From an uncultured virus (IMG/VR IMGVR_UViG_3300042992_002627) (lineage: Duplodnaviria > Heunggongvirae > Uroviricota > Caudoviricetes): DNA of 64,000 nt. Below are positions 1-64,000 of the stretch, piece by piece. Within the stretch, counting starts at the first letter, position 1; every line of letters starts with the position of its first letter. The notes below the pieces were generated by a model. That model saw nothing but the letters and a program-made list of their open reading frames with translations. It ran no database searches and was not told the origin of the DNA. A program made the position numbers and the translations under genes. The DNA lies in IMG/VR virus record IMGVR_UViG_3300042992_002627, one strand, 5' to 3'.

Positions 1-228
1 AATATGCAAAGAGTAAATATTTCATTTTTAAGCGGGAATTTAGTTCGTGTTATCACTCCAACAACACCATTAATATCTGATGTTTTAGGAACTAGTGCTG
101 TGTTTTCAAATGTTTCATTGACTTATTCATCTGCATTTAAAATAACTATAACAGCTCAATTAGGTAATGCAACAGAAACTGCTTCTATTAGAACTTTAAG
201 AGCTTCAAAAATTAAATCCATAACATAA
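1..228 (+). CDS. C-terminal fragment of tail fibre protein (runs off window start)
   Basis: Almost identical to the C-terminus of 43727..45409. Confidence 0.8.
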   Translation, partial: NMQRVNISFLSGNLVRVITPTTPLISDVLGTSAVFSNVSLTYSSAFKITITAQLGNATETASIRTLRASKIKSIT

Positions 229-365
229 TTATGTATTACAAAACAGACGAAAACGGAAATTATTTAGGAGTAAAATCAGAAACGAATCAGGGTTGGGAGT
301 TTTTCTCTACAACACCGTTGCCAGTTGATATTGCTAGAGTAAGAAATAACAATGGAGTTTGGGTA
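1..365 (+). repeat. Direct repeat copy 1 (tail-fibre 3' end plus start of next gene)
   Basis: Matches 45182-~45546, with 4 substitutions in the first 250 nt and then progressive divergence. Confidence 0.95.
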
Positions 366-965
366 AATGCGGATACTGAAGAAGAAATAATTGCATTTCA
401 AAAATCAACAATCGCTCTTTTTCATCTTTATCCGGAGCTGGAAGGAATGAATCCAAAACTTTTGTCTTTAGACAATTTGGAAGGAATAAAACGCGATTCA
501 ACTTTAGCAGATAAAGGATTGAAAGGCGAAAAAAAATACCGGAAAAAAAACCAATTGATTTGGAGTTCTGAAAAACGCTATTGGTTTCAAGAAGATGGCT
601 ACGATGACGGATTTCGTCGAATCACTAAACTTTTCTATCTCGATGGTTCCATTGCCGATCAATGGGAAAACTTTTACCAATTATCGGAAGATGATAAAGA
701 ATTTTTCAAAAAACAACAGCGTGAATTGATCTTTGAATATTTCAAAAGTCAACAACCTGATTTATTCAATTTATTGTACACTTTTTTCAAAGATGATATT
801 GACCGCTATGTAATGAAAGGTGGATCGGATTTAGCCGCTGTTTTGAAAGATGCTGCTACTAATCATACCGTTGAAATAGTCAGACAAACTTTATCAATGA
901 AAGTGTCGACACAATCCGGCGGAACTGTCACTGTTTTGGATGGAATTTTATTTGAATTAGTATAA
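231..965 (+). CDS. Tail-fibre-associated (assembly/chaperone-like) protein
   Basis: Directly follows the fibre gene and shares its N-terminal ~45 aa with 45412..46005. Confidence 0.5.
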   Translation: MYYKTDENGNYLGVKSETNQGWEFFSTTPLPVDIARVRNNNGVWVNADTEEEIIAFQKSTIALFHLYPELEGMNPKLLSLDNLEGIKRDSTLADKGLKGEKKYRKKNQLIWSSEKRYWFQEDGYDDGFRRITKLFYLDGSIADQWENFYQLSEDDKEFFKKQQRELIFEYFKSQQPDLFNLLYTFFKDDIDRYVMKGGSDLAAVLKDAATNHTVEIVRQTLSMKVSTQSGGTVTVLDGILFELV

Positions 966-1387
966 TGAGAAAAGACCGTCTATATACCGATTTTACCGAG
1001 TTGGAAGCATCTGTGGCTGATGCGTGTTTGAAATCAGAACTTTGGGGTTTAGACTTCAAACACCCGCTAAGATTACTACATCACGAATTGTGGGAATCTT
1101 TTAAACGTGGTGAATTTAGGTATGATGGTCCTACTTTTTCAAAAAGCAAACATTCATCGACCATTTTTGAATTAGCCTCACTCAACCATGATAGAAGAAA
1201 CTCCGAAGGATATGTAGGAAAAGCAGTTGACCGAGAAATGTTTGACATTATGATCACTTGCAATTATCCACTAGAGCTCATCATTGAACGATGGTTCCTA
1301 ACACGATTCACCTTTTTGAACGTGTGGCGACATAAATTGAAAGGAACATTTAAAGCAAGTAAACCAATTAACATCTATAAACTATGA
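965..1387 (+). CDS. DUF1353-like phage protein
   Basis: YDGPT...ASLNHD motif; paralogue of 46005..46427. Confidence 0.5.
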   Translation: MRKDRLYTDFTELEASVADACLKSELWGLDFKHPLRLLHHELWESFKRGEFRYDGPTFSKSKHSSTIFELASLNHDRRNSEGYVGKAVDREMFDIMITCNYPLELIIERWFLTRFTFLNVWRHKLKGTFKASKPINIYKL

Positions 1388-2031
1388 AAGATTTTGTTAT
1401 TAAGTACAAATGGGTGATTAGTACCATTCTAATCATTTTAATGCAAGTTCAAGAACTTGTTGAAATTTCTCAGGGATTAAAACTGACCGTTCAAATTTTA
1501 TTAATTGCCTTAACTGTTTTAACACAGCGAGCGGAATTATTAGAAATTCAATCTAACAATGATGCAGCCACCATGGAACGAAGCGTCGAGAGAACCGGCA
1601 ACAAACCAAGAGCTTTCATTTCCATCACCATTCATAAAATGATATGGAAATTGATAAAAGAAATTCCAACCGATTTTCAACGAAAAAACATTACCTGGAA
1701 AGAAAACATCCCAAGCCATTTATTGTTAGGGGGCGGAATGTTATTCCTAATGATGCCTTTCTCATTAACAGGATTGCCGCAATGGTTTATTCTAACCTTT
1801 GCCTCCTTTTCTGCCATTTGTTTAGGAATGTGCATTGAGGCTATTCAGTCATGGTTTTTTGATGGAATTCCATCCGATAGAGATATTCGTTGGGGATGGT
1901 ATGGCTACTTTCTTTTCATTCCGGTTTATTTCATTTTTCAAAACATTGGTCCAGGAGTTGTGGCGGATATTTTGATGGCTCTCACTTTATTTTTAATTGC
2001 GTTCGTGTTGCACTATTTAAACAGAAAATAA
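1384..2031 (+). CDS. Multi-pass membrane protein
   Basis: Several hydrophobic segments; start overlaps the previous stop. Confidence 0.55.
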   Translation: MKDFVIKYKWVISTILIILMQVQELVEISQGLKLTVQILLIALTVLTQRAELLEIQSNNDAATMERSVERTGNKPRAFISITIHKMIWKLIKEIPTDFQRKNITWKENIPSHLLLGGGMLFLMMPFSLTGLPQWFILTFASFSAICLGMCIEAIQSWFFDGIPSDRDIRWGWYGYFLFIPVYFIFQNIGPGVVADILMALTLFLIAFVLHYLNRK

Positions 2032-2034
2032 TAA

Positions 2035-2571
2035 ATGATTATACCGTGTCAAATTCGTTCTCATTTAGTGCCGTTTCTCTTTGAACAATTCGAAGGAAAA
2101 CAGGCATCTTATCAAGGCACTACAGTTTCTTCAATTCGGTTTCTTCCTTCAAGTTCAATTGCAAAATTTCTTTATGAACTGATGGATTATAAAAAGAAAC
2201 GAGGCAAACAAGACCATTTTGTGATGTACTTGACCATTGAACGAAAAAAAAACCTGAACTATTCAGGAATGATCTACACGGATAATCATGGAGTAAAAGA
2301 AAAATTATTGCTTCCAGAAGAAAAAGTAAAAGCGTTCAACAGTTTGCTGGAGGACATCTTTCGCATTGCGTTGGTTTTTCATGTGAAAGGTTGCGTTAAA
2401 TCGGGAATGAGTGTGATGAATTCATTAGAAGCATTTGCTTCAGAATATGACTTGGAAGAAAACGGAATCGAAGTTGAAAACCTCCGACAGCTCTACTACC
2501 GTGAAAAAAAAACTAATCTTTTCTCCAGGTTGCAATTTCAAAGCTCCAATAGAGTAGTGAATTACTGTTAA
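2035..2571 (+). CDS. Hypothetical protein (candidate late-gene activator)
   Basis: 178-aa ORF ending just before the first CATGTTACA promoter; function inferred from position only. Confidence 0.45.
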   Translation: MIIPCQIRSHLVPFLFEQFEGKQASYQGTTVSSIRFLPSSSIAKFLYELMDYKKKRGKQDHFVMYLTIERKKNLNYSGMIYTDNHGVKEKLLLPEEKVKAFNSLLEDIFRIALVFHVKGCVKSGMSVMNSLEAFASEYDLEENGIEVENLRQLYYREKKTNLFSRLQFQSSNRVVNYC

Positions 2572-2573
2572 AC

Positions 2574-2611
2574 CATGTTACAAAAAAGCCCTTAATTGAA
2601 AAGTATTTTTG
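2574..2611 (+). promoter_or_regulatory. Putative late promoter (CATGTTACA-N21-TATTTTTG), lysis operon
   Basis: One of five copies with identical spacing. Confidence 0.7.
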
Positions 2612-2622
2612 AATAAAAAAAA

Positions 2623-2820
2623 ATGGACTTTCAAGATTTTAAACTGTTTTTTTTAAATGTAACTACGTTTCTGGCTATTGAGTTTTCATCAGCAGATGCT
2701 TTTCTTAAATTTATTTTAGTTGCTATTTCTATCGGATATACAACGCATAAGTGGTATCTACTGCATACAACTAATAAAAAAGCAAAAAAGGATAACAAAA
2801 AATCAGATGAAGATATTTGA
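2623..2820 (+). CDS. Putative holin
   Basis: Small protein with two hydrophobic segments and a charged C-terminus, upstream of the endolysin. Confidence 0.55.
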   Translation: MDFQDFKLFFLNVTTFLAIEFSSADAFLKFILVAISIGYTTHKWYLLHTTNKKAKKDNKKSDEDI

Positions 2821-3067
2821 TGATACACTCAAGGTAAAAGGAAAATGGTCAAGAACATCACTAACGATGTTCGTTTCTTTTTGTTTGGCTATTTTCATAG
2901 GAATAGGCATTGTTATTGCCAGTTATTTTTTTAAAATAACTGATAATCGTGATGCCATTGCGGTGTTTGATTCCTTTATGCTTTTAGTTTTTGGTCTGTC
3001 TGGGATTACTGTTTTTAATAAATTAACGCCTTCTAAAGAGGAAAATACTAACGAAACACTAGGATAA
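2807..3067 (+). CDS. Putative holin/antiholin (2 TM)
   Basis: Likely ATG at 2807 (MKIFDD...); two TM segments; abuts the endolysin. Confidence 0.5.
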   Translation: MKIFDDTLKVKGKWSRTSLTMFVSFCLAIFIGIGIVIASYFFKITDNRDAIAVFDSFMLLVFGLSGITVFNKLTPSKEENTNETLG

Positions 3068-3069
3068 TT

Positions 3070-3534
3070 ATGGTAACATCTGCACAATGTCTAAAAAAAT
3101 ACGGAGATCCAAACTTATTAGAAACTCAAACAAAAAATTTTCAAATTTGGTTGGTTGATGAAGATATTCAAAAAGCATTTAGCCATGTTAGGTTTTCTGC
3201 TGTTGGAACCATTGGCTTTCCAAAGAAAATATTTGTAAACAAAGATTTTCAGCCTGTTTTAGAAAAAGCTCTGCGAAATGTAATCGATAGAGGTTTAGCC
3301 AAGGAAATGAAAACTTGGGATGGTTGTTTTATTATCCGACAAAAAAGAGGATTAAGTTCTATGTCTATACATAGTTGGGCAAATGCTATTGATGTAAATG
3401 CGGCAGAGAATGGTTTAGGCAAAGAGCCTAAATTGTCTGATGCTTTTGTAAAATGCTTTACAGATGCCGGATGTGATTGGGGCGGAACCTGGACACGGAA
3501 AGACGGAATGCATTTTCAAATTAAATCAATATGA
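3070..3534 (+). CDS. Endolysin, M15 family peptidase
   Basis: SxHSWANAIDVN and DGMHFQ zinc-peptidase motifs. Confidence 0.85.
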   Translation: MVTSAQCLKKYGDPNLLETQTKNFQIWLVDEDIQKAFSHVRFSAVGTIGFPKKIFVNKDFQPVLEKALRNVIDRGLAKEMKTWDGCFIIRQKRGLSSMSIHSWANAIDVNAAENGLGKEPKLSDAFVKCFTDAGCDWGGTWTRKDGMHFQIKSI

Positions 3535-3572
3535 AACTCCTCTTTCTACTTTAAATTCAAGAATAAAAAATA

Positions 3573-3902
3573 ATGGGAAGAATTGTCTATATCGTCGGAA
3601 CCGGCGTTGGAATGACTGTTGAAAGATTTTGTCAAGTTCATGCTAACGATATTTTTCTTGTTGAATTAGTAAAACAAGTTCCTGAACAAGTGCTTGAAGG
3701 CAAAACGCTGACCTTACATAATTGTTCAGTCGCTCCGTATGATATTTTAACCGTACCCGAAAACTTTAATCATCATTATCATGAAAAAATCAATTCCTTA
3801 CCTTATCATCGCCGCACTCGTCGTAGTGATATTTCTTCAAAACAGTTGCGAGCCAAACCCCTCCAAACCACAAAGTATCGTTATTCCCGAAAAGGAAGGT
3901 AA
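3573..3902 (+). CDS. Hypothetical protein
   Basis: ORF with ATG after an A-rich leader; overlaps the next gene. Confidence 0.35.
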   Translation: MGRIVYIVGTGVGMTVERFCQVHANDIFLVELVKQVPEQVLEGKTLTLHNCSVAPYDILTVPENFNHHYHEKINSLPYHRRTRRSDISSKQLRAKPLQTTKYRYSRKGR

Positions 3903-4422
3903 ATCGCCAATCACTAAACCTGAACAGGTGGTGATTACTCCAAAAAAACCGGTTGTTATTCCAAAAGGGAATAAGAGCCAGGAAGAAATTAATTTTCTTC
4001 AAAATCAAATTGATTCCTTGCTCAAGCAAAATGCAGCCATGGAAGAAGCTTTTGCCAACGAAACAGATTCTTTAAAACAGGAATTATACAATAAAGCCAT
4101 TGCTCTACGGCTTTATGAAAACAAATTCAGCGACGATGATGTTGAGATTAATACTACCGGTGTAGTTCGTGGCGAAATCCAATCGATGATTTTTGAGTAT
4201 AAAATCAAAGCCAAAACAATCGAAGCTCCGGCAGAAAAAGAAGTCACCTTTCGTCTGATGGGTGGAGTGGAGTTTGGAAACACATTAGAATTTGATTCGT
4301 TCCTGGTGAAAGGAAACTTAGGTTTTCAAAACAAAAAAGGAAACATCTTCACGGCTTCCTTCGACACAGAACAACGAATTTGGGTTGGTTACAACGCGTC
4401 AATCTTTAGAATCAAAAACTAA
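3781..4422 (+). CDS. Spanin-like membrane/lipoprotein
   Basis: N-terminal hydrophobic signal ending LQNSC, coiled coil, located in the lysis cassette. Confidence 0.55.
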   Translation: MKKSIPYLIIAALVVVIFLQNSCEPNPSKPQSIVIPEKEGKSPITKPEQVVITPKKPVVIPKGNKSQEEINFLQNQIDSLLKQNAAMEEAFANETDSLKQELYNKAIALRLYENKFSDDDVEINTTGVVRGEIQSMIFEYKIKAKTIEAPAEKEVTFRLMGGVEFGNTLEFDSFLVKGNLGFQNKKGNIFTASFDTEQRIWVGYNASIFRIKN

Positions 4423-4610
4423 TGGAAAAAAAACTTTCCTCTTTAAAATTAAAAAAAGTGCAATTGGTAGACCAAATGACAATGTTGTCTTCTATTAGTG
4501 ATCACTTTTATATTCAGCTCGGAAAACTTGAAGTAGAAATTATTCTCCTCGAAAAAGCAATAGTCAGAACGGCTAAAAACCCTTTAGAAGATTGAAAAAC
4601 CTCAAAAAAC

Positions 4611-4648
4611 CATGTTACAACAGTTTTTTTACAAAAGGTCGACTTTCG
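4611..4648 (+). promoter_or_regulatory. Putative late promoter, head operon
   Basis: CATGTTACA-N21-GACTTTCG. Confidence 0.7.
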
Positions 4649-4662
4649 TAAAAAAATAGATC

Positions 4663-5553
4663 ATGAGATTAAATCCGTTATTATCTGAAATATCTCGAGG
4701 GTTATGGTGTATGCACATTCCTTCTTTGGAAATTTATGGTGTTTTAGCTCATAAATTAATCACCGGTGAAAAAATAGAAATGCCTACTGCTAACCAAGAT
4801 CCTAAAGCCCTGGTTAACTACTTCACAGAGTCCGGTTCACAAATCAAAATGAATTCTGACGGTCAATACAATTTGCCTAGAAATAGTATCGCAGTAGTAG
4901 ACATGATTGGAGCCATTATCAAATATGGCGATTGGTGTACATACGGAGCGGACGAAATTGTTTCTGCTTTGTTTGAAGCCGACAGAAATCCGAACGTAGC
5001 AGCTATTGTTTTAAATGTAGATGGTCCTGGCGGTTCTGTGTCGGCTATTGCTCCGTTCAAAGATTTCGGAATGCGTAAAACAAAACCGGTTGTTGGTTTG
5101 TATGATCAATGTTGTTCTGCTCATTTATACAGTATGCTTGTTTGTGCTGACCATGTGATGGCATCCAATGACATTTCCGCTCAAATTGGTTCAGTTGGTG
5201 TGGTTTTATCCTGGAGAGAAAACAAAGCTTATTTAGAAAGCCTTGGCTATAAATTCCACGAAGTTTATCCGGATGAATCAGAAAACAAAAATGAAGCATT
5301 CCGTTTGGCGATGGATGGAAAGTATGATATGATTAAACAAGAAATGCTTTCGCCAATGGCTGTTAATTTTCAAAATGCTGTGAAAGCAGCTCGTCCAAAA
5401 TTAGATTTAAGAGAACCCGGAGTATTGACCGGAAAAACCTTTTTCACCGATAAAGCTATCGGATTGAATTTGGTTGACGGAATGGGGAATCTAAAAGATG
5501 CCATGAACATGGCCCTTATGTTGAGTGAAATGAATCACTATAAAAATTATTAA
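4663..5553 (+). CDS. S49 family (SppA/ClpP-like) prohead protease
   Basis: DGPGG and IGSVGV motifs; directly upstream of the capsid gene. Confidence 0.85.
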   Translation: MRLNPLLSEISRGLWCMHIPSLEIYGVLAHKLITGEKIEMPTANQDPKALVNYFTESGSQIKMNSDGQYNLPRNSIAVVDMIGAIIKYGDWCTYGADEIVSALFEADRNPNVAAIVLNVDGPGGSVSAIAPFKDFGMRKTKPVVGLYDQCCSAHLYSMLVCADHVMASNDISAQIGSVGVVLSWRENKAYLESLGYKFHEVYPDESENKNEAFRLAMDGKYDMIKQEMLSPMAVNFQNAVKAARPKLDLREPGVLTGKTFFTDKAIGLNLVDGMGNLKDAMNMALMLSEMNHYKNY

Positions 5554-5571
5554 CTTAATCTATTTACTACT

Positions 5572-7731
5572 ATGAAATGGAAATTTATGGCCAAAACGGT
5601 CGCTTTTCTACTTTCTTTTTTAGACGTCAATGAGATGCCCGTAAATGCGGAAAAGAAAGAAATTGATTTTAGTGCGGCTCAGGAAGAAAAACTGAAAACC
5701 GCCTTTAACGAAGAACAATTGGCTGACATGAAAAAAGCTTTGAACAAAGAGCTTCAGGCCATGGAAGACAACTCCTTGACGCTAAAAGCGATTCAAGATG
5801 AAATCGATGCCCTTGTGAAAGAATCAGGGTTAACAGCAGAAGAAATTAAAACAGCCGCCGGCACTCGTGATGGTGATCCTGATTTAGCTGCAAAAGTGAA
5901 AGCATTAGGTCAAAAAATGGCCGACTATGATGCTAAGTTTTTGAAGTTAATGGATGAGTCATTGGGAGATAGTCCTGAAGCTATAATTAAAAATGCCTCT
6001 CCAAAAGTGAAACACAACGCAACCCATTTATTTGCATCAGGCAAAGGTTATGATGCATTGGATAGACCTTGGAACAGAAAAGCGGCAGCATTAGCATCGG
6101 GTAATATGACCGTTAGTGCAACAGACTTTACGGACCAACCAACGATTCAGAAGTTAAATGATGATATGAAATTATATTATCGTGAAAACCCAACTGAATT
6201 AAAGTCGTTAACTCGTGATAAATTTGGTTTACCTGATTTTTGGCCTACCAGAACTAAAGTAGATGATTTAGTGGCTGATGCTTCTATCGCTACTGCAGAA
6301 GTTTCTCAAAGTAGAAAACTTCCTTGGTTACCAAAAAACAAACAAACCATTCAAGCAGAAGAAGGAAAAATATTCCCTATCCAAATTGATGCTGAATTCA
6401 TTGGATTCAGACTTCAAAAAATGGAAGCTAGCTGGTTGAACATGATGAACAAAGAAGGTTCTCAACCTTATAAAGAATCATTCGTTCGTTTCTTAGTTTC
6501 AGAAATCGACAAAAAAGCAAGAATCGAAGACCGTGTGGCTACCATCAAAGGTATTTATGTGGAAACTCCGGAAAATGCTACTGAAGCAGGTAGAGCTTTA
6601 AATCGTCAAAACGGTTTATTGTACTTAGCTCAACAAGCTCGTGATGTAACTAAAAAATACCGTCCGTTTGATTTAGGGTTACCTACCACTACAAACATTG
6701 TAGATTATGTAGATAATTTCATTAAGCAATTGCCACAAGACGTAAGAGAGCAACAAGGTTTGGTGCTTTATTTATCTGACGAGTGGTTAAGAGCATACAA
6801 ACGTAGATCAGAAACTTTGTTTGGAACAAACATGGATTATTCAGGTTATCCTGAAACGCCAAAAGATTATCCGAACGTGAAGTTCCAACGATTAATCGAC
6901 ATGGGAGGTTCTGACTTTATGTTCTTGACTTTTGATGATAACATCGAAATCCTTGAAAACGTTCCGGCTGAAAAATCAATGTACAAATTTGAGTACTTAC
7001 TTAGAAAAATGTACATCTGGGCTGACTACAAAATGGGTATTCGTTTCATTCACATTGGTAACACAGTGGAAGCTGGTGATCCAGATGAGTTTAAAGTACA
7101 AACAGTTTGGTCAAACACTGCTCCTATTTTTACAAGAGATACTTTTGTGCCATTCCACGAAACATCTGCAGGAACTGCATTGAAACTACCATTTAACAAT
7201 GTTTATGTTGCTAAAAACAGAACTTCAAACGTGGTAAGTATTTCTAACTATGCAGATTATGCTGGTCAAGTAATCAAAATTAAAGGTGATGCGGCTCTTG
7301 CAACCAACGTATTGGTGAAAGATGACAATGCAAAAATCAATTTAACTGCTGATTTTGCATTGAATACTGGTGGAACTTTGACATTGTATGTGCCATTAAC
7401 TGGTGTTCCTGTAGAAGTTTCTAGAACTACTACTCCAGAAACAGTTGCTACAGCTGATGTAAGCTTCAATACAAATGCTATTGATGCTAACTTAGGAGTT
7501 GTTTATAAAGCCGCTCATACAGTTACAACTGCTATTACTACCGTTCTGAATGGTGTTCCAGGAAAAACAATTGCTATTTATGGAACTGACGCAGTAGGTG
7601 TAAATGTAACACTTTCAACTACTGGTAATATCAAGTTAGCATCTGCTGCTACTTTGGATACTGCAGCTCACTATATCGAGTTGACCTTGATAGATGGTTT
7701 ATGGCAAGAAACTAAACGTGTAATTGCTTAA
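5572..7731 (+). CDS. Major capsid protein with N-terminal scaffold-like coil and C-terminal beta-rich extension
   Basis: Follows the protease; 719 aa; charged helical N-terminus and Thr/Ala/Val-rich C-terminus. Confidence 0.7.
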   Translation: MKWKFMAKTVAFLLSFLDVNEMPVNAEKKEIDFSAAQEEKLKTAFNEEQLADMKKALNKELQAMEDNSLTLKAIQDEIDALVKESGLTAEEIKTAAGTRDGDPDLAAKVKALGQKMADYDAKFLKLMDESLGDSPEAIIKNASPKVKHNATHLFASGKGYDALDRPWNRKAAALASGNMTVSATDFTDQPTIQKLNDDMKLYYRENPTELKSLTRDKFGLPDFWPTRTKVDDLVADASIATAEVSQSRKLPWLPKNKQTIQAEEGKIFPIQIDAEFIGFRLQKMEASWLNMMNKEGSQPYKESFVRFLVSEIDKKARIEDRVATIKGIYVETPENATEAGRALNRQNGLLYLAQQARDVTKKYRPFDLGLPTTTNIVDYVDNFIKQLPQDVREQQGLVLYLSDEWLRAYKRRSETLFGTNMDYSGYPETPKDYPNVKFQRLIDMGGSDFMFLTFDDNIEILENVPAEKSMYKFEYLLRKMYIWADYKMGIRFIHIGNTVEAGDPDEFKVQTVWSNTAPIFTRDTFVPFHETSAGTALKLPFNNVYVAKNRTSNVVSISNYADYAGQVIKIKGDAALATNVLVKDDNAKINLTADFALNTGGTLTLYVPLTGVPVEVSRTTTPETVATADVSFNTNAIDANLGVVYKAAHTVTTAITTVLNGVPGKTIAIYGTDAVGVNVTLSTTGNIKLASAATLDTAAHYIELTLIDGLWQETKRVIA

Positions 7732-7757
7732 TTAGTAAGCTTTAATAATATAAGATA

Positions 7758-8576
7758 ATGTACACAAAAGTAAATTTAACAAAAGCCGCCGGGATTAGTC
7801 CCGGGTCGGCTGCTCCAAAGAACACAATTGTTCTTGTGGAAGCTCAGGACTTAAACTTTCCTGAAAGCGACTCTAAAGGAGTCAAACTGATAGGGGTTCC
7901 TACGGTTAAAGAAGGTGGAAAATTCATCACGATTTACTCTACTAAGAGTAAAACCGAAGCATCAATGGAAACAGATGGTGACGAGGATATGATGAACTTT
8001 GCTTCTAAGTTTGTGGCTCAACATCCGGGTAACGGATTACCATTGAAAGAATTTGTACAAAACTGGACCGGAAAAGACATTGTTATTTTCCATAAAGCAT
8101 GTGGAGATAATTTCTGGGAAGTAATGGGAACACCTTGTTCACCTTTACAGTTGAAAGCTACCAAACAAGACAATAACGATGGTCGTTTTTACAACTTGTC
8201 GTTTGAGCCTTTTGCAAAATCAGGTTTTGTGCCTAAGCATTATGAAGGAGATGTTCCTTTTGAATTGCCAACAGCTATTGATGATATTGAAGCGGTACAC
8301 TTAACAGAGGAAAATGGAATCCAATACAAAGTTCCTGCGTTAGCTGTAACAGCTGCAATGGAAGTATCTACTATCGATTTAGAACACGGTGAGCACATTG
8401 TGTTTGAAGGTGGTGGCGGAGTTGCTCCTGCAACAATTGCTAACGGAGTTGCCGGTGCAGTTACTGTTCTTTTGAAAAATGGAACAACCTGGACAGCTTT
8501 GTCTGGAGCTACTATTCATTTCCAAGTGTTTCTTGCTGGTGCTACTAAATATTTAGTAGAACTTTCCAGAGCTTAA
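7758..8576 (+). CDS. Virion structural protein (probable major tail/tube protein)
   Basis: Co-transcribed with the capsid gene and followed by a terminator. Confidence 0.5.
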   Translation: MYTKVNLTKAAGISPGSAAPKNTIVLVEAQDLNFPESDSKGVKLIGVPTVKEGGKFITIYSTKSKTEASMETDGDEDMMNFASKFVAQHPGNGLPLKEFVQNWTGKDIVIFHKACGDNFWEVMGTPCSPLQLKATKQDNNDGRFYNLSFEPFAKSGFVPKHYEGDVPFELPTAIDDIEAVHLTEENGIQYKVPALAVTAAMEVSTIDLEHGEHIVFEGGGGVAPATIANGVAGAVTVLLKNGTTWTALSGATIHFQVFLAGATKYLVELSRA

Positions 8577-8594
8577 TTGTTCTATCATAAAGAT

Positions 8595-8620
8595 AAAACC
8601 CCGATTTGTCGGGGTTTTTT
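8595..8620 (+). terminator. Rho-independent terminator
   Basis: AAAACCCCGA-tttg-TCGGGGTTTTTT hairpin with T tract. Confidence 0.8.
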
Positions 8621-8634
8621 ATTTGTGTATGGCT

Positions 8635-8672
8635 CATGTTACAACTTTTGAAAAATGTAATTACAATATTTG
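8635..8672 (+). promoter_or_regulatory. Putative late promoter, packaging operon
   Basis: CATGTTACA-N21-AATATTTG. Confidence 0.7.
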
Positions 8673-8698
8673 AACTTTAAAAAATTAAAACAAAACCT

Positions 8699-9595
8699 AT
8701 GAGTAATCAATTTAAATTAATCGTCTTAGCATTTTTAGCCGCTGATTATGCGGATAAATATGAGCAATTCAATAAAGCATTTGAATTGTATAAACAAACG
8801 CCTGGTAAAAACATTGGATTAGAAACGAAGTTAAACCGAGTTGGGTTTACAGATGAGTTTCTTCAATCATTACTTTATGATTTACAGCAATTGAATGGTA
8901 TAACTGATTTGGAAATAGCTGAAAATAAAGTTTCTGGAATGAAAGGGAAATCGTCTCCAGAGTTGATTGATGTAGAGTTTGATAGAGTTGAAGCTAGTAC
9001 AGAAGCTAGTACAGAAGCTAGTACAGAAGCTCCTGAACAAAGTACAGAACCTTCTAAATTAAAAAATGAAGAATTGCTTGTTTTTGAACACGAAAAGACG
9101 TTTGAAGAAAAAACTTTGCGTGAAGAGTTTCCATTTTTAAACGATGCTAATTGTCCGGAAGTAATGTATGTGGTAGTAGGAAAAAGAATTACTGCTTTTA
9201 AACGTTACCAGGAACTGCATGAAAAGCTTCAGCAAGTAGACTCGGCAGAACCACAAGCAACGGAAGAGGAAAAAACACAATTGGTTCAGGAAACCGAAAA
9301 AGCCTATTCTGAAAATCAAGCTTTGTGGAATGAATTGAATCACTACGGAAGCACCGGAGAGATTTTAGGCAAACATGAATTATTCAAACAACACGTTTTG
9401 AAACGGGAAGTAGAGGAAATGAATAAGGAAGAGTTAGTGAAATTCATTTCCTCTTCAGCCACTTTTTTCTCAAGAAAAAAAGCAGAATTAGGCAAAGCAA
9501 AAGAGGCTGATAAAATTGCCAAAATTCAAACGGCTATTGATGAGCGTGAATACAAGTTAAAACTGGTAAATGAAAAATTAGGTGTCGGTCAATAA
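8699..9595 (+). CDS. Hypothetical coiled-coil phage protein
   Basis: 298-aa ORF, first gene of the packaging operon. Confidence 0.6.
   Translation: MSNQFKLIVLAFLAADYADKYEQFNKAFELYKQTPGKNIGLETKLNRVGFTDEFLQSLLYDLQQLNGITDLEIAENKVSGMKGKSSPELIDVEFDRVEASTEASTEASTEAPEQSTEPSKLKNEELLVFEHEKTFEEKTLREEFPFLNDANCPEVMYVVVGKRITAFKRYQELHEKLQQVDSAEPQATEEEKTQLVQETEKAYSENQALWNELNHYGSTGEILGKHELFKQHVLKREVEEMNKEELVKFISSSATFFSRKKAELGKAKEADKIAKIQTAIDEREYKLKLVNEKLGVGQ
8990..9031 (+). repeat. 12-bp tandem repeat GAAGCTAGTACA x3.5 (EAST peptide)
   Basis: Seen directly; in frame within the CDS. Confidence 0.85.
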
Positions 9596-10178
9596 ATTTT
9601 TCAATCCAAAAAATATTGTTCAGGAACTGAAGGAAGAGCCTATCTCGTCGCAATGGAAGTCAAACTACGTTGCCAAGCATTTTCAAAAAGTGACCAACCT
9701 CGAAAATGATTTGATGAGAGTGCCTACTCTTGATGAGTTTCTCTTCCTTCAGTCGGACAATGCCTTTAATGCTTTTACGTTCATTCCGTTTGTTGCCAAG
9801 CATTATCCTATCAAGGAATTGTATGCGTCAACCTATTCCATCAGCAATAAAGTGATTCAGGCTTTAGTGGAGCTTCATGATAAAGGAATGGTGGAAAAAA
9901 TCACACTATTGATTTCGGATAGTATGATCAAACGCAATCCGCTCACGATTGAAAATTTAAAAGGAATGTGCAGTACTCGTCCGAACATTCAAGTTTTTTA
10001 TGCTTGGACACACGCAAAGGTTTGTTTGTTGCAAACACACGATTTTCATTTCGTGATTGAAGGTTCCGGGAACTGGAGTGAGAATGCTCATTTTGAGCAA
10101 TATTTATTTGCTAACTGCAAAGGTTTATTTGATTTCAGATTGCAATTGTTTGAGAATAATCACTTAAAAAGGTATTGA
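9582..10178 (+). CDS. Phospholipase D-fold (HxK...GSxN) protein
   Basis: HAKVCLLQ...IEGSGNWS motif. Confidence 0.65.
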   Translation: MSVNKFFNPKNIVQELKEEPISSQWKSNYVAKHFQKVTNLENDLMRVPTLDEFLFLQSDNAFNAFTFIPFVAKHYPIKELYASTYSISNKVIQALVELHDKGMVEKITLLISDSMIKRNPLTIENLKGMCSTRPNIQVFYAWTHAKVCLLQTHDFHFVIEGSGNWSENAHFEQYLFANCKGLFDFRLQLFENNHLKRY

Positions 10179-10369
10179 TGAAAAAATCCACTTTTTTTTT
10201 ACTGCTAGGGGTTTTGAATTTTGCTCAGTTTATTTTCATGGGGATTCAAACGGATTTTGTTAAGATTGAATCCATTGAAATGTATGTTGGTTGGGCTTTT
10301 CTATGTCTATTGTTAGGAATAATTTGTTTAATCATTTGGAAGTATGAATCTAATCGAACTAAAATTTAG
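10175..10369 (+). CDS. Small membrane protein
   Basis: Two hydrophobic segments. Confidence 0.4.
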   Translation: MMKKSTFFLLLGVLNFAQFIFMGIQTDFVKIESIEMYVGWAFLCLLLGIICLIIWKYESNRTKI

Positions 10370-10673
10370 CGACGAAGAAATCACGCAAGTGATGGATTTA
10401 GCCGCATGCAACTATTCTCCGGAAAAAGTGGCGTTGCAGTTAGATATGGATAAAAAAGCATTCTTGGCAATTTGGAACAACACATCATCAGATGTAAGGT
10501 TAGCCTATGAAGCCGGAAAACTAAAAGCCACTTTTAACATCATGAACAAGCAACGTGAGTTGGCAGAATCAGGAAATATTACGGCGGCTCAAATTTTTCT
10601 AAAGGAAAGCGATAAAATAGAAAAAGCTTCTATTCGCGATAGAATTTTATACCAAGGAATTGATGCTGATTGA
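10344..10673 (+). CDS. Hypothetical protein (possible small terminase-like DNA-binding protein)
   Basis: HTH-like N-terminus; upstream of terL. Confidence 0.4.
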   Translation: MNLIELKFSDEEITQVMDLAACNYSPEKVALQLDMDKKAFLAIWNNTSSDVRLAYEAGKLKATFNIMNKQRELAESGNITAAQIFLKESDKIEKASIRDRILYQGIDAD

Positions 10674-11292
10674 TAACATAAACATAAATGACATTTACCG
10701 CTTTATTGAAAGTGGAAATCCGAATAATGCACCTCCTGAAATTGTGGCTTATTTAGAATTGCTCACTCGTGTGCATGGCATGAAGCTCCGCATTGATAAA
10801 TTTGGAAATGATGAAGCCATCATCAAACATTTGGTTGCAGTTGATGGGCTTAGTCGTTATAAAGCGAAACTAATCATATCCGAAGTTATCGAATATTTTT
10901 ACCTGGATAAATCTATTACGATTGAAGCGTGGGGAAACTTTTACGCTAACATTGTAGATCAGGAAATGAATTACGTTCGACAAATAAAGGAAACAGCAAA
11001 CGATTCAAAAATAGTAGCTGACTTAGCTATGAAAGCTTTTGAATTGCGAGGCGGCAAAAAAGAAAAAGTAGAGGAACTTCCGGCGGAACTCTTCCAGAAA
11101 CAAGTTGTTGTTTATACCACAGACATTTCTGATATCGGTATGCCAAAAGTTGACCGTAATCGAATTAAAGAGCTTATCGACAATAAATTCGGTACGCTTA
11201 GTGAAAAAGAACGTCAACGACTTTACGAAGAAGCCGATATCATTCCATTTAAAGCATTTCCAAATGAACAGGAGAACCCGCGTAAATCTTGA
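10660..11292 (+). CDS. Hypothetical protein (possible terminase small subunit)
   Basis: Overlaps the terL start. Confidence 0.4.
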   Translation: MMLIDNININDIYRFIESGNPNNAPPEIVAYLELLTRVHGMKLRIDKFGNDEAIIKHLVAVDGLSRYKAKLIISEVIEYFYLDKSITIEAWGNFYANIVDQEMNYVRQIKETANDSKIVADLAMKAFELRGGKKEKVEELPAELFQKQVVVYTTDISDIGMPKVDRNRIKELIDNKFGTLSEKERQRLYEEADIIPFKAFPNEQENPRKS

Positions 11293-12970
11293 TGATTCAA
11301 ATTTGGAAGTGCGATTTGCGAGCAAAGTAAAAATGCTTGTAGATTTGATTGCTCCCAAAGATTTGTATTTAGTTGCCGGCCGTGCCACTGCAAAAACTTC
11401 TGATATTGTGGCGGAACGTTCCAAGGCAATTATTTATGATATGCCCCGGAGTTATCAGTTGTTTGTTTCTGATACCTATCAAAATGCTTTGACTAACGTT
11501 CTTCCGGCACTCATAGAAGGCTGGGAGCGTAAAGGATGGCGGGACGGAATCCACTTTGTGACAGATGAACGACCAAAGTATGGAAAAAACTTTTTAATGC
11601 CTTACAAGCCTCCTTTGAAGTTCAAGCATACTGTTTCAATTTTTAATGGAACGTTTTTCAATTTAGGGAGTTTAGACCAGGCTTCCGGATTAGCCGGTTC
11701 ATCGTACCAACATCGGTATGGTGATGAAGCTCGATTGCTGAAGAAGAAAAAACTGGACCGTTCCTCTCCGGCTTTGCGTGGTGAATTTGCTTCTTTTGGA
11801 CATTCTCCTTACTACATGGGAAATACGTTTACGACTGACATGCCTAATTTGCTGTTGGGTGATGATGATTGGATTTTGAACATGGAAAAGGAAATGGACC
11901 AGGAGCAAATTGAATTGATTTTGTATGCAGCCTATGTTTTGAATGATATCAAGCGGGAAATGATAGCCAATGAACAAATAGGGGTTATTTCTGAACGTGC
12001 CCGATTAGAAAAAGCGTATCGCATTTGGAATGAAGTTTGGATTCGTGCCCGAAAAGATTCAACTTTCTTTTATGCGGTTTCTTCGCTTGTGAATGTGGAT
12101 ATTTTAACGGATGGCTATTTTAAAGCAGTTTTAAAGTCTTTGGGGAACGAAGAATTTAAGTCTGCGATTTTGTCTTTTAAAGTACAGGTTTCTCAAGGAG
12201 AGAAATTTTACTTTGCTTTAGGCGACCATCATTTTTATGACGACGGAGTAAACAATGAATGGTATGATCGATTTAAAATAAAGGATGAAATTTACGGAAG
12301 CAGCGAAGCTCTGCGATATGTTGACACAAATTTAAAGCTTGAGGGCGGAGCGGATTTTGGAGATATGTGTTCGTTAATTTTAGGGCAGTCAAGGGGGAAT
12401 TATATGTATATTCAAAAAGAATTTTACTCGTTGGCTCCTGATAATGAAGTGCAATTAGGAAAGCAATTTGTAGATTTTTTCAGAAACCATAAATACAAAG
12501 TGTTGGATTTGTATTATGATCGTTCGGGAAATCAGAATAAGCAAACCAAACGAGATTGGGCGAGTGCCATTAAAAAAGCGATTGAATATGTGGATGGTTC
12601 TAGCACCGGTTGGGTTGTGAATTTGATGTCGGAATCTCAGGGTACAATTTATCAGGAGCAAGAATATCAATTTGCCGGAAAATTATTGTCGGGAAGTCAT
12701 CCGGAACTTCCAAAAGTTTTAATAGATCGATTTCAATGCAAATGTTTAAAATCGTCTTTAGAACTTACTAAGACAATCATCAAAACTGATAAATTTGGTT
12801 CGAGAACAATTCATAAAAACAAATCGTCGGAAAGTTTACCCTTAAAATCAAGACCAATGTTTTCTACTAACTTTAGTGATGCGTTTAAATATTTTATTTA
12901 TCGAAGATATCTTGTAGAAAAAGTGAATGCCAATGGCAGCTATATTGGCATGGAACCTGGTGTGGTGTAA
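11264..12970 (+). CDS. terL: Terminase large subunit (phage A)
   Basis: Walker A-like AGRATAKT, Walker B GDEAR, C-terminal GADFG / SDAFKY nuclease motifs; likely ATG at 11264. Confidence 0.75.
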   Translation: MNRRTRVNLDDSNLEVRFASKVKMLVDLIAPKDLYLVAGRATAKTSDIVAERSKAIIYDMPRSYQLFVSDTYQNALTNVLPALIEGWERKGWRDGIHFVTDERPKYGKNFLMPYKPPLKFKHTVSIFNGTFFNLGSLDQASGLAGSSYQHRYGDEARLLKKKKLDRSSPALRGEFASFGHSPYYMGNTFTTDMPNLLLGDDDWILNMEKEMDQEQIELILYAAYVLNDIKREMIANEQIGVISERARLEKAYRIWNEVWIRARKDSTFFYAVSSLVNVDILTDGYFKAVLKSLGNEEFKSAILSFKVQVSQGEKFYFALGDHHFYDDGVNNEWYDRFKIKDEIYGSSEALRYVDTNLKLEGGADFGDMCSLILGQSRGNYMYIQKEFYSLAPDNEVQLGKQFVDFFRNHKYKVLDLYYDRSGNQNKQTKRDWASAIKKAIEYVDGSSTGWVVNLMSESQGTIYQEQEYQFAGKLLSGSHPELPKVLIDRFQCKCLKSSLELTKTIIKTDKFGSRTIHKNKSSESLPLKSRPMFSTNFSDAFKYFIYRRYLVEKVNANGSYIGMEPGVV

Positions 12971-13016
12971 GCCCACAACAAACACGCCCGCTAGGGCGAA
13001 AAAAAAATGAAAAAAG

Positions 13017-13042
13017 AAACCCCTCCAAAAGAGGGGTTTTTG
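13017..13042. terminator. Bidirectional terminator
   Basis: AAACCCCTC-caaaa-GAGGGGTTT between convergent genes. Confidence 0.7.
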
Positions 13043-13903
13043 TTAGTTTGCATATTCTAAAACCGAATTAAATAAAACCTTGTCGAGTTTTTCTTGTTGG
13101 TCAAATGTTTTCTTTAATTTGGTGTGCAAAAGTTCGTTAAAGGCATTGTATACGTGCCATAAATTTGCATCCTCTTTAAAAGTTCGTTGTTCCTTTTCAA
13201 TAATTTCAATTACGGTTCTTGCGTTCAAACTTGGTAAGGGATTCTTTTCTGAACACTCGTATTTAAAAAGCTTTGTTTCTTCGGCTAATCGTTGAACGAT
13301 TTCTTTCGGGTCAATTATTTTAAAGTCGGCTAAAACTTCAAACTTTTTCCGAATTTCAAAAAATTCATTTTCCATAAATTGGCAAATCGTGTTATAAATA
13401 GCAGGTAAAACCATCTCTTTTATATTTCCTTTGTGGCGTAATGAAAAACCAATATCGGTTTTGGCGGTGTGTAATCCGTTACTGCAAACCTCACGAAAGA
13501 AACCAAATTTACCTGATGTCTTGCAACTTCCATCATATGAATTTGTAAAGCGTAACATCGGGCGAATTTTGTCGGCTCCGTTCTTCACGTTTACACAGTA
13601 TCTATCATCGCTTAAAATGTAGTCAACTGCAAAGCTTCTGTTTTCTCTGTTAATACTACGTGTAATATACTGAATGTCGGATAAAGTTAACATTTCTTCT
13701 ACCTTATAAAAAAAGTCTTCGTTCGGTAGGTGTCCGTATGAATTTGAAACAAAATTTACTATTCTGTTTTCTGATAATATTACCTTATCCAAACCTTTAC
13801 GGCTTGGATAATCTGTAATATTACTTATAGGTAAAATGGCGTTTTTTACAAAAATGTTGTCATTTTGTAAAGGTTTGTTTAAAAAAAGACTGTTTGTGTT
13901 CAT
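13043..13903 (-). CDS. DUF932 family protein
   Basis: NSYDGS...FREVCSNGL...HKG motifs. Confidence 0.75.
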   Translation of the reverse strand: MNTNSLFLNKPLQNDNIFVKNAILPISNITDYPSRKGLDKVILSENRIVNFVSNSYGHLPNEDFFYKVEEMLTLSDIQYITRSINRENRSFAVDYILSDDRYCVNVKNGADKIRPMLRFTNSYDGSCKTSGKFGFFREVCSNGLHTAKTDIGFSLRHKGNIKEMVLPAIYNTICQFMENEFFEIRKKFEVLADFKIIDPKEIVQRLAEETKLFKYECSEKNPLPSLNARTVIEIIEKEQRTFKEDANLWHVYNAFNELLHTKLKKTFDQQEKLDKVLFNSVLEYAN

Positions 13904-13906
13904 GGC

Positions 13907-14095
13907 TTATAATTTTTGAATGATTAATAAATTGTTTGATACTGATACCGTTACGGCATCCCCTATATTAAAACCTGCTTCTTTCACCCAATCCCCTGAA
14001 ATGGTTAATTTTGGTCTAAAAATTGGTTTTTCAAATTGTGGCTTAAAATAGCTAGACGAAACCGTTAATTTTCGTATTTTAGAATGTGTACTCAT
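13907..14095 (-). CDS. symE: SymE-family toxin-like protein
   Basis: PKLTISGDWVKEAGFNIGDAVTV matches the SymE/AbrB-fold signature; likely ATG at 14095. Confidence 0.7.
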   Translation of the reverse strand: MSTHSKIRKLTVSSSYFKPQFEKPIFRPKLTISGDWVKEAGFNIGDAVTVSVSNNLLIIQKL

Positions 14096-14300
14096 GAAAA
14101 TCGGAATCTGCGTTAGTGTCTTGAATGAATAGTTCTGCAATCGCTACGGCTTTATTAAAAGCGTCTTTTGCTTGGCTTCTAAAGTGTGCGTAATCATCCC
14201 AATTAAAAAGAAATGAATATCCCCTTGCCATTAGTTCCTGGCGTACTTGGTAGGATAATAAATTAGTGTTACTTTTACGGCTGTTACTCGTTGTGTTCAT
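14079..14300 (-). CDS. Hypothetical protein
   Basis: ATG at 14300; in an operon with symE-like and DUF932 genes. Confidence 0.55.
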   Translation of the reverse strand: MNTTSNSRKSNTNLLSYQVRQELMARGYSFLFNWDDYAHFRSQAKDAFNKAVAIAELFIQDTNADSDFHEYTF

Positions 14301-14363
14301 GGCGTGTAATAAATTTAAGTGAATAAAAACCCCCAATTTTCGACCGTTGGGGGTTTTCTTTGT

Positions 14364-14774
14364 TTAGATAATAAAGGTTAAAATTTCGTTCTCGGCTTCA
14401 TTCAATAAAATTGAAAGTTCATCTTTAGCCGTTTGGGTCAATCGGTCAATAACATTTGAGTTTTGAACCTCAAATTTAAATCCCTGTGCATTTTGAAAGG
14501 TTATTTTTGCACTCGTTTTGTCGTTACCCGCATGAAAGGTTTTCAATTCTTCGTCTTTTCCTTTTAGGGTTTTGTAACGGTTTGAAAGTGCTTCAAACTG
14601 TTTCATGTTGCTGATTCTGTCCTCTGCCGTTTTGGGTGGCTCGGGTTTGAATTTTTCGACTAACTTGTTAAGGTTGTCTTTTCTTTCTTCTTGCGTGGCG
14701 TTTACTTGATTTGCACCTGATAACATCCCGTTATCTTTCGCCTCTTTTTTAGGTGCGGTTTTCACTGTTTCCAT
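14364..14774 (-). CDS. Hypothetical protein
   Basis: Likely ATG at 14774 (METVK...); the longer ORF extension is low-complexity non-coding sequence. Confidence 0.6.
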   Translation of the reverse strand: METVKTAPKKEAKDNGMLSGANQVNATQEERKDNLNKLVEKFKPEPPKTAEDRISNMKQFEALSNRYKTLKGKDEELKTFHAGNDKTSAKITFQNAQGFKFEVQNSNVIDRLTQTAKDELSILLNEAENEILTFII

Positions 14775-14812
14775 AATGTCAAAAAACTTAATTATTATAT
14801 GTAAATATAGTG

Positions 14813-14834
14813 ATTTCCGTATATATACGGAAAT
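14813..14834. promoter_or_regulatory. Perfect 22-bp palindromic operator ATTTCCGTATATATACGGAAAT
   Basis: Perfect palindrome upstream of the minus-strand operon; near-copy at 19611. Confidence 0.7.
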
Positions 14835-15158
14835 AAAAACAACAAAAAAGTGTGTAAAATAAGGCTTTAAGCAGTAATTTATATTTATTATAAATAGTAT
14901 AAAAACATTACAAAAATCTTTAAAAATCAGTCTTTTAAAAAAATAAAAAAATAAAAAAGCATTGAAAATCAACATTTAAACCCTACTTAAAAAGGGGTTA
15001 AATTGATTTTAATGGCTTGAAATACCGCCCCGCTCACTTTCCTTTATGTCATTACAAAGAGCGCCTAAAAAGCAGATATATGACGCACCGCACACCAATA
15101 GCGGGCTGGTACAGCCCACCGATTTAAAGCATAAACCCACCATTATTACTGTATGTCT

Positions 15159-15196
15159 CATGTTACAAACAATGTAATAGTATCACATTAATATTG
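15159..15196 (+). promoter_or_regulatory. Putative late promoter, portal operon
   Basis: CATGTTACA-N21-TAATATTG. Confidence 0.7.
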
Positions 15197-15213
15197 TAAC
15201 AAATTGTAATTAC

Positions 15214-15498
15214 ATGGACAGTTTAACACCTACTGAGGCGGTCAAGAGAATGAAAGAACTAACTGAACAGGGTGTGTATTTTGAGTTTACATTCTATTCA
15301 TACAGTACAATAACAAAGCGTACTGATGGTATTAAGACAGTTTCAAAGGCTATGCTTCGTAAGAGTTTAAGAAATGACCAAAGCGAGCTGTCGCATCAGT
15401 TGATTAGTTATGTTGATTTAACGTCGCATGTTGATGCTAATAGGTTCTTTCATTTACCATTAATGTTGTCTTTTAATAACTATAAAATAAAACCTTAA
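15214..15498 (+). CDS. Hypothetical phage protein
   Basis: First ORF of the portal operon. Confidence 0.6.
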   Translation: MDSLTPTEAVKRMKELTEQGVYFEFTFYSYSTITKRTDGIKTVSKAMLRKSLRNDQSELSHQLISYVDLTSHVDANRFFHLPLMLSFNNYKIKP

Positions 15499-15500
15499 CC

Positions 15501-16883
15501 ATGCACATAGATTTCATAGGAAAGGATGCGATTGTACAAACTCCTGATGTTGCCTTTACTTATCAGGTAACAGAAAACCCAAGAGACTTTGATTCTCTTC
15601 GAGGTAATACTAATACGTTAGATTGGGACGACGACAATAACTTCGTTGAAGATTATTTGATATTGCCTTATGGTAGTAACAACGACTTACCGGAGATTAT
15701 TAAAAAGGCAGTTAAGAATAATGCTGTTGCTCCTGGTTGGTTGAGTAGAAAGACGGAGTTATTGTGGGGTCTAGGTCCTAGACTCTATAAAGAAGAGCTA
15801 AAAGATAATCGTATTGTAAAGACATGGGTAGAGGATAAGGATGTACAGAAATGGCTCGACTCATTTGACGCTGAACAATACTTACTCGATTCTTCAGAAG
15901 ACTATCAACACATACAGGGCACATTTACCCGTTTTGTTCTTAATCGAGGTTCTCGTCTAGGTAAGCCCTACATAAAAGAGTTATTACATATCCATCCGGA
16001 TAAAGCTAGGTTAGCTAAAAGAAAAAAAGAAGAGCGTTCAAAAAAACCTACTCATTGTGTTTATGGTGACTGGAATAACATGTCGCATCCATCATTTTTA
16101 TCAGAATATAAAGTCTACCCATTATTTGATTTTAAAGAGCCATTTGCTAAACCAAATGCAATTATGTATTCAAATAAGTATTCATTCTGTACAGATTACT
16201 ATACCATCCCGGACATATACGGTTCACTAGAATGGCTTAATAGAAGTACTGCCGTTCCTTTAATCTTCAAAGCATTGAGTAAAAACGCTATCAATTTGAA
16301 GTACCACATACTTTCGCCTTCTAAGTTTTGGGAAAAGAAGCGACAAGAAATGGAAGATAAGGCACGTAAAAAAGAAGTTCAATTCGAAGAAAGCATGTTC
16401 TTAGCCTATCAAACTGAATTTCTTAAAAAAATTGGAGAAGTATTAAGCGGAGAACAAAACACCGGAAAATACCTTCACACCGTTAAGGAGCTGGTAGTAG
16501 AAGGAGTAAATCTTTTAGAGCATTCTTGGGAAGTAAAAGTACTTGACCAAAACATTAAAGATTTTGTCGAAGCTCAAATACAAATTTCCCAACGAGCAGA
16601 CAGAGCTGTGGCATCCGGTATTTCTTTACACTCGGCTCTTGGAAACATGAGCGAAAACGGAAAAGTAGATTCAGGTTCTGAACAGCATTACGCTCTGATC
16701 AGTTACCTAAACACCGGTATTGATATTCAGGAAATGATTATCACCAAACCGATAAACTATGCGTTAAAAGCTAATTTCCCTGATAAAAACCTGAAAATTG
16801 GTTTCTATCACAACGTTCCTGAAAAACAACAGGACGTATCACCAAAAGACCGTTCTATTAATACTTCACCTATAAAAGAATAA
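15501..16883 (+). CDS. Portal protein
   Basis: 460 aa; PYGSNNDLP, YYTIPD and SGSE motifs resemble PBSX/P2-like Bacteroidota portals. Confidence 0.65.
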   Translation: MHIDFIGKDAIVQTPDVAFTYQVTENPRDFDSLRGNTNTLDWDDDNNFVEDYLILPYGSNNDLPEIIKKAVKNNAVAPGWLSRKTELLWGLGPRLYKEELKDNRIVKTWVEDKDVQKWLDSFDAEQYLLDSSEDYQHIQGTFTRFVLNRGSRLGKPYIKELLHIHPDKARLAKRKKEERSKKPTHCVYGDWNNMSHPSFLSEYKVYPLFDFKEPFAKPNAIMYSNKYSFCTDYYTIPDIYGSLEWLNRSTAVPLIFKALSKNAINLKYHILSPSKFWEKKRQEMEDKARKKEVQFEESMFLAYQTEFLKKIGEVLSGEQNTGKYLHTVKELVVEGVNLLEHSWEVKVLDQNIKDFVEAQIQISQRADRAVASGISLHSALGNMSENGKVDSGSEQHYALISYLNTGIDIQEMIITKPINYALKANFPDKNLKIGFYHNVPEKQQDVSPKDRSINTSPIKE

Positions 16884-16885
16884 CG

Positions 16886-17860
16886 ATGAAAGTACTTTTT
16901 AAAGATGAAACATTTGCCGATGAGTTCAAAGAATTCTTAGGCTTTGTAGATGCCGATTTTACATTGAATAATTTAAAATCAGACATTCTTTCCGCTTCAC
17001 GCGAACTCGTATCGTTTATTGGTAAAGAGCTTTATGAAAAAGCAGAAGAATTATTCGATGCTAATACAATTGATGAAGAAGATCCTGAATTCGAATTTCT
17101 TCAATTAGTAAAATATTGCACTGCTGTAAATGGATATCGCCTTTATGCTCCTGACAACGATTTGTCGCACACCAACGATGGTCGTAAAATGCGTAACGAA
17201 GAGCATGAGAAAAACGCCTTCGAATGGATGATTGATGCTTCCGATAGTTCATTGGAAAAAAGATATTACAGAGTACTGGAACACCTTATCAATTACCTTG
17301 ATGAGTTAGAAGATTCAGAAGAAGCAAAATTACTAGCCATTCATGCTATTTGGATTGAAACTGATGCATTCAAAAAACTTAAAAAACATTTCATCCAAAA
17401 AGTAGCTGATTTTGATGAGTTCTTCCCAATCAACTCCAAATTACTTTTAATCAAGTTAGAACCCGGACTATCACTAGCCGAAAAGAATCTGATTTTACCA
17501 AGAGTTGGAAAAACAAAGTATGAACAACTCTTGGCAGAACCAACCGAAGATGATGCTTCCATCATTCACGCAATTAAGGAAGTTTGTGCTTATTATTCGC
17601 TTTCGTGGGCTATTCCTCGAATGAGCGTCAATATTCTTCCAACCGGAATACTGCAAAAATACTCATCCGATAGAGCGAGTTCTAAAGCTTCGATGGTTCC
17701 TGCACTAAACGAATCACAATGGACGGCCGAATCATTCTTGAATGATGCTCACAGAGCAGCTATTGATTTGGAAAACTTACTCAAACCGGCTCCGGATCCA
17801 ACCGACAAAAACATTAACCCAACGATAACTTATAACGACCAATCTTTCAACTGTATTTAA
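16886..17860 (+). CDS. Head-completion/adaptor protein (DUF6712-like)
   Basis: Follows the portal gene; size and motifs resemble DUF6712 proteins. Confidence 0.5.
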   Translation: MKVLFKDETFADEFKEFLGFVDADFTLNNLKSDILSASRELVSFIGKELYEKAEELFDANTIDEEDPEFEFLQLVKYCTAVNGYRLYAPDNDLSHTNDGRKMRNEEHEKNAFEWMIDASDSSLEKRYYRVLEHLINYLDELEDSEEAKLLAIHAIWIETDAFKKLKKHFIQKVADFDEFFPINSKLLLIKLEPGLSLAEKNLILPRVGKTKYEQLLAEPTEDDASIIHAIKEVCAYYSLSWAIPRMSVNILPTGILQKYSSDRASSKASMVPALNESQWTAESFLNDAHRAAIDLENLLKPAPDPTDKNINPTITYNDQSFNCI

Positions 17861-17861
17861 T

Positions 17862-18245
17862 ATGAAAACAATTCAATTATCATTAGCTTTTTTTTACTTT
17901 TTATTTATTCAAAGCATTAAGGATGGTTTCAAAAAAACACGTTTGTTTATTTCATACAAACTAAAATCAGCATTTTACTCAGTAATTAACTTCCGCAAAT
18001 CACTCAAATTCAAAAAGTATGAACGTGTGTTGGAAGAAGCTTTATACAAAGAAGAACTTTCTCAAGCCGATTTGATGATAACTATCAAAAATCGAATTAA
18101 AAACTTCTACCCAAAAGGGGTTTCAGATTACATTCCTTTATCTTGGAAGCAAAAAAGAGAGATTAAAGCAGCTATCGAATTCGAGTATGGAGACCAGATG
18201 GCAAAGTATAAAGTAAAACTCAACAAAAACCTAAAATTCGTTTAA
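17862..18245 (+). CDS. Hypothetical protein
   Basis: ORF tightly coupled to its neighbours. Confidence 0.55.
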   Translation: MKTIQLSLAFFYFLFIQSIKDGFKKTRLFISYKLKSAFYSVINFRKSLKFKKYERVLEEALYKEELSQADLMITIKNRIKNFYPKGVSDYIPLSWKQKREIKAAIEFEYGDQMAKYKVKLNKNLKFV

Positions 18246-19180
18246 TGCACACCGTCAGTATTCCAGAGCTCAACATTGAAAATTTTATTCCGGCTGATTT
18301 ATCGGAATGCGACAGTCAGCAATATATGGATATGTCGGGTTTAATTTTTCTCCACCAAACCGCTCAATTATCTTATGAAGAGTTCAGAATTCATGCCATT
18401 TACAAATTAATGAACATGAAAGCTGCGGAATCAAAACGCAACCTTAATTCCAACAAAAAGCTAACTGAAGAAGAAGAAAACAAATATGCAAATGCCTATC
18501 GGATATCGGAATTAATCGACACCTTTTTTGATGAGAACGAAGAACATCAAAAAATCATCAAACAGAATTTTATTCATAACCCAATTCCAAGTTTTAAGCC
18601 GCTTTTAACTACTTATTACGGACCACAAGATTTATTGAGTAATATGAAGTTTGGCGAATACACCGATGCTTTGCGTCTGTTCAATCAAATCAATGCAACC
18701 GGTCAAATGGAATTGCTATTTCCATTTGTGGCAATCCTTTACAGAAAAAAGAAATCATTCATATTCTTCCGAAAATGGTTAAATAAATACAACGGGGATT
18801 CACGTTTATCATACAACCAGGCTTCTGTTGACGCAAGAGCTAAAGTATTCGAAAACGTGCCTATTGGGTTCATCTATGGCGTGTATCTCCTTTTCGGAAG
18901 TTTTCAAAAATTCCTCGCTACTGCAGAAATACAATGGGGCAGTAGTTCCTTAAATTTTGCTATCATTTTCAATGCGGAGGGAAGCGACGATCCTGAAACC
19001 ATACCCGGCTTAGGAATGGATTCTGTCATGTTTGCCATTTCTGAATCAAACGTGTTCGGGAATAAAAAACAACTCAACGACACACCGCTTATCGAGGTGT
19101 TGATTCGTATGTACGACATCAGAAAAAGAGATTTAGAACTTAAAAAACAACAAGAAGATGCTAACCGTAAATCAACTTAA
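18245..19180 (+). CDS. Hypothetical morphogenesis protein
   Basis: 311-aa ORF in the late operon. Confidence 0.55.
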   Translation: MHTVSIPELNIENFIPADLSECDSQQYMDMSGLIFLHQTAQLSYEEFRIHAIYKLMNMKAAESKRNLNSNKKLTEEEENKYANAYRISELIDTFFDENEEHQKIIKQNFIHNPIPSFKPLLTTYYGPQDLLSNMKFGEYTDALRLFNQINATGQMELLFPFVAILYRKKKSFIFFRKWLNKYNGDSRLSYNQASVDARAKVFENVPIGFIYGVYLLFGSFQKFLATAEIQWGSSSLNFAIIFNAEGSDDPETIPGLGMDSVMFAISESNVFGNKKQLNDTPLIEVLIRMYDIRKRDLELKKQQEDANRKST

Positions 19181-19607
19181 AAGTTTACTTCAGGAATCAC
19201 AAACGGAAATCCCCGGACTTAACAAAAACATGCTTTTGTTAGACGATTCCGAACTAACCAATTTTCTAAAGGATTTAAAAACTACCGAAAACTGTGTTTT
19301 AATAGGTATCATGCCTCAGTTTCTTCCAAAAGGAACGGAAGACAGTATTCGATTTATCTCACAGCTCCAGTTCATGATTCTTAAAAAGTCAGCAGACAAA
19401 GATTTCAAAAATCATGATGAGTATTTAGCAATGTTTCAAGAAACTCAGGATTTAATGATGCTTTTTGTTCAAAAACTATTTGGCGAAAAAATGGAAGATT
19501 TATGTGGCGGAACAGCCGAATATATCGAAGAATCTCTTTCCATTTATCCGGTGTGGCGTAAAGCTCAATGCAACGGTTGGGCTTTAGAAATAGATTTGTT
19601 AAGTTAA
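19158..19607 (+). CDS. Putative tail-completion protein
   Basis: Size and position only. Confidence 0.4.
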   Translation: MLTVNQLKSLLQESQTEIPGLNKNMLLLDDSELTNFLKDLKTTENCVLIGIMPQFLPKGTEDSIRFISQLQFMILKKSADKDFKNHDEYLAMFQETQDLMMLFVQKLFGEKMEDLCGGTAEYIEESLSIYPVWRKAQCNGWALEIDLLS

Positions 19608-19610
19608 ATT

Positions 19611-19631
19611 ATTTCCGTATATTTACGGAAA
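19611..19631. promoter_or_regulatory. Palindromic operator ATTTCCGTATATTTACGGAAA
   Basis: Near-identical to 14813-14834; 9 nt before an HTH gene. Confidence 0.7.
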
Positions 19632-19640
19632 CTTTATAAC

Positions 19641-19883
19641 ATGAACCAACTAGAAATCGATTTGCTTTTCAACGAAGTCATTAAGCAAAGAGGCGTTTAT
19701 CACAAATTAGAAGGAATCACTGAAAACATGATTTACAACTGGCGAAAAGGCCGTGGCAAAAAACCAGATATCGGAACCATGCTCGGTGTTTTGTTTCAAT
19801 TAAATCTTATCGGAGTACTTGATAAAAGCAACAAAGGAATTACCTATATAAAAATGAATTACAAAGGTGAAATAGTTCAATAA
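19641..19883 (+). CDS. Small XRE-like HTH regulator
   Basis: GITENMIYNWRKG...KPDIGTM is HTH-like. Confidence 0.55.
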   Translation: MNQLEIDLLFNEVIKQRGVYHKLEGITENMIYNWRKGRGKKPDIGTMLGVLFQLNLIGVLDKSNKGITYIKMNYKGEIVQ

Positions 19884-19884
19884 A

Positions 19885-20259
19885 ATGGCAAACTTACTCA
19901 AACAACGAACCAATAACGACGACGACATCCTTCAAGGTCGTTTCGTTCGTAAAATGCTACAGGAAACAGCAAATGAAATCCAACAGGCTTCTTCAAAAAA
20001 AATGGGTTCGTTTAAATCTTCCTTTTGGGCAAATCGTTCGTTTTCAGTCACCGATAACGAAATGCATTATGATCACCTCAAAGTGCATCGCTTCATCGAT
20101 ATGCGAACCAGAACCGCAAGTGATGGAACCAAGCAAAAGAAAAAGTTTTACCCAATTCACAACCGTATTGTAATGGGACAATATAGTCAGTTAGTGCGTG
20201 AATTATCGTTTGGGTTTACGGAAGAAATTAAAAACCAACTAAGGTCTATCGGAGACTAA
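19885..20259 (+). CDS. Hypothetical phage protein (neck/tail-completion-like)
   Basis: Basic 124-aa ORF with RFIDMR motif. Confidence 0.45.
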   Translation: MANLLKQRTNNDDDILQGRFVRKMLQETANEIQQASSKKMGSFKSSFWANRSFSVTDNEMHYDHLKVHRFIDMRTRTASDGTKQKKKFYPIHNRIVMGQYSQLVRELSFGFTEEIKNQLRSIGD

Positions 20260-20544
20260 AAATTTTTTATTTTTCTTACAATAATTGGAATGCTTTTTGA
20301 GTTTGTTTAAATTAACTAATAAATAAACTTATTATGGCAAAAAAGAAAAACCAACTCAAAGCAGCTCACAAAGTTTTCAGGCATTATTTTATGGTTTTGT
20401 GCGAAAGTGAACACATGGATGATCTTTCACTTCGAAAAGAATTCATTTTTGCCCTAGATACTATCAAACAAACCTACAAAGCACAAAAGGGAAATTAATT
20501 CCCTTTTTTCGTATATTTGAGTTTTAAACATAATAATTTACAAT

Positions 20545-21075
20545 ATGAAAAAAATTCTAATTTTTGTATTTTTTATCTTTTTATCCTGTAAACAGGAAGT
20601 TGTTGAACAAGAAAGAATTTATACTGCTGAGGAGAATTATGTTCTTTATATGCAAATTGGAGAGACTAAGGATAAGGCCTTAATGCAATATACTATTGAA
20701 AGTCTTGAAAAACTAATTACAGATTCAATATCAATTGATTTGAAAAGTAAAATATTAAAATCGGTAGATAGTTTAAAAATCATTTATGAAAAAATGCCAA
20801 AGCCAAAGCCAATAGATTTGGTTACAGATGAAGATATTGATAAACAATTTTCAAATTATAACGGTTCTCACATTAAACTTGAAGAATATATAATTACCAA
20901 CATGAACAATCCGGATAGTTATGAGCATGTTTCTTCTAGTTATAAAAAGTTTGATGATTACTTACTTGTTTTATTGAAATTTAGAGGAACTAATGCTTAT
21001 GGTGGTGTTGTGACACAAGAAGTATCTGCAAAATGTTCTTTATTTAATGGGGATGTAATAGAAATAATCAAATAA
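20545..21075 (+). CDS. Lipoprotein (moron)
   Basis: Lipobox FLSC; own TATATTTG -7 element at 20512 and downstream hairpin. Confidence 0.65.
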   Translation: MKKILIFVFFIFLSCKQEVVEQERIYTAEENYVLYMQIGETKDKALMQYTIESLEKLITDSISIDLKSKILKSVDSLKIIYEKMPKPKPIDLVTDEDIDKQFSNYNGSHIKLEEYIITNMNNPDSYEHVSSSYKKFDDYLLVLLKFRGTNAYGGVVTQEVSAKCSLFNGDVIEIIK

Positions 21076-21076
21076 C

Positions 21077-21100
21077 AAAGCCCCTTTCGGGGCTTTTATT
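21077..21100. terminator. Bidirectional terminator
   Basis: AAAGCCCC-tttc-GGGGCTTT between convergent genes. Confidence 0.75.
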
Positions 21101-21493
21101 TTAGCTTTCAACAAACAGGCGTTCGTCATAATCACAATAAATACTTCGGTCTTTATCTACTAAAAAAACACAGTTCCCTTTTTTAGTCCACAACCAGCCT
21201 TCTTCCAGTTCGTCATGTTCATCCATCTTTAGGCGGGTAGTGTTTCTATAAAGCCCTTCACATTCTGTCGATTCCACCAACTCTAGTTGATCAATATTGT
21301 TTTCTACAAAGTTTCGCACCTGTTCTTCATCATAATAAATTTTCTTTCCGGTGCTAAACGTAAGTAATAAAGGATTTCTTTCGTTCTTTTGTGCATCATC
21401 ATACACTTTTCTAATGCACTCATTAAAACTTATGCCGGTTATGCTCATCGTGGCTCCATCTAAATAACGAACCACACAGTTAACCTTACTCAT
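21101..21493 (-). CDS. Hypothetical protein
   Basis: ORF coupled to 21486..21815. Confidence 0.55.
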   Translation of the reverse strand: MSKVNCVVRYLDGATMSITGISFNECIRKVYDDAQKNERNPLLLTFSTGKKIYYDEEQVRNFVENNIDQLELVESTECEGLYRNTTRLKMDEHDELEEGWLWTKKGNCVFLVDKDRSIYCDYDERLFVES

Positions 21494-21815
21494 GATGCAC
21501 CTCCATTTCTACAACCAAAGCAACGCGATGATTTTCTAAAAACTTAATGGTTTCCACCACATCGGCATCATGGTTAATGGTGTTGTGCTTTTCAATCGGA
21601 ACACATAAGTCGTTAACAGTGTTAATGGCGTTTTGCCATTCAGCTCTAACCTCGGGGTCGTTCATAAACTCTTCGTCTAAATGAACCACCACTTGATTAA
21701 TAAGGAATTCTTTTAAGCTGATAAGTTCTTCTACACCAATCGATTTAATCGTGGTTAAGAATTCAATCGGAAATAATAACCAATTGGGATGCGGATTGTT
21801 GTTTTTGTTCTGCAT
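21486..21815 (-). CDS. Hypothetical protein under a structured leader
   Basis: Its ATG lies inside a 17-bp inverted repeat. Confidence 0.55.
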   Translation of the reverse strand: MQNKNNNPHPNWLLFPIEFLTTIKSIGVEELISLKEFLINQVVVHLDEEFMNDPEVRAEWQNAINTVNDLCVPIEKHNTINHDADVVETIKFLENHRVALVVEMEVHHE

Positions 21816-21960
21816 GAGATATATAAATTAAAAAACCTACCCATAGGCTGCAGAACAAAAACAACCAAAGTTGAAGTGATGCCCCGTTTCTCTCGGAGCT
21901 TCCTATGGGATAGGCTGGATTTTTTACTAATGAAATGTACATGGTTATTTTTATTCTGCA
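21798..21960 (-). ncRNA. Putative structured leader/antisense RNA (C4-like alternative pairing)
   Basis: Two direct copies and one inverted copy of TGCAGAAYAAAAAYAAC, plus an internal stem. Confidence 0.4.
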
Positions 21961-22253
21961 CAACAAACGTACCGTAAACCTTTCAAACCACCAAAAAAAA
22001 CTTGTGTATTTACATAAAGTTCTACTTATATGTAAAATAATTTACTTAGGTGTAATGTAATTGGGTAAGAATATTTATATTTGAATCGGTTTTTAAGGGT
22101 TTATAAATTGCATTGTTCTATCATGTCAAAACCGCTATGTCGCCATACATAGCGGTTTTTATTTTTTTACACTCCAACTCTGGAGAGTAAACTATCCAAG
22201 GTTAGAGAGTAAACGCTCCAATTTTGTTAGTAAACAAAAAAAAGCGTAAATCT

Positions 22254-22291
22254 CATGTTACATCTTTTTACATTTTTTCAAAGCAATTTTG
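22254..22291 (+). promoter_or_regulatory. Putative late promoter, tail operon
   Basis: CATGTTACA-N21-CAATTTTG. Confidence 0.7.
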
Positions 22292-22307
22292 AACAAAATG
22301 TAATCAC

Positions 22308-25300
22308 ATGGCTAAAGTTATCACCGACGAGAAAATAAAACTATCCATCGAAATCAACGGAAACGCTGCTCAAAAGGATTTAATTGACTTAGAAAAATCA
22401 ACCCGAAAGTTGTCGGAATCTAATAAACAATTACTGCTCGAAAAAAAGCGTTTAGAAAGCCAAGGCAAAAAAGATACTGCGGAATATAAAAGCCTCACAG
22501 CATCCATCAAAGCAAACAACCTCGCTATTGATGCCAACAAAGAAAAAATGAAAGCCCTCCAAAATCAAATTGGAATTACAGGGCTTACTTTAACACAACT
22601 CCGTCAAAAAGCTACTGTTCTTCGTGCTACACTTTCCAACATGATACCAGGTACCGAAGACTTCCGCCGTTATCAAGCTGAACTAACACAAGTAAATGCC
22701 CGAATTGGCGAGTTAACTGGTCGTGCAGCACAGGCTCGTTTCTCTCTATCATCATTAGCAGATGGATTCAACAGATACCAAGCGTTGGCATTGTCGTTTG
22801 TTGCAGCTCTTACAGGAGTCATTCTTTCTGTTCAAAAAATAATAGACATCAATGGTAAACTTTCCGATGCTCAATCCGATGTTATGAAAACCACCGGCAT
22901 GACTAAGGATGAAGTGAACGAACTTACCAAATCATTCGGAGCACTAAAAACCAGAACCGCACGAATCGAATTATTAGGCCTTGCTACCGAAGCCGGACGA
23001 TTAGGAATCGAAGGTGTGGCAAACGTGCAAGCGTTCGTGGAGCAAGCCAATAAAATGAAAGTAGCTTTAGGCGATGATCTTTCCGATGAAGCTATTCGAG
23101 AAGTAGGTAAAATGGTAAATGTTTACAGAGTAGGCGAACAAACGGGCAGAGACTTTGCCGGTTCTATGGATGCTCTTGGTTCTTCCATCAACGAAGTTTC
23201 TGCTTCTGGAGCCAACCAAGCCGGATATTTGGTTGATTACCTAAAACGTCAAGCAGGTATTGCCGCTCAAGCAAAACTTTCGGCTGCAGACAATATTGGT
23301 TATGCTGCAACTTTTGACGAAATTGGTCAAAGTGTCGAAGTTTCTGCCACAGCCATGAATAAGGTTTGGATGGATATGTTCACCAATCCGGGGCAGTATG
23401 CAAAAATTGCTGGAATGTCTATCAAAGATTTTAACCAACTCTTGACAACTGATTCCAACGAAGCAATGATTCGGTTCCTAGAAGGATTGAAAGGCAACGA
23501 TGCCGGATTACAAGCCATGATGGAATCGTTAAAAGATTTAGAAGTGGGAGGAGCTCGTGGAGTTTCTGCTCTTTCGGCTTTGGCAAACAATACTGAATTG
23601 TTACGTAAGCGACAAATAACTTCTAATCAAGCATTGATTGAATCTACATCGTTAACCAACGAATACGACATCAAAAATAACAACCTTGCCGCTACACTTG
23701 AAAAGCTACAAAAAACAATTGTTGGAATGTTCTCTTCCGAAGGATTTGTCAATTGGCTTTCCGGGGCTGTCGATTGGATTGCCAAATTTGTAGGAGCTAC
23801 CGAAGATGCCGAAGGCTCTGCAACCAATTGGAGAAACGGCATCGTAATAACAGCAAAAGTTTTAGCGGTTCTAGCTGCTGCTTTAATCACCAATATAGCT
23901 TGGCAAAAATTGGTATTCCTTTGGACCACTCGAAACACACAAGCCACTTGGTTGTATAATTTAGGAGTAAAAGCCAGAGCCGTAGCAGAAGGTATTTCAA
24001 TTGTAGTAACTCAGGCTTATGCAGCAATGACCATGTTATTACGTGGTAATATTCTTGGAGCTACACAAGCTCTTCGAGTAATGACGGCTACCATGTTGAC
24101 AACTCCTTGGGGTTTACTTCTTGCCGGAATAGCTGCTGTTACTGCGGCCTATTTTCTATTTAGAGATTCTACCGAAAAAGCTACTTTATCTCAAAAAACG
24201 TTTGCCAAAATTCAAAGTGAAGTTAACTCAGGGGTTAAGGAACAAAGAGAAAATCTTGATTTACTCCTAAAAATTGCTCGTGACCAAAATGAAAGTGATG
24301 AAGTTCGATTAAATGCTATCAAAAAAATAAAAGCGGAATATCCGGGCTTATTGGATTTCTTGACCTTGGAAAATGTAAACACCGACAAAGTAACTGCCGC
24401 TTTAAATCGATACATCACTGCTTTAAACAATAAATTAGAATTAGAAGCGGTAGATTCAGAACTAAAAGCATCCAAACAAAGAGCATTGCAAAAAGAAGCA
24501 ACTGACTTGGATGAATATGGGAAATGGTATGATGGTTTCGTTAATAAAATTCTAGGAAATCAAGCCGGTGCTACATCTGATAAAGTTACTGAAGCTATCA
24601 AACGTCAAAGTACTGACATTGCCAATGAAACCACTTTACAAGGGGATTTATTGAAAAAACGAGAAGACTTAATGCGTAAAATGTTAGGTTCTGAAGCAGC
24701 TACTGTTACGCCAGGTGGAGAAACTCCGTTACCAACAGGAGAAACGGAAGAACAAAAGAAAGCAAGAGAAAAAGCATCTAAAGAAGCGGAAGATGCTAGA
24801 AAAAAACGACTCGAAGAACTTAAAAAATCCGCTGAAGAACGTTTAAAAATTGAACGTGAACTAGAGGATGAAATACTCCGCAACATGGACGAGGGCTATA
24901 AAAAAGAATGGCAACTCGAACAAACCAATTGGACGCGTCGTATAGAAGATTTACAAAACCGTATGGTTCAAGAATCGGAAATCGAAGCAGCTCTCAAAAA
25001 ATCTAAAAACAGCAAACTTTCTGCGGAAGAAAGAAACTTCTGGTCAAAACAAGCCGATGCATGGATTACTAATAACGCTCACGTTCAAGGTTTAATTGAA
25101 ACCGCTGAAAAAACGCATCAAACACGTTTATCAACCATTCAAGAAAACGCTGCCAGAAAAGAAATTGATACTGACAGACAAAGTTTTGAAGCGAAGAAAG
25201 TTTTAATTCAAACCGAGCTTCAGGAAAGACTTAATCAAATTGGAATTTCTGAACATGAAAAAGAACGGCTTAAAAAAGAGTATCAACAAAAAGAACTCGA

Positions 25301-26501
25301 CGAAGAAGAAAAATTCCTCAATCAGTTAATTCAAAAGTTCAACATAATCGTTGGAAAAGGCAAGTTTAATAACTTCGATTTGTCATTACTCACACCTGAA
25401 CAGGTGGAGCAATTTACTGCGGAAGCTCAAAAAGTTGGTTTAACGCTTCAGGAATTTATCAATAAAAAGAATGAATTAGCCGGAAAAGGCACACAAGATA
25501 GTAGTTTAGAATCTTTAGGCTTGGGCGGTCAAACTGATATTTTTGGATTTACACCTGAAAATTGGGAAGCATTTTTCAGTCATCTTCAACAAGGTAAACT
25601 GGGCATTGAAGATATGGTGTTTGCCGTTGGTGCTCTTACTAATATGTGGTCGCAGTATTCACAGTTCCTTCAAGCTAACGAAGCTCAGCAAGTTCGTAAT
25701 TATGAAAAAACAGCAGACCGTAAAAAGACTACGCTTAAACGCCAACTTGATACAGGTTTAATTTCTCAAACACAATACAATCGTGCCGTTGAAACACTCG
25801 ATACCCAGCTAGATAAACGTAAAGCAGAGATTGAATACAATCAAGCTAAGCGACAAAAAGCGATTTCTATTGCTAATATTATTCGTTCTACTGCGGAAGC
25901 TATCATAGGGTTGTGGGCTAATCCTGGTTATCCAATGGCTATTCCGTTAACGGCTTTAGTTGGAGCAATGGGAGCGTTGCAATTAGCAACGGTCGCAAAA
26001 ACACCACTACCCGCAAAAGGTTACGAAGATGGCCTTTATCCAATGGTGAAACGCGAACAAGATGGAAAAATGTTTAAAGCTTCCGGAGGCGTTTCTTCCA
26101 TGCGTTCGGGCTTATATCGCAAATCAACTATTTTAGTTGGCGAAGGTCCAGGCAATCAACCTGAAATGGTGATTGATAAAAAGACCTATGCTCGTATTTC
26201 TCCACAAGTACAAGATGCTTTGTTGCGTGAAATTCGTGGCGTTCGTGGTTTTGAAAGTGGCTACTACGATAAATCAGGCACAATGCAGGTTCCTGTCACG
26301 CCATCAACCTCTCCATCAAATAATGATAACGGCGGAATGTTAGCCATTGCAGCCGCTATCAATAGAAATTCTGAAATACTTGAAAAAATTGACCGTGAAG
26401 GAATCTTGGCAAAAGTATTAGCAAACGATTATAAAAGCCTTGAAAACCTTAAAGAAGGAATGGATAAATACAACGAACTTAAATCTAAATCACGAAAATA
26501 A
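22308..26501 (+). CDS. Tail tape measure protein
   Basis: 1397 aa, helical Ala/Leu-rich, TP901-type core region, hydrophobic stretches. Confidence 0.9.
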   Translation: MAKVITDEKIKLSIEINGNAAQKDLIDLEKSTRKLSESNKQLLLEKKRLESQGKKDTAEYKSLTASIKANNLAIDANKEKMKALQNQIGITGLTLTQLRQKATVLRATLSNMIPGTEDFRRYQAELTQVNARIGELTGRAAQARFSLSSLADGFNRYQALALSFVAALTGVILSVQKIIDINGKLSDAQSDVMKTTGMTKDEVNELTKSFGALKTRTARIELLGLATEAGRLGIEGVANVQAFVEQANKMKVALGDDLSDEAIREVGKMVNVYRVGEQTGRDFAGSMDALGSSINEVSASGANQAGYLVDYLKRQAGIAAQAKLSAADNIGYAATFDEIGQSVEVSATAMNKVWMDMFTNPGQYAKIAGMSIKDFNQLLTTDSNEAMIRFLEGLKGNDAGLQAMMESLKDLEVGGARGVSALSALANNTELLRKRQITSNQALIESTSLTNEYDIKNNNLAATLEKLQKTIVGMFSSEGFVNWLSGAVDWIAKFVGATEDAEGSATNWRNGIVITAKVLAVLAAALITNIAWQKLVFLWTTRNTQATWLYNLGVKARAVAEGISIVVTQAYAAMTMLLRGNILGATQALRVMTATMLTTPWGLLLAGIAAVTAAYFLFRDSTEKATLSQKTFAKIQSEVNSGVKEQRENLDLLLKIARDQNESDEVRLNAIKKIKAEYPGLLDFLTLENVNTDKVTAALNRYITALNNKLELEAVDSELKASKQRALQKEATDLDEYGKWYDGFVNKILGNQAGATSDKVTEAIKRQSTDIANETTLQGDLLKKREDLMRKMLGSEAATVTPGGETPLPTGETEEQKKAREKASKEAEDARKKRLEELKKSAEERLKIERELEDEILRNMDEGYKKEWQLEQTNWTRRIEDLQNRMVQESEIEAALKKSKNSKLSAEERNFWSKQADAWITNNAHVQGLIETAEKTHQTRLSTIQENAARKEIDTDRQSFEAKKVLIQTELQERLNQIGISEHEKERLKKEYQQKELDEEEKFLNQLIQKFNIIVGKGKFNNFDLSLLTPEQVEQFTAEAQKVGLTLQEFINKKNELAGKGTQDSSLESLGLGGQTDIFGFTPENWEAFFSHLQQGKLGIEDMVFAVGALTNMWSQYSQFLQANEAQQVRNYEKTADRKKTTLKRQLDTGLISQTQYNRAVETLDTQLDKRKAEIEYNQAKRQKAISIANIIRSTAEAIIGLWANPGYPMAIPLTALVGAMGALQLATVAKTPLPAKGYEDGLYPMVKREQDGKMFKASGGVSSMRSGLYRKSTILVGEGPGNQPEMVIDKKTYARISPQVQDALLREIRGVRGFESGYYDKSGTMQVPVTPSTSPSNNDNGGMLAIAAAINRNSEILEKIDREGILAKVLANDYKSLENLKEGMDKYNELKSKSRK

Positions 26502-26899
26502 TGAGTTATACTACTGACCAAATATTCGAAAGTCCTGCCGCTAATTCTTTTGCCGATATTCTATTGTATGAATTAGCGAAGTATTTAGAGTTAACCGAAA
26601 TCTTTCTAACTACCAACGAAGTAATGGTATTGTCAGGCAAAGCAGCTGCTATTCTTCAAGGAGAAACAGATTCGCCTCTGAAAAATATTATTTTCGTCAT
26701 TACGGAACAGGAATTGCTTGACTTTTTCAAAAAAGCAACTTCTATTCCTGCCCGACGAGCTTCTTATAAAAATAAAGTATTGTTTTATACCACCGATGCT
26801 TACTTCGAAATACACTTATTCACCGAAACGTTAAATAGGGTGACCTATGAAACTATCGTACTTCAATTAGACACTGACATCCCAACTAATCTTTTATAA
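26501..26899 (+). CDS. Hypothetical protein (tail region)
   Basis: Coupled to the TMP stop codon. Confidence 0.5.
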   Translation: MSYTTDQIFESPAANSFADILLYELAKYLELTEIFLTTNEVMVLSGKAAAILQGETDSPLKNIIFVITEQELLDFFKKATSIPARRASYKNKVLFYTTDAYFEIHLFTETLNRVTYETIVLQLDTDIPTNLL

Positions 26900-26901
26900 T
26901 T

Positions 26902-29076
26902 ATGCAATTAGATATCAACCAAGCAAACACCGAAACTTCTAACGAAGTTGAGTTTCAATCCTGGTCGCCTATTCCGGCTATTACTTATTATTACTATAAC
27001 ACGAATGTTCCTGCAGGTGTGCCAACACCTTTTTCAATTATTCACAATATCAAGGATGTCATCGGAACACCTCTTGCTGTTGGATATAATTCTTTTAAAA
27101 TGGAAGTGAACCGTTACGGATATCAAAATAGTACACCAACTTGGTTTAGAACAGATGTGCTTGTTTCAAACGTATCAGTTGACACAGTGATTCCATTAGA
27201 AAACGGGATGCAATACACCAGTAATCATCAACTTTTGAATTTTACGTTTCTTTCTCCGGGTACTTATTCCGCATTCATGCAGTTCAAGATTTATGGACGT
27301 AAACCTCTTTTCAATACATGGCACTTAATCGAAACTCATATTCATGAAATCAGATTAATTGTAAGCAACGAACTTTTCACTGTAAGTCCGAGCAATTTAA
27401 ATTTTGTTCACTATGCTCCAACGCTTCCAATGGCTTCTAAAGAATTGACAGTTTCCGGTCCAACAACTTGGAATTTATATGTTCCTTCAAAATTCACACT
27501 TTCAACTGCTGAAAGTGGTGTTACTATTTCAACTCTTCCGGGAACATTTAGCGGAACTGTGGCTACTTCCTCCGGAACAAAGGTATTAGTCATCGCTTTA
27601 TCAGAAGATTTCAATGATGATCCACCACCATCAACACTTCCTGGTGTATTTCTTTTGACAAAAGACACAACGGTTTTAAAAACAGTTCCTTTTTTCATAA
27701 ATTTATTATCAATTGACGAATATTTTTCCATTGATCCTTCAGAACTGTTCTTTTCTGCCGTTAAAGGTTTCTCTGAGCCGGAAGTTTTATTTGTTGAAGC
27801 AAATTCTATTTCAAACGATATCACATTTACGTGTTCTCCTTGGCTTATTGTTACCGCTGGACAAAAAGAAATAGAAGGCGTGCTTAAAGATGGTTTCTAT
27901 GTAACGCCAATTTCAACTGTGAATATGATTGCCGGAAATTACAATGGTTTCATTGATTTCATGTCAACCATCGAAGCAGAAGATTATACAATTAGTGTAG
28001 CGGTTTTTTACGAGTTAATCGGTTTTATTACTTCACCGTACAACCAGGATAAAGCGTTTACGTTAGATAATAAAATGTATAAATTAACTACCGAATCTAG
28101 CAACAGTTATTTTGAGGTGGTTCAAACAATCAAAACCTTTGATTTTTTCACCGATGTGGAAAAAGAAACCATCATTCCTGAAAAGCATCCTTTGTTTAAT
28201 CGAAATACGGAGTTCAACGCATCATTACGGATTCATCGTTTGATGTCAAGATTTGAAAAACCAAACGATAATTATTACCAATACATTCCGGCTGAATTAG
28301 TAATGTCCGTAAAAGAACGGGCAATACTTGACGACGAAGTAATTCAGGAAACTGTCTTACCGATTCAAAAATTTGTAGCAGGATTAAGCGATAATGTCAC
28401 GGTTCCGTTTTCATTTTTAGATATGAATCCAAACATTCGAAGAGTAACAAAATCGTCTTATTTATATTTGAATTTGCTTCTGCCTAATGAGCCTGTTTCA
28501 TTGGAAATCTATAAAAACAACATCCTTACATCAACGGTGGTTCTTCCGGTGTCGCTTGGTAAAATCGTTTCTTATAAAGTAGATTTCTCTGCGTTTAACC
28601 AGGGCGATGTGATTAAGTATAAATTAGGAAGCCTGTTTCCTTCTTTTGGACAAGATGTGTCTAAAAGTTTTGCCGTATTTCCCGAAGGAAGATACAGCAA
28701 TCATGTGATTTGGGAAGATGAATTTTTATTGCAATCGGTTCTTGAGTGTACCGGTAGTTTTAATTTGAAAACAGATTTGCAATTCACTTCGCAAAAAACA
28801 TTCAAAAACTTAGTAGAAGTCTTGAATCATTTGGAAGTCATCAAAGAATCAAAGTTTACAATTTCCACCGGATGGATAATGAAAAATGACCAAATAACAA
28901 TTGAAAGTTTGATGTCAACCAAACGAGCTTGGATGGCTCTTCCAAACAACCAATTTATTGAATTACGTCCTCTCAGTAAGTCAATCATAAATATTGACAG
29001 TGAACGTGAACTGATTGATTATACTATTGAATTTCAAATAAACCGAACTAACAATGCGAAAACTTATTCATTCTAA
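26902..29076 (+). CDS. Tail protein with Ig-like (BACON-like) segments
   Basis: Beta-rich VSPSNLNF / IDPSELFF repeats; lies after TMP. Confidence 0.55.
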   Translation: MQLDINQANTETSNEVEFQSWSPIPAITYYYYNTNVPAGVPTPFSIIHNIKDVIGTPLAVGYNSFKMEVNRYGYQNSTPTWFRTDVLVSNVSVDTVIPLENGMQYTSNHQLLNFTFLSPGTYSAFMQFKIYGRKPLFNTWHLIETHIHEIRLIVSNELFTVSPSNLNFVHYAPTLPMASKELTVSGPTTWNLYVPSKFTLSTAESGVTISTLPGTFSGTVATSSGTKVLVIALSEDFNDDPPPSTLPGVFLLTKDTTVLKTVPFFINLLSIDEYFSIDPSELFFSAVKGFSEPEVLFVEANSISNDITFTCSPWLIVTAGQKEIEGVLKDGFYVTPISTVNMIAGNYNGFIDFMSTIEAEDYTISVAVFYELIGFITSPYNQDKAFTLDNKMYKLTTESSNSYFEVVQTIKTFDFFTDVEKETIIPEKHPLFNRNTEFNASLRIHRLMSRFEKPNDNYYQYIPAELVMSVKERAILDDEVIQETVLPIQKFVAGLSDNVTVPFSFLDMNPNIRRVTKSSYLYLNLLLPNEPVSLEIYKNNILTSTVVLPVSLGKIVSYKVDFSAFNQGDVIKYKLGSLFPSFGQDVSKSFAVFPEGRYSNHVIWEDEFLLQSVLECTGSFNLKTDLQFTSQKTFKNLVEVLNHLEVIKESKFTISTGWIMKNDQITIESLMSTKRAWMALPNNQFIELRPLSKSIINIDSERELIDYTIEFQINRTNNAKTYSF

Positions 29077-30883
29077 TTTTGAGTTAGATATCAGTGGTTA
29101 TAAAATAACAGACACCGAAGAGAATCCGTGGTTCTTGGATGAAATTCCGTTGAAGTTTACATTTCCGTTTGAAATCGATTTGAACGACGAAAACGACCGC
29201 AATTTTGGTTTCATTTCCTCCTATTTAAATCAACCGGAAACAATTTACCCGTTGATTTTTTCCAATGGCGACCAAATGGAAGAAGCAGAATTGGAACTGG
29301 AGGAACTTACCGGAACAAGATTAAATGCAACCCTAACCTACGGATTAGAACAGTTGCCATCGTGGGACAAAAAGTTATCGGAATTGCCATTGGATAACTT
29401 TGATTTAGTGGGCGAAACCATTTACGAACATGCCAAAGATATTATTTCGCAAACATGGCCGGATGTAAACTATAATTTTCCGCAAATTCATATCGACACA
29501 ATTGATTCTGAAGAAGAGAATTGGCTCGATTTTGAGGGAAGAATCAACAACTATAACGGAACAAGCTTTCCGGCGAACTATGTTGATCCTATTGAATATA
29601 CTCCAGTCAACAAAACCATTCTTCAACCATTGCCATATTGGTTGCACATTTTAATCAAAGGATTTGAATTAGCGGGTTTAACTTTGGTTGGCGATATTTT
29701 AACGGATGCTCGTTTGCTTAAAAAATGTGTCTACACCCCAAAAGAATATTTTGTTAAACGGGAAAACCCTGAATTGGGAACGCTACTTTATGGTCAAGAT
29801 TACGAAAGTATTATTCACTCGGGCGGATATGGTGAGTTTGGCGAATACGAAGTAATCATTGATGTAAATATTTGGGGAAAATTCAATTTATTAGGAGTCA
29901 TCAATACCTTATCCGGTGGCTTTGGTTCTGGTGCTCCTGCTCCTGAAGCACAGATTTATTTCAACGGAACAAATATTTGGTCGTCTCCCGGAACGTTAGG
30001 AGGTGAAAACAATATGGATGTAGATGTGATTTTTACTTCTAATGAAACCGACCCTAATGAATTGCGAATTTGGTGTCGTTCAAAAGTAGTGACGGATTAT
30101 ACTATTTTTGATCTTCAACTATTGCCGTTGGAATTGTACGATAGCGAAGGAGATTCCATTCCAACCATCATCAACGAAAATAAAGTTGATTTAACCAAGG
30201 CCGTGCCTGACGTTACTTTTGGAGAATTTGTAAAAGCAACTTTGAATTGGTACAATTATGATTATGTTATTGATGGCGAAAAAGTAACTATGAATTTGGT
30301 AGAATCAGAAATCAATTATGATAATGCATTTGACTTATCAGCTTTTGAAGTCAAAGAACCATCACGCCGATTCAGAAAAAACTATTCTTATTATTTGAAA
30401 TTTGCAGAAGCAACGAATGATTTCGGCTATATATTTGAACAAGTATTTCAATCAAACGATGGTGTTTTCTATAGTGGTTTTAAAACGGACGAGAAAACTT
30501 CCACAATTGAAATCAATGCCTTGCCATTACCTTTGTTAGAACGAAAAGGAATTACAACAGCTCATGGCTTTGAAACGTCAGACACTAAAATATATGCCGT
30601 TATTTATGACGGATTGACAAACAATTTAAATTTAGCCAAATCTTCTGAAGAAATTCTGTTGCCGGCGGTTCATGCCACCAATTGGCAGAAATGGTTTGAT
30701 TTCAGAATCAATGCACAAGAATTCAAATGGCCGTTCAAAGCTTTTTTTGAACAACTGATAGGACTAAAGGCAAAGGGGAAAGTCTTTGCCTATGGCCGCT
30801 ATCACATTGTGAAGAGAATTCAAAAAACCGAAATCAAGCCGGAGCTGTATGAGATTGAAATTGAAACAGAGACTATGCCTTAA
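29054..30883 (+). CDS. Tail/baseplate hub protein
   Basis: EENPWF...FTFPF N-terminus; last gene of the tail operon. Confidence 0.55.
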   Translation: MRKLIHSNFELDISGYKITDTEENPWFLDEIPLKFTFPFEIDLNDENDRNFGFISSYLNQPETIYPLIFSNGDQMEEAELELEELTGTRLNATLTYGLEQLPSWDKKLSELPLDNFDLVGETIYEHAKDIISQTWPDVNYNFPQIHIDTIDSEEENWLDFEGRINNYNGTSFPANYVDPIEYTPVNKTILQPLPYWLHILIKGFELAGLTLVGDILTDARLLKKCVYTPKEYFVKRENPELGTLLYGQDYESIIHSGGYGEFGEYEVIIDVNIWGKFNLLGVINTLSGGFGSGAPAPEAQIYFNGTNIWSSPGTLGGENNMDVDVIFTSNETDPNELRIWCRSKVVTDYTIFDLQLLPLELYDSEGDSIPTIINENKVDLTKAVPDVTFGEFVKATLNWYNYDYVIDGEKVTMNLVESEINYDNAFDLSAFEVKEPSRRFRKNYSYYLKFAEATNDFGYIFEQVFQSNDGVFYSGFKTDEKTSTIEINALPLPLLERKGITTAHGFETSDTKIYAVIYDGLTNNLNLAKSSEEILLPAVHATNWQKWFDFRINAQEFKWPFKAFFEQLIGLKAKGKVFAYGRYHIVKRIQKTEIKPELYEIEIETETMP

Positions 30884-32003
30884 ACATGTTATCCAATAAA
30901 AAAAGTTCTTTATTGGCATCTTCTTGAATAATATGTGTGTAAATCATAGTGTGTTTAACGTTGGTGTGCCCTAATAACTGTTGTAATAATTCTAACTTGC
31001 TTCCTGATCGGAGCATCATAGTAGCAAAAGTATGACGGGCACAATGGAAAGAAATTCGTTTCGGAATCCCCAACGTTAGCATTATCCGTTTAATTTGACG
31101 ATTCAATTCCTCGTTAGTATATTTTTTTTCGAACAGTTCCGGGCAATGTTCAAGGATTCTTTTAGCCGTTTCATTTAAGGATAGAATTTTATCCTTATTT
31201 CCTTTAACCATAATCAGCGAGAATTCATTATTTTGAAAATCCTTTCTTTTTAATCGTTGGATATTTGAAATTCGCAATCCGGTCATGCAGCCAAAAAGAA
31301 AGTAACCCAAAACAATTTTATTGGTTTCATTAATAAAGTCAGAGAAATAAAATTTCATGGCTTTCTTGAGTTCTGCTTCATTTAGGTATTCACGATTACC
31401 CGTTGTTTTTCCTGGTTTAAGTTCGTCCAAATCAAACCGTAATCGAATGCCCGATTTTTGAGCAATCCGAAGAAACTTTTTGATTGCTCTAAGATTGGTT
31501 GAAATAGTAACTTCATTATTTTTCTTGACGTTTTTTAACCACAACCGATAATTTTTAAACCAGGTTAAATCCATTTCATGAAATGGAATATAATCTTTGT
31601 ATTCCCGTATTTTATTTAAAATACTTTTCAAAATCCGAACACGTCCGGCTCCTAAACTACTTTCTAATTTCAAGGATTCCTCATAAAACGAAATAAAATT
31701 GATTCTGGAGAGGTTGTTTAGAAACTCTTTCTTAATCAATTCCGGTGTCGCATAAATATCGGTTAATCGAAAAGCAATCTTTATATCATGGAGTTTAGAT
31801 TCAATTTTGTCCAATACAAGATTCTGATCACTAAGTTCTTTTGTGATTGGTTTGATTCGCTGTTTATCCGTTAACCAATTTTTAGGATGAACATGAATAC
31901 CGGTGTTTATAAATTCTCTGGTTCCATTTCCGGTGATGTGAATATAGATAGGATGCATTCCATCTTTATTCAAATCTTTTCTAAGTTTAAAGGAGGTGTT
32001 CAT
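30873..32003 (-). CDS. int: Phage integrase (tyrosine recombinase with Arm and SAM-like domains)
   Basis: TGLRIS, HCARHTFAT and LGH...MIY motifs; likely ATG at 32003. Confidence 0.9.
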   Translation of the reverse strand: MNTSFKLRKDLNKDGMHPIYIHITGNGTREFINTGIHVHPKNWLTDKQRIKPITKELSDQNLVLDKIESKLHDIKIAFRLTDIYATPELIKKEFLNNLSRINFISFYEESLKLESSLGAGRVRILKSILNKIREYKDYIPFHEMDLTWFKNYRLWLKNVKKNNEVTISTNLRAIKKFLRIAQKSGIRLRFDLDELKPGKTTGNREYLNEAELKKAMKFYFSDFINETNKIVLGYFLFGCMTGLRISNIQRLKRKDFQNNEFSLIMVKGNKDKILSLNETAKRILEHCPELFEKKYTNEELNRQIKRIMLTLGIPKRISFHCARHTFATMMLRSGSKLELLQQLLGHTNVKHTMIYTHIIQEDANKELFLLDNMFKA

Positions 32004-32155
32004 TTTTGATACGTAATTTTTGTGCGTATCAAGGAGCGTATCAAAAATAAGCTCGGTCTTAATTAAATTCATCTGTATTAGGTATTTAAAGTTTATAGTA
32101 TTCCCTGTGTTTATCACACGTAATACACTAATACAGATGATTCTCTCTTAATTTC

Positions 32156-32175
32156 GTGACCTCGACTGGATTCAA
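32156..32175 (-). other. attP core of phage A (3' end of a tRNA, probably tRNA-Arg)
   Basis: Minus strand reads TTGAATCCAGTCGAGGTCAC, a T-loop/acceptor 3' end. It sits next to the int start, with GCGTATCAA direct repeats at 32024 and 32036 as possible arm sites. Confidence 0.6.
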
Positions 32176-32222
32176 CTACTCCTTCAATACCGCGGGTTTA
32201 CAATGTTTTCGTCTCAATTTCG

Positions 32223-32531
32223 TTACAAAATTGCTTTGAGGGCTTCTAGTTTTGACTGTATTTCTTCAATCATTTTAAGAGCATTCCCATAATTTTCTTG
32301 TGGTTTTCTCATCAAGTTTTGTTCTGGTTTGTCTTCTTCTACCAAATGTTTAATATCTGCTTCAGGAAAGTATTTGATAATTTTCTGAATAAATGTATGA
32401 GAAATCGAGTCGGTGTTTAAATACCTTGAAATCATACTTACACTGTATCCATCCATTTTTGCAGATATCTCTTTGTTGTTCAAACCTTTTTCAATGTAGA
32501 AAAACTGTTTAGCTTTTTTTGAAAATCCCAT
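32223..32531 (-). CDS. CI-like HTH repressor
   Basis: HTH GLNNKEISAKMDGYSVSMISRYLN; divergent from the early operon. Confidence 0.7.
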   Translation of the reverse strand: MGFSKKAKQFFYIEKGLNNKEISAKMDGYSVSMISRYLNTDSISHTFIQKIIKYFPEADIKHLVEEDKPEQNLMRKPQENYGNALKMIEEIQSKLEALKAIL

Positions 32532-32560
32532 AGTTCTTAATTTAGAATTAGTATAAATTG

Positions 32561-32604
32561 TTACTTAAATGTAAATTATTTTACTAAAATTTACTTATAA
32601 GTAA
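32561..32604. promoter_or_regulatory. Immunity operators (TTACTTATAAGTAA palindrome and a variant)
   Basis: Perfect palindrome at 32591-32604 and variant at 32561-32574, between divergent regulators. Confidence 0.65.
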
Positions 32605-32652
32605 TTTTATTTACTTAGTTTTGTGTAATAAAATGTAAATAAGTGTAAATAT

Positions 32653-32925
32653 ATGGCAAAAAATGTAAAACAAACAAAAAAAAGCAATATGCAATCGCAT
32701 ATCGATGCTGCTTATGAAACGATTAATAATTATTTGCCTTCTAAATACTTAGAACGAGTTCGGGAAAAATTATCACAAGATATCGTTGTTTCTGATGGTA
32801 CTATTCGCAACATCAGAAACAAGTTTAATAAACCAGATGGAAAAATAGAAGTACTTAATGCCTTGGTCGAAGTGGCATTAGACAATAAAAAAGCTATTCA
32901 GAAACTGGAAAATCAGCATAACTAA
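32653..32925 (+). CDS. Cro-like protein
   Basis: First early gene; HTH-like. Confidence 0.5.
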   Translation: MAKNVKQTKKSNMQSHIDAAYETINNYLPSKYLERVREKLSQDIVVSDGTIRNIRNKFNKPDGKIEVLNALVEVALDNKKAIQKLENQHN

Positions 32926-32943
32926 TCACTTAAAAATTTAAAC

Positions 32944-33495
32944 ATGAGCAATTTACTACCAGGGTTAACCGATGATTCGGTTGAGTTTTTCACCCACCAA
33001 AATCAGTTAAAAGTCATCAAAAGCGGTCAGGTCTTTTCATTTATAGATTTACCGTTTGCTACAATCCAAGTTTTAAAAGAAGAAATCAACAAAAGCATTG
33101 AAACAAAAGTGGCTTTACATGATTTCCATCCTACTTCTGAAATGAAACGCATTGAGCAATTTGCCATTTGCAGATTTGGTGGCATTGATATGAAAGGCGA
33201 CATCGTTAATGGAGAACTTCAAGATGGTGAGTTTTGGGCTTGTCCTAATCATGGCAATTGTCCACATGAAGGTGTGCTTTGTAAACTTCCTTTTATCAAT
33301 GGTTCCCGTATTTCCAAACAAGATGTGCAATTGATGAAGCTTTCAGCCACGGAAAAAACCAACGAAGTTATTGCGGAAGAACTTTCTCTTCCATTGGGTT
33401 CTTTTCACCTGGCAAAAAAATTCCTATATAAAAAACTAGGCATTCAAACCAAACAGGAGTTAGCTGTTTTGGCGATGAATCACAATATTATTTAA
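32944..33495 (+). CDS. LuxR-type HTH regulator with Cys cluster
   Basis: CPNHGNCPHEGVLC followed by TNEVIAEEL...LYKKLGIQTKQEL. Confidence 0.7.
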   Translation: MSNLLPGLTDDSVEFFTHQNQLKVIKSGQVFSFIDLPFATIQVLKEEINKSIETKVALHDFHPTSEMKRIEQFAICRFGGIDMKGDIVNGELQDGEFWACPNHGNCPHEGVLCKLPFINGSRISKQDVQLMKLSATEKTNEVIAEELSLPLGSFHLAKKFLYKKLGIQTKQELAVLAMNHNII

Positions 33496-33564
33496 CACGT
33501 TCTTACACTAATGCAATTCTCTCAACCGCCTCGCCGGAGGCGGTTATTTTAAAAAAGCAAACTT

Positions 33565-33768
33565 ATGAATGTAGTAGACTTAACCAACCAAATTACTCGA
33601 TGTAAAGCCCTTATCGAACAGTACAAAAATTCAGAGCTCTATGCGGATCATGAAAAAGAAATACGCATCCAAGCATTAAAAATCGAAATAGGTAAATATC
33701 AAAACAGACTCCAAGCAATGCAGTCAAAAAATAATTCTACTGACATAAACTTTAAAACTACCTACTAA
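33565..33768 (+). CDS. Hypothetical protein
   Basis: ORF abutting the primase gene. Confidence 0.5.
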   Translation: MNVVDLTNQITRCKALIEQYKNSELYADHEKEIRIQALKIEIGKYQNRLQAMQSKNNSTDINFKTTY

Positions 33769-33769
33769 T

Positions 33770-36646
33770 ATGTACGTTGAAGACCATAAAATACTAGAGG
33801 CAACAAATGGAGGTTTGGATATCATAGTTTACTATTATCCAAATGCGAACAAGGTGGTTCACAAAGCGGCCAAATCTTTTAAAATACGTGAGTCTGAAAA
33901 AACAGCTTCAGCATCACTCAAGCAATTGGGTGGAGGTGTGTGGGTTGTTACTGATTTTGGTGGTGATCAAAAAAGCAGAAATGGTATTCAGGTTTGTATG
34001 TTAGAAGAATCTGTTTCCTATGCTGAAGCTTGTATGCTATTAGGTTCACGATACAGCATAGAAGGAGCTAAGATGGAGGTACACATGCCTATCATTGAAA
34101 AGAGACCATTAAAACCAGATGAAAGCAAAGGAGACTACTACTTTAATTATAATGAAACAATTTCCGATGCCGAATTAAAACTATTGGGGCCTAGAGTGAA
34201 CGAAGCTCATTGCAAAATTGTGAAATTAAAAAGTTGCAAAAGCTTTACCTACTGTAAAGACAATGAGGCTATCGTTACTACAGCAACCGATAAATACCCA
34301 ATTTTGGTTTTTGACTTTGGTGAGTGGCAAAAAATATACCAACCAAGCAGTTTTGAAAAGCAGTTTCGTTTTCGATATGCCGGAAAAAAACCAAGTCGTC
34401 ACATGTGGGGATTGGAAGCCATTAAAAAAGCTTTTGAAAAAAAGAAAAAAGAACAGTTGGATAATGGCTATGATGATGAAGAGGACGACGATAACGCGGG
34501 TAAAAAGAAAAAAAAGTATGATCCACGATTGGATAGAGTTTTTATGGTGTCCGGTGGTTCTGATGGTATCAACTTACTTTCCTTTGACGAATATCCAATT
34601 TGGTTCAATTCTGAATCAGAACATTTAGATTTCAACGAATACAAACAATTGAAAATTTATGCCAAGGAAATTGTTTACATAGCTGATTTAGATGCTACCG
34701 GAAAACGCCAGGCAATTTCACAAGGTTTGAAGTTTTTAGATATCAAAATTCTTTGGCTTCCTGAAAAACTTAAAAACTATCGAGATAAAAGAGGAAATCC
34801 TAGAAAAGATTTTAAGGATTATGTAGAAGTATTTTATCACGAAGAAAGTTCTAGCACGTTTAAAGCAGGTTTCAATAAGCTAGTAAGTAATGCTTTGCCT
34901 TTACAGTTTTGGACTGAATCAACTAAAGCAGTTGGTTCAGAATTAAAAACTACTTATAACATTTCAAATACTCGTTTATATCATTTCTTGGCACACATTG
35001 GTTTTGGCCGTTATGAAAGCTCGAATTTAAAAGATGGGTTTTTATACGTAAAAAAAGAAGGTTCTATCGTGAAAGTTGTTGAGCCCTATCAAATTGAAAA
35101 CTTTGTGCATCAGTTTTTAGAAGAGCGTGGAATGGCTACAGACCTTCGGGACTATGTGTATCGTTCTCCTCAACTATCAGAACGTTCATTGCAAAAATTA
35201 CCAAAAACAACCATTGATTTCACGGTGGCCGACACCAAAACACAATTTTGGTTTTTTCCAAAAAGAGTGTGGAAAATTACTGCTAATGAAATTCTTGATT
35301 TCAAACAGGGTGAAGTTGAAAAGTATGTTTGGGAAGATAAGGTTATCGACTTTGAAGCAAAGCTTGAGCATTCGCACTTTAAAATTTTTAAAGACGAATC
35401 AGGAAATTATGATATCGAAATTTTAGAACATGACAATTGGTTTCTGAATTATTTAATCAATACTTCTCGAGTTCATTGGAGAAAAGAATTGGAAGATCAT
35501 TTTGATGACAAAACCGAAGCAGAAGCGGAAGCCTACTTTCAAAAGTATAAGTTTTGTATTGATGGTCCCAATTTATCTGAAGATGAAATCTATGAACAGA
35601 AACGTCATTTAATCAATAAGATTTTCTCTATCGGATACCTGGTTCACCAATATAAAAATTACAATAAACCGTGGGCGGTTTTTGCAATGGACAATAAAAT
35701 ATCTGATTTAGGAGAGAGTCATGGTGGAACCGGAAAATCATTGTGCTATTCGTTCTTAAACAAAATTTTGAAACGCCGGGTATATTTAAAAGGAAGAGAT
35801 CCAAATTTAACGAAGAATGATTTTATCTACCATGAGGTTTCTGAAGATACCGACTACATTCTTATTGATGATGCAACCCAGTATTTAAACTTTGATTTCT
35901 TCTTTTCTGAAATCACAGGTTCCTTGAAAGTAAACCCAAAAAACGGGTCGCCTTTTGAAATACCGTTCGAAAAGTCGCCAAAGTTTTGTTTCACATCCAA
36001 CTTTGCGATGAGAAACATGGATCCATCAACATCAAGACGTTTGCTTTTAAGTGTGTTTTCAGATTACTATCATTCGAATGATGATGATGAATACAAGCAA
36101 GTGCGTAAGGTGTCGGACGATTTTGGAGGAAAGAACTTGTTTACTGATTTTGATTTTAAACAGCACAATCATTATTTCAATTTTATTGGTCAATGTGTGA
36201 TGTATTTCTTAGGAGAAGAAGAAAAACTGAATCCTCCTATGGACAACGTGACTAAACGAAACTTGAAAGCCGAAATGGGTGACATGTTTGAAGGTTGGGC
36301 AGAAGCTTTCTTTTCCACTACGCTTACTCCAGATGAAGGAGGCGGTTTTAAATACCTCAATCAATTTGTTTCTAAAGAAATGGCCTTTGAGGAATATTGC
36401 AAAGCAACAAGTCAAAAGAAATGGTCTCAGGCAAAATTCAAAAAAGCATTGAAAGCATTTTGCCAGTATAACAATTATGTGTTCAACCCAAAAGAGTTTC
36501 ACAATTCAGGCGGTAGAATTATTAAGAGTATTGACGGGAAAAGCCAGGAAGTATTTTATATAGATACAACACCGGCTGATAAATTAAGCAAAGTGATTAC
36601 TGATTTTGAAGTAATCTCAGATGACGAGAAAACAATTTTTGATTGA
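33770..36646 (+). CDS. Primase-helicase (TOPRIM plus P-loop helicase)
   Basis: SGGSDG / DLDATG TOPRIM-like motifs; GGTGKS Walker A, ILIDD Walker B, TSN motif C. Confidence 0.8.
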   Translation: MYVEDHKILEATNGGLDIIVYYYPNANKVVHKAAKSFKIRESEKTASASLKQLGGGVWVVTDFGGDQKSRNGIQVCMLEESVSYAEACMLLGSRYSIEGAKMEVHMPIIEKRPLKPDESKGDYYFNYNETISDAELKLLGPRVNEAHCKIVKLKSCKSFTYCKDNEAIVTTATDKYPILVFDFGEWQKIYQPSSFEKQFRFRYAGKKPSRHMWGLEAIKKAFEKKKKEQLDNGYDDEEDDDNAGKKKKKYDPRLDRVFMVSGGSDGINLLSFDEYPIWFNSESEHLDFNEYKQLKIYAKEIVYIADLDATGKRQAISQGLKFLDIKILWLPEKLKNYRDKRGNPRKDFKDYVEVFYHEESSSTFKAGFNKLVSNALPLQFWTESTKAVGSELKTTYNISNTRLYHFLAHIGFGRYESSNLKDGFLYVKKEGSIVKVVEPYQIENFVHQFLEERGMATDLRDYVYRSPQLSERSLQKLPKTTIDFTVADTKTQFWFFPKRVWKITANEILDFKQGEVEKYVWEDKVIDFEAKLEHSHFKIFKDESGNYDIEILEHDNWFLNYLINTSRVHWRKELEDHFDDKTEAEAEAYFQKYKFCIDGPNLSEDEIYEQKRHLINKIFSIGYLVHQYKNYNKPWAVFAMDNKISDLGESHGGTGKSLCYSFLNKILKRRVYLKGRDPNLTKNDFIYHEVSEDTDYILIDDATQYLNFDFFFSEITGSLKVNPKNGSPFEIPFEKSPKFCFTSNFAMRNMDPSTSRRLLLSVFSDYYHSNDDDEYKQVRKVSDDFGGKNLFTDFDFKQHNHYFNFIGQCVMYFLGEEEKLNPPMDNVTKRNLKAEMGDMFEGWAEAFFSTTLTPDEGGGFKYLNQFVSKEMAFEEYCKATSQKKWSQAKFKKALKAFCQYNNYVFNPKEFHNSGGRIIKSIDGKSQEVFYIDTTPADKLSKVITDFEVISDDEKTIFD

Positions 36647-36851
36647 GATTAAGATGTATAGCGATATAGAAATAGAATTCATTTGGAAAAATTGTACCAC
36701 CGGAGAAGAGTGGGACTATTGTGTTAGCCTATTTACATGGCTAATGGATGATCCTGATTTTGTTAAAAACATTAACAAAGAAAAAGTAGACCATTTTCAA
36801 GAAACGGCTTTAAAGCAACTTCAAAACATTATCAGAAATGGAAAAGCATGA
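36621..36851 (+). CDS. Hypothetical protein
   Basis: ORF in the early operon. Confidence 0.5.
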   Translation: MTRKQFLIEIKMYSDIEIEFIWKNCTTGEEWDYCVSLFTWLMDDPDFVKNINKEKVDHFQETALKQLQNIIRNGKA

Positions 36852-37320
36852 AGTAATTAAAAAGAAAGTATCAATCGTGAGAGCTTCACGGGAAGATATG
36901 TTTGACTACAGCGGAAAACCTCTTGAGAATAAACATTTTATTCTTAAAAATCCATGGACTAGAGAAATCGAAGGACTGTATCGCATTGGAGGAACAGACC
37001 GCTACGATATCATCGAAATAGAAAAAGGTTTGGCTCTCAATCAATTCTATAAAATAGCTGAAACCAAAAGCGATGTAGATGTGCAGTTTTGGATGTATTT
37101 ACGGGTTGCCGACAATTTTGATATGCTTTATTCACCAAAATGGCCTAAAGTAAATCAACTGTATTATAGAATAGTTTCCGGAAACGAAATTGTTGGACCG
37201 CTTTATTTGAGCGAAATGGAAGGAGTAGACTCCATCAAAAAAGGATTGGAAGAGCAGACATATTTTGTTTTGCATAAAAAGCAGCTCTTCCAACCGGTCG
37301 AATTAAAAAAATCAGCATAA
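36838..37320 (+). CDS. Hypothetical protein
   Basis: ORF in the early operon. Confidence 0.55.
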   Translation: MEKHEVIKKKVSIVRASREDMFDYSGKPLENKHFILKNPWTREIEGLYRIGGTDRYDIIEIEKGLALNQFYKIAETKSDVDVQFWMYLRVADNFDMLYSPKWPKVNQLYYRIVSGNEIVGPLYLSEMEGVDSIKKGLEEQTYFVLHKKQLFQPVELKKSA

Positions 37321-37338
37321 TCACTTAAATTTTATAAC

Positions 37339-37725
37339 ATGAACAAAGTAAAAATTATTATCGGTCCCAACGGTTCCGGAAAAACCCTAAAGGCAAAGGA
37401 ACTAAGCGAAGGCTTAAAAACGCAATGGATTAGCGGTCGTTCCTTCAACTTTAAAAATGCAACAAATTTTGAGTTTTCATTTTTAGAAACAGACGTTGAG
37501 TGTGTGATCATCGACGACATTGATAAAAAAGATTTTGTATTTGAAAGAATATTTCAATATGCAGAAGGAATCTATCTCGAAAAACAAGGTAAAGAAGGCT
37601 TTAGTATTCAACCGAAATTCATTCTAGTGTTTGACAACTTGTCTAAAATAGAAATAGCAGAACGAGGGTTGTCATTCACAAAAAGAATTGAACTTATTAA
37701 TTTACGTAAACTTAAAACACTATAA
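37339..37725 (+). CDS. Small P-loop NTPase
   Basis: GPNGSGKT and VIIDD motifs. Confidence 0.65.
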   Translation: MNKVKIIIGPNGSGKTLKAKELSEGLKTQWISGRSFNFKNATNFEFSFLETDVECVIIDDIDKKDFVFERIFQYAEGIYLEKQGKEGFSIQPKFILVFDNLSKIEIAERGLSFTKRIELINLRKLKTL

Positions 37726-37727
37726 TC

Positions 37728-38057
37728 ATGAACATTACACATTACTTTCTTCATCGTTCCCATGCGAACAATTCGAAGAACAAACTTCAAAAAGAAATCC
37801 ATGACTACTTGGATTCGTTAAACGGAAAAATGATTGATGCGGTCGACATCAAAGACTGTGCTAAACTGATTGAACAAGAGATTGATAAAATCAACAAGAT
37901 GCACAAAAAATGCAAACCTGTTAACGTTCGTGTGGTCTATAGCAATTATAACAAGGGCTACATGATTAGCGGACTCGATTCAATGACATTCATCATCTAT
38001 CCGGCGACCATTGCACACATGAGCACTATTAGTTGGAACTCTCTTTCAAATAACTAA
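37728..38057 (+). CDS. Hypothetical protein
   Basis: ORF in the early operon. Confidence 0.5.
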   Translation: MNITHYFLHRSHANNSKNKLQKEIHDYLDSLNGKMIDAVDIKDCAKLIEQEIDKINKMHKKCKPVNVRVVYSNYNKGYMISGLDSMTFIIYPATIAHMSTISWNSLSNN

Positions 38058-38059
38058 CC

Positions 38060-38299
38060 ATGAAAAAACTAAAATCATTATTCTGTGAAACGTTTACAGA
38101 TTTTAAAGGCGTAAAAATTCATCACATAGATGAAATTACAGCGGCTCAATTCAAAGGGCGTGAACTATTTAACTTTTGCGAAGTCTACGCCAGTAGAGCA
38201 GAGTATGAGTGCGGAAAAAAACACCGAAGAGCTGCGTTCTTCAAAGGGTTGTTTGTGGGATTGGTTGTTGCTGTAATCATTTACTTTTTTAAACCATGA
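38060..38299 (+). CDS. Hypothetical protein with C-terminal TM
   Basis: Hydrophobic C-terminus. Confidence 0.5.
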
Positions 38300-38418
38300 A
38301 ATTTATACCAATATTATTCAGCACCGAAATGGTTCAAGCCATTTTAGCTGGCAGAAAAACACAGACCCGGAGAGTTATTAAACCACAACCACCGATTGAG
38401 AAACCTTCTGAGTTTTAG
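38296..38418 (+). pseudogene. Truncated ASCH-like phage protein
   Basis: [27 protein letters not shown]-terminus, stopping after 40 aa. Confidence 0.5.
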
Positions 38419-38420
38419 CA

Positions 38421-38750
38421 ATGAAAAAGTATTTCAAAGCAGAAAATGGACAGGAATTTCATAAGGCAATTTGTGATCATTGTTCTAAACAGGTTTATCC
38501 GAGTCATAAAAATCCACATCTTTTCTTTGGTTTTCTATGCATGGACACTAAGATGTTTGTCAGTAACGATTGTAAAAACGATTATTACCTAAAAAAAAAT
38601 AAAGGGGAGTATGGAAATGAGCATAGGCATAAGTATAGTGAAATGCCTATTCAAGTTCCTTGGAAAAACGAACCGAAATTTCTACCACTTTATGAAGAAT
38701 TATATTTTGACAATAAAATTCCATCACAGTTATTACTTTTTAACCTATAA
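38421..38750 (+). CDS. Hypothetical protein
   Basis: CxxC-containing ORF. Confidence 0.5.
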   Translation: MKKYFKAENGQEFHKAICDHCSKQVYPSHKNPHLFFGFLCMDTKMFVSNDCKNDYYLKKNKGEYGNEHRHKYSEMPIQVPWKNEPKFLPLYEELYFDNKIPSQLLLFNL

Positions 38751-38757
38751 ATAAAAT

Positions 38758-39489
38758 ATGAAAACACAAATCCAAGAAACAAAAGATTACCACAAGTTCG
38801 CTTCCATCCTTGGCAACCGGAACTTAAACATGAATAAAATTGATAAAATTTGTACTGATGTTGCCGGTGGGTTTAACATGCTGCCATATTATCCAGTGAT
38901 CGTTTATCAGGAAAAAGAATTGTATAAAATAATCGACGGTCAACATCGCTTTGAGGTTTCTAAGCGAACAGAAAACCCGGTTTATTTTATCGTTTGCCAA
39001 AACATTTCCCTGAAGCAAATTGCCATTCTAAATTCAAGAGGTGAAAAATGGAAAGCTTCTGACTTTCTAAACTGCTATATCAAGCTAGGAATTGAAGATT
39101 ACAAAGATGTAAAATCACTTATGAATCAATACCAGGTTAATATCAAATTAGCGGTTGATTTACTTTACGCTTTTAAACATCATGGAGGAGCTCCAACATC
39201 TGAATTATTCCAGGATGGAAATTTTAGAACCAATCATCTTAAAGAGACAGTAGAATTGTTGGAATTGGTTAAATCAATTTTCTCAAGATATAAATTTTGT
39301 TTTGACCGCTATTTAGTTGGTGCAGTTTTAAAGCTTCAGCAAGTGGGCAAATGTGACTTTGAAGAATTGAAGCAAAAAATTAACCAATCGCCTATGATGA
39401 TGGACAAGCAAGGAGATTTGAAAGGCTATTTAAACAATATCGAACGGGTTTATAATTTTAAAAATTCTATTCGTAAAACTATTTTCTAA
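38758..39489 (+). CDS. ParB/Srx-like N-terminal domain protein
   Basis: PVIV...IIDGQHR motif. Confidence 0.65.
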   Translation: MKTQIQETKDYHKFASILGNRNLNMNKIDKICTDVAGGFNMLPYYPVIVYQEKELYKIIDGQHRFEVSKRTENPVYFIVCQNISLKQIAILNSRGEKWKASDFLNCYIKLGIEDYKDVKSLMNQYQVNIKLAVDLLYAFKHHGGAPTSELFQDGNFRTNHLKETVELLELVKSIFSRYKFCFDRYLVGAVLKLQQVGKCDFEELKQKINQSPMMMDKQGDLKGYLNNIERVYNFKNSIRKTIF

Positions 39490-39698
39490 TGAAATTCACA
39501 GCAACATACACAGGAACGGATGAGCCACTTTGGAAAAACGGCAAACCATACAAGCTCTTCTTGAACCGTAACTCAATGATGGTTTACCAAGCCGAAACAA
39601 CCATCGTAAAAACATACCGAAGTCTGCATGACTTTTTAACCGACTTTAATTTAATAGTCAATCACGAGTCCAACAATAAAAAGGTAAGTAATGGATAA
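39489..39698 (+). CDS. Hypothetical protein
   Basis: Coupled ORF. Confidence 0.5.
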   Translation: MKFTATYTGTDEPLWKNGKPYKLFLNRNSMMVYQAETTIVKTYRSLHDFLTDFNLIVNHESNNKKVSNG

Positions 39699-39930
39699 AA
39701 TAGAAGCACTACTAAACGAGGCAGCAAAACTATACCAAGAAACACATGGAGCCTATTTTGTTTTAACAGCTTCAAATGACGGAAAATTTTGGAAACTATC
39801 TATTCCTTCTATTCAAGGAACTTTCAAAGGCTCCGTACAAGATGTTTTGATTGATTATATCTATTACGTTGCAAACAACAGAGAATTAGCCGGGAAGAAT
39901 TTAAAAAGCAAAAAATACAAATTATTTTAA
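39691..39930 (+). CDS. Hypothetical protein (homologue of 61832..62071)
   Basis: LLNEAxKLYxETxGA motif shared with the phage B gene. Confidence 0.6.
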   Translation: MDKIEALLNEAAKLYQETHGAYFVLTASNDGKFWKLSIPSIQGTFKGSVQDVLIDYIYYVANNRELAGKNLKSKKYKLF

Positions 39931-39942
39931 TAAAAAATAACC

Positions 39943-40128
39943 ATGCCAAGACTCAATAAACAATACACATTAGAAGTCACAGTAGAGCAGTTCCTAGAGG
40001 CCTGCTCCTTGACAGAGCTGCAAGAGATAGATTTATTGCTAAATAAATTTATCGATAAGAAAAGGTATTTTTCTAAGGAAGAAACAATAGAGATCAAAAC
40101 AAAGCTAAACTTAACAGAGAAAAAATGA
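39943..40128 (+). CDS. Hypothetical protein
   Basis: Coupled ORF. Confidence 0.5.
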   Translation: MPRLNKQYTLEVTVEQFLEACSLTELQEIDLLLNKFIDKKRYFSKEETIEIKTKLNLTEKK

Positions 40129-40385
40129 AAGACCATCAAGAAACAAAAAAACCTCAAGACGACTGGAGGCTTGAAAAAATCGAACTAGAATTTAAATCTT
40201 ATGGAGAAAACAAAGGGAAGTATGAAGGGAGAATCAGATTTCAAAATGGCGAATTTGAAAGCTTTAGCTTCAAGATAAGGCCTGAAATGGCACAACCTTA
40301 CATTAGCATTATGAGCGAAGACATCGTTAAGTGTGCTGAATCTTTAGCTTCTCGCTTAATAGATTCTTTAGGACTACAAAAGTAA
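40125..40385 (+). CDS. Hypothetical protein
   Basis: Its stop codon TAA is part of the TAAC at the attC-like site. Confidence 0.5.
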   Translation: MKDHQETKKPQDDWRLEKIELEFKSYGENKGKYEGRIRFQNGEFESFSFKIRPEMAQPYISIMSEDIVKCAESLASRLIDSLGLQK

Positions 40386-40519
40386 CGTTTTGATTGGCGA
40401 TGGGCGGGCTTTTCAGCACAAAAGTTGGTTCGTAGAAATGAACTTTCGGCTATCACAAAACTGTCAAGCGGAGACGAAACCCCGCCTATTGCCAATTTGC
40501 TCGATTATATGCCGTTTTT
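40383..40519 (-). repeat. Solitary attC-like hairpin
   Basis: TAAC-gttttg-ATTGGCGATGGGCGGG...CCCGCCTATTGCCAAT; same architecture as the 57927-59490 sites. Confidence 0.6.
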
Positions 40520-40529
40520 CTATCTGTCG

Positions 40530-41612
40530 TCATATTCCGCTTTTAATTCTGTTGTCGTGTTTGCATAACATTTGGCAATTGTCTGCTGTTGTTTTACCGC
40601 CACTGTGCCAAGGTGTAATGTGATCGGCTTCCATTTCGTTTAGTTCAAATTCAACACCGCACTTTACACAAATTCCTTTTTGTCTTTCAAACGATTCACG
40701 TTTTTGTTTATCTGTAAATGCTCTGATACTTAAATATTTCTCGTTTCGGGTCAAAACGTATTCGTAAATACCTGATTTTTTTGTTACGTCTTCGTCTTGC
40801 ATTAAGGTTGTTATTTCTTCCTCTATTTTTTTGGCATCAAATTCTTTGTCTTTGAAGTTGTTGTATAAGATACCATAATTTACGCCTTTCATTTCACGGC
40901 GATATTTTGGAAAAACAACTTTTATCCAAGTCATTAAACTTGTAAAGTATAACCACAATTCGCTTGCATTTGGCTTGTGTTGGTTTTCTGCCATATACTG
41001 CTCAATATTGTCGTTACTTAACCAACTAATTGCTGTTTCTAAATAGTCTTGTCTGATTGCCGAACCGTTCATATAGTCGTTGCCAATATTATAAGCAGCA
41101 CAACCTGTTTTACTGAAATACTTTTTAGCTTCAGTTAGCCAAGTTCCTGTATAAATTGCGTTCCGTAATTCCTGCTGAGTTAGTTTTTCGCCTGCAATGT
41201 TTATGGTTTTGAACCAGTCCAATTTTTCTTTGTCATTGCCCTCACAAAAATAAACCATCAATTTATAATCTAAAATTTGTTCTTTCTCAACATTTGTAAG
41301 ATTATGAAAGTACATTGAGTTTAATGAAAAACTGCCTGTTACATATTCGCAAATACTTATTGTTCTTTGTTGTCCGTCTAAAACTTCGTAAGTATCATCT
41401 GCGTTTTTAACCCAGTACATTACGTTTAAAGGAAAGTTCTTTATAACGGTTTCAATTACGGCATCTCTTTGTTTGTCTTTGTAAACAAATTCACGTTGAT
41501 ATTTTGGGCGAATATTCAATTTACCACTAAAGCCAACAACTCCTTCTTCGTTGTCGTTAAAATAACCTTTTGATACTTCTCGTATTGAAATTTCTTTTAA
41601 TTCTATTTTCAT
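40530..41612 (-). CDS. DUF262 plus HNH endonuclease (GmrSD-like restriction protein)
   Basis: PKYQREFVY and VLDGQQR motifs; C-terminal CxxC...ADHITPW...N...C..HDN. Confidence 0.85.
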   Translation of the reverse strand: MKIELKEISIREVSKGYFNDNEEGVVGFSGKLNIRPKYQREFVYKDKQRDAVIETVIKNFPLNVMYWVKNADDTYEVLDGQQRTISICEYVTGSFSLNSMYFHNLTNVEKEQILDYKLMVYFCEGNDKEKLDWFKTINIAGEKLTQQELRNAIYTGTWLTEAKKYFSKTGCAAYNIGNDYMNGSAIRQDYLETAISWLSNDNIEQYMAENQHKPNASELWLYFTSLMTWIKVVFPKYRREMKGVNYGILYNNFKDKEFDAKKIEEEITTLMQDEDVTKKSGIYEYVLTRNEKYLSIRAFTDKQKRESFERQKGICVKCGVEFELNEMEADHITPWHSGGKTTADNCQMLCKHDNRIKSGI

Positions 41613-42710
41613 CTATTGGATTTTCTTGTTTTTTATCAAAATTCTTGCGTAGGGTGCAATTAAGAAATTGCTATTTTCACTTATGTAATATGTACCAATT
41701 GGTTTTGTTTGCGTTTCTATTGCTAAAACACAATTTATTGCATTACCATTTTTCAATACGCCATCTTTCATTACTTTTTGCGGATTTTTATAATCTTTAT
41801 TTGGTGAAAAATTATCACGGCTATTTCCTAAACCAATTATTTCAAATTGGTCGGGATTGTATTTGTCAATAAAAGTAATTGGCACTCCAATTACACCTTT
41901 ATAATCCATTGGAATTTCTTTTGTCTTATCAACATTTATTGCATCATAGTTGTCATACTTTGGATATTCAGTTTCATTTCCATAATATGTTTTATACAAA
42001 ATTATATCTTCGTGTCTTTTTTTCGTGTCAATATTCGTGTACCAAACAATTCCTGAAACTCTTATCATTCCTTCTTTATGGTCAGTATCAGAGGCATAGT
42101 CTTCATAATGTTTGTTTATAAAATGTGCCATATTTCTATTAAATCCATAGCCTAACCATACTTTATTGGCTTTTATTAGCTTGAAGATTTCTTTATACGT
42201 TATTGAATTTTGGTGTCCAATAATTATAAATTTTTTGTCGTATTCGATTAATTGGGCAACATATTCTCTAAAAAGTGAAAATGGTGGATTTGTTACAACT
42301 ATGTCGGCTTCTTTTAATAGTTCAATACATTCTTTGCTTCTAAAATCGCCATCGCCTTTTAATGTTTTAATTCCAATTTCTTCTGGATTTGGAATATTAT
42401 CTCCGTTCTTGTCGCCTGTATATTCTAAATAAATTGCTTGTTCAGATTTGTTTTCGCTGAACAAGTCCATATCTTGATTTTTATAACAAGTAGCAACAAG
42501 TTTTTTAAGTCCTAACTGCTCAAAATTGTATGAAAAATAATGGAAGAAATTACTAATTCTTGGGTCATCGCAATTACATAAAACAACTTTGTTTTTAAAA
42601 TGTGCTTTATAGTGTCTTAATTCCTTTTCAATGTCGGACAGTTGAGTATAAAATTCATCGTTTTTTTCAGTACTTGCTTTCTTTAATTTGTCGTTTGAAT
42701 TTTTAGCCAT
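41613..42710 (-). CDS. Adenine-specific DNA methyltransferase, EcoRI family
   Basis: DEFYT, CNCDDP, GDGDFRS and VTNPPFSLFRE motifs. Confidence 0.9.
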   Translation of the reverse strand: MAKNSNDKLKKASTEKNDEFYTQLSDIEKELRHYKAHFKNKVVLCNCDDPRISNFFHYFSYNFEQLGLKKLVATCYKNQDMDLFSENKSEQAIYLEYTGDKNGDNIPNPEEIGIKTLKGDGDFRSKECIELLKEADIVVTNPPFSLFREYVAQLIEYDKKFIIIGHQNSITYKEIFKLIKANKVWLGYGFNRNMAHFINKHYEDYASDTDHKEGMIRVSGIVWYTNIDTKKRHEDIILYKTYYGNETEYPKYDNYDAINVDKTKEIPMDYKGVIGVPITFIDKYNPDQFEIIGLGNSRDNFSPNKDYKNPQKVMKDGVLKNGNAINCVLAIETQTKPIGTYYISENSNFLIAPYARILIKNKKIQ

Positions 42711-42909
42711 TTTTTCAGTTTGTTAAGGTCTTAAAGTTACGTTTTTAATTTCTGTTTCTTGTTGGTTTCGGGTCGTCCTATGCACACGAGGCTCTATTAA
42801 GCATCCGTCCTTAACTAACAAAATTCCTCTTTATCCGCTACGATCAAAAGCTGTGGTTTTTCTGACGTGTTTTTTCCCCTACCCCCCATCATCGAAAAAA
42901 ACTAAAAAA

Positions 42910-43135
42910 AATTGTAATTTTGTAATATTTGATGCAATATAGCAAAAACCCTAGAAAAAAAGCGTACATTCTATTTGTAATTTTGTAATTGATATTACAA
43001 AAAAATTGTAATCTAAAATCTTCTAACAAAAATACAAAAAGGCAAATCGCCTAAATTACAAAAATCACTTTCATAAAAAACCCTTATTTTATTGGGTCTA
43101 ACGAGTGAAAAATAACAGAATTACAGAATTACAAA
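42910..43135. repeat. Convergent TTGTAAT / ATTACA iterons, putative replication origin of phage A
   Basis: Multiple TTGTAAT on the left and ATTACA(A/G) on the right, in a non-coding AT-rich gap. Confidence 0.5.
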
Positions 43136-43232
43136 AAAATAATGCCTTTTTAAGGTATTTAAAACTACTTTTAAGTAACAAAATATACTTATAAGTAAAT
43201 TTTTTTACTATCTTCGTGCAAACGTTTCTGTA

Positions 43233-43724
43233 ATGCAACTACTTGACAAAGTACGAACTAACATCAATGCCTGCGCTATTGAACTATCGTTTGATGGCGT
43301 TTCAAAAGCATCTGTAATTGAAGGATGGCAACCTTTTTATAATTCCATCATGGAAAATGCCGAATTTCACAAAGCCGGTGTTTCCATTTCATCCATCAAT
43401 TATGCACAGGAAAGTGTGACCAGTGCCGCCGGAACCTCTTATAAACAGAAAGTAGTTTTTCGTTTCCCGAATGGCGATGCCTATCGTGCAGATCGGATAG
43501 CACTCATGCAAAAAATAAAGTTTGTCAACATCAAACTTTCCGATGGTCGATTGCTCACCATTGGCCGGAACGACTTCAATCAGAATACAAAACCTATTAT
43601 AAAAACGACCGAGAATTCAAAAGCCTGTGAAGTAGAAATAGAATCACAATCTATTTTCCCTTCCGGATATACTCCAAGTTATGATCGTTTCGGTCTTCCG
43701 GTCTTCATCCCTTTATCTTTTTAG
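43233..43724 (+). CDS. Hypothetical phage protein
   Basis: 163-aa ORF upstream of the tail fibre gene. Confidence 0.6.
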   Translation: MQLLDKVRTNINACAIELSFDGVSKASVIEGWQPFYNSIMENAEFHKAGVSISSINYAQESVTSAAGTSYKQKVVFRFPNGDAYRADRIALMQKIKFVNIKLSDGRLLTIGRNDFNQNTKPIIKTTENSKACEVEIESQSIFPSGYTPSYDRFGLPVFIPLSF

Positions 43725-43726
43725 CT

Positions 43727-45409
43727 ATGCCAACAACAAATCCATATCCGTTAAACATTCCTGCAAAGGTAAATTCGCCGGAGCTTCTTGCATGGTTCCA
43801 GCAGTTCGGAATTGATAAATACCTATCTGCTGAAGAAATCAATAAAATGAGTGCAGCTCTGCAATTTTTATATGAAAATTTAGGAGGTGGAGCATTGAGT
43901 CAATCAGGCATCACCACCCTAGGCACAATAACCATAGTAGATGACGAAGTAAACTTTGAAGACTTTGCCTGGAAGATTGACGGCGTTGACTATGAACTAG
44001 ATGCTCCAATTACCCGCGTGTTACCTTTAGCTGCTGAAGGAATGTACCGAACTCACACAGCTTACTTGACCACAGACAATGACATTCTTATTGCAGAAGG
44101 ACCGGAAGATAGTGAAGTCACCACAGAACCATCTATACCAACCGGAACATTACGTCTTCGAGCTTTCAATGTATTTGGTGAAGTGATTACTGCTGGACCT
44201 GGAGAGAGTTTGCCGTATGATATCAATTTATTGGATGAATTATTATCGCTTCCGGAAGATCCTGATTATTTTTTAATAAACAAAGAAGGTGTTGATTATA
44301 GAATAAAAAGATATTTTTTGACATTCTTTGATAAATTGAGAATGAAAACAAATTCATCTTATGTGCCATCTTTAGTTTCTGGCTACACTGATTTCTATAT
44401 GCTAAACAATAGGTTGTGTGCATACTTCACATCATCACATATTCAGATTGAAGGTAATACTGAAGCTGGAAGTAGTAGTGTTTTGAAAATGCCATTTGCT
44501 GCCGGTACAGCTGAAATAAATAGACCAGTATCTAATATAACAACTAGTCTTACCCTAGCTGCAACTCATAATTCAAGAACAGTTAGAGTTTCACCTATTG
44601 CAGCAAGCCCTGTTGATATTACTATTCCAAACCCATTAAGTGGTGACTATCTTTTTAATATAGTAAACGAGAGTGATGTAGTTGTTAAATTAATTCCTTC
44701 AGGTTATTTGATAAATGGTGTTGCTGAACCTTTTATTGTATTAGAAAAAAATGTCAATTATTGGGTTAAACGTGTAGCGACCAATAACTGGATTTTGAGT
44801 CCTAAGTCTGGTGCAACAACAGTTCCTTCAGCAACAGATTCACTAGCCGGAATAATGAAATTGTATAACTCATTCGGCATAAACACCGATGGTTCAATCC
44901 GTCAAGATTTCTTTACATCAACAATTAATAAAATTGAAAACTTCTTCATCTCAAAACAAAACGGAACATTTGGAAGTCATACTGGTGACTTGCTGGAAAC
45001 TGTTTTAAGCTCTGACGATGTTGTTGGTGGTTTTTTTGTAGCTGGTGACACGATGCTTATTTTAATTTCAGGAGAAAAATCAGCAGCTGTGGCGAATGTT
45101 ACTTATAGAATAAGATTTGGAACCACCGGAACAACTTCAGATGAATTAATTGCTACTTATACCGGAAACAATCGAGGTTTAAATATGCAAAGAGTAAATA
45201 TTTCATTTTTAAGCGGGAATTTAGTTCGTGTTATCTCTGCAACAACATCATTAATATCTGATGTTTTAGGAACTAGTGCTGTGTTTTCAAATGTTTCATT
45301 GACTTATTCATCTGCATTTAAAATAACTATCACAGCTCAATTAGGTAATGCAACAGAAACTGCTTCTATTAGAACTTTAAGAGCTTCAAAAATTAAATCC
45401 ATAACATAA
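43727..45409 (+). CDS. Tail fibre / receptor-binding protein
   Basis: 560 aa, S/T/G-rich beta composition, VPSATDSLAGIMKLY linker typical of fibres. Confidence 0.7.
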   Translation: MPTTNPYPLNIPAKVNSPELLAWFQQFGIDKYLSAEEINKMSAALQFLYENLGGGALSQSGITTLGTITIVDDEVNFEDFAWKIDGVDYELDAPITRVLPLAAEGMYRTHTAYLTTDNDILIAEGPEDSEVTTEPSIPTGTLRLRAFNVFGEVITAGPGESLPYDINLLDELLSLPEDPDYFLINKEGVDYRIKRYFLTFFDKLRMKTNSSYVPSLVSGYTDFYMLNNRLCAYFTSSHIQIEGNTEAGSSSVLKMPFAAGTAEINRPVSNITTSLTLAATHNSRTVRVSPIAASPVDITIPNPLSGDYLFNIVNESDVVVKLIPSGYLINGVAEPFIVLEKNVNYWVKRVATNNWILSPKSGATTVPSATDSLAGIMKLYNSFGINTDGSIRQDFFTSTINKIENFFISKQNGTFGSHTGDLLETVLSSDDVVGGFFVAGDTMLILISGEKSAAVANVTYRIRFGTTGTTSDELIATYTGNNRGLNMQRVNISFLSGNLVRVISATTSLISDVLGTSAVFSNVSLTYSSAFKITITAQLGNATETASIRTLRASKIKSIT

Positions 45410-45546
45410 TTATGTATTACAAAACAGACGAATCAGGAAACTATTTAGGAATAAAATCAGAAACGAATGAGGGTTGGGAGTTTTTCTCTACAACACCAGT
45501 GCCAACTGATATTGCTAGAGTAAGAAATGAAAACGGAACTTGGGTT
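45182..45546 (+). repeat. Direct repeat copy 2
   Basis: Matches window 1-~365. Confidence 0.95.
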
Positions 45547-46005
45547 TCAGCAATTTCTAATGAAGAATTAATTATTGAATATACTAAACGTATTCAAAAT
45601 GCTTTCACTTATTTAAGAAGAAGAGCTTTAGCATCATCTATTAATAAACAAGGTGAATGGGAATATATCTATGAACAGGCCGAACAGTATAAATTAAAAT
45701 ATAAAGTTGCCAAAGGTGAAATTGTAAACACTTCTGTTGAAGCTATGATTGCTGACGAAGCAAATGATTTTGGTATTACAAGCGAAAATATGAATGTTTT
45801 GATAATTCAAATGTATGAAGCTGGTGAGTTAGCTTATAATCAATTCACAGCAATGATTGAAAGGGGTCGAACAAAAGCATTGACAATGCTTGAAACGGCT
45901 AATTTTGATAAAGCATTACAAATTATTTTAATAATGGAAACCGTGCCGGAAAAATTGACAATGGAACAAGCAGAAGTATTGACAATTCAAATGATTTCTA
46001 TTTAA
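45412..46005 (+). CDS. Tail-fibre-associated protein
   Basis: Shares its N-terminus with 231..965; unrelated helical C-terminus. Confidence 0.5.
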   Translation: MYYKTDESGNYLGIKSETNEGWEFFSTTPVPTDIARVRNENGTWVSAISNEELIIEYTKRIQNAFTYLRRRALASSINKQGEWEYIYEQAEQYKLKYKVAKGEIVNTSVEAMIADEANDFGITSENMNVLIIQMYEAGELAYNQFTAMIERGRTKALTMLETANFDKALQIILIMETVPEKLTMEQAEVLTIQMISI

Positions 46006-46427
46006 TGAGAAAAAACAAATTATATAGTGAACTGACAGAACTTGAAAAACAACTTGCTGATTCCTACATGAAAAGCGAATTGAAAAATTTAGATTTTAAG
46101 CATCCAATTCGCTTATTGTTTCATTATGCCTGGGAAGATTATAAAGCAGACAAGTTCACATTTGATGGAGCAACGTTCTCAAAAAAATGGCACACAGCAA
46201 CATCTTTTGAAATAGCAGCGTTAGTTCATGATTGGCGTAATTCGATGGGATTTGTAGGCTATGCAGTCGACAGGGAAATGTTTGACGTAATGATTACACT
46301 GAATTACGGACTTCCATATATTATTCAACGATATATTTTGACACGATTCACCTTTTTGAATATAATCAGACATCGAATAAAAGGAACATTTAAAGGAAGT
46401 AAACTCACTAATTTATATAAACTATGA
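46005..46427 (+). CDS. DUF1353-like phage protein
   Basis: FDGAT...AALVHD motif. Confidence 0.5.
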   Translation: MRKNKLYSELTELEKQLADSYMKSELKNLDFKHPIRLLFHYAWEDYKADKFTFDGATFSKKWHTATSFEIAALVHDWRNSMGFVGYAVDREMFDVMITLNYGLPYIIQRYILTRFTFLNIIRHRIKGTFKGSKLTNLYKL

Positions 46428-46804
46428 AAAAATTATTAGCAACATCGTACAAACACATTTTAATTACATCGGCATTATTTGCCTATATTGAAATGAAAAG
46501 CAATTTAAATGGATTGAGCCTTTCTGAAACGCCGTTTATCTTCCACATCTTAGTTTATATTATTTGTGGTGCTGTTTTAAACGCGGTTTTTGAATTTGCA
46601 ATGAAAGGAATGTTTAAGATTGAACCACAAATGGAAGATGTTATTGGTGGTGGAATTGGTGGATTTTTTGCACCTATAATAGCGATGCTGCCGGTTATTG
46701 CAGTTGAGATTTATGTTTTATTTAACTTGTTTTTTGTAATTGGATTTGCAGTGTATTTTATAATTATTAAACTTAGAAAAAATGAAAATCGTAGTGGCTT
46801 TTGA
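46424..46804 (+). CDS. Membrane protein
   Basis: Several TM segments. Confidence 0.55.
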   Translation: MKKLLATSYKHILITSALFAYIEMKSNLNGLSLSETPFIFHILVYIICGAVLNAVFEFAMKGMFKIEPQMEDVIGGGIGGFFAPIIAMLPVIAVEIYVLFNLFFVIGFAVYFIIIKLRKNENRSGF

Positions 46805-46925
46805 AAAAGAAGTTTCCGAAGCGGAACAAAAACTATTTGACAAGTTTGTTGTTGATAACAATGACCTTGCAAATGAAGTTGAAGGAATTGGTGGTGGAAT
46901 TAAAAACCCCAAAAAAGAGTAAACA

Positions 46926-47267
46926 ATGAAAGGCTTTCAAAAATATGTATATCTAATCCCAATCATACAAATAATCGCCACGTTTGCGGTTTCATTTGTT
47001 GATTTAACTGACAACCAATGGGTTTATTTGGGTAATTCCGTTGGCTATTCAATTTTAACCGGATTAGTATATTTAGCCTATTTTTGGAATCCTTATTTTA
47101 AGTTTTGTTGGTTTACTAAGATTGCAGCACTTGGATTATTGATAATGGCAATTTATAACTTCTTAGGAGCTTGTTTTGATTTTAAATTTTACTCCCTTTG
47201 GTTTGACAGGATTGTATTTGTGATAGTTTTAATATTAACTTTTTTAATGCCAAAATCAAATGATTAA
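46926..47267 (+). CDS. Membrane protein
   Basis: Four hydrophobic segments. Confidence 0.55.
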   Translation: MKGFQKYVYLIPIIQIIATFAVSFVDLTDNQWVYLGNSVGYSILTGLVYLAYFWNPYFKFCWFTKIAALGLLIMAIYNFLGACFDFKFYSLWFDRIVFVIVLILTFLMPKSND

Positions 47268-47772
47268 TAGATGTATGTCGTCAACTTTGTTTCTGAATTT
47301 TATTGATGCTTTTCAGTTATCAGCAGTTTTTGGAATGGTTTCTACTTTAATTTTTGATGAAGCATCATTGTGGTTTTTGGCAAATCAAAGATATGTGAAC
47401 ATCGCTTTGGGTTGTATATTAATAGATCATGCTTTGGGAAGTATTGTTCATTCATCGGCTTATAGAAATGATTTTTGCTTTAAAAAAAATATCACCGGCT
47501 TTGCAGTTAAAATATCAATGGTTGTGGCTTTTGCATTTTTAATGGAGGGATTGGCACATGTAACTATTGAAGATGATATGATTTATCGTTACACAAAAAT
47601 GACTGGTAGAATATTGGTAATTCTTTATCCGGCCATTTCAGCAATGAAAAATATAAAAATCATTACCAATGGAAGGTTCCCGCCGGATGCTCTTGTTGGT
47701 AAACTTGAAAATTTTACAAAAGATCTAGATTTAGATAAACTTAAAAACGGAAATAATGCCGAAAGCAATTAA
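47260..47772 (+). CDS. Putative holin
   Basis: TM segments; overlaps the endolysin start. Confidence 0.55.
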   Translation: MINRCMSSTLFLNFIDAFQLSAVFGMVSTLIFDEASLWFLANQRYVNIALGCILIDHALGSIVHSSAYRNDFCFKKNITGFAVKISMVVAFAFLMEGLAHVTIEDDMIYRYTKMTGRILVILYPAISAMKNIKIITNGRFPPDALVGKLENFTKDLDLDKLKNGNNAESN

Positions 47773-48271
47773 CACGCGAAACATCGTTATTCACTGTTCC
47801 GCTGGATTTGGGGATAAAAAAAGTATTGAAGCGTTTTGGAAATCAAAAGGATGGCAGTCACCAGGTTATCATCGATTGGTTGATTTGAACGGAATTGTTT
47901 ATGAACTTGCTGATTTCAGTAAGATTGTGAATGGTGTTTTAAATCATAATGAAAAAACAATTAACATTTGCTACATTGGTGGTATTGAAAAAGTAGCGGG
48001 TAAATTCAAAGGTAAAGACACTCGAACTGCAAAACAAAAAACAGCTATTGAATATTGTATTGAAGAAGCAAAAAAATGGCTTAAAGCAAACGGTAAAGAT
48101 ATTACTAAAGATTTAGGCGTTGTGGGCCATCGTGACTTTAGCAAAGACAGCAACGGTAATGGCGTGATTGAATCATGGGAGCGAATTAAAGAATGTCCTT
48201 CTTTTGATGCTATTGCTGAATACAGCTCGAAATATGCGAGTAAAGATAGAATTGGTAAAATTCCAAGTTAA
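47756..48271 (+). CDS. Endolysin, N-acetylmuramoyl-L-alanine amidase (Amidase_2, T7-lysozyme-like)
   Basis: VIHCSA, GYH, ICYIGG, GHRD and KECPSFD motifs. Confidence 0.9.
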   Translation: MPKAINTRNIVIHCSAGFGDKKSIEAFWKSKGWQSPGYHRLVDLNGIVYELADFSKIVNGVLNHNEKTINICYIGGIEKVAGKFKGKDTRTAKQKTAIEYCIEEAKKWLKANGKDITKDLGVVGHRDFSKDSNGNGVIESWERIKECPSFDAIAEYSSKYASKDRIGKIPS

Positions 48272-48453
48272 TTATGGAAACAAACGAATTTCAGGAGTTT
48301 TTCTACTCCTATAAAAAACCTTTTTTCAATTTTATAATTGCTTTGGTTTTAGGTTCAATTTTTACTTATTTAATTTTAAAATGATAAACATAGCAATATG
48401 TTTCCCTCATTAATAAAGGAAACAATTTATAAAACACTTTAATTCATTGAGTT

Positions 48454-49149
48454 ATGAAAAATAAAAAAATAGTTTTAATAATGGTAAGTTTATTAGCTGC
48501 TCATTTTTTGATTTATGGGTGTGGCACAAAAACCAAAACCAAATCACAAACGGAAACTGAAATTAAAGCGAAAGAAGTTGCTGAAAAAGAAACTGAAAAG
48601 CAAAATGAAAGTAAACGCCTGGATTCAATTCGAGTAGTTTTAAGAGAAGAATTGAAAAAAGAATTTATTCAAAAATTTAGTGAAACTACTTCAGAAGATA
48701 ATTCCAGGACTACAACTACTGAAGTGACAGAAACTTTACAAAACCCTGTGGCTGATTTTAGGCAAGTTGGAAATAGTGATCTGTTCCTTAATGATAAAAC
48801 CGGCAGACTTTTAGAAAGAAAAACCAAAACAATTATTGAAGAACGATTTAAAAAAGAGCAACAAAAAGAAATTGAAACTAAAAAAGTTGAACAGGAAAAA
48901 CGAATAAAAGATTCAATTGCAAAAAATGAATACATTGATTCTGCTGTTGAAAAAACGGTTGAAAAACACATGTTGCAATATGAAGTTAAAAATAAAGCTA
49001 AAAATAAAGATGTTGTCCAGGAAGGTTGGCAACCCGGTTTTTGGTTTTATTTTTGGATCATCTTGATTATTCTTTTAATTATTGCTTATTTTGTGCTCCG
49101 GAAATGGCTTTTAATACAGTTTCCTTGGTTGAAAATAATGTATAAATAG
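48454..49149 (+). CDS. Putative unimolecular spanin
   Basis: N-terminal lipobox (IYGC), coiled coil and C-terminal TM. Confidence 0.55.
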   Translation: MKNKKIVLIMVSLLAAHFLIYGCGTKTKTKSQTETEIKAKEVAEKETEKQNESKRLDSIRVVLREELKKEFIQKFSETTSEDNSRTTTTEVTETLQNPVADFRQVGNSDLFLNDKTGRLLERKTKTIIEERFKKEQQKEIETKKVEQEKRIKDSIAKNEYIDSAVEKTVEKHMLQYEVKNKAKNKDVVQEGWQPGFWFYFWIILIILLIIAYFVLRKWLLIQFPWLKIMYK

Positions 49150-49227
49150 CAACTTGAATACAAACAAAATTCTTTAAAAAGCAGTTAAGTTATTGATTTA
49201 ATTGCTTTTATGTATATTCTATAATCA

Positions 49228-49271
49228 CCTTCTAAGCAGTAGGTCTCAGGTTCGAATCCTGACTGGGTCAC
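49228..49271 (+). other. attP core of phage B: 3' half of tRNA-Arg(TCT)
   Basis: CCTTCTAAGCAGTAGGTCTCAGGTTCGAATCCTGACTGGGTCAC gives anticodon loop, T arm and acceptor 3' strand. The 5' half is absent and the site abuts the integrase gene. Confidence 0.8.
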
Positions 49272-49278
49272 TTGATGA

Positions 49279-49303
49279 AGTCCGCAATTTGCGGGCTTTT
49301 TTT
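49279..49303 (+). terminator. Terminator after the tRNA fragment
   Basis: AGTCCGCA-att-TGCGGGCT-TTTTT. Confidence 0.65.
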
Positions 49304-49388
49304 GTTTTATGTGGTTTTGTTTTTTTATATTTGGCGACATAAAACGACATATTTTGAAACAAAATCGCAACTTTTTAGCAACTCAATT

Positions 49389-50606
49389 ATGAAAATTGAA
49401 TTTGAGCTTCAGGATTATCGACCTGAAAAACCTGATGGTTATCCGTTGGTGTTGAAAATTTCTCATAGCAAAAAAAGAATACAAAAAACCATTTGTTATT
49501 GTAAGCCAAATCACTTTTCGAATGAAAATAAAATGGTCAATAGTAAGCATCCGGACTTTGATTTTTTGGCTCCTATGATGATGGAACTGAAGATAAAAGC
49601 TAAAAAGATTAAACTTTCGGGCCTTACGGATGTGAACCAGGTGATGGAAGAATTATTTCGATTGGAAAAAACCGACACTGATTTTATTCAGTTTGCTGCT
49701 GATTTGATGGCTGAAATGAGTGAATTGGCAGCGGTATATGATAAACAAGGTAATATTTCGGCTCGGAATAAGCTATTGGGTAACGTGAAAGTTTATGCTA
49801 ATGTGATGAAACGTTTTAAAGAAATGCATCGCAATTGTATGATTTCGCAAATAGATTATAATTTATTGATGCGATTTAGAAACTATCATCTTGGCATCGG
49901 GAACCAGCGTGCAACGGTTCATTTGTATCTTCGGACGCTCCGGGCAATTTATAATAAATGTTTATTGAAATATGCAATTCCTGATAAAAAACCCTTTGTA
50001 GGTGTTTTTAATAACTTAAAGGTAAAAAGTTACCATAACAAAAAGAAATACATCACAAAAGAAGCTGTGCAATTATTGGAAGGTTATTTTGTTGCCGGTG
50101 AAACACAAAAATACATTGATTTGTGGTTGTTGCAGTTTTATTTTGGTGGATGTGATTTGATTGATCTATATTATTTACCGAAAACTCACTTTCGTAAAAA
50201 CCGTATTTATTTTGAGCGAAGCAAAACTGATACAGGGCTTTTGATTGATTTGGCAATTCATGACAAAGCAGCGGCCCGAATTGAAAAATTTTTACAAAAT
50301 AATGATAGTTTGTTTTTGGTGGTTGGTCGAAAAGATGTAAAAGGTTATGAAGGTTATCGCCGGCGATATACTAAGGCAATTTGTGAAGCTCAAAAACAGT
50401 TAGGAATTGAAGTGATGCCAATGGGTGGAAACTTGGGTGTGAAGGTTGCCCGGCATACGTTTGCGAATATTGCTAAAAACTTATTGATAGATCCTGATTT
50501 GATACGTGAATTAATGGGCCATGAACGCGATGGTGTAGATAATTACTATAAAGATCGCTTTCCGGAAAAAGTGAGGGATGAAGCGTTGTTTAGGATTGTG
50601 GGTTAG
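49389..50606 (+). CDS. int: Phage integrase (tyrosine recombinase)
   Basis: Arm and SAM-like N-terminus; ARHTFAN, LMGH and NYY motifs; likely ATG at 49389. Confidence 0.85.
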   Translation: MKIEFELQDYRPEKPDGYPLVLKISHSKKRIQKTICYCKPNHFSNENKMVNSKHPDFDFLAPMMMELKIKAKKIKLSGLTDVNQVMEELFRLEKTDTDFIQFAADLMAEMSELAAVYDKQGNISARNKLLGNVKVYANVMKRFKEMHRNCMISQIDYNLLMRFRNYHLGIGNQRATVHLYLRTLRAIYNKCLLKYAIPDKKPFVGVFNNLKVKSYHNKKKYITKEAVQLLEGYFVAGETQKYIDLWLLQFYFGGCDLIDLYYLPKTHFRKNRIYFERSKTDTGLLIDLAIHDKAAARIEKFLQNNDSLFLVVGRKDVKGYEGYRRRYTKAICEAQKQLGIEVMPMGGNLGVKVARHTFANIAKNLLIDPDLIRELMGHERDGVDNYYKDRFPEKVRDEALFRIVG

Positions 50607-50787
50607 TTTCCTCCTTATCTGAAGGTTTTAGTTTTTCTGAAATTTCCTTTAAAATTTCAATTTGTTCTTTTTGGTTTTTTTTGATTTCTGTAATGTCATA
50701 ATACCATTGCCAAAAAGGCTTCATTAAAACAAGTATTATAAAAGCTAAAAAAATTCCAGCGATAATGGTAGTGTATAAATCTGTCAT
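50590..50787 (-). CDS. Small membrane protein
   Basis: N-terminal TM; downstream of the repressor. Confidence 0.55.
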   Translation of the reverse strand: MTDLYTTIIAGIFLAFIILVLMKPFWQWYYDITEIKKNQKEQIEILKEISEKLKPSDKEETNPQS

Positions 50788-50815
50788 TTGATTTTTTTTA
50801 AAAGTAGTGATTTTC

Positions 50816-51178
50816 TCAATAAGCTATATTATTTTTTTCTAAAAGTTTTTTTAGTCGATAATTTTCTTTCATTAATTTCAGATGTTCAACTTGAAGTTTT
50901 GTGTAATCTTCAAAATAATCCGTATTTACTTTATTGTAATATTCTTCTTTCGGTTCTTCAACAATGTTTTTTGCATCTGTGCCAACAATGGCAGATTCTA
51001 TAAAAAAAAGAATTGCATTCAGTGTCCTGACATTTGGCTTCTTCGTTTCGCCTTTCAGTATTTTTTGTATAGCAAATGTGCTAATATTGGTATGCTTTCC
51101 TATCTCATATGCGGTCAAATTGTGCTCTTTGACCTGCTGTTTTATTGTCTCTAACTTCTGTATATTATTCATAATCAA
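50816..51178 (-). CDS. CI-like XRE HTH repressor
   Basis: LTAYEIGKHTNISTFAIQKILKGETKKP. Confidence 0.75.
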   Translation of the reverse strand: MIMNNIQKLETIKQQVKEHNLTAYEIGKHTNISTFAIQKILKGETKKPNVRTLNAILFFIESAIVGTDAKNIVEEPKEEYYNKVNTDYFEDYTKLQVEHLKLMKENYRLKKLLEKNNIAY

Positions 51179-51297
51179 ATATTTACAAAATAGTTTAAAA
51201 AATATCTAAAATTATGCATCTTATATACAACTAATTGTATATATTTGCTATATCAAAATACTTGTACAAGTATTTGTTCAACAAAAGTACAAAAAAC

Positions 51298-51558
51298 ATG
51301 CCATTAATGAATAAAAAATTAAAAGTAAGAGATTTTCAAACATTGGAAAGGTTTGATAATGTGGTAAATGCAACTGAGGTTTTGCGTAAGTTTTTTGCAA
51401 AAGGATTTAAATCTGTAACAGCATTACACGCAGTAGTTCAAAGTTTTTATCCAGAAATCACTTATGTAGACATGTCGAACTTTTGGAACTTCAGAAAATG
51501 TTCTTCTGACATGGTTGATAAATTGAATACTGTTTTAGAAAGATTGAAACATGAATAG
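51298..51558 (+). CDS. Cro-like/early protein
   Basis: Divergent from the repressor; ATG at 51298. Confidence 0.5.
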   Translation: MPLMNKKLKVRDFQTLERFDNVVNATEVLRKFFAKGFKSVTALHAVVQSFYPEITYVDMSNFWNFRKCSSDMVDKLNTVLERLKHE

Positions 51559-51829
51559 TGTAGTAATTCTCAGTGATGAAAATTTTTCTTATTTCAAAAA
51601 TATTGAATGTAGAAAAAGATATGAAAAATGGGTTTCTAACCAAAGATGGATTATGATGTCGATTTTTTATACTTGGGGTTTTAACAATTTTCAATTTTTT
51701 AAAACAATTGTTCTTCGGTTATATCCTGATGTTAACGAAAAGCATTTGCGTGAATTTTATGCCGGCACAGTCATTCGTGAAGATGTCTTAAAATATGTAG
51801 GTTACACTTATCAAATATTAAACGTATGA
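51551..51829 (+). CDS. Hypothetical protein
   Basis: Coupled ORF. Confidence 0.5.
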   Translation: MNSVVILSDENFSYFKNIECRKRYEKWVSNQRWIMMSIFYTWGFNNFQFFKTIVLRLYPDVNEKHLREFYAGTVIREDVLKYVGYTYQILNV

Positions 51830-52162
51830 AAAAATCACTCTTTTTAGAAATCGCACCATTCACATTTATTGCTATGTGTGCCTACTGTTTGTTTTTTGAA
51901 CACTTTTGGTTTTCGGCGGCTTTTTTGGTAGCAACGATATTGGTGGTTTTGTTAGAATATTCACTTTTTATAAAAGAGCAAAACAAATGATCAGGTATAG
52001 TATTCAAGAAATAAAAACCGCTATTGGTGCTTTGAAAGATTTACGGGATGTAGTTTTTTTTCAAAGAAGTATGTTGGCAATTGCTTTTTGTTATTCAGAA
52101 AATGAATTGGCCGATATTTCAATTCGTATTGATTTACGGATTCTAACTTTAAAACAATCAAA

Positions 52163-52459
52163 ATGAAAGAAGTTCAACCTGTGTGTTCTGATAAAATTGA
52201 AATCGTGAAACAACCGGAACATTTAAAAAAAATGGGTTTAGTTGGTTCATTGATTAAAAAGCCAAACTTAGTTGTTTTTGAAGCTTCGTTAATTACCGGC
52301 GATGTTATTCCGGCAGCAATGGAACTTGTTTTGACAACATCGGGAAAAGAATTGCACCAGGTGAAAGTGAAAGAAAATCATATTTACTGCTATGCTTTAA
52401 ATGGTAAAAACGCAGTTAGAAAGCTTTCAAAAATGTTGAGCAATGGAAGGAACGGTTAA
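52163..52459 (+). CDS. Hypothetical protein
   Basis: ORF in the early operon. Confidence 0.5.
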   Translation: MKEVQPVCSDKIEIVKQPEHLKKMGLVGSLIKKPNLVVFEASLITGDVIPAAMELVLTTSGKELHQVKVKENHIYCYALNGKNAVRKLSKMLSNGRNG

Positions 52460-52751
52460 AATAAAAGATTTTATGGACCACTTGAAGGCAAACAATTTAG
52501 TGATTGTGAGTAAAAGTGATTTTGTTGCTGTTTCGGAAGAAGATTTGCAATTGAAAAGGTCAATGTTGATGAAGCAAAAATCAATTTCAATTCGTGAAAT
52601 TGTAGATGCAAAGTTGCTTCCATTAAGAAGTAAAGAAGGCGTGCGTCAGTGGATTAAATCAAATATTATAAGACCAGAAGAAGTGTTGATATCTTCCAAT
52701 GGTCAAATAAAAATATTAACGGTTGCTATTAAAAGATTAGGATATGTCTGA
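52443..52751 (+). CDS. Hypothetical DNA-binding (excisionase-like) protein
   Basis: Winged-HTH-like C-terminus; weak. Confidence 0.35.
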   Translation: MEGTVKIKDFMDHLKANNLVIVSKSDFVAVSEEDLQLKRSMLMKQKSISIREIVDAKLLPLRSKEGVRQWIKSNIIRPEEVLISSNGQIKILTVAIKRLGYV

Positions 52752-53049
52752 TTTAAAAAAGTTAACTGATGTAAAGTTGGAAGAATTACCATTTAAACCA
52801 AGTGATGATTTAGTTTATGCAAGTGAAGTGAGTAATTGTAAGCCCGGCAAATTATGTGTTTCTGAATTGTTTTTTGAACAAATTGAACGATGTGTGTTAT
52901 GTGGGAAATTGATATGATGTTTTGGTGTATTGTGGTTGGAATGGCTGTTGGTTCGTTTCTTTTTGTATCGGGATTTATTGTGTTGTATTTAAGTGAAGTA
53001 ATAAATAGAATATTTAGTAAAAAAGTATAATTCCAAAAACCAAATACCC

Positions 53050-53367
53050 ATGCAAACTACCACTGCTTTTGATAAAGAAAAATGTGCGGCTGTTGAACAG
53101 TCGGTTATGAAAGTGCTTAACTGCAACCTTCATGAGATTGTTAATTATCCGGATACATTCAGTAAAAAAGTGGTGGTATTTGTTTTGTCAAAGTTTTATG
53201 ATTTTGATAAACGAAATGTAGGAAGGGCTTATCAAATGACGTATTTATATGTTCCAACTGTTGTTGATGAATTGGAATTTAAAATACTTACAGATTTCAA
53301 GTTTAGAGAACAAGTATCAATGATTTTAAAAGAAGTGGGTTATGCCTTTGAAGAAGTGGTCGCTTGA
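53050..53367 (+). CDS. Hypothetical protein
   Basis: ORF in the early operon. Confidence 0.5.
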   Translation: MQTTTAFDKEKCAAVEQSVMKVLNCNLHEIVNYPDTFSKKVVVFVLSKFYDFDKRNVGRAYQMTYLYVPTVVDELEFKILTDFKFREQVSMILKEVGYAFEEVVA

Positions 53368-54094
53368 AGAAAATGAAATAATAAAAAAGTATTGGAATAT
53401 TCCAATGCGTGATTTGCTTGAAAAATTGCCAGGAAGAAATTCGAAAACAATTTATTGGAAAATTTCTCAATTGGGTGAAAATAGGCAAACTTATAAAAGA
53501 TACACTGTTGATGAAGATGTGTTTATAAAAGCTAATTATAAGACAATTGGGAACTTTGAGATTGGCAGAAAAATTAAACGAACTGCTAAATCAATATCAA
53601 AAAGAATGATTGTTTTAGGTTTAAGAAGGAATGGTGATGATTTTAAGGAATTAGCAAAATCAAATCGAGGTTGTTATAAAAAAGGGTGTGTTTCTAAAAT
53701 TGCTTTTCCGTTAGGGGTTTTGCAGTTGGTTTATGATTCAAAGTTGGACCGTCATTTTTACAACATTAAAACTGAAAAAGGTTTTGTTAGGTTTTCAAGG
53801 TATTTGTATGAGTTGTTTAATAATGAAAAATTAAAGGATACTGATATTGTTTTTCATGCTGATGGAAATTCATTAAATCTATTAAAAGAAAATTTAATTA
53901 AAATTACTCGAAAACAATTGTTGTATGAAAATAATTTTAAAGATGAAGCCTTTGTTAAACGCATTTTTAGAATACAAAACCCTGAATTGATTGATAATAT
54001 TATAAAAAACCATCATGATTTAATTCAGGTGAAAAAACAAAGTTTTTTGTTAAATAAAAAAATTAAAGAAAATGACATTTCAAGAAAAGCTTGA
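53342..54094 (+). CDS. HTH-repeat protein with degenerate HNH-like C-terminus
   Basis: WSLEE/YTVDED repeats; VFHADGNSLN..ENL motif. Confidence 0.5.
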   Translation: MPLKKWSLEENEIIKKYWNIPMRDLLEKLPGRNSKTIYWKISQLGENRQTYKRYTVDEDVFIKANYKTIGNFEIGRKIKRTAKSISKRMIVLGLRRNGDDFKELAKSNRGCYKKGCVSKIAFPLGVLQLVYDSKLDRHFYNIKTEKGFVRFSRYLYELFNNEKLKDTDIVFHADGNSLNLLKENLIKITRKQLLYENNFKDEAFVKRIFRIQNPELIDNIIKNHHDLIQVKKQSFLLNKKIKENDISRKA

Positions 54095-54479
54095 TCAGTT
54101 TTATGGTAAGAAATTCCGCCACGACGGAAAAGAGTTTAAAGTAGTAGATGTTTGCATCCGCGAAAACAAAGCTGTCATTAGAACCGACAAACGCACATTT
54201 GTTTATTACGAATCGGAATTGGTATTGTTTATGAATTCGGTTGAATTTATTGTACATGCAAATCTGCAAGAGTGGAAGCCAAAAGAAGCTCCGGTTGTAA
54301 CTGTTTTTAGGAATGAAACCAATGCAGAAAAAGTAAACTCTAAATTAATGGAAATGTTTGACACTATTTGTCAAAATCCAACCAAAGAAAACATTGACAA
54401 AGCCGATGCAATGGTGCGTGTTTCTGATGCTATGGTAAAGAATGAGTTGATTCGTTTAAAATATTTAACACTCAAGTAG
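54072..54479 (+). CDS. Hypothetical protein
   Basis: Coupled ORF. Confidence 0.5.
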   Translation: MTFQEKLDQFYGKKFRHDGKEFKVVDVCIRENKAVIRTDKRTFVYYESELVLFMNSVEFIVHANLQEWKPKEAPVVTVFRNETNAEKVNSKLMEMFDTICQNPTKENIDKADAMVRVSDAMVKNELIRLKYLTLK

Positions 54480-54481
54480 TT

Positions 54482-55213
54482 ATGCAATTTCAATTTGATA
54501 GTAAAATAGCCCAAGATCATAGCGTAAATGAAGCTGTGTTTATCCATAATTTATACTTGTGGATCAAGTACAATAAAGCCAACGAAAAGCATTTTTACGA
54601 GGGTAAATATTGGACGTACAATACTAAAAAAGCATTTGCAGAATTGTTTCCTTTTTGGTCATTAGACCAGGTGAAAAGAATCATCGATTCACTATTGAAA
54701 AAAGGGTTGATTTTCGCAGGCAATTTCAATGAAAATTCATGGGATAAAACGAACTGGTATTCGTTGTCTGATGAAGTGCTTTTTATCTACGAAAACGGTT
54801 CGAAGCCCAATAAAACTGCATTAGGCGAAATCGCCCAATCGAGTGGTGCAAAATCGCCCAATCGAATGGTGCAAAATCACCCAATCGATGAGTGCAAAAT
54901 CGCCCAATCATTTATAGGAACATATAATAAAACATATAATAAAGCATGTGAGGGTGCACTCGCTTTTTTTGAAATAAATTTTCCTTCTTCCTACGAAAGT
55001 TTAATGATGCAGTTTAAAACGAAAATCAAAGATTTTCAAAAGTTCCGAACGCTTTTCGATGCAAAGGTTGAAACTGAAAAGTTAGAATACGATCAACGAG
55101 TTTTATCCGGGCGGTTTATTTCCTTCGCTACAAACTGGATTGAGAATGAAAAAAAAGAATCTAAGGTGATTGAGTTGTACGAAGGTCCAAAACATAAAAT
55201 AGCAGGTTTTTAA
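54482..55213 (+). CDS. Replication initiator (DnaD/lambda O-like wHTH) with internal iterons
   Basis: N-terminal wHTH (WTYNT...FPFWS...WY); internal repeats; precedes DnaB. Confidence 0.75.
   Translation: MQFQFDSKIAQDHSVNEAVFIHNLYLWIKYNKANEKHFYEGKYWTYNTKKAFAELFPFWSLDQVKRIIDSLLKKGLIFAGNFNENSWDKTNWYSLSDEVLFIYENGSKPNKTALGEIAQSSGAKSPNRMVQNHPIDECKIAQSFIGTYNKTYNKACEGALAFFEINFPSSYESLMMQFKTKIKDFQKFRTLFDAKVETEKLEYDQRVLSGRFISFATNWIENEKKESKVIELYEGPKHKIAGF
54825..54909 (+). repeat. Four 23-bp-period iterons GC(G/A)AAATC(G/A)CCCAATC (phage B origin)
   Basis: Copies at 54825, 54848, 54871 and 54894. Confidence 0.8.
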
Positions 55214-55214
55214 A

Positions 55215-56735
55215 ATGAAAACAGTAGAATCTTTAAAGGCAACAAAATCGGCAATTATTCAAATGGAAAAAGGATTGGTTCCACCGCAAGCAATTGACTT
55301 AGAAGAAGCAGTCTTGGGTGCTGTTTTAATTGATGAAAAAGGCGTTTATGATATGTTTGCAGTGATACAAACATCGGCTGTTTTTTATAAGGAGCAACAT
55401 GTTTTGATTTATGAAGCTGCTGCTGCTTTATTCGCTGAAGGATTGCCAATTGATTTGCTTACAATTTCGCAAAAGTTAAAGAGTCTAGGTACTTTGGAGC
55501 GTGTTGGCGGTGACTTTTATTTGATTGCTCTTACTCAGAAAGTTTCTTCTTCTGCTCACACGGACTACCACTGCCGGATATTAATGCAAATGTATTTACG
55601 GCGTTTAATAATCATGTTCAATTCTAAAATCACTGGACTATGTTACAATGATTCAACTGATGTGTTTGATTTGATTTCGCAATGGTCAGATGAATTTGAT
55701 AAAGTGGCTGATATTACATCGGTTGGTAGATCTACAAAAAGCCTTCCGGTTTCATTGGAAGATGTGAAAAAAAATATTGAAATGTTATCTAAAAATAAAG
55801 AAGATGTTGTGTTAAGTGGTATTCATACCGGCTTTCAAAGAATTAATAAATACACTGGTGGATATCGTGAGCAGGATTTAATAATCTTAGCAGCTCGTCC
55901 TGGTATGGGAAAAACTTCTAAAGCTTTGAAAACTGCTTTAGAGAATATTAAAAACAATGTTCCTGTTGGTTTTATAAGCGGTGAAATGTCTATGATGCAA
56001 TTAACATCGCGATTGATTGCATTGGATACTAACTTCCATTTGAATCAAATTATGAAGTACGGATTCGAAAAATCTGAATACTTCGTTACATTGCAAAATC
56101 ATGTCGATAGAATGAAAAAGTATCCATTGTTTGTTGATGATAGTGGTAAAATGGATATATCTGATGTTGTCATTGTTATTAAGAATTGGCACAGAAAGTA
56201 TGGTGTTAAGTTGGTTATTGTTGACTATGTGCAGTTGATGAGTGACCGTTCAAAGAAGGGAACACGAACGGATGAATTGGCTTCTGTTTCAAGAAGATTA
56301 AAGCTGTTAGCAAAGGAATTAAACATTACTGTAATCTTATTGGCTCAGGTTAACCGTGACTGTGAAAAGCGTGGTACATCGAAGCGTCCATTTATATCTG
56401 ACATTAAAGACTTTGGTGCTGGCGAACAGGATGCTGATATCATTGAGTTTATCTACCGACCTGAGTATTACAAACTTGAAATGGCTGAAGAAGATTACGA
56501 TCATGCGTTGGCTTATCTGTTAGATAAAGGAGCGAACACTGAAATCATCTTTGCTAAATACCGAGGTGGTGCAACAGGAACCACACTGTTGAAGTGGGTG
56601 GGTGATAAGACAAAGTTCATTGATGTTGATGATGAGTTGGATACTGCTAATTATGAAGTTGAACAACCTATCACTGTTATGTCGGCGGCTCAGGCATTTG
56701 AACCACCTATTAATTCTAACGAACCACCATTCTAA
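55215..56735 (+). CDS. dnaB: Replicative DNA helicase
   Basis: PPQAIDLEEAVLG, AARPGMGKT, VDYVQL, LAQVNR and EQDAD motifs. Confidence 0.95.
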   Translation: MKTVESLKATKSAIIQMEKGLVPPQAIDLEEAVLGAVLIDEKGVYDMFAVIQTSAVFYKEQHVLIYEAAAALFAEGLPIDLLTISQKLKSLGTLERVGGDFYLIALTQKVSSSAHTDYHCRILMQMYLRRLIIMFNSKITGLCYNDSTDVFDLISQWSDEFDKVADITSVGRSTKSLPVSLEDVKKNIEMLSKNKEDVVLSGIHTGFQRINKYTGGYREQDLIILAARPGMGKTSKALKTALENIKNNVPVGFISGEMSMMQLTSRLIALDTNFHLNQIMKYGFEKSEYFVTLQNHVDRMKKYPLFVDDSGKMDISDVVIVIKNWHRKYGVKLVIVDYVQLMSDRSKKGTRTDELASVSRRLKLLAKELNITVILLAQVNRDCEKRGTSKRPFISDIKDFGAGEQDADIIEFIYRPEYYKLEMAEEDYDHALAYLLDKGANTEIIFAKYRGGATGTTLLKWVGDKTKFIDVDDELDTANYEVEQPITVMSAAQAFEPPINSNEPPF

Positions 56736-56737
56736 TC

Positions 56738-57073
56738 ATGTCAACAGCACCAAAAAAACAAAACAGACCTTGGGTTAAAGAAACAAAAGCATTCGAAAGA
56801 CCTGTTGACTTCTCATGGTTCTATAATGACCGTAAGTGGCGTAAGGTTTCAAAGGCTTACCGTGATGCAAATCCTGTTTGTGAATGTGAACAATGCAAAG
56901 CTTCACAAACAGTTAAGCCGGCACAAGTGTGTGACCATGTCAAAGGGTTAAAGTTTCTGTTAGATAACAATATGGATCCGTATAACGCAAATGAATTACA
57001 ATCGATGTCACACGAATGTCATAATAAAAAATCCGGAAAAGAATCCCACCGTTCCGGAAGGGGTATGGGGTAA
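56738..57073 (+). CDS. HNH endonuclease (packaging-associated)
   Basis: FYNDRKWR...CEC..C...DH...CHNKKS; upstream of terS. Confidence 0.8.
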   Translation: MSTAPKKQNRPWVKETKAFERPVDFSWFYNDRKWRKVSKAYRDANPVCECEQCKASQTVKPAQVCDHVKGLKFLLDNNMDPYNANELQSMSHECHNKKSGKESHRSGRGMG

Positions 57074-57170
57074 AATCTCTACGAGGTAGCGAGGTCGTAC
57101 ATCGCTGCTTAGTCAGGATTTTACTCAGGGTTAAAAAAAGTGAGGGGGGGTTAATTTAATAATAATAGCT

Positions 57171-57617
57171 ATGAATGAAATGAAAGTTGTTTCAATTGGA
57201 AAAGGTTCTGACAATTTATTGATTGTTCCGAAGGCTCCTGTTTATTTGAATGATGAAGCTAAAAAACATTACAAAGAAATGGGAAACATTTTAGCAAAAA
57301 ACAACCGAATGAAAGAAATCTTTTTGCCGGCTTTAATTATTTATGCTGAATCTATGGCCCAGTTTGAATTTGCGATTTCTGAAATTAGAAGGAAAAATAA
57401 AGAAAAACAAGGTAGTGGTTATGTGCAAAAATTTGCAACCGGAGCACAAAACATTTCTGTGGAAGTAAGCTTGAAAAAATCTGCCATTGATGATTTATTA
57501 AAATGCTTTAAAATTTTTGGTATGGATCCAAAATCAGAAAAAGAATTAAAAGACATTACCGACCCAAATCAAGGCAACTTGTTTGAAGAAATGTTGAAAA
57601 TGAAAAAGGGCCAATAG
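57171..57617 (+). CDS. terS: Terminase small subunit, P27 family
   Basis: KAPVYLNDEAKKHY...FGMDPKS. Confidence 0.75.
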   Translation: MNEMKVVSIGKGSDNLLIVPKAPVYLNDEAKKHYKEMGNILAKNNRMKEIFLPALIIYAESMAQFEFAISEIRRKNKEKQGSGYVQKFATGAQNISVEVSLKKSAIDDLLKCFKIFGMDPKSEKELKDITDPNQGNLFEEMLKMKKGQ

Positions 57618-57644
57618 GCAACATTACCGAAAAACTAAAGCTTT

Positions 57645-57926
57645 TTGAATACAAAAAAAATATCAGCAGCAATGTTGATCTGGATTGCTTTTAAATTTTT
57701 TAAAATGAAAATCGGACAAAAAATGGTATTTGATTTAGAAGCCTGGATAGGTGAAGAAATGATTATGGAAGAACATACAGCTGCAATTTTAGACATCTGT
57801 ATTGATCCACTTGGAAGGCATGAATCAAAATGCATTGTGGTTGTCAATTCTGAAAAATATGGAATTCCTTTTTCACAAATCAAACAAGTATTGCCGGCAA
57901 ATGGGGAACAGTTAGTTCTTTTATAA
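57645..57926 (+). CDS. Hypothetical protein
   Basis: Its stop codon abuts the first attC-like site; true start uncertain. Confidence 0.4.
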   Translation: MNTKKISAAMLIWIAFKFFKMKIGQKMVFDLEAWIGEEMIMEEHTAAILDICIDPLGRHESKCIVVVNSEKYGIPFSQIKQVLPANGEQLVLL

Positions 57927-58067
57927 TTGCCAACGGCATCTACTTTGCGAAGTGGCGGATTTGGAACACCACAGCTTCAATTTAGCACTACCGTTGATTA
58001 GAATTACAAGGGTTAAAATTAGCACTGCACCCGCCATTTTGCAAAGCAAGTGTTAGCAAATCGTTTT
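57927..58067 (-). repeat. attC-like site 1
   Basis: GCCAAC...CTTTGCGAAGTGGCGG (57943-58) / CCGCCATTTTGCAAAG (58031-46)...GTTAGC. Confidence 0.75.
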
Positions 58068-58071
58068 CATT

Positions 58072-58338
58072 ATGTTTACCAATATAAAAATAGAAGAAGT
58101 TTTAATTTTTGCAAAGCAAGGGATTCAAGGATTTACCACTGATGATGGTGATATTGTTGAACCTAAAACAAAAGAGGAAGTGCTAGAAGATATAGAATTG
58201 ATTGATGATTTGTTGTCAATTATGAAATCAAAAATGCTCTTAAATAAGAAAAAAGGGTTAAAAGCCGTAATAGATGGACGATTAGCGTTAGCAGTTGCCC
58301 CCGATTCAGTTAGAATAGGTGGTACGAATCATTTTTAA
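58072..58338 (+). CDS. Cassette 1 hypothetical protein
   Basis: Fills the space between GTTAGCAAA and TTTGCCAAC. Confidence 0.6.
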   Translation: MFTNIKIEEVLIFAKQGIQGFTTDDGDIVEPKTKEEVLEDIELIDDLLSIMKSKMLLNKKKGLKAVIDGRLALAVAPDSVRIGGTNHF

Positions 58339-58408
58339 AATGTTTGCCAACGGTTCTCGGCTATATTTAGGCTGGGATTATGAAAACGAAACTTTAAATT
58401 AAAACAAA

Positions 58409-58738
58409 ATGAAAGTAGAAATTACAAAAATTATGCAAAGTACCGAAATACTAAACGAAATTAAAAATCAATTAGAACAATTAGAGCATAAAGGCTATGA
58501 TAAAAATAGTTTTAAAAGCGGTTACCTTTTAGGATATGCCAAAGCGTTGCAATTGCAACAACCTGATGTTATAAAATCGGTTTGCGGTTCGTTGCCGATT
58601 TCAAAGGTGGTTTTCTTTGAGTTGAAAAAAGGGAAATACCTTGCAAGTAATGGGGTTGAAGTAACAACGGAATTTATACTAAAAAACGAACACGCTATAT
58701 TTCACGATAATGGTTATGTGATTGTCGAAAGGCAATGA
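58409..58738 (+). CDS. Cassette 2 hypothetical protein (reads through a junction)
   Basis: The ORF spans the GTT junction at 58568-58596. Confidence 0.55.
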   Translation: MKVEITKIMQSTEILNEIKNQLEQLEHKGYDKNSFKSGYLLGYAKALQLQQPDVIKSVCGSLPISKVVFFELKKGKYLASNGVEVTTEFILKNEHAIFHDNGYVIVERQ

Positions 58739-58876
58739 CCGCTAACGTTGAGCATATACGAAGGCAGGGCTTTTAAATACCAAAGCTCGGTTACTTCCGA
58801 AAGCTCAATAGAAATACAAAAGTTGAAAGTTTGCACGTCTGCCCTGCTTTTGTATATGCATTGTTGGCAGTAGTGC
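58731..58876 (-). repeat. attC-like site 3
   Basis: GCTAAC...GCATATACGAAGGCAGGGC (58752-70) / GCCCTGCTTTTGTATATGC (58841-59)...GTTGGC. Confidence 0.8.
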
Positions 58877-58906
58877 TTTTTATTTACAAACAAAAATTAA
58901 ACAAAT

Positions 58907-59326
58907 ATGAAAATAGTAAAAATATTATTAGACGATGGAACAAGTAGAGAAGTAGGAGAAATTAAACCTTTATCTCACTTTGAAGAAAAATACCCTGAAA
59001 ATAATAAATGGTATTGGCAAAGGTGTTACGAAAGACAATTCAATAATTTTGAAGATGATATTATTGAATTTCTAAATGAAAGTAATGTTGAAGAATACGC
59101 AAAAGACCACTTAAATTTAGTTGAAGAAGACGATGTGGAAGAAAAAGATATTTCTGATTTTACTGATGCTGAAATTTTAGAAGAAATGAAAGATAGAAAA
59201 TTAAATAAAGGAGGGAATATAATTACTTCTAGTTTTATTGAAAGATTTGAAAACATTGTAAAAGCAGAAAACATTATTTTATTAGACAATTTACTTTCTG
59301 AATTAGAAACTAAACTCAATCTTTAG
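58907..59326 (+). CDS. Cassette 3 acidic hypothetical protein
   Basis: Lies between GTTGGCAGTAGTGC and GCATTACTGCCAAC. Confidence 0.6.
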   Translation: MKIVKILLDDGTSREVGEIKPLSHFEEKYPENNKWYWQRCYERQFNNFEDDIIEFLNESNVEEYAKDHLNLVEEDDVEEKDISDFTDAEILEEMKDRKLNKGGNIITSSFIERFENIVKAENIILLDNLLSELETKLNL

Positions 59327-59337
59327 CGACTCCAACG

Positions 59338-59490
59338 GCATTACTGCCAACGTTCCGCAGCTTGTGGTCAGTTGCGGATTTAAGCACCGAGCCACAAAAA
59401 AATAAACAATAACTTTAAATTTAAAAACAATGAATAAAAATAATTCCAAAGACCCGCAATTGCCACAAACTGCTGTTAGCAAATCGGCTT
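59338..59490 (-). repeat. attC-like site 4
   Basis: GCCAAC...GCAGCTTGTGGTCAGTTGCGG (59357-77) / CCGCAATTGCCACAAACTGC (59454-73)...GTTAGC. Confidence 0.8.
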
Positions 59491-59870
59491 TAAAATTTGA
59501 ATACGGATTTAATTCTGTGAATGGAATTGTAAAAAAGAGGTACTATTTAAGCGAAATACCGTTTATGCACGATAAATGCGATGTTTGGCAAATCTTACCA
59601 GTTGTTTATGTTAGGCAATTTACTGGATTTACAGACAAAAAAGAAGTTGAAATTTATCAAGGCGATATTTGTAAATACCATAAAAATACAAGTAAATGGT
59701 TAGTATCATATCATTTTGAAGTAAGGTTTAGAAATGGTGCTTTTTATGCTTATTGGGAACGTGAAATGATGGGAAAATTAGAGCAACATTGGGATTTACT
59801 TTCTCAAAAAGATATGCGAAATATTAGAGTGGTTTCAGATATTTTTCAATCAGCGCAAACTACGTCATAA
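59430..59870 (+). CDS. Cassette 4 YopX-family protein
   Basis: QFTGFTDKKEVEIYQGDI...V.F..GAF motif. Confidence 0.7.
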   Translation: MNKNNSKDPQLPQTAVSKSALKFEYGFNSVNGIVKKRYYLSEIPFMHDKCDVWQILPVVYVRQFTGFTDKKEVEIYQGDICKYHKNTSKWLVSYHFEVRFRNGAFYAYWEREMMGKLEQHWDLLSQKDMRNIRVVSDIFQSAQTTS

Positions 59871-59935
59871 GCTGTTTGCTAACTACTATATGTAAAAACC
59901 ATTTATAAACCTTAACAAAATAAACACTACACGCC

Positions 59936-60739
59936 ATGAACATCGGAAAGTACCTCGAAATGTATTCCGACGATTTAAAGTTAAAAAACTATTCGTCAAA
60001 CACAATTGAAAATTACAAATCACAAGTGGGATTATTTTTAAAACACTTTGATAAAGTAGCAACCAAGCCATCTGAGATATCAGAAAAACAAATAAAAGAA
60101 TGGTTGCTGATGGCCAACTCAATTAACGGCAGAAAACACAGAATATCTGCCGTGAAATTGTTTTACAAACTAACAGGAAAACAGCCTTTGAAGTTCCGTC
60201 ACATTGAATATCCGCGGTCCGAAAAGAAGTTACCACAAATAATTGACAAAACCTATCTATTGGAATCAATCAATAAAATACAAAACAAAAAACACAAAGC
60301 CATCATTGCTTTGGCATACTCAACCGGAATGCGAGTTTCCGAAGTATGTAATTTGTTGATTGCCGATATCGACAGCAAACGAATGATTATTACCATCCGA
60401 CAATCAAAAGGGAAAAAAGACCGCATTGTGGCATTGTCATCAAAAATACTTGAAATACTTCGCGAGTACTTCAAAGAATACAAGCCAAAAACATTTTTAT
60501 TCAACGGTCAATTTGGTGATCAGTATTCACACACGAGCTGCAACCAAATAGTAAAACAATATTTAGGAAAAGAATTTCACTTTCATCAGCTCCGGCACTC
60601 AAATGCGACAGCACTTTTAGAAGCGGGAACCGATTTGCGAATCATACAAAAACACCTGGGCCACGCGTCTAGTAAAACAACAGAAATCTACACCCACGTC
60701 AGCACCAATTTATTACAATCAATGGCATTACCAATTTAA
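59936..60739 (+). CDS. Integron-integrase-like tyrosine recombinase (short; SAM-like N-domain, no Arm domain)
   Basis: YSxNTxxxY N-terminus; TGMRVSE, KGKKDR, HQLRHSNATALLEAGTDLR and LGH..SKTTEIYTHV, with all catalytic residues present. Confidence 0.85.
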   Translation: MNIGKYLEMYSDDLKLKNYSSNTIENYKSQVGLFLKHFDKVATKPSEISEKQIKEWLLMANSINGRKHRISAVKLFYKLTGKQPLKFRHIEYPRSEKKLPQIIDKTYLLESINKIQNKKHKAIIALAYSTGMRVSEVCNLLIADIDSKRMIITIRQSKGKKDRIVALSSKILEILREYFKEYKPKTFLFNGQFGDQYSHTSCNQIVKQYLGKEFHFHQLRHSNATALLEAGTDLRIIQKHLGHASSKTTEIYTHVSTNLLQSMALPI

Positions 60740-60749
60740 AAACTCAAAG

Positions 60750-60983
60750 ATGAAAATCTTCTTCACCTCCTTTTTTCAAATCGGCTTAGTAGCAATCAAT
60801 ACCTACATGATCACGCAATTAATATGGCTCGGAATCTTTATAGTTTCATTTTTAATATCGCTATTGTGGTGTTTCAATGTGTCAAAAATATCCGTATCAA
60901 CCAGGGCAGCCAAATTAATCTACGCAACCGGTGCAGGAACCGGAGCTGTAACCGGACTTTTAATCTTAAAACTATTTATTTAA
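60750..60983 (+). CDS. Small membrane protein
   Basis: Three hydrophobic segments. Confidence 0.5.
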   Translation: MKIFFTSFFQIGLVAINTYMITQLIWLGIFIVSFLISLLWCFNVSKISVSTRAAKLIYATGAGTGAVTGLLILKLFI

Positions 60984-61171
60984 CTAAAAATAAAGTCATG
61001 CCAGAAACTGAAAAAGACAACTTGATCAAAAATCTTTACAAGTGTATCGAAGAACAAAAAGCGACAATAGAAATGCTTTACAAAGAAATAGATTTATTAA
61101 AAAAACCGACTAAAAAATGAAACCATATTGTTGATGTCAACAAAAAGGTTTTTAACTAAAAAACAAAAACA

Positions 61172-61435
61172 ATGAACCCAAAACAATTTGCACAAACATC
61201 CCACCGCATTGCTGTATTATCGGCATTGTTGGTTGAATCGTTGGAAGATATCAATGCATCATCCGCTGCAGCTTTAGATTTAAAGCAAAAAGCCAAAGAA
61301 ATCATTCCGCATTGTGAAAGAATGCTCGAAGAAGTTTACACCGCCAAAAACATCACTTCCGGCACCTACTTTAACGAGCTTTCAAATAAAGTAGATACCG
61401 TAATCCGTAAAAATTTTGAAATAATAACGATGTAA
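61172..61435 (+). CDS. Hypothetical protein
   Basis: ORF with A-rich leader. Confidence 0.55.
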   Translation: MNPKQFAQTSHRIAVLSALLVESLEDINASSAAALDLKQKAKEIIPHCERMLEEVYTAKNITSGTYFNELSNKVDTVIRKNFEIITM

Positions 61436-61437
61436 CC

Positions 61438-61830
61438 ATGAAAAAACACACCTTCGAAACCTATCAAAAAAAAATAATTGATTCAAACATCAAAAACCTT
61501 GAACACGAGCCAATTGTAAAACTTTGTTATGTTTTTTATTGTTTCATCACTGAAATTTATGAAAATTATATTGAAGATTGCGGAATCCCGTATTCTCCCA
61601 GCAGTGTAAATCGCGAATATTGCGAAAAGGTACTTAGTGTTTACCGAACATTATTTAATCGAATTCCTTCTTTAAACCAGGATCAATTGAACTGCTTTAT
61701 TCTTAGTATAAACGGTAATGATTTTAGTTATTACCAAGCACTTATGAATGTTAGATATAAAATTGAAGATGCTGAAAGATTTAAACCCGAAAACTTCGAC
61801 TTGTTTCACGATCAATTTAAAGCTTACTAA
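61438..61830 (+). CDS. Hypothetical protein
   Basis: Coupled ORF. Confidence 0.5.
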   Translation: MKKHTFETYQKKIIDSNIKNLEHEPIVKLCYVFYCFITEIYENYIEDCGIPYSPSSVNREYCEKVLSVYRTLFNRIPSLNQDQLNCFILSINGNDFSYYQALMNVRYKIEDAERFKPENFDLFHDQFKAY

Positions 61831-61831
61831 A

Positions 61832-62071
61832 ATGAGCCTTTTAAAACTACTTAACGAAGCAAAAAAACTCTACAGCGAAACCCGTGGAGCTGCATTTGTC
61901 ATCACCGGTTCCAACTGTGGTGAATATTGGTTCTTAAAAATGCCTTCCATTGGTGAAACCTTTGAAAGTGTGCATTTAGAAACCGTATTGGAAGATTATA
62001 TTGACCTGGTACTTAACAACCGTGTCAAAGTGGCGAAAAGAAAAAACACAACAAAAGAATTCCGACTATAA
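61832..62071 (+). CDS. Hypothetical protein (homologue of 39691..39930)
   Basis: ATG at 61832; shared motif with the phage A gene. Confidence 0.6.
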   Translation: MSLLKLLNEAKKLYSETRGAAFVITGSNCGEYWFLKMPSIGETFESVHLETVLEDYIDLVLNNRVKVAKRKNTTKEFRL

Positions 62072-63787
62072 ATGCAACCAGCCCAATCCCAACTCGAATC
62101 AATCCCTTTTCAATATGCAGCCGCCGTTCGTTCCGGTGAAATTACTGTTGGAAAAAAAATAAAACTTGCTGTCGAGCGGTTTTATCAATGGATAGAAACC
62201 GCTGAAGCCGATGGTTATCACCTCGATCATGCAACTGGCATGTTTGCAGTTACGTTCTTTGAAAACTTCCTGAACCATACCGAAGGAAAAATGGCGGGAA
62301 AACCGTTTGTGTTGGCACCATTTCAGCAATTTACCATTTACAACGTGTTCGGGTGGAAAGATGCCACCGGCAAACGCCGAATCAAAACCATTTACGACAA
62401 ACGAGCCAAGAAAAACGGAAAAACGGCTGAAATGGCAGGTGTGGCATTATATTGCATGTCGTTTGATGAAGAAATCAAAGCTCAGGTGTTTATTGGGGCC
62501 ACAAAAGAAGAACAGGCACGCCTTTGTTGGAATGCGGCCAAAGATTTCATTGATTCCTTTGTGGCAAACACTCGTTTAAAGCAATTGGGCTTTCGGACCA
62601 TGCAAAACAAGGTGATTTTCGAACCTACCAACAGTTTTCTTCGTCCGTTGGGTGGCGATAGTAAAACCCAGGATGGAATTAACAGCCATTTATCGATAAT
62701 TGATGAATATCACGCTCATGCAACCGATGGCGTGAAAGAAAACCTTGAATCATCAGCAGTTCAACGCTTGCAACCTTTAACTTGGCACATCACAACAGCC
62801 GGAACTAACATTGCATCGGTGTGTAAAAATTATGAAGATTCGGTTATTGAAGTGTTGGAAGGCCGAAAAAAAGACGACCGCCTTTGGATTATGATCCATG
62901 ATTTAGATGAAGATGACGATTGGAACGATGAAAGTAAATGGATAAAAGCCAATCCATTATTAAACCAAGGACTTTCAATCGACAATATTCGCGATGAATA
63001 CCTTAAATGTGTCAATCAACCTTCTAAAATTCCGAATTTCAAAACCAAACATCTAAACATGTGGGTCGATGCTCCAAAAATTTGGATTCCAACCGAAATA
63101 TGGCAAAAAAATAAAATTTCCGAAATACCGTTATCTAAGTTCCAAAAACATGGAAGCTATGCAGCTCTCGATTTGTCAACCACTACAGATTTAACAGCAT
63201 TTGCTATACTTTCCGAACCCGATGAACACGAAAAGCGATATTTAAAAGTATTACTGTTTTGTCCTGAAAAAACAATCGAAAGACGAAGCAAAGAAGACCG
63301 TGTTCCTTACAAATATTGGGCAGATGCAGGTTTTATCATTGCAACACCCGGTGATGTTGTAGATCATGCCGTTGTAGAAGATAGAATTCGCATTGAATAC
63401 CACAAACATGCAGTAAAACGCATCGAAATAGATCGCTATTTGGCAACAAATATCACATCAAATTTACAAGAAGAAGGTTTTGAAGTGGCCTATTTTACAC
63501 AAACAATTACAAATTATTCGTTTCCAACCAAAGAATTTGAACGCCTTGTTTACTTAAATAAAATAATTCACGACGGTAATCCCGTTTTAGAATGGATGCT
63601 TTCCGGGTGTGTGGTGATTTCCGACACAAACGAAAACATCCGAATATCAAAATCACGTTCACACGCAGGAGGTAAGAGAATCGATGGAATAATAGCTTCA
63701 ATCATGGCATTAGGCGGTTCGTTATCACCAAAAGAAGAAAAATCAAAATACGAAAAACCAATGGATGAATCCGAAATCTATATATAA
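62072..63787 (+). CDS. terL: Terminase large subunit (Terminase_1 / HK97-like)
   Basis: KKNGKT Walker A, IIDEYH Walker B, ITTAG, LDLSTTTDLTA and KRIDG motifs. Confidence 0.95.
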   Translation: MQPAQSQLESIPFQYAAAVRSGEITVGKKIKLAVERFYQWIETAEADGYHLDHATGMFAVTFFENFLNHTEGKMAGKPFVLAPFQQFTIYNVFGWKDATGKRRIKTIYDKRAKKNGKTAEMAGVALYCMSFDEEIKAQVFIGATKEEQARLCWNAAKDFIDSFVANTRLKQLGFRTMQNKVIFEPTNSFLRPLGGDSKTQDGINSHLSIIDEYHAHATDGVKENLESSAVQRLQPLTWHITTAGTNIASVCKNYEDSVIEVLEGRKKDDRLWIMIHDLDEDDDWNDESKWIKANPLLNQGLSIDNIRDEYLKCVNQPSKIPNFKTKHLNMWVDAPKIWIPTEIWQKNKISEIPLSKFQKHGSYAALDLSTTTDLTAFAILSEPDEHEKRYLKVLLFCPEKTIERRSKEDRVPYKYWADAGFIIATPGDVVDHAVVEDRIRIEYHKHAVKRIEIDRYLATNITSNLQEEGFEVAYFTQTITNYSFPTKEFERLVYLNKIIHDGNPVLEWMLSGCVVISDTNENIRISKSRSHAGGKRIDGIIASIMALGGSLSPKEEKSKYEKPMDESEIYI

Positions 63788-64000
63788 CATAAAAACATTA
63801 TTAACTATGACAAAGCTGGAAATCGAACAAAAAAAAATCATCGAAAAACAACAACATAAAATAAATCTAATGCGAAAGCTGGCAACATCATCTGGTTTTT
63901 TTGAGTATTATTTTTCAATCTTAAAAAAGTTTAAAACACAGTGTAGTTGTTTTCATGAAGTGAATGACATGTATTTTAATTTTTTTGGTGAATACAAATA

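Follow-up and report, generated by a model that had tools for sequence, protein, structure and literature searches.

We report that positions 57.9-60.7 kb of a 64,000-nt stretch of DNA from an uncultured virus of the Caudoviricetes (IMG/VR IMGVR_UViG_3300042992_002627; this whole stretch is hereafter called the window) probably represent an integron-like gene-cassette platform, carried between terS and terL by a Flavobacterium-type phage from lake water. The genes and sites concerned are collected in Table 1. As had been stated in a preceding reading of the bare letters (the sequence-only reading), the four cassette ORFs lie on the + strand and share their direction with terS and terL; the recombinase gene has this direction too. 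The last of them belongs to the Pfam family PF09643 (YopX; ORF 59430-59870, 44.1 bits against a gathering cutoff of 22.4). Pfam searches returned no family for the 88-aa ORF (58072..58338) and the 139-aa ORF (58907..59326), and the 88-, 109- and 139-aa ORFs have no homologues in 80 related loci. The nearest relative (record G001) matches the window over 1-45.2 kb only, with no match to 56700-62100, and therefore offers no isogenic comparison of the array. The Bacteroidota -7 promoter motif is TAnnTTTG; within 57000-62100 it has a single + strand match, inside ORF 58907-59326 and too weak to use, and none in the hairpins or gaps.

Table 1. Features of the cassette platform and its flanking backbone genes in the window (a slash marks the docking junction).
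Feature	Coordinates	Strand	Composition or evidence
terS, terminase small subunit	57171..57617	+	PF05119, E 9.7e-10; upstream backbone gene
Hairpin site E_A	57927..58065	+	TTGCCAACGG ... TGTTAGCAAATCG; distal array end
Cassette ORF, 88 aa	58072..58338	+	start 17 nt past GTTA of E_A; ORF list
Composite site E_B	58344..58580	+	left box TTGCCAACGG; ATG 58409 in an A-rich leader; right arm of unrelated sequence, ending TGTTATAAAATCGG
Putatively chimeric ORF, 109 aa	58409..58738	+	head residues 1-52; DVIKSVC junction across GTT box; body residues 60-109
Hairpin site E_C	58741..58870	+	CGCTAACG ... TGTTGGCAG
Cassette ORF, 139 aa	58907..59326	+	start 41 nt past GTTG; inverted boxes 58863-58876 and 59338-59351 on its flanks
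Hairpin site E_D	59344..59487	+	CTGCCAACG ... TGTTAGCAAATCGG; A-rich leader and ATG 59430 in loop
Putative cassette 4 (E_D + YopX)	59351..59882	+	C of CAAC through AA of next TAAC; 532 nt
YopX-like ORF, 146 aa	59430..59870	+	PF09643, E 2.5e-11; first ~20 codons within E_D (loop, right arm)
attI-like docking site and recombinase leader	59875..59935	+	TTTGCTAAC/TACTATATGTAAAAACC...
Xer/XerA-like tyrosine recombinase, 267 aa	59936..60739	+	PF00589, E 4.2e-40
terL, terminase large subunit	62072..63787	+	PF20441 and PF03354; downstream backbone gene

Four attC-like hairpins had been counted by the sequence-only reading, and folding as single-stranded DNA upheld three of them. E_A (57922-58070) folds with -20.6 kcal/mol, equalled by 3 of 200 shuffles, and E_C (58738-58875) with -19.7 kcal/mol, equalled by 5 of 200, its 19-nt arms being 89% complementary. 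E_D (59340-59489) reaches -16.0 kcal/mol, and as 26 of 200 shuffles are equally stable, its fold alone is not exceptional; E_D does belong to the covarying hairpin family of the relatives described below. The fourth candidate, E_B, was rejected as a hairpin (58338-58590, z +1.16, 177 of 200 shuffles folding as well) and combines a left box with a right arm unrelated to it. A right arm that lacks its left arm was found both in E_B and in locus L167. Over 48 nt, the right arms at 58536-58583 and 59443-59490 share 77% identity and, by their coordinates, stand in the same reading frame, and the proposed common A-rich leader ending in ATG was borne out by two 24-nt stretches (AACTTTAAATT...ATG, 58390-58413 and 59411-59434) with 88% identity. 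Read depth over E_B is 4-5 times that of its flanks in runs X2 and X14, two of the four runs. The inverted boxes around the 139-aa ORF are complementary at 13 of 14 positions, and the box at 59475-59483 is complementary to 59875-59883. Short boxes as such are not enriched window-wide (29 matches compared with 27.4 expected, and 19 with 14.0); the significance of the sites comes from the relatives and not from the motifs.

Eighty related viral contigs follow a common plan, in which hairpins of about 125 nt (YAAC...GTTR) stand 5' of the recombinase gene and the genes are co-oriented with it. A strand-symmetric scan counted 158 hairpins in the 294 kb of DNA that precede the recombinase genes and 24 in the 420 kb that follow them, an approximately 9-fold difference in density, and identified the + (coding) strand as the better-folding one in 137 of the 158. 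Hairpin lengths cluster at 124-129, 85-91 and 68-75 nt, and T-runs follow many of the right boxes. Since 3- and 4-nt spacers are mixed, a single fixed register is unsuitable for counting pairs, and RNAalifold was used instead; in 52 aligned hairpins it gave 24 pairs with compensatory changes in 18, while G.T wobbles at two positions are fixed in 51 of the 52. Paired cells amount to 90.1%, compared with 64.2% in shuffles (0 of 500 reached 90.1%) and 38-50% with the partner slid, percentages that are inflated because the hairpins had been chosen by a folding criterion. Like attC sites, where structure prevails over sequence, these hairpins are imperfect, have AAC/GTT boxes and contain a spacer that stays unpaired and a loop that varies. 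The bases past GTTR are the reverse complement of those preceding the next YAAC, and the 5' end of a cassette can thereby pair with the inverse core of the site that this cassette carries.

The polarity of the genes is not that of integrons, where the gene lies 5' of its attC, opposite to the folded strand and pointing away from attI. In 135 of 151 inter-hairpin intervals of the relatives, the hairpin is 5' of a + strand ORF that points at the recombinase, in agreement with the inverted layout noticed by the sequence-only reading; the longest frame is on the - strand in 14 of the 151. Chromosomal Bacteroidota homologues show the classical order, gene then hairpin, with the opposite strand preference (the non-coding strand folds better in 36 of 50 hairpins), from which it follows that the phage layout is truly inverted. 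Cargo among 131 cassette ORFs includes eight DNA methyltransferases, Mom and one Acb2/Tad1-domain protein.

Only a SAM-like and a catalytic domain were found in the recombinase. Its alignment with IntI4 (2a3v) covers residues 12-180/11-182 and 212-257/262-307, and in between it has 31 residues where IntI4 has 79, about 48 residues being missing; the IntI-specific additional domain around patch III is thus absent from this 267-aa protein. For IntI, this domain is held essential to attC recombination in two reports (PMC9668308, PMC8138268). The score with TIGR02249 is 134 bits, split in two stretches, compared with a cutoff of 265. Scores also stay below the Xer family cutoffs (NF040815, 184 < 220 bits; TIGR02224, 162 < 335; TIGR02225, 158 < 330), and by these scores the enzyme would not be classed with the Xer chromosome-dimer resolvases (XerC/D/A). 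Like attI, the docking site lies beside the integrase gene, and the array starts there. The junction YAAC/TACTATATGTAAA is fixed in relatives, with YAAC TAYTATATGTAAA conserved; alignable DNA starts at window positions 59862-59880 in 36 of 80 loci, and backbones that are 92-98% identical (L044/L046, L006/L011-12, L007/L009) lose homology at -56/-63, the docking junction.

The arrays vary naturally, by one deletion and by replacements, with no inversions observed. The deletion was found in a lake metagenome (run X10) on one 236-nt contig with a depth of 3.6, in which 59348 is joined to 59881 and 532 nt are skipped, the three letters AAC fitting either side. As exactly the hairpin and YopX are absent from this contig, the start codon appears to travel with its own gene rather than to be supplied by the platform. 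Shared blocks that hold a hairpin and one flank point the same way, with four events for the downstream flank and none for the upstream one. The idea that the site serves as a platform-supplied start for any captured DNA is therefore not supported in this form, all the more as 101 of 135 cassette ORFs of the relatives begin past the hairpin. Two further joints (58747>59880 and 58881>59338), whose sides measure 30 and 28 nt with uncalled letters between, were not relied on. At the distal end of the array, contigs from three lake metagenomes part from the window at 57932/57933, within the CAAC of E_A. In locus L174, an E_D with compensated arms and the same loop precedes a 91%-identical YopX gene, and homology ends at TAAC. 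Hairpin-only sharing makes up 77 of the 105 classified shared blocks, and in run X14 an identical E_D is followed by DNA that is at least 10% different; the link between hairpin and gene is thus often broken, and exchange at AA/C (the slash marking the point of exchange) is not sufficient as the sole model. Loci L023 and L027 have GTTG...YAAC in common and not the hairpin.

Predicted translation starts within the sites are exemplified by YopX. From ATG 59430 in the E_D loop its ORF reads ...DPQLPQTAVSKS, and from the GTT box to the conserved KFEYGF strand there is no ATG, GTG or TTG. The first alternative start past GTT is a GTG, which would remove the KFEYGF strand, and this strand is kept in all aligned YopX homologues, headless ones included. 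Judging from the reading frame, the start of YopX has to lie within the hairpin, and the product made from ATG 59430 is predicted to bear MNKNNSKDPQLPQTAVSKS. In an alignment of 30 YopX sequences, a head of about 20 aa is present in 20 and the other 10 begin directly at the domain; a search with this alignment gave distant YopX genes only, L174 being the sole useful locus. The start-in-site claim of the sequence-only reading extends to the relatives, since the first in-frame ATG lies inside the hairpin in 28 of 135 cassette ORFs (about 1 in 5). Of these 28, 17 have no ATG within 80 nt past GTTR, and 11 have an in-frame ATG within 57 nt. The 101 post-hairpin ORFs begin 5-979 nt (mostly 15-50 nt) after the hairpin, and only 12 of them are open for at least 30 nt into it. 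Loop ATGs and post-hairpin ATGs have the same A/T-rich leader upstream, and the frame stays open through arms of differing sequence.

ORF 58409-58738 reads ...LQLQQPDVIKSV and, as claimed, passes through a junction at the GTT box; its start is located in the composite E_B, and as E_B does not fold, there is no intact loop around this start as had been assumed. Its head module occurs on at least six other, unrelated tails, and its body module behind at least ten other heads, 9 of 14 being joined at ..V(S/M). Most of these junctions fall at the GTT codon. The recurrence of the predicted peptides on unrelated proteins, proposed as a check, was thereby found, and at the level of predicted proteins fusions do arise at the GTT box; these database entries reflect gene callers and not translation, and the expectation of new fusion proteins is borne out at this level only. 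The C-terminal module also occurs in a 51-aa call (P0155) whose start coincides with its own. In loci L168-L172 it follows another head, without GTT box or hairpin candidate, and in L167 only the right arm is present.

The anatomy of the platform, the covariation and polarity of its sites, polymorphism that respects cassette limits and the mosaic proteins are thus observed, and from them we infer a mechanism in which the chemistry on a folded strand, the point of cleavage within AAC and translation from the loop ATG are the inferred parts. The platform consists of a small Xer-like recombinase beside the docking site and a row of one-gene cassettes upstream. A cassette starts with an imperfect hairpin of about 125-145 nt. 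After 5' YAACG, this hairpin has a bulge of 4 nt, a stem that covaries and in which G.T wobbles are fixed at two places, a loop that varies and, last, 3' TGTTR; at its far end the cassette has a box able to pair with the GTTR box of this hairpin. The coding strand would fold, and the recombinase would exchange strands at AA/C of the 5' box, whereby the hairpin and the gene behind it could be excised or inserted beside the recombinase. With the site 5' of the gene on the sense strand, translation might begin just after the site or inside its loop. A loop start would let the right arm and GTT box dictate some 15-25 N-terminal residues, as in YopX, and this head would move together with the cassette of its gene. 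In rarer cases, heads and bodies may be re-paired in frame by an exchange in or close to the GTT box, perhaps through recombination of the other strand or through short homology, and ORF 58409-58738 would be such a chimera on a site that has lost its hairpin.

As a possible and still tentative reading, we suggest that the hairpins are selected two-in-one modules, each of them a recombination site that brings along a start for translation and a head in frame with it. If strands were exchanged at the GTT foot, protein modules would be shuffled much as exons are, and phages could test novel pairings of heads and bodies in small counter-defence proteins; the enzyme at work would be Xer-like and would read folded DNA although it has no IntI domain. 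Rather unlikely, in our opinion, is the strict form of the sequence-only model, in which the hairpin belongs to the upstream unit, exchange takes place at G/TT of the right box, and promoterless, start-less bodies are expressed as fusions to a portable start and tag. It would readily explain the many partners of the head and body of ORF 58409 and their joints at ..V(S/M), as well as the 77 hairpin-only blocks, the hairpin-free sharing of L023/L027 and the identical E_D before different DNA in run X14. However, the 532-nt deletion takes the hairpin together with the gene, upstream-plus-hairpin blocks are missing against four hairpin-plus-downstream events, the conserved docking junction abuts YAAC and not GTTR, 101 of 135 ORFs have their own ATG after the site, and loop and YopX are kept together in L174.

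It is also conceivable, with a still lower probability, that the loop ATGs are unused, the true starts being downstream or non-canonical and the heads being frames open by chance or by choice of the gene caller. The 11 of 28 ORFs with a further in-frame ATG would fit, as would the call P0155 that begins at the module, whereas the alternative GTG of YopX would delete a strand kept in all aligned homologues, the leader is the same before both kinds of ATG, the frame is open through differing arms, and few post-hairpin ORFs (12 of 101) are open far into the hairpin. We consider it very improbable that the hairpins act at the RNA level, as terminators or processing sites, or are just places of frequent homologous recombination, beside an unrelated ordinary lysogeny integrase or dimer resolvase, although the wobbles are G.U-compatible on the transcribed strand, T-runs follow many right boxes, and homologues in the phages Freya, Leef and Ingeline were annotated simply as integrases by the authors who isolated these phages (PMC8776804). 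Such roles would account neither for the better folding of the non-coding strand in 36 of 50 hairpins of chromosomal relatives nor for complementary cassette ends, variation that begins exactly at the recombinase-proximal YAAC, and the roughly 9-fold hairpin excess upstream of the recombinase. Inverted R boxes on both sides of every ORF and a longest frame on the - strand in 14 of 151 intervals could even recall a shufflon, with segments flipped between inverted boxes instead of excised; given that 135 of 151 ORFs are co-oriented and that the variants are a deletion and replacements rather than inversions, this is hardly credible.

Compared with integrons (class 1, Vibrio cholerae chromosomal; IntI, attI, attC), the proposed cassette platform likewise has a tyrosine recombinase next to a docking site from which the DNA becomes variable, cassettes of one gene between imperfect hairpins with AAC/GTT boxes, unpaired spacer and variable loop, complementary cassette ends, one strand that folds better, and a recombinase and array that diverge with respect to site polarity. 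In contrast, the phage enzyme is Xer/XerA-like and lacks the IntI domain of about 48 residues, the genes lie on the folded strand and run towards the docking site and recombinase, the site is 5' of the gene and can hold a start codon, no Pc-type arrangement is evident, and the carrier is a phage. In class 1 integrons, attI1 or an upstream cassette can supply a start codon (ORF-11; N-terminal variants of AAC(6')-Ib). There, too, a recombination site or neighbouring unit gives a cassette gene its initiation and extra N-terminal residues; this is occasional and confined to the platform end, whereas the phage start would lie in the cassette's own loop and read through the recombination core, in about one-fifth of cassettes.

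The rAID-1 clusters of gut Bacteroidales were described as 'reminiscent of integrons'; their small genes stand in arrays with a XerD-like recombinase, and the sequences between these genes are repetitive (Ross et al., 2019; bioRxiv 10.1101/471110). As defined there, a 5' XerD-like recombinase is followed by at least two co-directional low-GC genes with repetitive intergenic sequences, a layout that is seen in the chromosomal Bacteroidota homologues (at the 5' end a recombinase of 347-384 aa, then co-directional genes with a hairpin of about 125 nt behind each) and not in the window and its viral relatives, where the array is upstream of the recombinase. The phage recombinase is shorter (267 aa) and 3' of the array, the genes are inverted relative to the sites, and the cargo looks like counter-defence (methyltransferases, Mom, Acb2/Tad1) rather than immunity genes. 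CALINs, attC clusters without integrase, were reported from virulent phages; in that work, no associated recombinase was found and the sites were tested with IntI1 (Qi et al., 2023; PMC9892861). They resemble the present sites in being hairpin recombination sites with DNA methyltransferase cargo, including a Polaribacter (Flavobacteriaceae) phage. Polaribacter phage P12002L was considered for the same class and rejected, as it has no recombinase homologue and no intergenic hairpins of this class, its two weak candidates both being inside coding regions.

In Freya, Leef and Ingeline, the gene was taken by the authors of the 2021 report only as a sign of possible lysogeny (PMC8776804). We found these genes to be distant homologues of the recombinase (33-38% identity), with hairpins and docking sequence that differ from those of the window family. 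Where they share the 5-kb query, the ten Freya isolates have 99.4-100% identity, and they differ by 0-4.1 kb immediately 5' of the recombinase gene. No published description of the phage form was found in the literature searched, which lay outside bioRxiv supplements and included the supplementary figures of Ross et al. as legends.

The classic example of genes captured through folded single strands is the integron, for which a special integrase domain is held essential. In many Bacteroidota phages, covarying hairpin sites go with a simpler, Xer-like enzyme, and the gene polarity is reversed. For annotation this means that gene callers and integron finders will mis-set the starts or miss the arrays entirely. 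The methyltransferases, Mom and Acb2/Tad1 in the cargo point to a cassette market for phage counter-defence genes. Since the site precedes its gene on the sense strand, the signal for recombination overlaps with the start for translation, which offers a concrete and testable case of one DNA element in both roles, where the halves of proteins would be re-paired in frame at the recombination core.

Four small genes lie between the terminase small subunit gene and a tyrosine recombinase gene, interspersed with four sites, E_A to E_D, of which all but E_B fold as hairpins (see table). Residues 52-141 of the YopX-like product match PF09643 profile positions 48-123. E_A, E_C and E_D are intergenic and, as single-stranded DNA of the + strand, form long imperfect hairpins, while their - strands give poorer folds (z -0.33, -1.28 and -0.79, respectively). 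E_B (58338-58590) folds no better than its shuffles (z +1.16), and its own two arms do not pair. Its left box is TTGCCAACGG, at 58344; it shares with E_D an A-rich leader of 24 nt (88% identical) and a right arm that is 77% identical over 48 nt in the same reading frame.

Features of the array region and its borders
Feature	Position	Strand	Basis	Remark
Terminase small subunit gene	57171-57617		PF05119	upstream border of region
E_A	57922-58070	+	-20.6 kcal/mol; 3/200 shuffles as good	folded
ORF, 88 aa	58072-58338	+	ORF list	
ORF, 109 aa	58409-58738	+	ORF list	
E_C	58738-58875	+	-19.7 kcal/mol; 5/200 shuffles as good	folded
ORF, 139 aa	58907-59326	+	ORF list	
E_D	59340-59489	+	-16.0 kcal/mol; 26/200 shuffles as good	folded
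YopX-like ORF, 146 aa	59430-59870	+	PF09643, 44.1 bits	
Tyrosine recombinase gene	59936-60739		PF00589, E 4.2e-40	downstream border of region
Terminase large subunit	62072-63787			downstream of recombinase gene

The window is a composite of two phage-like genomes, and the cassette array sits in the second. Its first 45.2 kb (1-45211) are, where tested, 100% identical to G001, a complete virus record of 45.3 kb (45,284 bp) that carries terminal repeats and the end of which is matched at 100% by 36001-45211; about 465 nt (45109-45573) are 94% like the start of G001, and the sequence then diverges into the second genome. These may be two related phages that either were joined in assembly or lie in tandem. 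A 414-aa ORF of the first phage (30873-32117, - strand) shows weak similarity, 30% over 131 aa, to the small recombinase in its catalytic part. It resembles a large integrase of the usual kind and has no hairpin array beside it. Between the recombinase and terL, 60750-62071 holds five small + strand ORFs, one with predicted membrane character (60750-60983), and no hairpins among them. Two of these ORFs have homologues close to the recombinase in L028, L032 and L040; those in L028 and L040 are on its downstream side.

Eighty viral contigs with recombinase relatives (49-89% identical) were fetched and scanned strand-symmetrically for hairpins of the form YAAC...GTTR, 60-150 nt long. The scan returned 158 in 294 kb upstream of the recombinase gene vs 24 in 420 kb downstream, with lengths concentrated at 124-129, 85-91 and 68-75 nt; the better-folding strand was + in 137 of the 158 (other strand 20, tie 1). 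Structural alignment of 52 hairpins, three of them from the window, yielded 24 consensus pairs, of which 18 show compensatory changes; the foot is a fixed 5 bp (YAACG/TGTTR), and 4 nt bulge out of the 5' arm. All but one of the 52 share two G.T wobbles, which become C.A mismatches on the opposite strand, which fits the + strand folding preference. Paired cells amounted to 90.1%, a figure inflated because the aligned hairpins were selected for folding, vs 64.2% in column shuffles (0/500 reached 90.1%), and dropped to 38-50% when partners were slid. Selection for folding does not account for the column-wise compensation, and the hairpins form a large family of structured elements that goes with the recombinase. 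In one viral locus (L074), hairpins of this class flank the recombinase both upstream and downstream (2866-4400 after its start); another (L069) has two, at -845 and -738, with only about 20 nt between them, which may represent an empty cassette.

For 36 of the 80 loci, DNA similarity to the window starts at 59862-59880 (TGCTAAC) and mostly runs out close to where the recombinase gene stops. Conservation covers the junction YAAC TAYTATATGTAAA, to the left of which everything differs. Where backbones are 92-98% identical (L044/L046, L006/L011-12, L007/L009), homology is lost exactly at -56/-63 from the recombinase start. Judged from sequence, a conserved junction with such abrupt loss of homology looks like an attI-type site. 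The 5-14 bases after GTTR are, in the relatives, the reverse complement of those before the next hairpin's YAAC (GTTAtgagta / tactcaTAAC in L003); in the window, 58863-58876 pairs with 59338-59351 at 13/14 positions and 59475-59483 (GTTAGCAAA) with 59875-59883 (TTTGCTAAC). Each gene thus stands between inverted boxes, as integron cassettes likewise do.

The phage system works like an integron, but two features that define integrons are missing, namely the IntI domain and the polarity of genes relative to sites. The best recombinase matches were of the XerA type (4a8e and 5hxy, each aligned over the full length), and the NF040815 score is 184 bits, below the cutoff of 220. Alignment with IntI4 (2a3v) covers 12-180/11-182 and 212-257/262-307, leaving 31 residues vs IntI4's 79; the IntI-specific domain, called defining and necessary in the relevant passages of PMC9668308 and PMC8138268, is therefore absent, and the enzyme is not an IntI. 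As for polarity, the sequence-only reading had all four ORFs of the array on the + strand toward the recombinase, and this extends to the relatives: 135 of 151 inter-hairpin intervals have their longest frame on the strand of the recombinase (opposite 14, ties 2). Chromosomal Bacteroidota homologues (40-46% identity; 347-384 aa in the four proteins measured; NF040815 220-244 bits in the four scanned, at or above the cutoff of 220) show the opposite arrangement: over 52 scanned loci, hairpins of 120-135 nt lay downstream of the recombinase by 50 to 4, and the - strand folded better in 36 of the 50. In five mapped loci, most + strand genes have a hairpin behind them. An attI-like TATATACnnnnGTTR, 70-130 nt past the recombinase stop codon, resembles the phage junction in reverse complement (ACATATAGTAGTTAG). 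If site polarity is taken as the reference, both forms have the array on one and the same side of the docking site, and the phage cassette genes and recombinase are both flipped onto the folded strand, so that the phage layout is truly inverted relative to the chromosomal form. In layout, the chromosomal cousins fit rAID-1 (published Bacteroidales clusters with a XerD-like recombinase and small-gene arrays). Their Xer-like recombinases (347-384 aa) have about 100 extra N-terminal residues. Arrays with ~125-nt hairpins downstream of the recombinases (L091-L162, e.g. L155 5804-10795, L108 5825-10798 and L114 5801-10786) occur in genera including Flavobacterium, Winogradskyella, Maribacter and Aquimarina; many of these loci reach a contig edge soon after the recombinase, as if arrays break assemblies.

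Because the boxes are palindromic, the anatomy is compatible with two mobile units: a G|TT cut would move a gene with the hairpin behind it, and an AA|C cut would move a hairpin with the gene behind it. Four lines favour the hairpin plus downstream gene over the unit defined by the G|TT cut. The conserved docking sequence adjoins YAAC. In an all-against-all comparison, hairpin-containing blocks extended by >=60 nt on one side only always extended downstream (6 rows, 4 distinct events, vs 0 upstream); other shared blocks were hairpin-only (77), ambiguous (21) or extended on both sides (1). The locus L174 has the same loop and a 91%-identical YopX; its homology covers window 59397-59883 and stops at TAAC, past which a different hairpin follows. 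Finally, contigs of four lake-water metagenomes were compared with the array region, and one from run X10 (236 nt, 134 + 102 nt, depth 3.6) joins 59348 to 59881, skipping 532 nt; AAC at the joint fits either side, and there are otherwise no differences from the window. The gap is exactly 59351-59882, from the C of E_D's CAAC through the AA of the docking TAAC, which equals hairpin plus YopX. Other lake contigs diverge at 57932/57933 (inside the CAAC of E_A) and at 59878.

The proposal that translation may start within a site is supported for YopX: ATG 59430 sits in the E_D loop, and the frame crosses the right arm and box TGTTAGCAAATCGG to give PQLPQTAVSKS, as the sequence-only reading had it. 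From the GTT box up to the conserved KFEYGF strand, neither ATG nor GTG nor TTG occurs. Ten of 30 aligned homologues start directly at M-x-x-x-I-K-F-E-Y-G-F, and 20 carry a head of about 20 residues ending in ..V(S/G/M/R)xxA (16/20) or ..LANRL (4/20); at the protein level, both endings would correspond to one box, GTTAGCAAATCG, in two reading frames. In L174, PQLPQTAV is replaced by VPQCDKTAV and the left arm has changed in compensation, beside so similar a YopX; therefore the hairpin, not the protein, sets the head sequence. Across 135 + strand cassette ORFs of relatives, the first in-frame ATG fell after the hairpin in 101 (mostly 15-50 nt past GTTR), inside it in 28 and before it in 5, and was absent in 1. 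Of the 28, 17 lack a further ATG in the next 80 nt, and in 21 the GTT is translated in frame as valine. In-hairpin and post-hairpin ATGs share one A/T-rich leader (..TTAAATTTAAAAA..), so the AACTTTAAATT motif is an ordinary cassette leader and not a property of the loop. The earlier observation is confirmed except for its second "loop": the leader is indeed shared, whereas ORF 58409 cannot start in a loop that E_B does not form. The idea of the site as a portable start for captured DNA has to be modified: the start is normally that of the cassette's own site, and in-frame re-pairing at the GTT box is occasional.

ORF 58409-58738 consists of two modules. The head (M.STEILNEIKNQLEQLEHKGYDKNSFKSGYLLGYAKALQLQQP) recurs, 80-98% identical, in front of at least 6 tails unrelated to one another; some tails are short and may be mere read-through, and with others the whole protein reaches 132-172 aa. 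At least 10 different heads precede the body (GSLPISKVVFFELK.GKYLASNGVEVTTEFILK.EH.IFHDNGYVIVERQ), and 9 of 14 body proteins of 27-88 aa have the junction ..(D/S/A)V(S/M), which is the GTT box. L167 DNA has the right arm and GTTAGC immediately before the body, without a left arm; L168-L172 have a different head without a GTT box. The head region 58361-58662 reached 4-5x flank depth in 2 of 4 lake metagenomes, and contigs depart from it at 58397 and 58563; within these communities it therefore occurs in several further contexts. Re-pairing of heads with bodies thus takes place, in many cases at the recombination core, in line with the suggestion that new fusion proteins arise here, though the window example stands on an unfoldable site. 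GTT-side exchange could proceed via the less favoured strand, or the conserved box could serve as a short homology for recombination.

The literature searched contained no account of the phage form or of gene starts within sites. Qi et al. (2023, PMC9892861) reported attC clusters that lack an integrase in virulent phages, one of them Polaribacter phage P12002L, the genome of which has neither a homologue of this recombinase nor this hairpin class. Bartlau et al. (2021, PMC8776804) annotated distant recombinase homologues as integrases. Their ten cultured Freya isolates are 99.4-100% identical where they share the 5-kb query, and the only difference is 0-4.1 kb of small ORFs that directly precede such a homologue. 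This pattern resembles the gain and loss of cassettes between isolates of one enrichment series. Variable upstream DNA is present in Polaribacter phage Freya_10 (L081, 1-4147) and other Freya/Danklef records, in four of which the match starts ~49 nt before the recombinase homologue.

From the comparative and population data we infer a mechanism in which the folded + strand would be cut at AA|C and some cargo translated from a loop ATG. The array region is present in lake-water metagenome runs, and the named homologues of the YopX ORF belong to Flavobacterium. Among 131 cassette ORFs of relatives, 22 matched Pfam at E <= 0.001 and 109 had no such match; the matched cargo includes 8 DNA methyltransferases, 2 YopX, 1 GNAT, 1 dATP/dGTP pyrophosphohydrolase, 1 Acb2/Tad1 hairpin-domain protein (31 bits vs a cutoff of 27) and 1 Mom (92.7 bits), the last two from L014 5605-5895 and L008 3221-3829. 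By their domains, the Acb2/Tad1 and Mom-family cargo are candidate counter-defence genes.

Follow-up and report, generated by a model that had tools for sequence, protein, structure and literature searches.

A region of the 64,000-nt stretch of DNA analysed here (the window, one strand of the uncultured virus record IMGVR_UViG_3300042992_002627) is very probably an integron-like gene-cassette platform carried by a lake-water phage. It comprises the gene for a Xer-type tyrosine recombinase (59936-60739, + strand), a conserved, hairpin-free docking site that ends at the recombinase ATG (59884-59935, + strand), and four + strand cassettes. This anatomy is conserved in dozens of phages; the hairpins covary, the two ends of the cassettes are complementary, and isolates and populations differ by exact cassettes. 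From its constant adjacency alone, we infer that the recombinase is the catalyst of cassette exchange.

IntI enzymes use an additional segment, the I2 helix, on attC, where it reads extrahelical bases, and this domain is thought to be essential for integron enzymes. A preliminary description of this DNA, made from its letters, had proposed that the recombinase lacks the segment, citing a 267-aa protein with 53 residues between KGKKDR and HQLRH. Counting confirmed the length and gave exactly 53 residues, and alignment, profile and Foldseek comparisons all found the IntI-specific segment absent from the catalytic domain. When aligned to IntI4 of V. cholerae (PDB 2a3v), residues 12-180 correspond to IntI residues 11-182 and residues 212-257 to IntI residues 262-307, with 31 residues in the interval for which IntI4 has 79. 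The predicted failure against IntI profiles was also seen: the protein scored 134 bits against TIGR02249 (cut-off 265), split into two stretches, and 83 bits against NF011946 (cut-off 435). It was below the cut-off of every Xer profile as well, with XerA_Arch as its top NCBIfam match (184 bits, cut-off 220) followed by XerC (162 bits, cut-off 335) and XerD (158 bits, cut-off 330). The protein matched PF00589 in Pfam (E 4e-40) and, among PHROGs, phrog_1 of the integrase category (E 4.9e-47). The catalytic set, read off an alignment to XerA, XerD and IntI4, is complete (R133, K158, H217, R220, H243 and Y252) and invariant in 39 relatives. An AlphaFold model (pLDDT 91.1) had XerA (5hxy), IntI4 (2a3v) and XerH as its top folds in Foldseek, and the alignment to 2a3v needed 318 columns for 267 residues.

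In a tree that took in two IntI sequences (IntI1 and IntI2) and two Xer sequences (XerC and XerD), IntI1 and IntI2 formed their own clade (support 100/99) with the phage recombinases outside it. XerC+XerD, the phage clade and two Bacteroidota clades meet at an open backbone; a lineage ancestral to IntI and one convergent with it, the two origins raised in the preliminary description, would both fit such a tree. A scan of viral contigs found 229 relatives of the recombinase, from which we kept 80 loci; 59 of these have a clean full-length recombinase ORF, and two (L042 and L048) have an early stop codon in the frame.

The preliminary description had also read 59884-59935 as the equivalent of attI, and comparison of the related loci supports this assignment at the level of sequence. 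After the final AAC of the array (59881-59883) the sequence reads TACTATATGTAAAAACC; the docking site itself starts TACTATATGTAAA, with a second TGTAAA-like repeat about 13 nt further on. As had been described, the stretch after the last AAC forms no hairpin, and the segment 59865-59940 does not fold (-1.8 kcal/mol, z +0.3). DNA similarity to the related viral loci begins at the GCTAAC half-site (59878-59883): the start falls within 59877-59880 for 31 loci and, taking the wider interval 59862-59880, for 36 of the 80. Upstream of that start lie unrelated cassettes, with only two short matches. Five loci start 50-62 nt before the ATG, and the four of them that were displayed all begin exactly at TAAC. 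The motif AAC/NNNTAYDTRTR (the slash marks the junction) was present 42-53 nt 5' of the recombinase ATG in 54 of 73 loci, with the consensus TAcTATATgTAaaaA, and the docking site in the motif-bearing loci reads AAC/TAYTATATGTA, some 52 nt ahead of the ATG. An ancestral empty site had been predicted for the window; the exact junction was not recovered, as a 19-nt pattern had 0 matches in viral contigs, a result that shows nothing either way, and an equivalent empty site does exist in one cultured phage, Freya_1.

At its far end the array abuts a 93-aa ORF (57645-57926, + strand) that forms a fixed left flank and has no match in Pfam or PHROG. The array's left edge, TTATAA TTGCCAAC, directly follows the stop codon of this ORF (TAA, 57924-57926), just as had been described; next after this stop comes the distal boundary half-site GCCAAC (57929-57934, + strand; repeat family D6), the array end farthest from the recombinase. 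GC[CT]AAC occurs 26 times in the 64 kb, and within the array at 57929, 58346, 58741, 59346 and 59878, each time just past an ORF. Three of these sites are followed by long imperfect hairpins, at 57931-58055, 58743-58866 and 59348-59478. A scan of the + strand of the window returned these three and three others, weak and atypical, inside genes at 21-23 kb.

All four cassettes lie on the + strand. The one farthest from attI (57935-58351) has hairpin site A (57931-58055; fold -20.6 kcal/mol, z -2.4; row 1 of hairpin alignment A1), an 88-aa ORF (58072-58338) and the end box TTTGCCAAC, which is complementary at 8 of 10 positions to the box after the hairpin, GTTAGCAAAT. The cassette with site C (58747-59351) has its hairpin at 58743-58866 (fold -20.4 kcal/mol, z -1.9), a 139-aa ORF (58907-59326) and the end box ACTGCCAAC; its boxes GTTGGCAGTA and TACTGCCAAC are complementary at 10 of 10 positions (inverted repeat I22). 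The cassette adjoining attI (59352-59883) has hairpin site D (59348-59478; fold -16.0 kcal/mol, z -1.2; box complementarity 9/10), the end box TTTGCTAAC and a 146-aa YopX-family ORF (59430-59870; PF09643, E 2.5e-11) that starts inside the loop of the hairpin. The remaining cassette (58352-58746) is degenerate or chimeric, with a left arm (58352-58385), a 109-aa ORF (58409-58738) and the end box CCGCTAAC. Its left arm is consensus-like and has no complementary right arm; the best partner matches 15 of 30 positions, so that the site at 58346 is without a hairpin partner. The region 58338-58420 does not fold (z +0.2), and the end boxes of this cassette do not match each other. Part of it (58536-58583) resembles the right arm of hairpin site D (77%; repeat D1), and its segment 58397-58571 has 4-5 times the depth of its flanks and is found in other contexts in metagenome contigs. 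Folded alone, the window's hairpins beat shuffled sequences only moderately (z -2.4, -1.9 and -1.2), and the case that they are not due to chance rests on comparison with other loci.

This comparison gave 202 candidate hairpin sites. At least one chained site was present in 56 sources (55 loci and the window), with up to nine within the 6-kb flank, and the upstream arrays have up to nine cassettes, each combining ORFs with a hairpin some 125 nt long that has TAAC and GTTA as its limits. Hairpin lengths fall into classes of about 72, 88 and 126 nt. Because terminal boxes are hybrid inside arrays, a filter that requires terminal-box pairing misses all of the window's sites. In an alignment of 100 sites, 16 of 20 hairpin pairs have compensatory changes. 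The arms are paired in 91.6% of cells versus 64.6% in shuffles (none of 500 shuffles reached 91.6%) and 35-50% in slid controls, the covariation score was 0.622 versus 0.152 in shuffles, and changes on both sides were found in 523 cells versus 168. The cassette ends behave similarly: in 125 of 194 cases at least five of the six bases that follow a hairpin are complementary to the six that precede the next junction, compared with 2.2% of random pairs and 5 of 202 when the two sides of the same hairpin are compared. The other 69 of the 194 successive box pairs match at four or fewer of six positions, for which missed sites may be part of the reason. On the + strand of the hairpins we counted 85 G.T pairs against 28 A.C pairs, an excess that may be biased by the prediction of the structure on that strand.

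Covariation of this kind cannot separate RNA from single-stranded DNA, and all ORFs as well as the better-folding strand lie on the + (sense) strand. The hairpins might act at the RNA level, for example to stabilise, process or terminate the sense transcript, and resemble attC by coincidence. We regard this as barely credible as the whole explanation: it leaves unexplained the complementary boxes that flank each ORF, the cassette-precise deletions described below and the constant link between recombinase and junction, and an Rfam scan returned no family, its sole match being a chance miRNA (E 0.73). The hairpins could nonetheless have an RNA role alongside recombination.

Differences among related phages and populations bear directly on the platform reading. 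One and the same cassette (92.9% identity over 1027 nt) occupies the fifth place from attI in L003 but the first place in L031. Near the sites, matches between loci meet the left hairpin edge in 8 of 24 starts and 8 of 24 ends, and the right edge in 0 of 23 and 1 of 22. In L023 and L027 the ORFs are 95.3% identical and the hairpins upstream of them differ; the two loci become similar 13 nt short of the hairpin's right edge. Ten cultured isolates of Polaribacter phage Freya have nested arrays of 0 to 4.9 kb, all broken directly after xAAC, and every break joins xAAC to the same attI. Relative to Freya_10, which served as the reference, the array segments present are none; 1-889; 1-1791; 1-1791 plus a different cassette; 1-889 plus 1792-4989; 1-4682; and 1-4989. 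These variants are virion genomes closed into circles, with no difference outside the array.

Independent lake metagenomes contain the window's own array minus exactly one cassette. A contig from run X13 omits exactly 605 nt, the site C cassette (joint 58743 to 59349, side 84, 6 shared letters), and one from run X6 omits exactly 532 nt, the attI-adjoining cassette (joint 59348 to 59881, side 27, 3 shared letters); in X6, depth is about 0 across the skipped 532 nt and the flanks are covered. A further joint, 58747 to 59880, is 5 nt off the precise junction. These joints come from contigs rather than reads, and two of the useful ones have short sides (27 and 30 nt); array parts without contig cover in runs X13 and X15 were left out of the evidence. 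In runs X6 and X15, contigs track the left flank to 57933 and then enter a different hairpin, and in four of four runs there are contig ends or loose ends at 57932/57933 and contigs that end at array junctions. Run X15 also has a joint from 59491 to 59854 (side 25) inside the YopX ORF. A crossover directly after AAC is supported by the boundaries of shared cassettes, by the Freya isolates and by the metagenome joints in the window array, and the sequence comparisons indicate that cassettes move as units exchanged at one defined base. The suggestion that the attI-adjoining cassette is the newest fits both the nested Freya arrays and the population that lacks only that cassette, and falls short of proof.

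An enzyme in the PHROGs integrase category (phrog_1) might instead be a lysogeny integrase, with the 52 nt before its gene as attP and the upstream region as a hot spot where accessory genes accumulate by homologous or illegitimate recombination; those who isolated Freya, Leef and Ingeline took the integrases of these phages as a sign of a temperate lifestyle (PMC8776804). Several observations make this explanation highly improbable. In the window, terS and terL enclose the recombinase gene, which thus has phage genes to its left and right. The array breaks at one base, beside repeated hairpins with complementary end boxes, and the Freya variants are closed virion genomes in which the array is the only difference. 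Finally, in a bacterial set with one genome per species, the closest relatives of the recombinase are 40-51% identical, apart from one 65% match on a 2-kb contig, so that close prophage copies are rare. The enzyme could still have a dual role, in lysogeny and in cassette exchange. A TerS search for phages sharing the left flank returned two loci; one contig ends before the array, and in the second (53% identical) terS and terL adjoin directly, leaving no platform in between. The nearest record (G001, the other phage in the window) has no copy of the array region, and a DNA search of cultured phages gave short gene fragments only.

On the platform reading, the 267-aa recombinase would act on the attI-like site at 59884-59935 and on attC-like partner sites that travel with the cassettes. 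A cassette on the + strand would run from just after one xAAC up to the next. It would open with a hairpin of about 125 nt (CG(K)NNN-stem...stem-T-GTTA, then six variable bases), continue with a single ORF or a few, oriented towards the recombinase, and close with an end box, the complement of the six variable bases plus TAAC. Once a cassette is excised as a circle, pairing of its two end boxes would extend the hairpin by a 10-bp R-box of the kind seen in attC. Exchange would take place between AA and C on the + strand, at the 5' side of the hairpin, with cassettes gained and lost at the recombinase-proximal end and internal ones excised precisely.

In integrons the bottom strand of attC, folded as a single strand, reacts with a double-stranded attI. 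Indirect signs of a reaction on a folded strand come here from the covariation of the arms, from exchange at one hairpin edge and from the surplus of G.T pairs on the + strand. We lean towards a hairpin site that reacts as folded single-stranded + strand DNA. The absence of I2 may hint at a different, double-stranded mechanism, in which cassettes would be exchanged by Xer/dif-type recombination, with a duplex core site in each hairpin arm, inverted sites bounding the modules and no need for a folded single strand. The Xer-like profile scores of the enzyme (XerA, XerC and XerD at 184, 162 and 158 bits) and its lack of the IntI segment that reads extrahelical bases agree with such a mechanism, and L023 and L027, with their ORFs in common and their hairpins different, look as if the two had been exchanged separately. 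The pdif modules of Acinetobacter plasmids, which are bounded by inverted Xer sites, provide a precedent. However, the arm sequences diverge while remaining complementary, as the excess of both-side changes makes plain, which argues against a duplex reader, since such a reader would keep the sequence constant. Exchange points are found at a single hairpin edge only, G.T exceeds A.C on one strand, and the attI partner has no second arm. We therefore consider duplex exchange unlikely.

Genes carried in the arrays are mostly of no known family: 123 of 150 array ORFs scanned had no Pfam match, and the 27 that did include 11 DNA methyltransferases as well as Mom, an Acb2/Tad1-like protein and YopX. 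Among array ORFs of at least 80 aa, 174 are on the + strand, reading towards the recombinase, and 8 on the - strand. The cargo is probably a set of genes for accessory and counter-defence functions, which the phage operon would express by read-through. Homologues of the recombinase on Bacteroidota chromosomes and plasmids also lack the insertion and lie beside similar arrays; erm(F) is a cassette on one Bacteroidota plasmid, and a truncated recombinase copy lies next to tet(X3).

A broader proposal could as easily prove wrong as right: that integron-type recombination proceeds without I2 in a second large, Xer-based lineage, spread over Bacteroidota chromosomes, plasmids and phages and missed by integron finders, which serves phages as a store of counter-defence genes (methyltransferases, Mom, Acb2/Tad1-like) and bacteria as a carrier of resistance genes (erm(F), tet(X3)). 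If it is true, either the rule that integron recombination needs the IntI-specific domain is wrong or a second solution exists, and the origin of integrons from Xer-like enzymes becomes directly testable. Phages of a phylum that is prominent in water and in the gut would then own a dedicated device with which to collect as well as swap small accessory genes, and the array ORFs without a known family would be a ready catalogue of candidate counter-defence genes. A platform beside erm(F) and tet(X3) may be a route of resistance-gene capture unseen by integron surveys, and the cultured Freya isolates would offer a working laboratory system.

The element shares much with classical integrons such as those of IntI1 and V. 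cholerae IntI4. In both, a tyrosine recombinase adjoins a conserved, hairpin-free docking site, arrays consist of short, mostly one-gene cassettes exchanged at one base, and the site is an imperfect inverted repeat bounded by ...AAC and GTT..., conserved in structure more than in sequence. The two cassette ends are likewise complementary, and arrays grow at the recombinase-proximal end. In contrast to classical integrons, the phage enzyme has no IntI insertion (134 bits against a cut-off of 265), and its cassette ORFs point to the recombinase (174 versus 8), in antisense to those of canonical cassettes, which lead away from attI and are expressed from a promoter at the integrase end. The platform is phage-borne, between terS and terL, its hairpins fall into the classes of about 72, 88 and 126 nt, and one of the window's four cassettes departs from the attC type in having no hairpin partner.

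Qi et al. (2023, PMC9892861) reported clusters of attC sites without an integrase (CALINs) from the genomes of phages, including attC-like sites and methyltransferase cassettes in phages such as Polaribacter phage P12002L, one site of which was recombined by IntI1 in an assay. That work used IntegronFinder and HattCI and linked no recombinase to the CALINs; its text does not contain the words 'Xer' or 'Flavobacter'. P12002L is absent from the 30 phage records that match the recombinase at E 1e-20 or better. Neither a literature search nor the Freya report and a classification of tyrosine recombinases gave a description of a phage or Bacteroidota integron-like system with an insertion-less enzyme.

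Bacteroidota proteins of the family NF040815 (xerA; 'site-specific tyrosine recombinase/integron integrase' at NCBI) come close: they are 40-46% identical to the phage enzyme, lack the IntI insertion, have hairpin cassettes alongside, and share a docking motif of ACATATA, 4-6 bases and then GTTR. The chromosomal forms differ in their length of 345-384 aa with an N-terminal extension, in reaching the family cut-off (220-234 bits, against 184 bits for the window's protein), and in the position of their arrays downstream of the gene, where the ORFs keep to the canonical sense orientation.

Phage CTX integrates as a folded single strand through XerC/D. Like the pdif modules, it relies on Xer-type enzymes without the IntI insertion, and it is a precedent for a folded single-stranded hairpin as substrate. 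Whereas pdif modules and CTX borrow the Xer enzymes of the host and use dif-like 28-bp sites, the phage element described here encodes its own enzyme, its own docking site and multi-cassette arrays.

Upstream of the recombinase gene, the motif GC[CT]AAC follows the stop codons of five successive ORFs (57929, 58346, 58741, 59346 and 59878), and three of these sites open long imperfect hairpins that end in GTTAGC or GTTGGC (57931-58055, 58743-58866 and 59348-59478). The ten bases past each hairpin are complementary to the ten that close the next ORF at 8, 10 and 9 of 10 positions, respectively. As the preliminary description had it, the last half-site, GCTAAC at 59878-59883, is followed by 52 nt of non-folding sequence, and the left edge of the array reads TTATAA-TTGCCAAC. 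Folded singly, the hairpins were only moderately better than shuffled sequence (z of -2.4, -1.9 and -1.2), and an Rfam search of the array hairpins returned no family match. The cassette at 58352-58746 has a consensus-fitting left arm without a partner (best match 15/30) and a right-arm-like stretch similar to that of the last hairpin, and we read it as chimeric or decayed. The N-terminal half of its 109-aa ORF, up to the right-arm-like GTTATAAAATCGG (58397-58571, 175 nt), is covered at 4-5 times the depth of its flanks in lake metagenomes (~150-210 versus ~40 in run X2; ~150 versus 12-45 in run X6) and runs on there into other sequences at both ends; it looks like a module common to many cassettes or phages.

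The array lies within a phage gene block on the + strand: a DnaB-like helicase (55215-56735), an HNH endonuclease (56738-57073) and the small terminase (57171-57617) are followed by a 93-aa ORF, four small ORFs, the recombinase (59936-60739), several more small ORFs and the large terminase (62072-63787). Positions 1-45211 of the window are 100% identical to G001, a viral record of 45,284 nt that is complete and has direct terminal repeats, and the array is carried by a second phage-like genome from ~45109 onward (45109-64000), which shows 94% identity to the initial 465 nt of G001, beyond which it diverges. The window is a composite, which could be either joined via the common terminal region or made of two records end to end. 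The G001 part encodes its own ordinary tyrosine integrase (414 aa, 30873-32117, - strand), which is unrelated to the array and scores only 65 bits against TIGR02249.

For the recombinase, a scan of viral contigs yielded 229 relatives; the top 80 are 49-89% identical to it. DNA similarity to the window begins at 59862-59880 in 36 of these 80 loci, and at 59877-59880 in 31 of the 36, and then spans the gene; upstream of the docking-site start, the 80 loci gave two short matches to the window only. Aligned upstream regions have (T/C)AAC|TACTATATGTAAA... in common, with total divergence to its left. Among the 73 loci whose upstream sequence is long enough, 54 have the docking motif, usually 51-52 nt 5' of the ATG, and five loci begin 50-62 nt 5' of the ATG, the four of them displayed starting exactly at TAAC. 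Upstream of the recombinase, 202 candidate hairpin sites were detected, whose lengths peak near 72, 88 and 126 nt; at least one chained site, counted in up to 6 kb of upstream flank, was present in 56 sources (55 loci and the window), with up to nine per source. ORFs of at least 80 aa number 174 on the recombinase strand versus 8 on the opposite strand. Across all loci the hairpins fall into classes of ~70-75, 85-91 and 124-131 nt with few between, and many ORFs begin in a hairpin loop, with translation running on across the right arm (for example at 59430 in the window). In one locus found by its small terminase (L096, TerS 53% identical), terS abuts terL and the platform is absent between them; after terL lies a single isolated hairpin of the array type, which begins with TGAC rather than TAAC and is followed by a C5 DNA methyltransferase (region 5429-7946).

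Comparison between loci indicates what moves. A 1027-nt cassette comprising a hairpin and three ORFs occurs in both L003 and L031 at 92.9% identity, as the fifth cassette counted from the docking site in the former and as the first in the latter, and seven more inter-locus matches start within 3 nt of TAAC at a hairpin left edge and span the hairpin and the next ORF. Near the left edge of a site lay 8 of 24 match starts and 8 of 24 ends; the corresponding figures for the right edge were 0 of 23 and 1 of 22. A hairpin therefore moves together with the ORF that follows it on the + strand, and exchange is at AAC|. As a counter-case, L023 and L027 have two common ORFs at 95.3% identity but differing hairpins.

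The closest cultured isolates, Cellulophaga phage Ingeline and Polaribacter phages Leef and Freya, are 33-38% identical. Freya is represented by ten isolates of 43,978 to 48,920 bp, of which we compared seven over the region from a 402-nt ORF to the integrase, with Freya_10 as reference (array 1-4989). Freya_1 has no array, Freya_2 has 1-889, Freya_5 has 1-1791, Freya_6 has 1-1791 plus a different 442-nt cassette, Freya_8 has 1-889 plus 1792-4989, and Freya_9 has 1-4682. All breaks come after ...CAAC or ...TAAC and are joined to one sequence 49 nt 5' of the integrase ATG. Such nesting is expected if arrays grow or shrink at the end nearest the recombinase, and in Freya_8 an internal segment has been excised precisely. 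In its available text, the paper describing these phages takes the integrase as a sign of lysogeny, and cassette, variable region and indel are not among its words (PMC8776804).

Window positions 57600-60100 are present in 24 lake-water metagenome runs, one of which may be the source of the window, and we looked for natural variants in contigs, rather than reads, of four others. One contig skips exactly 605 nt, from 58743 to 59349, corresponding to the 139-aa-ORF cassette (side of the joint 84 nt, six letters, AACGTT, common to both ends), and another skips exactly 532 nt, from 59348 to 59881, corresponding to the YopX cassette (side 27 nt, AAC common); in the run with the latter, depth is about zero across the YopX cassette and the flanks are covered. 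The remaining joint (58747 to 59880) misses a precise junction by 5 nt, and two of the joints are supported by short sides. All four runs have contig ends at 57932/57933, 58743-58747, 59349-59352 and 59878-59881, and in two of them the left flank runs on into a different hairpin.

The recombinase has 267 residues, 53 of them between KGKKDR and HQLRH, and the expectations that it would lack the IntI insertion and escape IntI profiles were both borne out. Residues 12-180 and 212-257 align to residues 11-182 and 262-307 of Vibrio cholerae IntI4 (2a3v), and therefore 31 residues lie between the two blocks in the phage protein versus 79 in IntI4. The integron-integrase model TIGR02249 gave 134 bits against a cut-off of 265, with the match split in two stretches. 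Pfam identified Phage_integrase (E 4e-40) and a SAM-like N-terminal domain; the best NCBIfam model was XerA_Arch (184 bits, under its cut-off of 220), with XerC at 162 and XerD at 158 bits. The predicted structure (pLDDT 91.1) most resembles XerA (5hxy), IntI4 (2a3v), XerA (4a8e) and XerH, and the catalytic residues are all there and invariant across 39 relatives. In viral loci L042 and L048 the recombinase frame has an early stop, at codon 10 and codon 91 respectively, reflecting either decay of the copies or errors in sequencing. A 37-sequence tree contains five groups (IntI1 with IntI2, XerC with XerD, two Bacteroidota clades and a phage clade) and places the phage enzyme outside IntI; its unresolved backbone favours none of an ancestral, sister or convergent origin.

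We aligned 100 hairpin sites of 122-131 nt, in which only AACG (left) and TGTT (right) are invariant. Of the 20 pairs predicted by RNAalifold, 16 show compensatory changes; 91.6% of cells were paired versus 64.6% in shuffled alignments (0 of 500 shuffles as high), the covariation score was 0.622 versus 0.152, and sliding the partner by 1-3 columns left 35-50% paired. The arms therefore stay complementary while their sequence drifts, which is a hallmark of attC sites. In the same result G.T pairs outnumber A.C pairs on the + strand, 85 versus 28, an excess that suggests folding of the + strand, although this is also the strand on which the structure was predicted. In 125 of 194 cases, the six variable bases past a hairpin are complementary at five or more positions to the six that precede the next junction, versus 2.2% of random pairs and 5 of 202 comparisons between the two sides of the same hairpin; a circularised cassette would therefore close its hairpin with a 10-bp box.

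In the mechanism we propose, the recombinase would bind the double-stranded docking site and a cassette site, and strand exchange would take place at AA|C on the + strand, which matches the position and polarity of attC bottom-strand cleavage in integrons. The five or six bases past AAC opposite one T on the other arm would form an unpaired, attC-like spacer. A mechanism acting on double-stranded DNA is a live alternative, consistent with the absence of I2 and with the Xer-like enzyme; a folded single-stranded substrate is somewhat the more probable, given the covariation, an exchange point on one side only and the bias between strands. As the folded single-stranded DNA of phage CTX is a substrate for XerC/D, the IntI insertion is in principle dispensable.

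Our literature search found no prior description of this phage/Bacteroidota integron-like system. Integrons and integrase-less attC clusters are known in phages from IntegronFinder and HattCI, the available text linking no recombinase to the clusters (PMC9892861), and portions of two further papers describe the IntI insertion as "not fully conserved" in an integron-like subgroup of tyrosine recombinases (PMC8138268) and, using IntegronFinder 2.0, report almost no integrons in Bacteroidetes (PMC9024848).

We scanned 150 of the 259 distinct array ORFs with Pfam, those dropped being mostly shorter than ~75 aa, and 27 had matches. These include DNA methyltransferases (eight N6/N4, two C5 and one D12), two YopX proteins, two PAPS-reductase-like proteins, a GNAT acetyltransferase, a dATP/dGTP pyrophosphohydrolase and several domains of unknown function. 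Of the four array ORFs in the window, one encodes a YopX protein. One Mom-family protein (L008:3221-3832) and one protein with an Acb2/Tad1-like hairpin domain (L014:5605-5898) belong to known kinds of counter-defence protein.

Relatives also occur on plasmids, with Acinetobacter the commonest genus among the matches (149 of 974 records). The mobilizable Flavobacteriaceae plasmid NZ_CP092416.1 of Flagellimonas marinaquae (L189, 3883-6792) has a phage-like layout, with hairpin sites at 3883-4007 and 4591-4718 that have complementary boxes. The site at 4591-4718 is followed by erm(F) (5017-5817). This gene ends in CCGCATAAC, of which there are two copies, the second lying 50 nt 5' of a 272-aa "xerA" 44% identical to the window enzyme; because of the preceding hairpin and this repeated end, erm(F) looks like a cassette of the integron-like platform. 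On Acinetobacter baumannii plasmid NZ_CP133707.1 (L188, 3986-6007), a truncated homologue of 221 aa, 48.8% identical across residues 62-267, adjoins an ISVsa3/ISCR2-type element and lies 190 nt upstream of tet(X3), which is preceded by right-arm-like sequence ending in TGTTATGTGCC. Papers on tet(X) reportedly use the name xerD for the homologue beside tet(X3) and suggest that tet(X) came from Flavobacteriaceae.

A profile search of one genome per bacterial species returned at least 577 relatives; the best 80 are nearly all from Bacteroidota and 40-51% identical, except for one 65% match on a 2-kb contig. Those examined are 345-384 aa long, have an N-terminal extension and also lack the IntI insertion (44% identity, small gaps only). 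All five scanned reach the NCBI model "site-specific tyrosine recombinase/integron integrase" (220-234 bits) and score 197-218 bits, in two stretches and under the cut-off, with the IntI model. AAC/GTT-bounded hairpins of 115-140 nt number 22 in 190 kb downstream versus 4 in 355 kb upstream, a tenfold density, and occur downstream in 14 of the 44 genome loci having at least 1.5 kb there. After the recombinase gene, L170 (5779-9097) has three ORF-plus-hairpin units with complementary boxes, and several Bacteroidota loci have the motif ACATATA, 4-6 bases, GTTR 100-170 nt past the gene's stop. Such units are also seen downstream on the Bacteroidota chromosomes L158, L146, L162, L171 and L147. The contig ends less than 1.2 kb past the gene in 33 of 80 genome loci, as if assemblies break just after it. 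When read in reverse-strand orientation, the phage sites match the Bacteroidota chromosomal sites in type. On chromosomes the order is recombinase, docking site and sense cassettes, whereas in the phages the recombinase gene is turned round and the cassette ORFs run antisense to the canonical direction.
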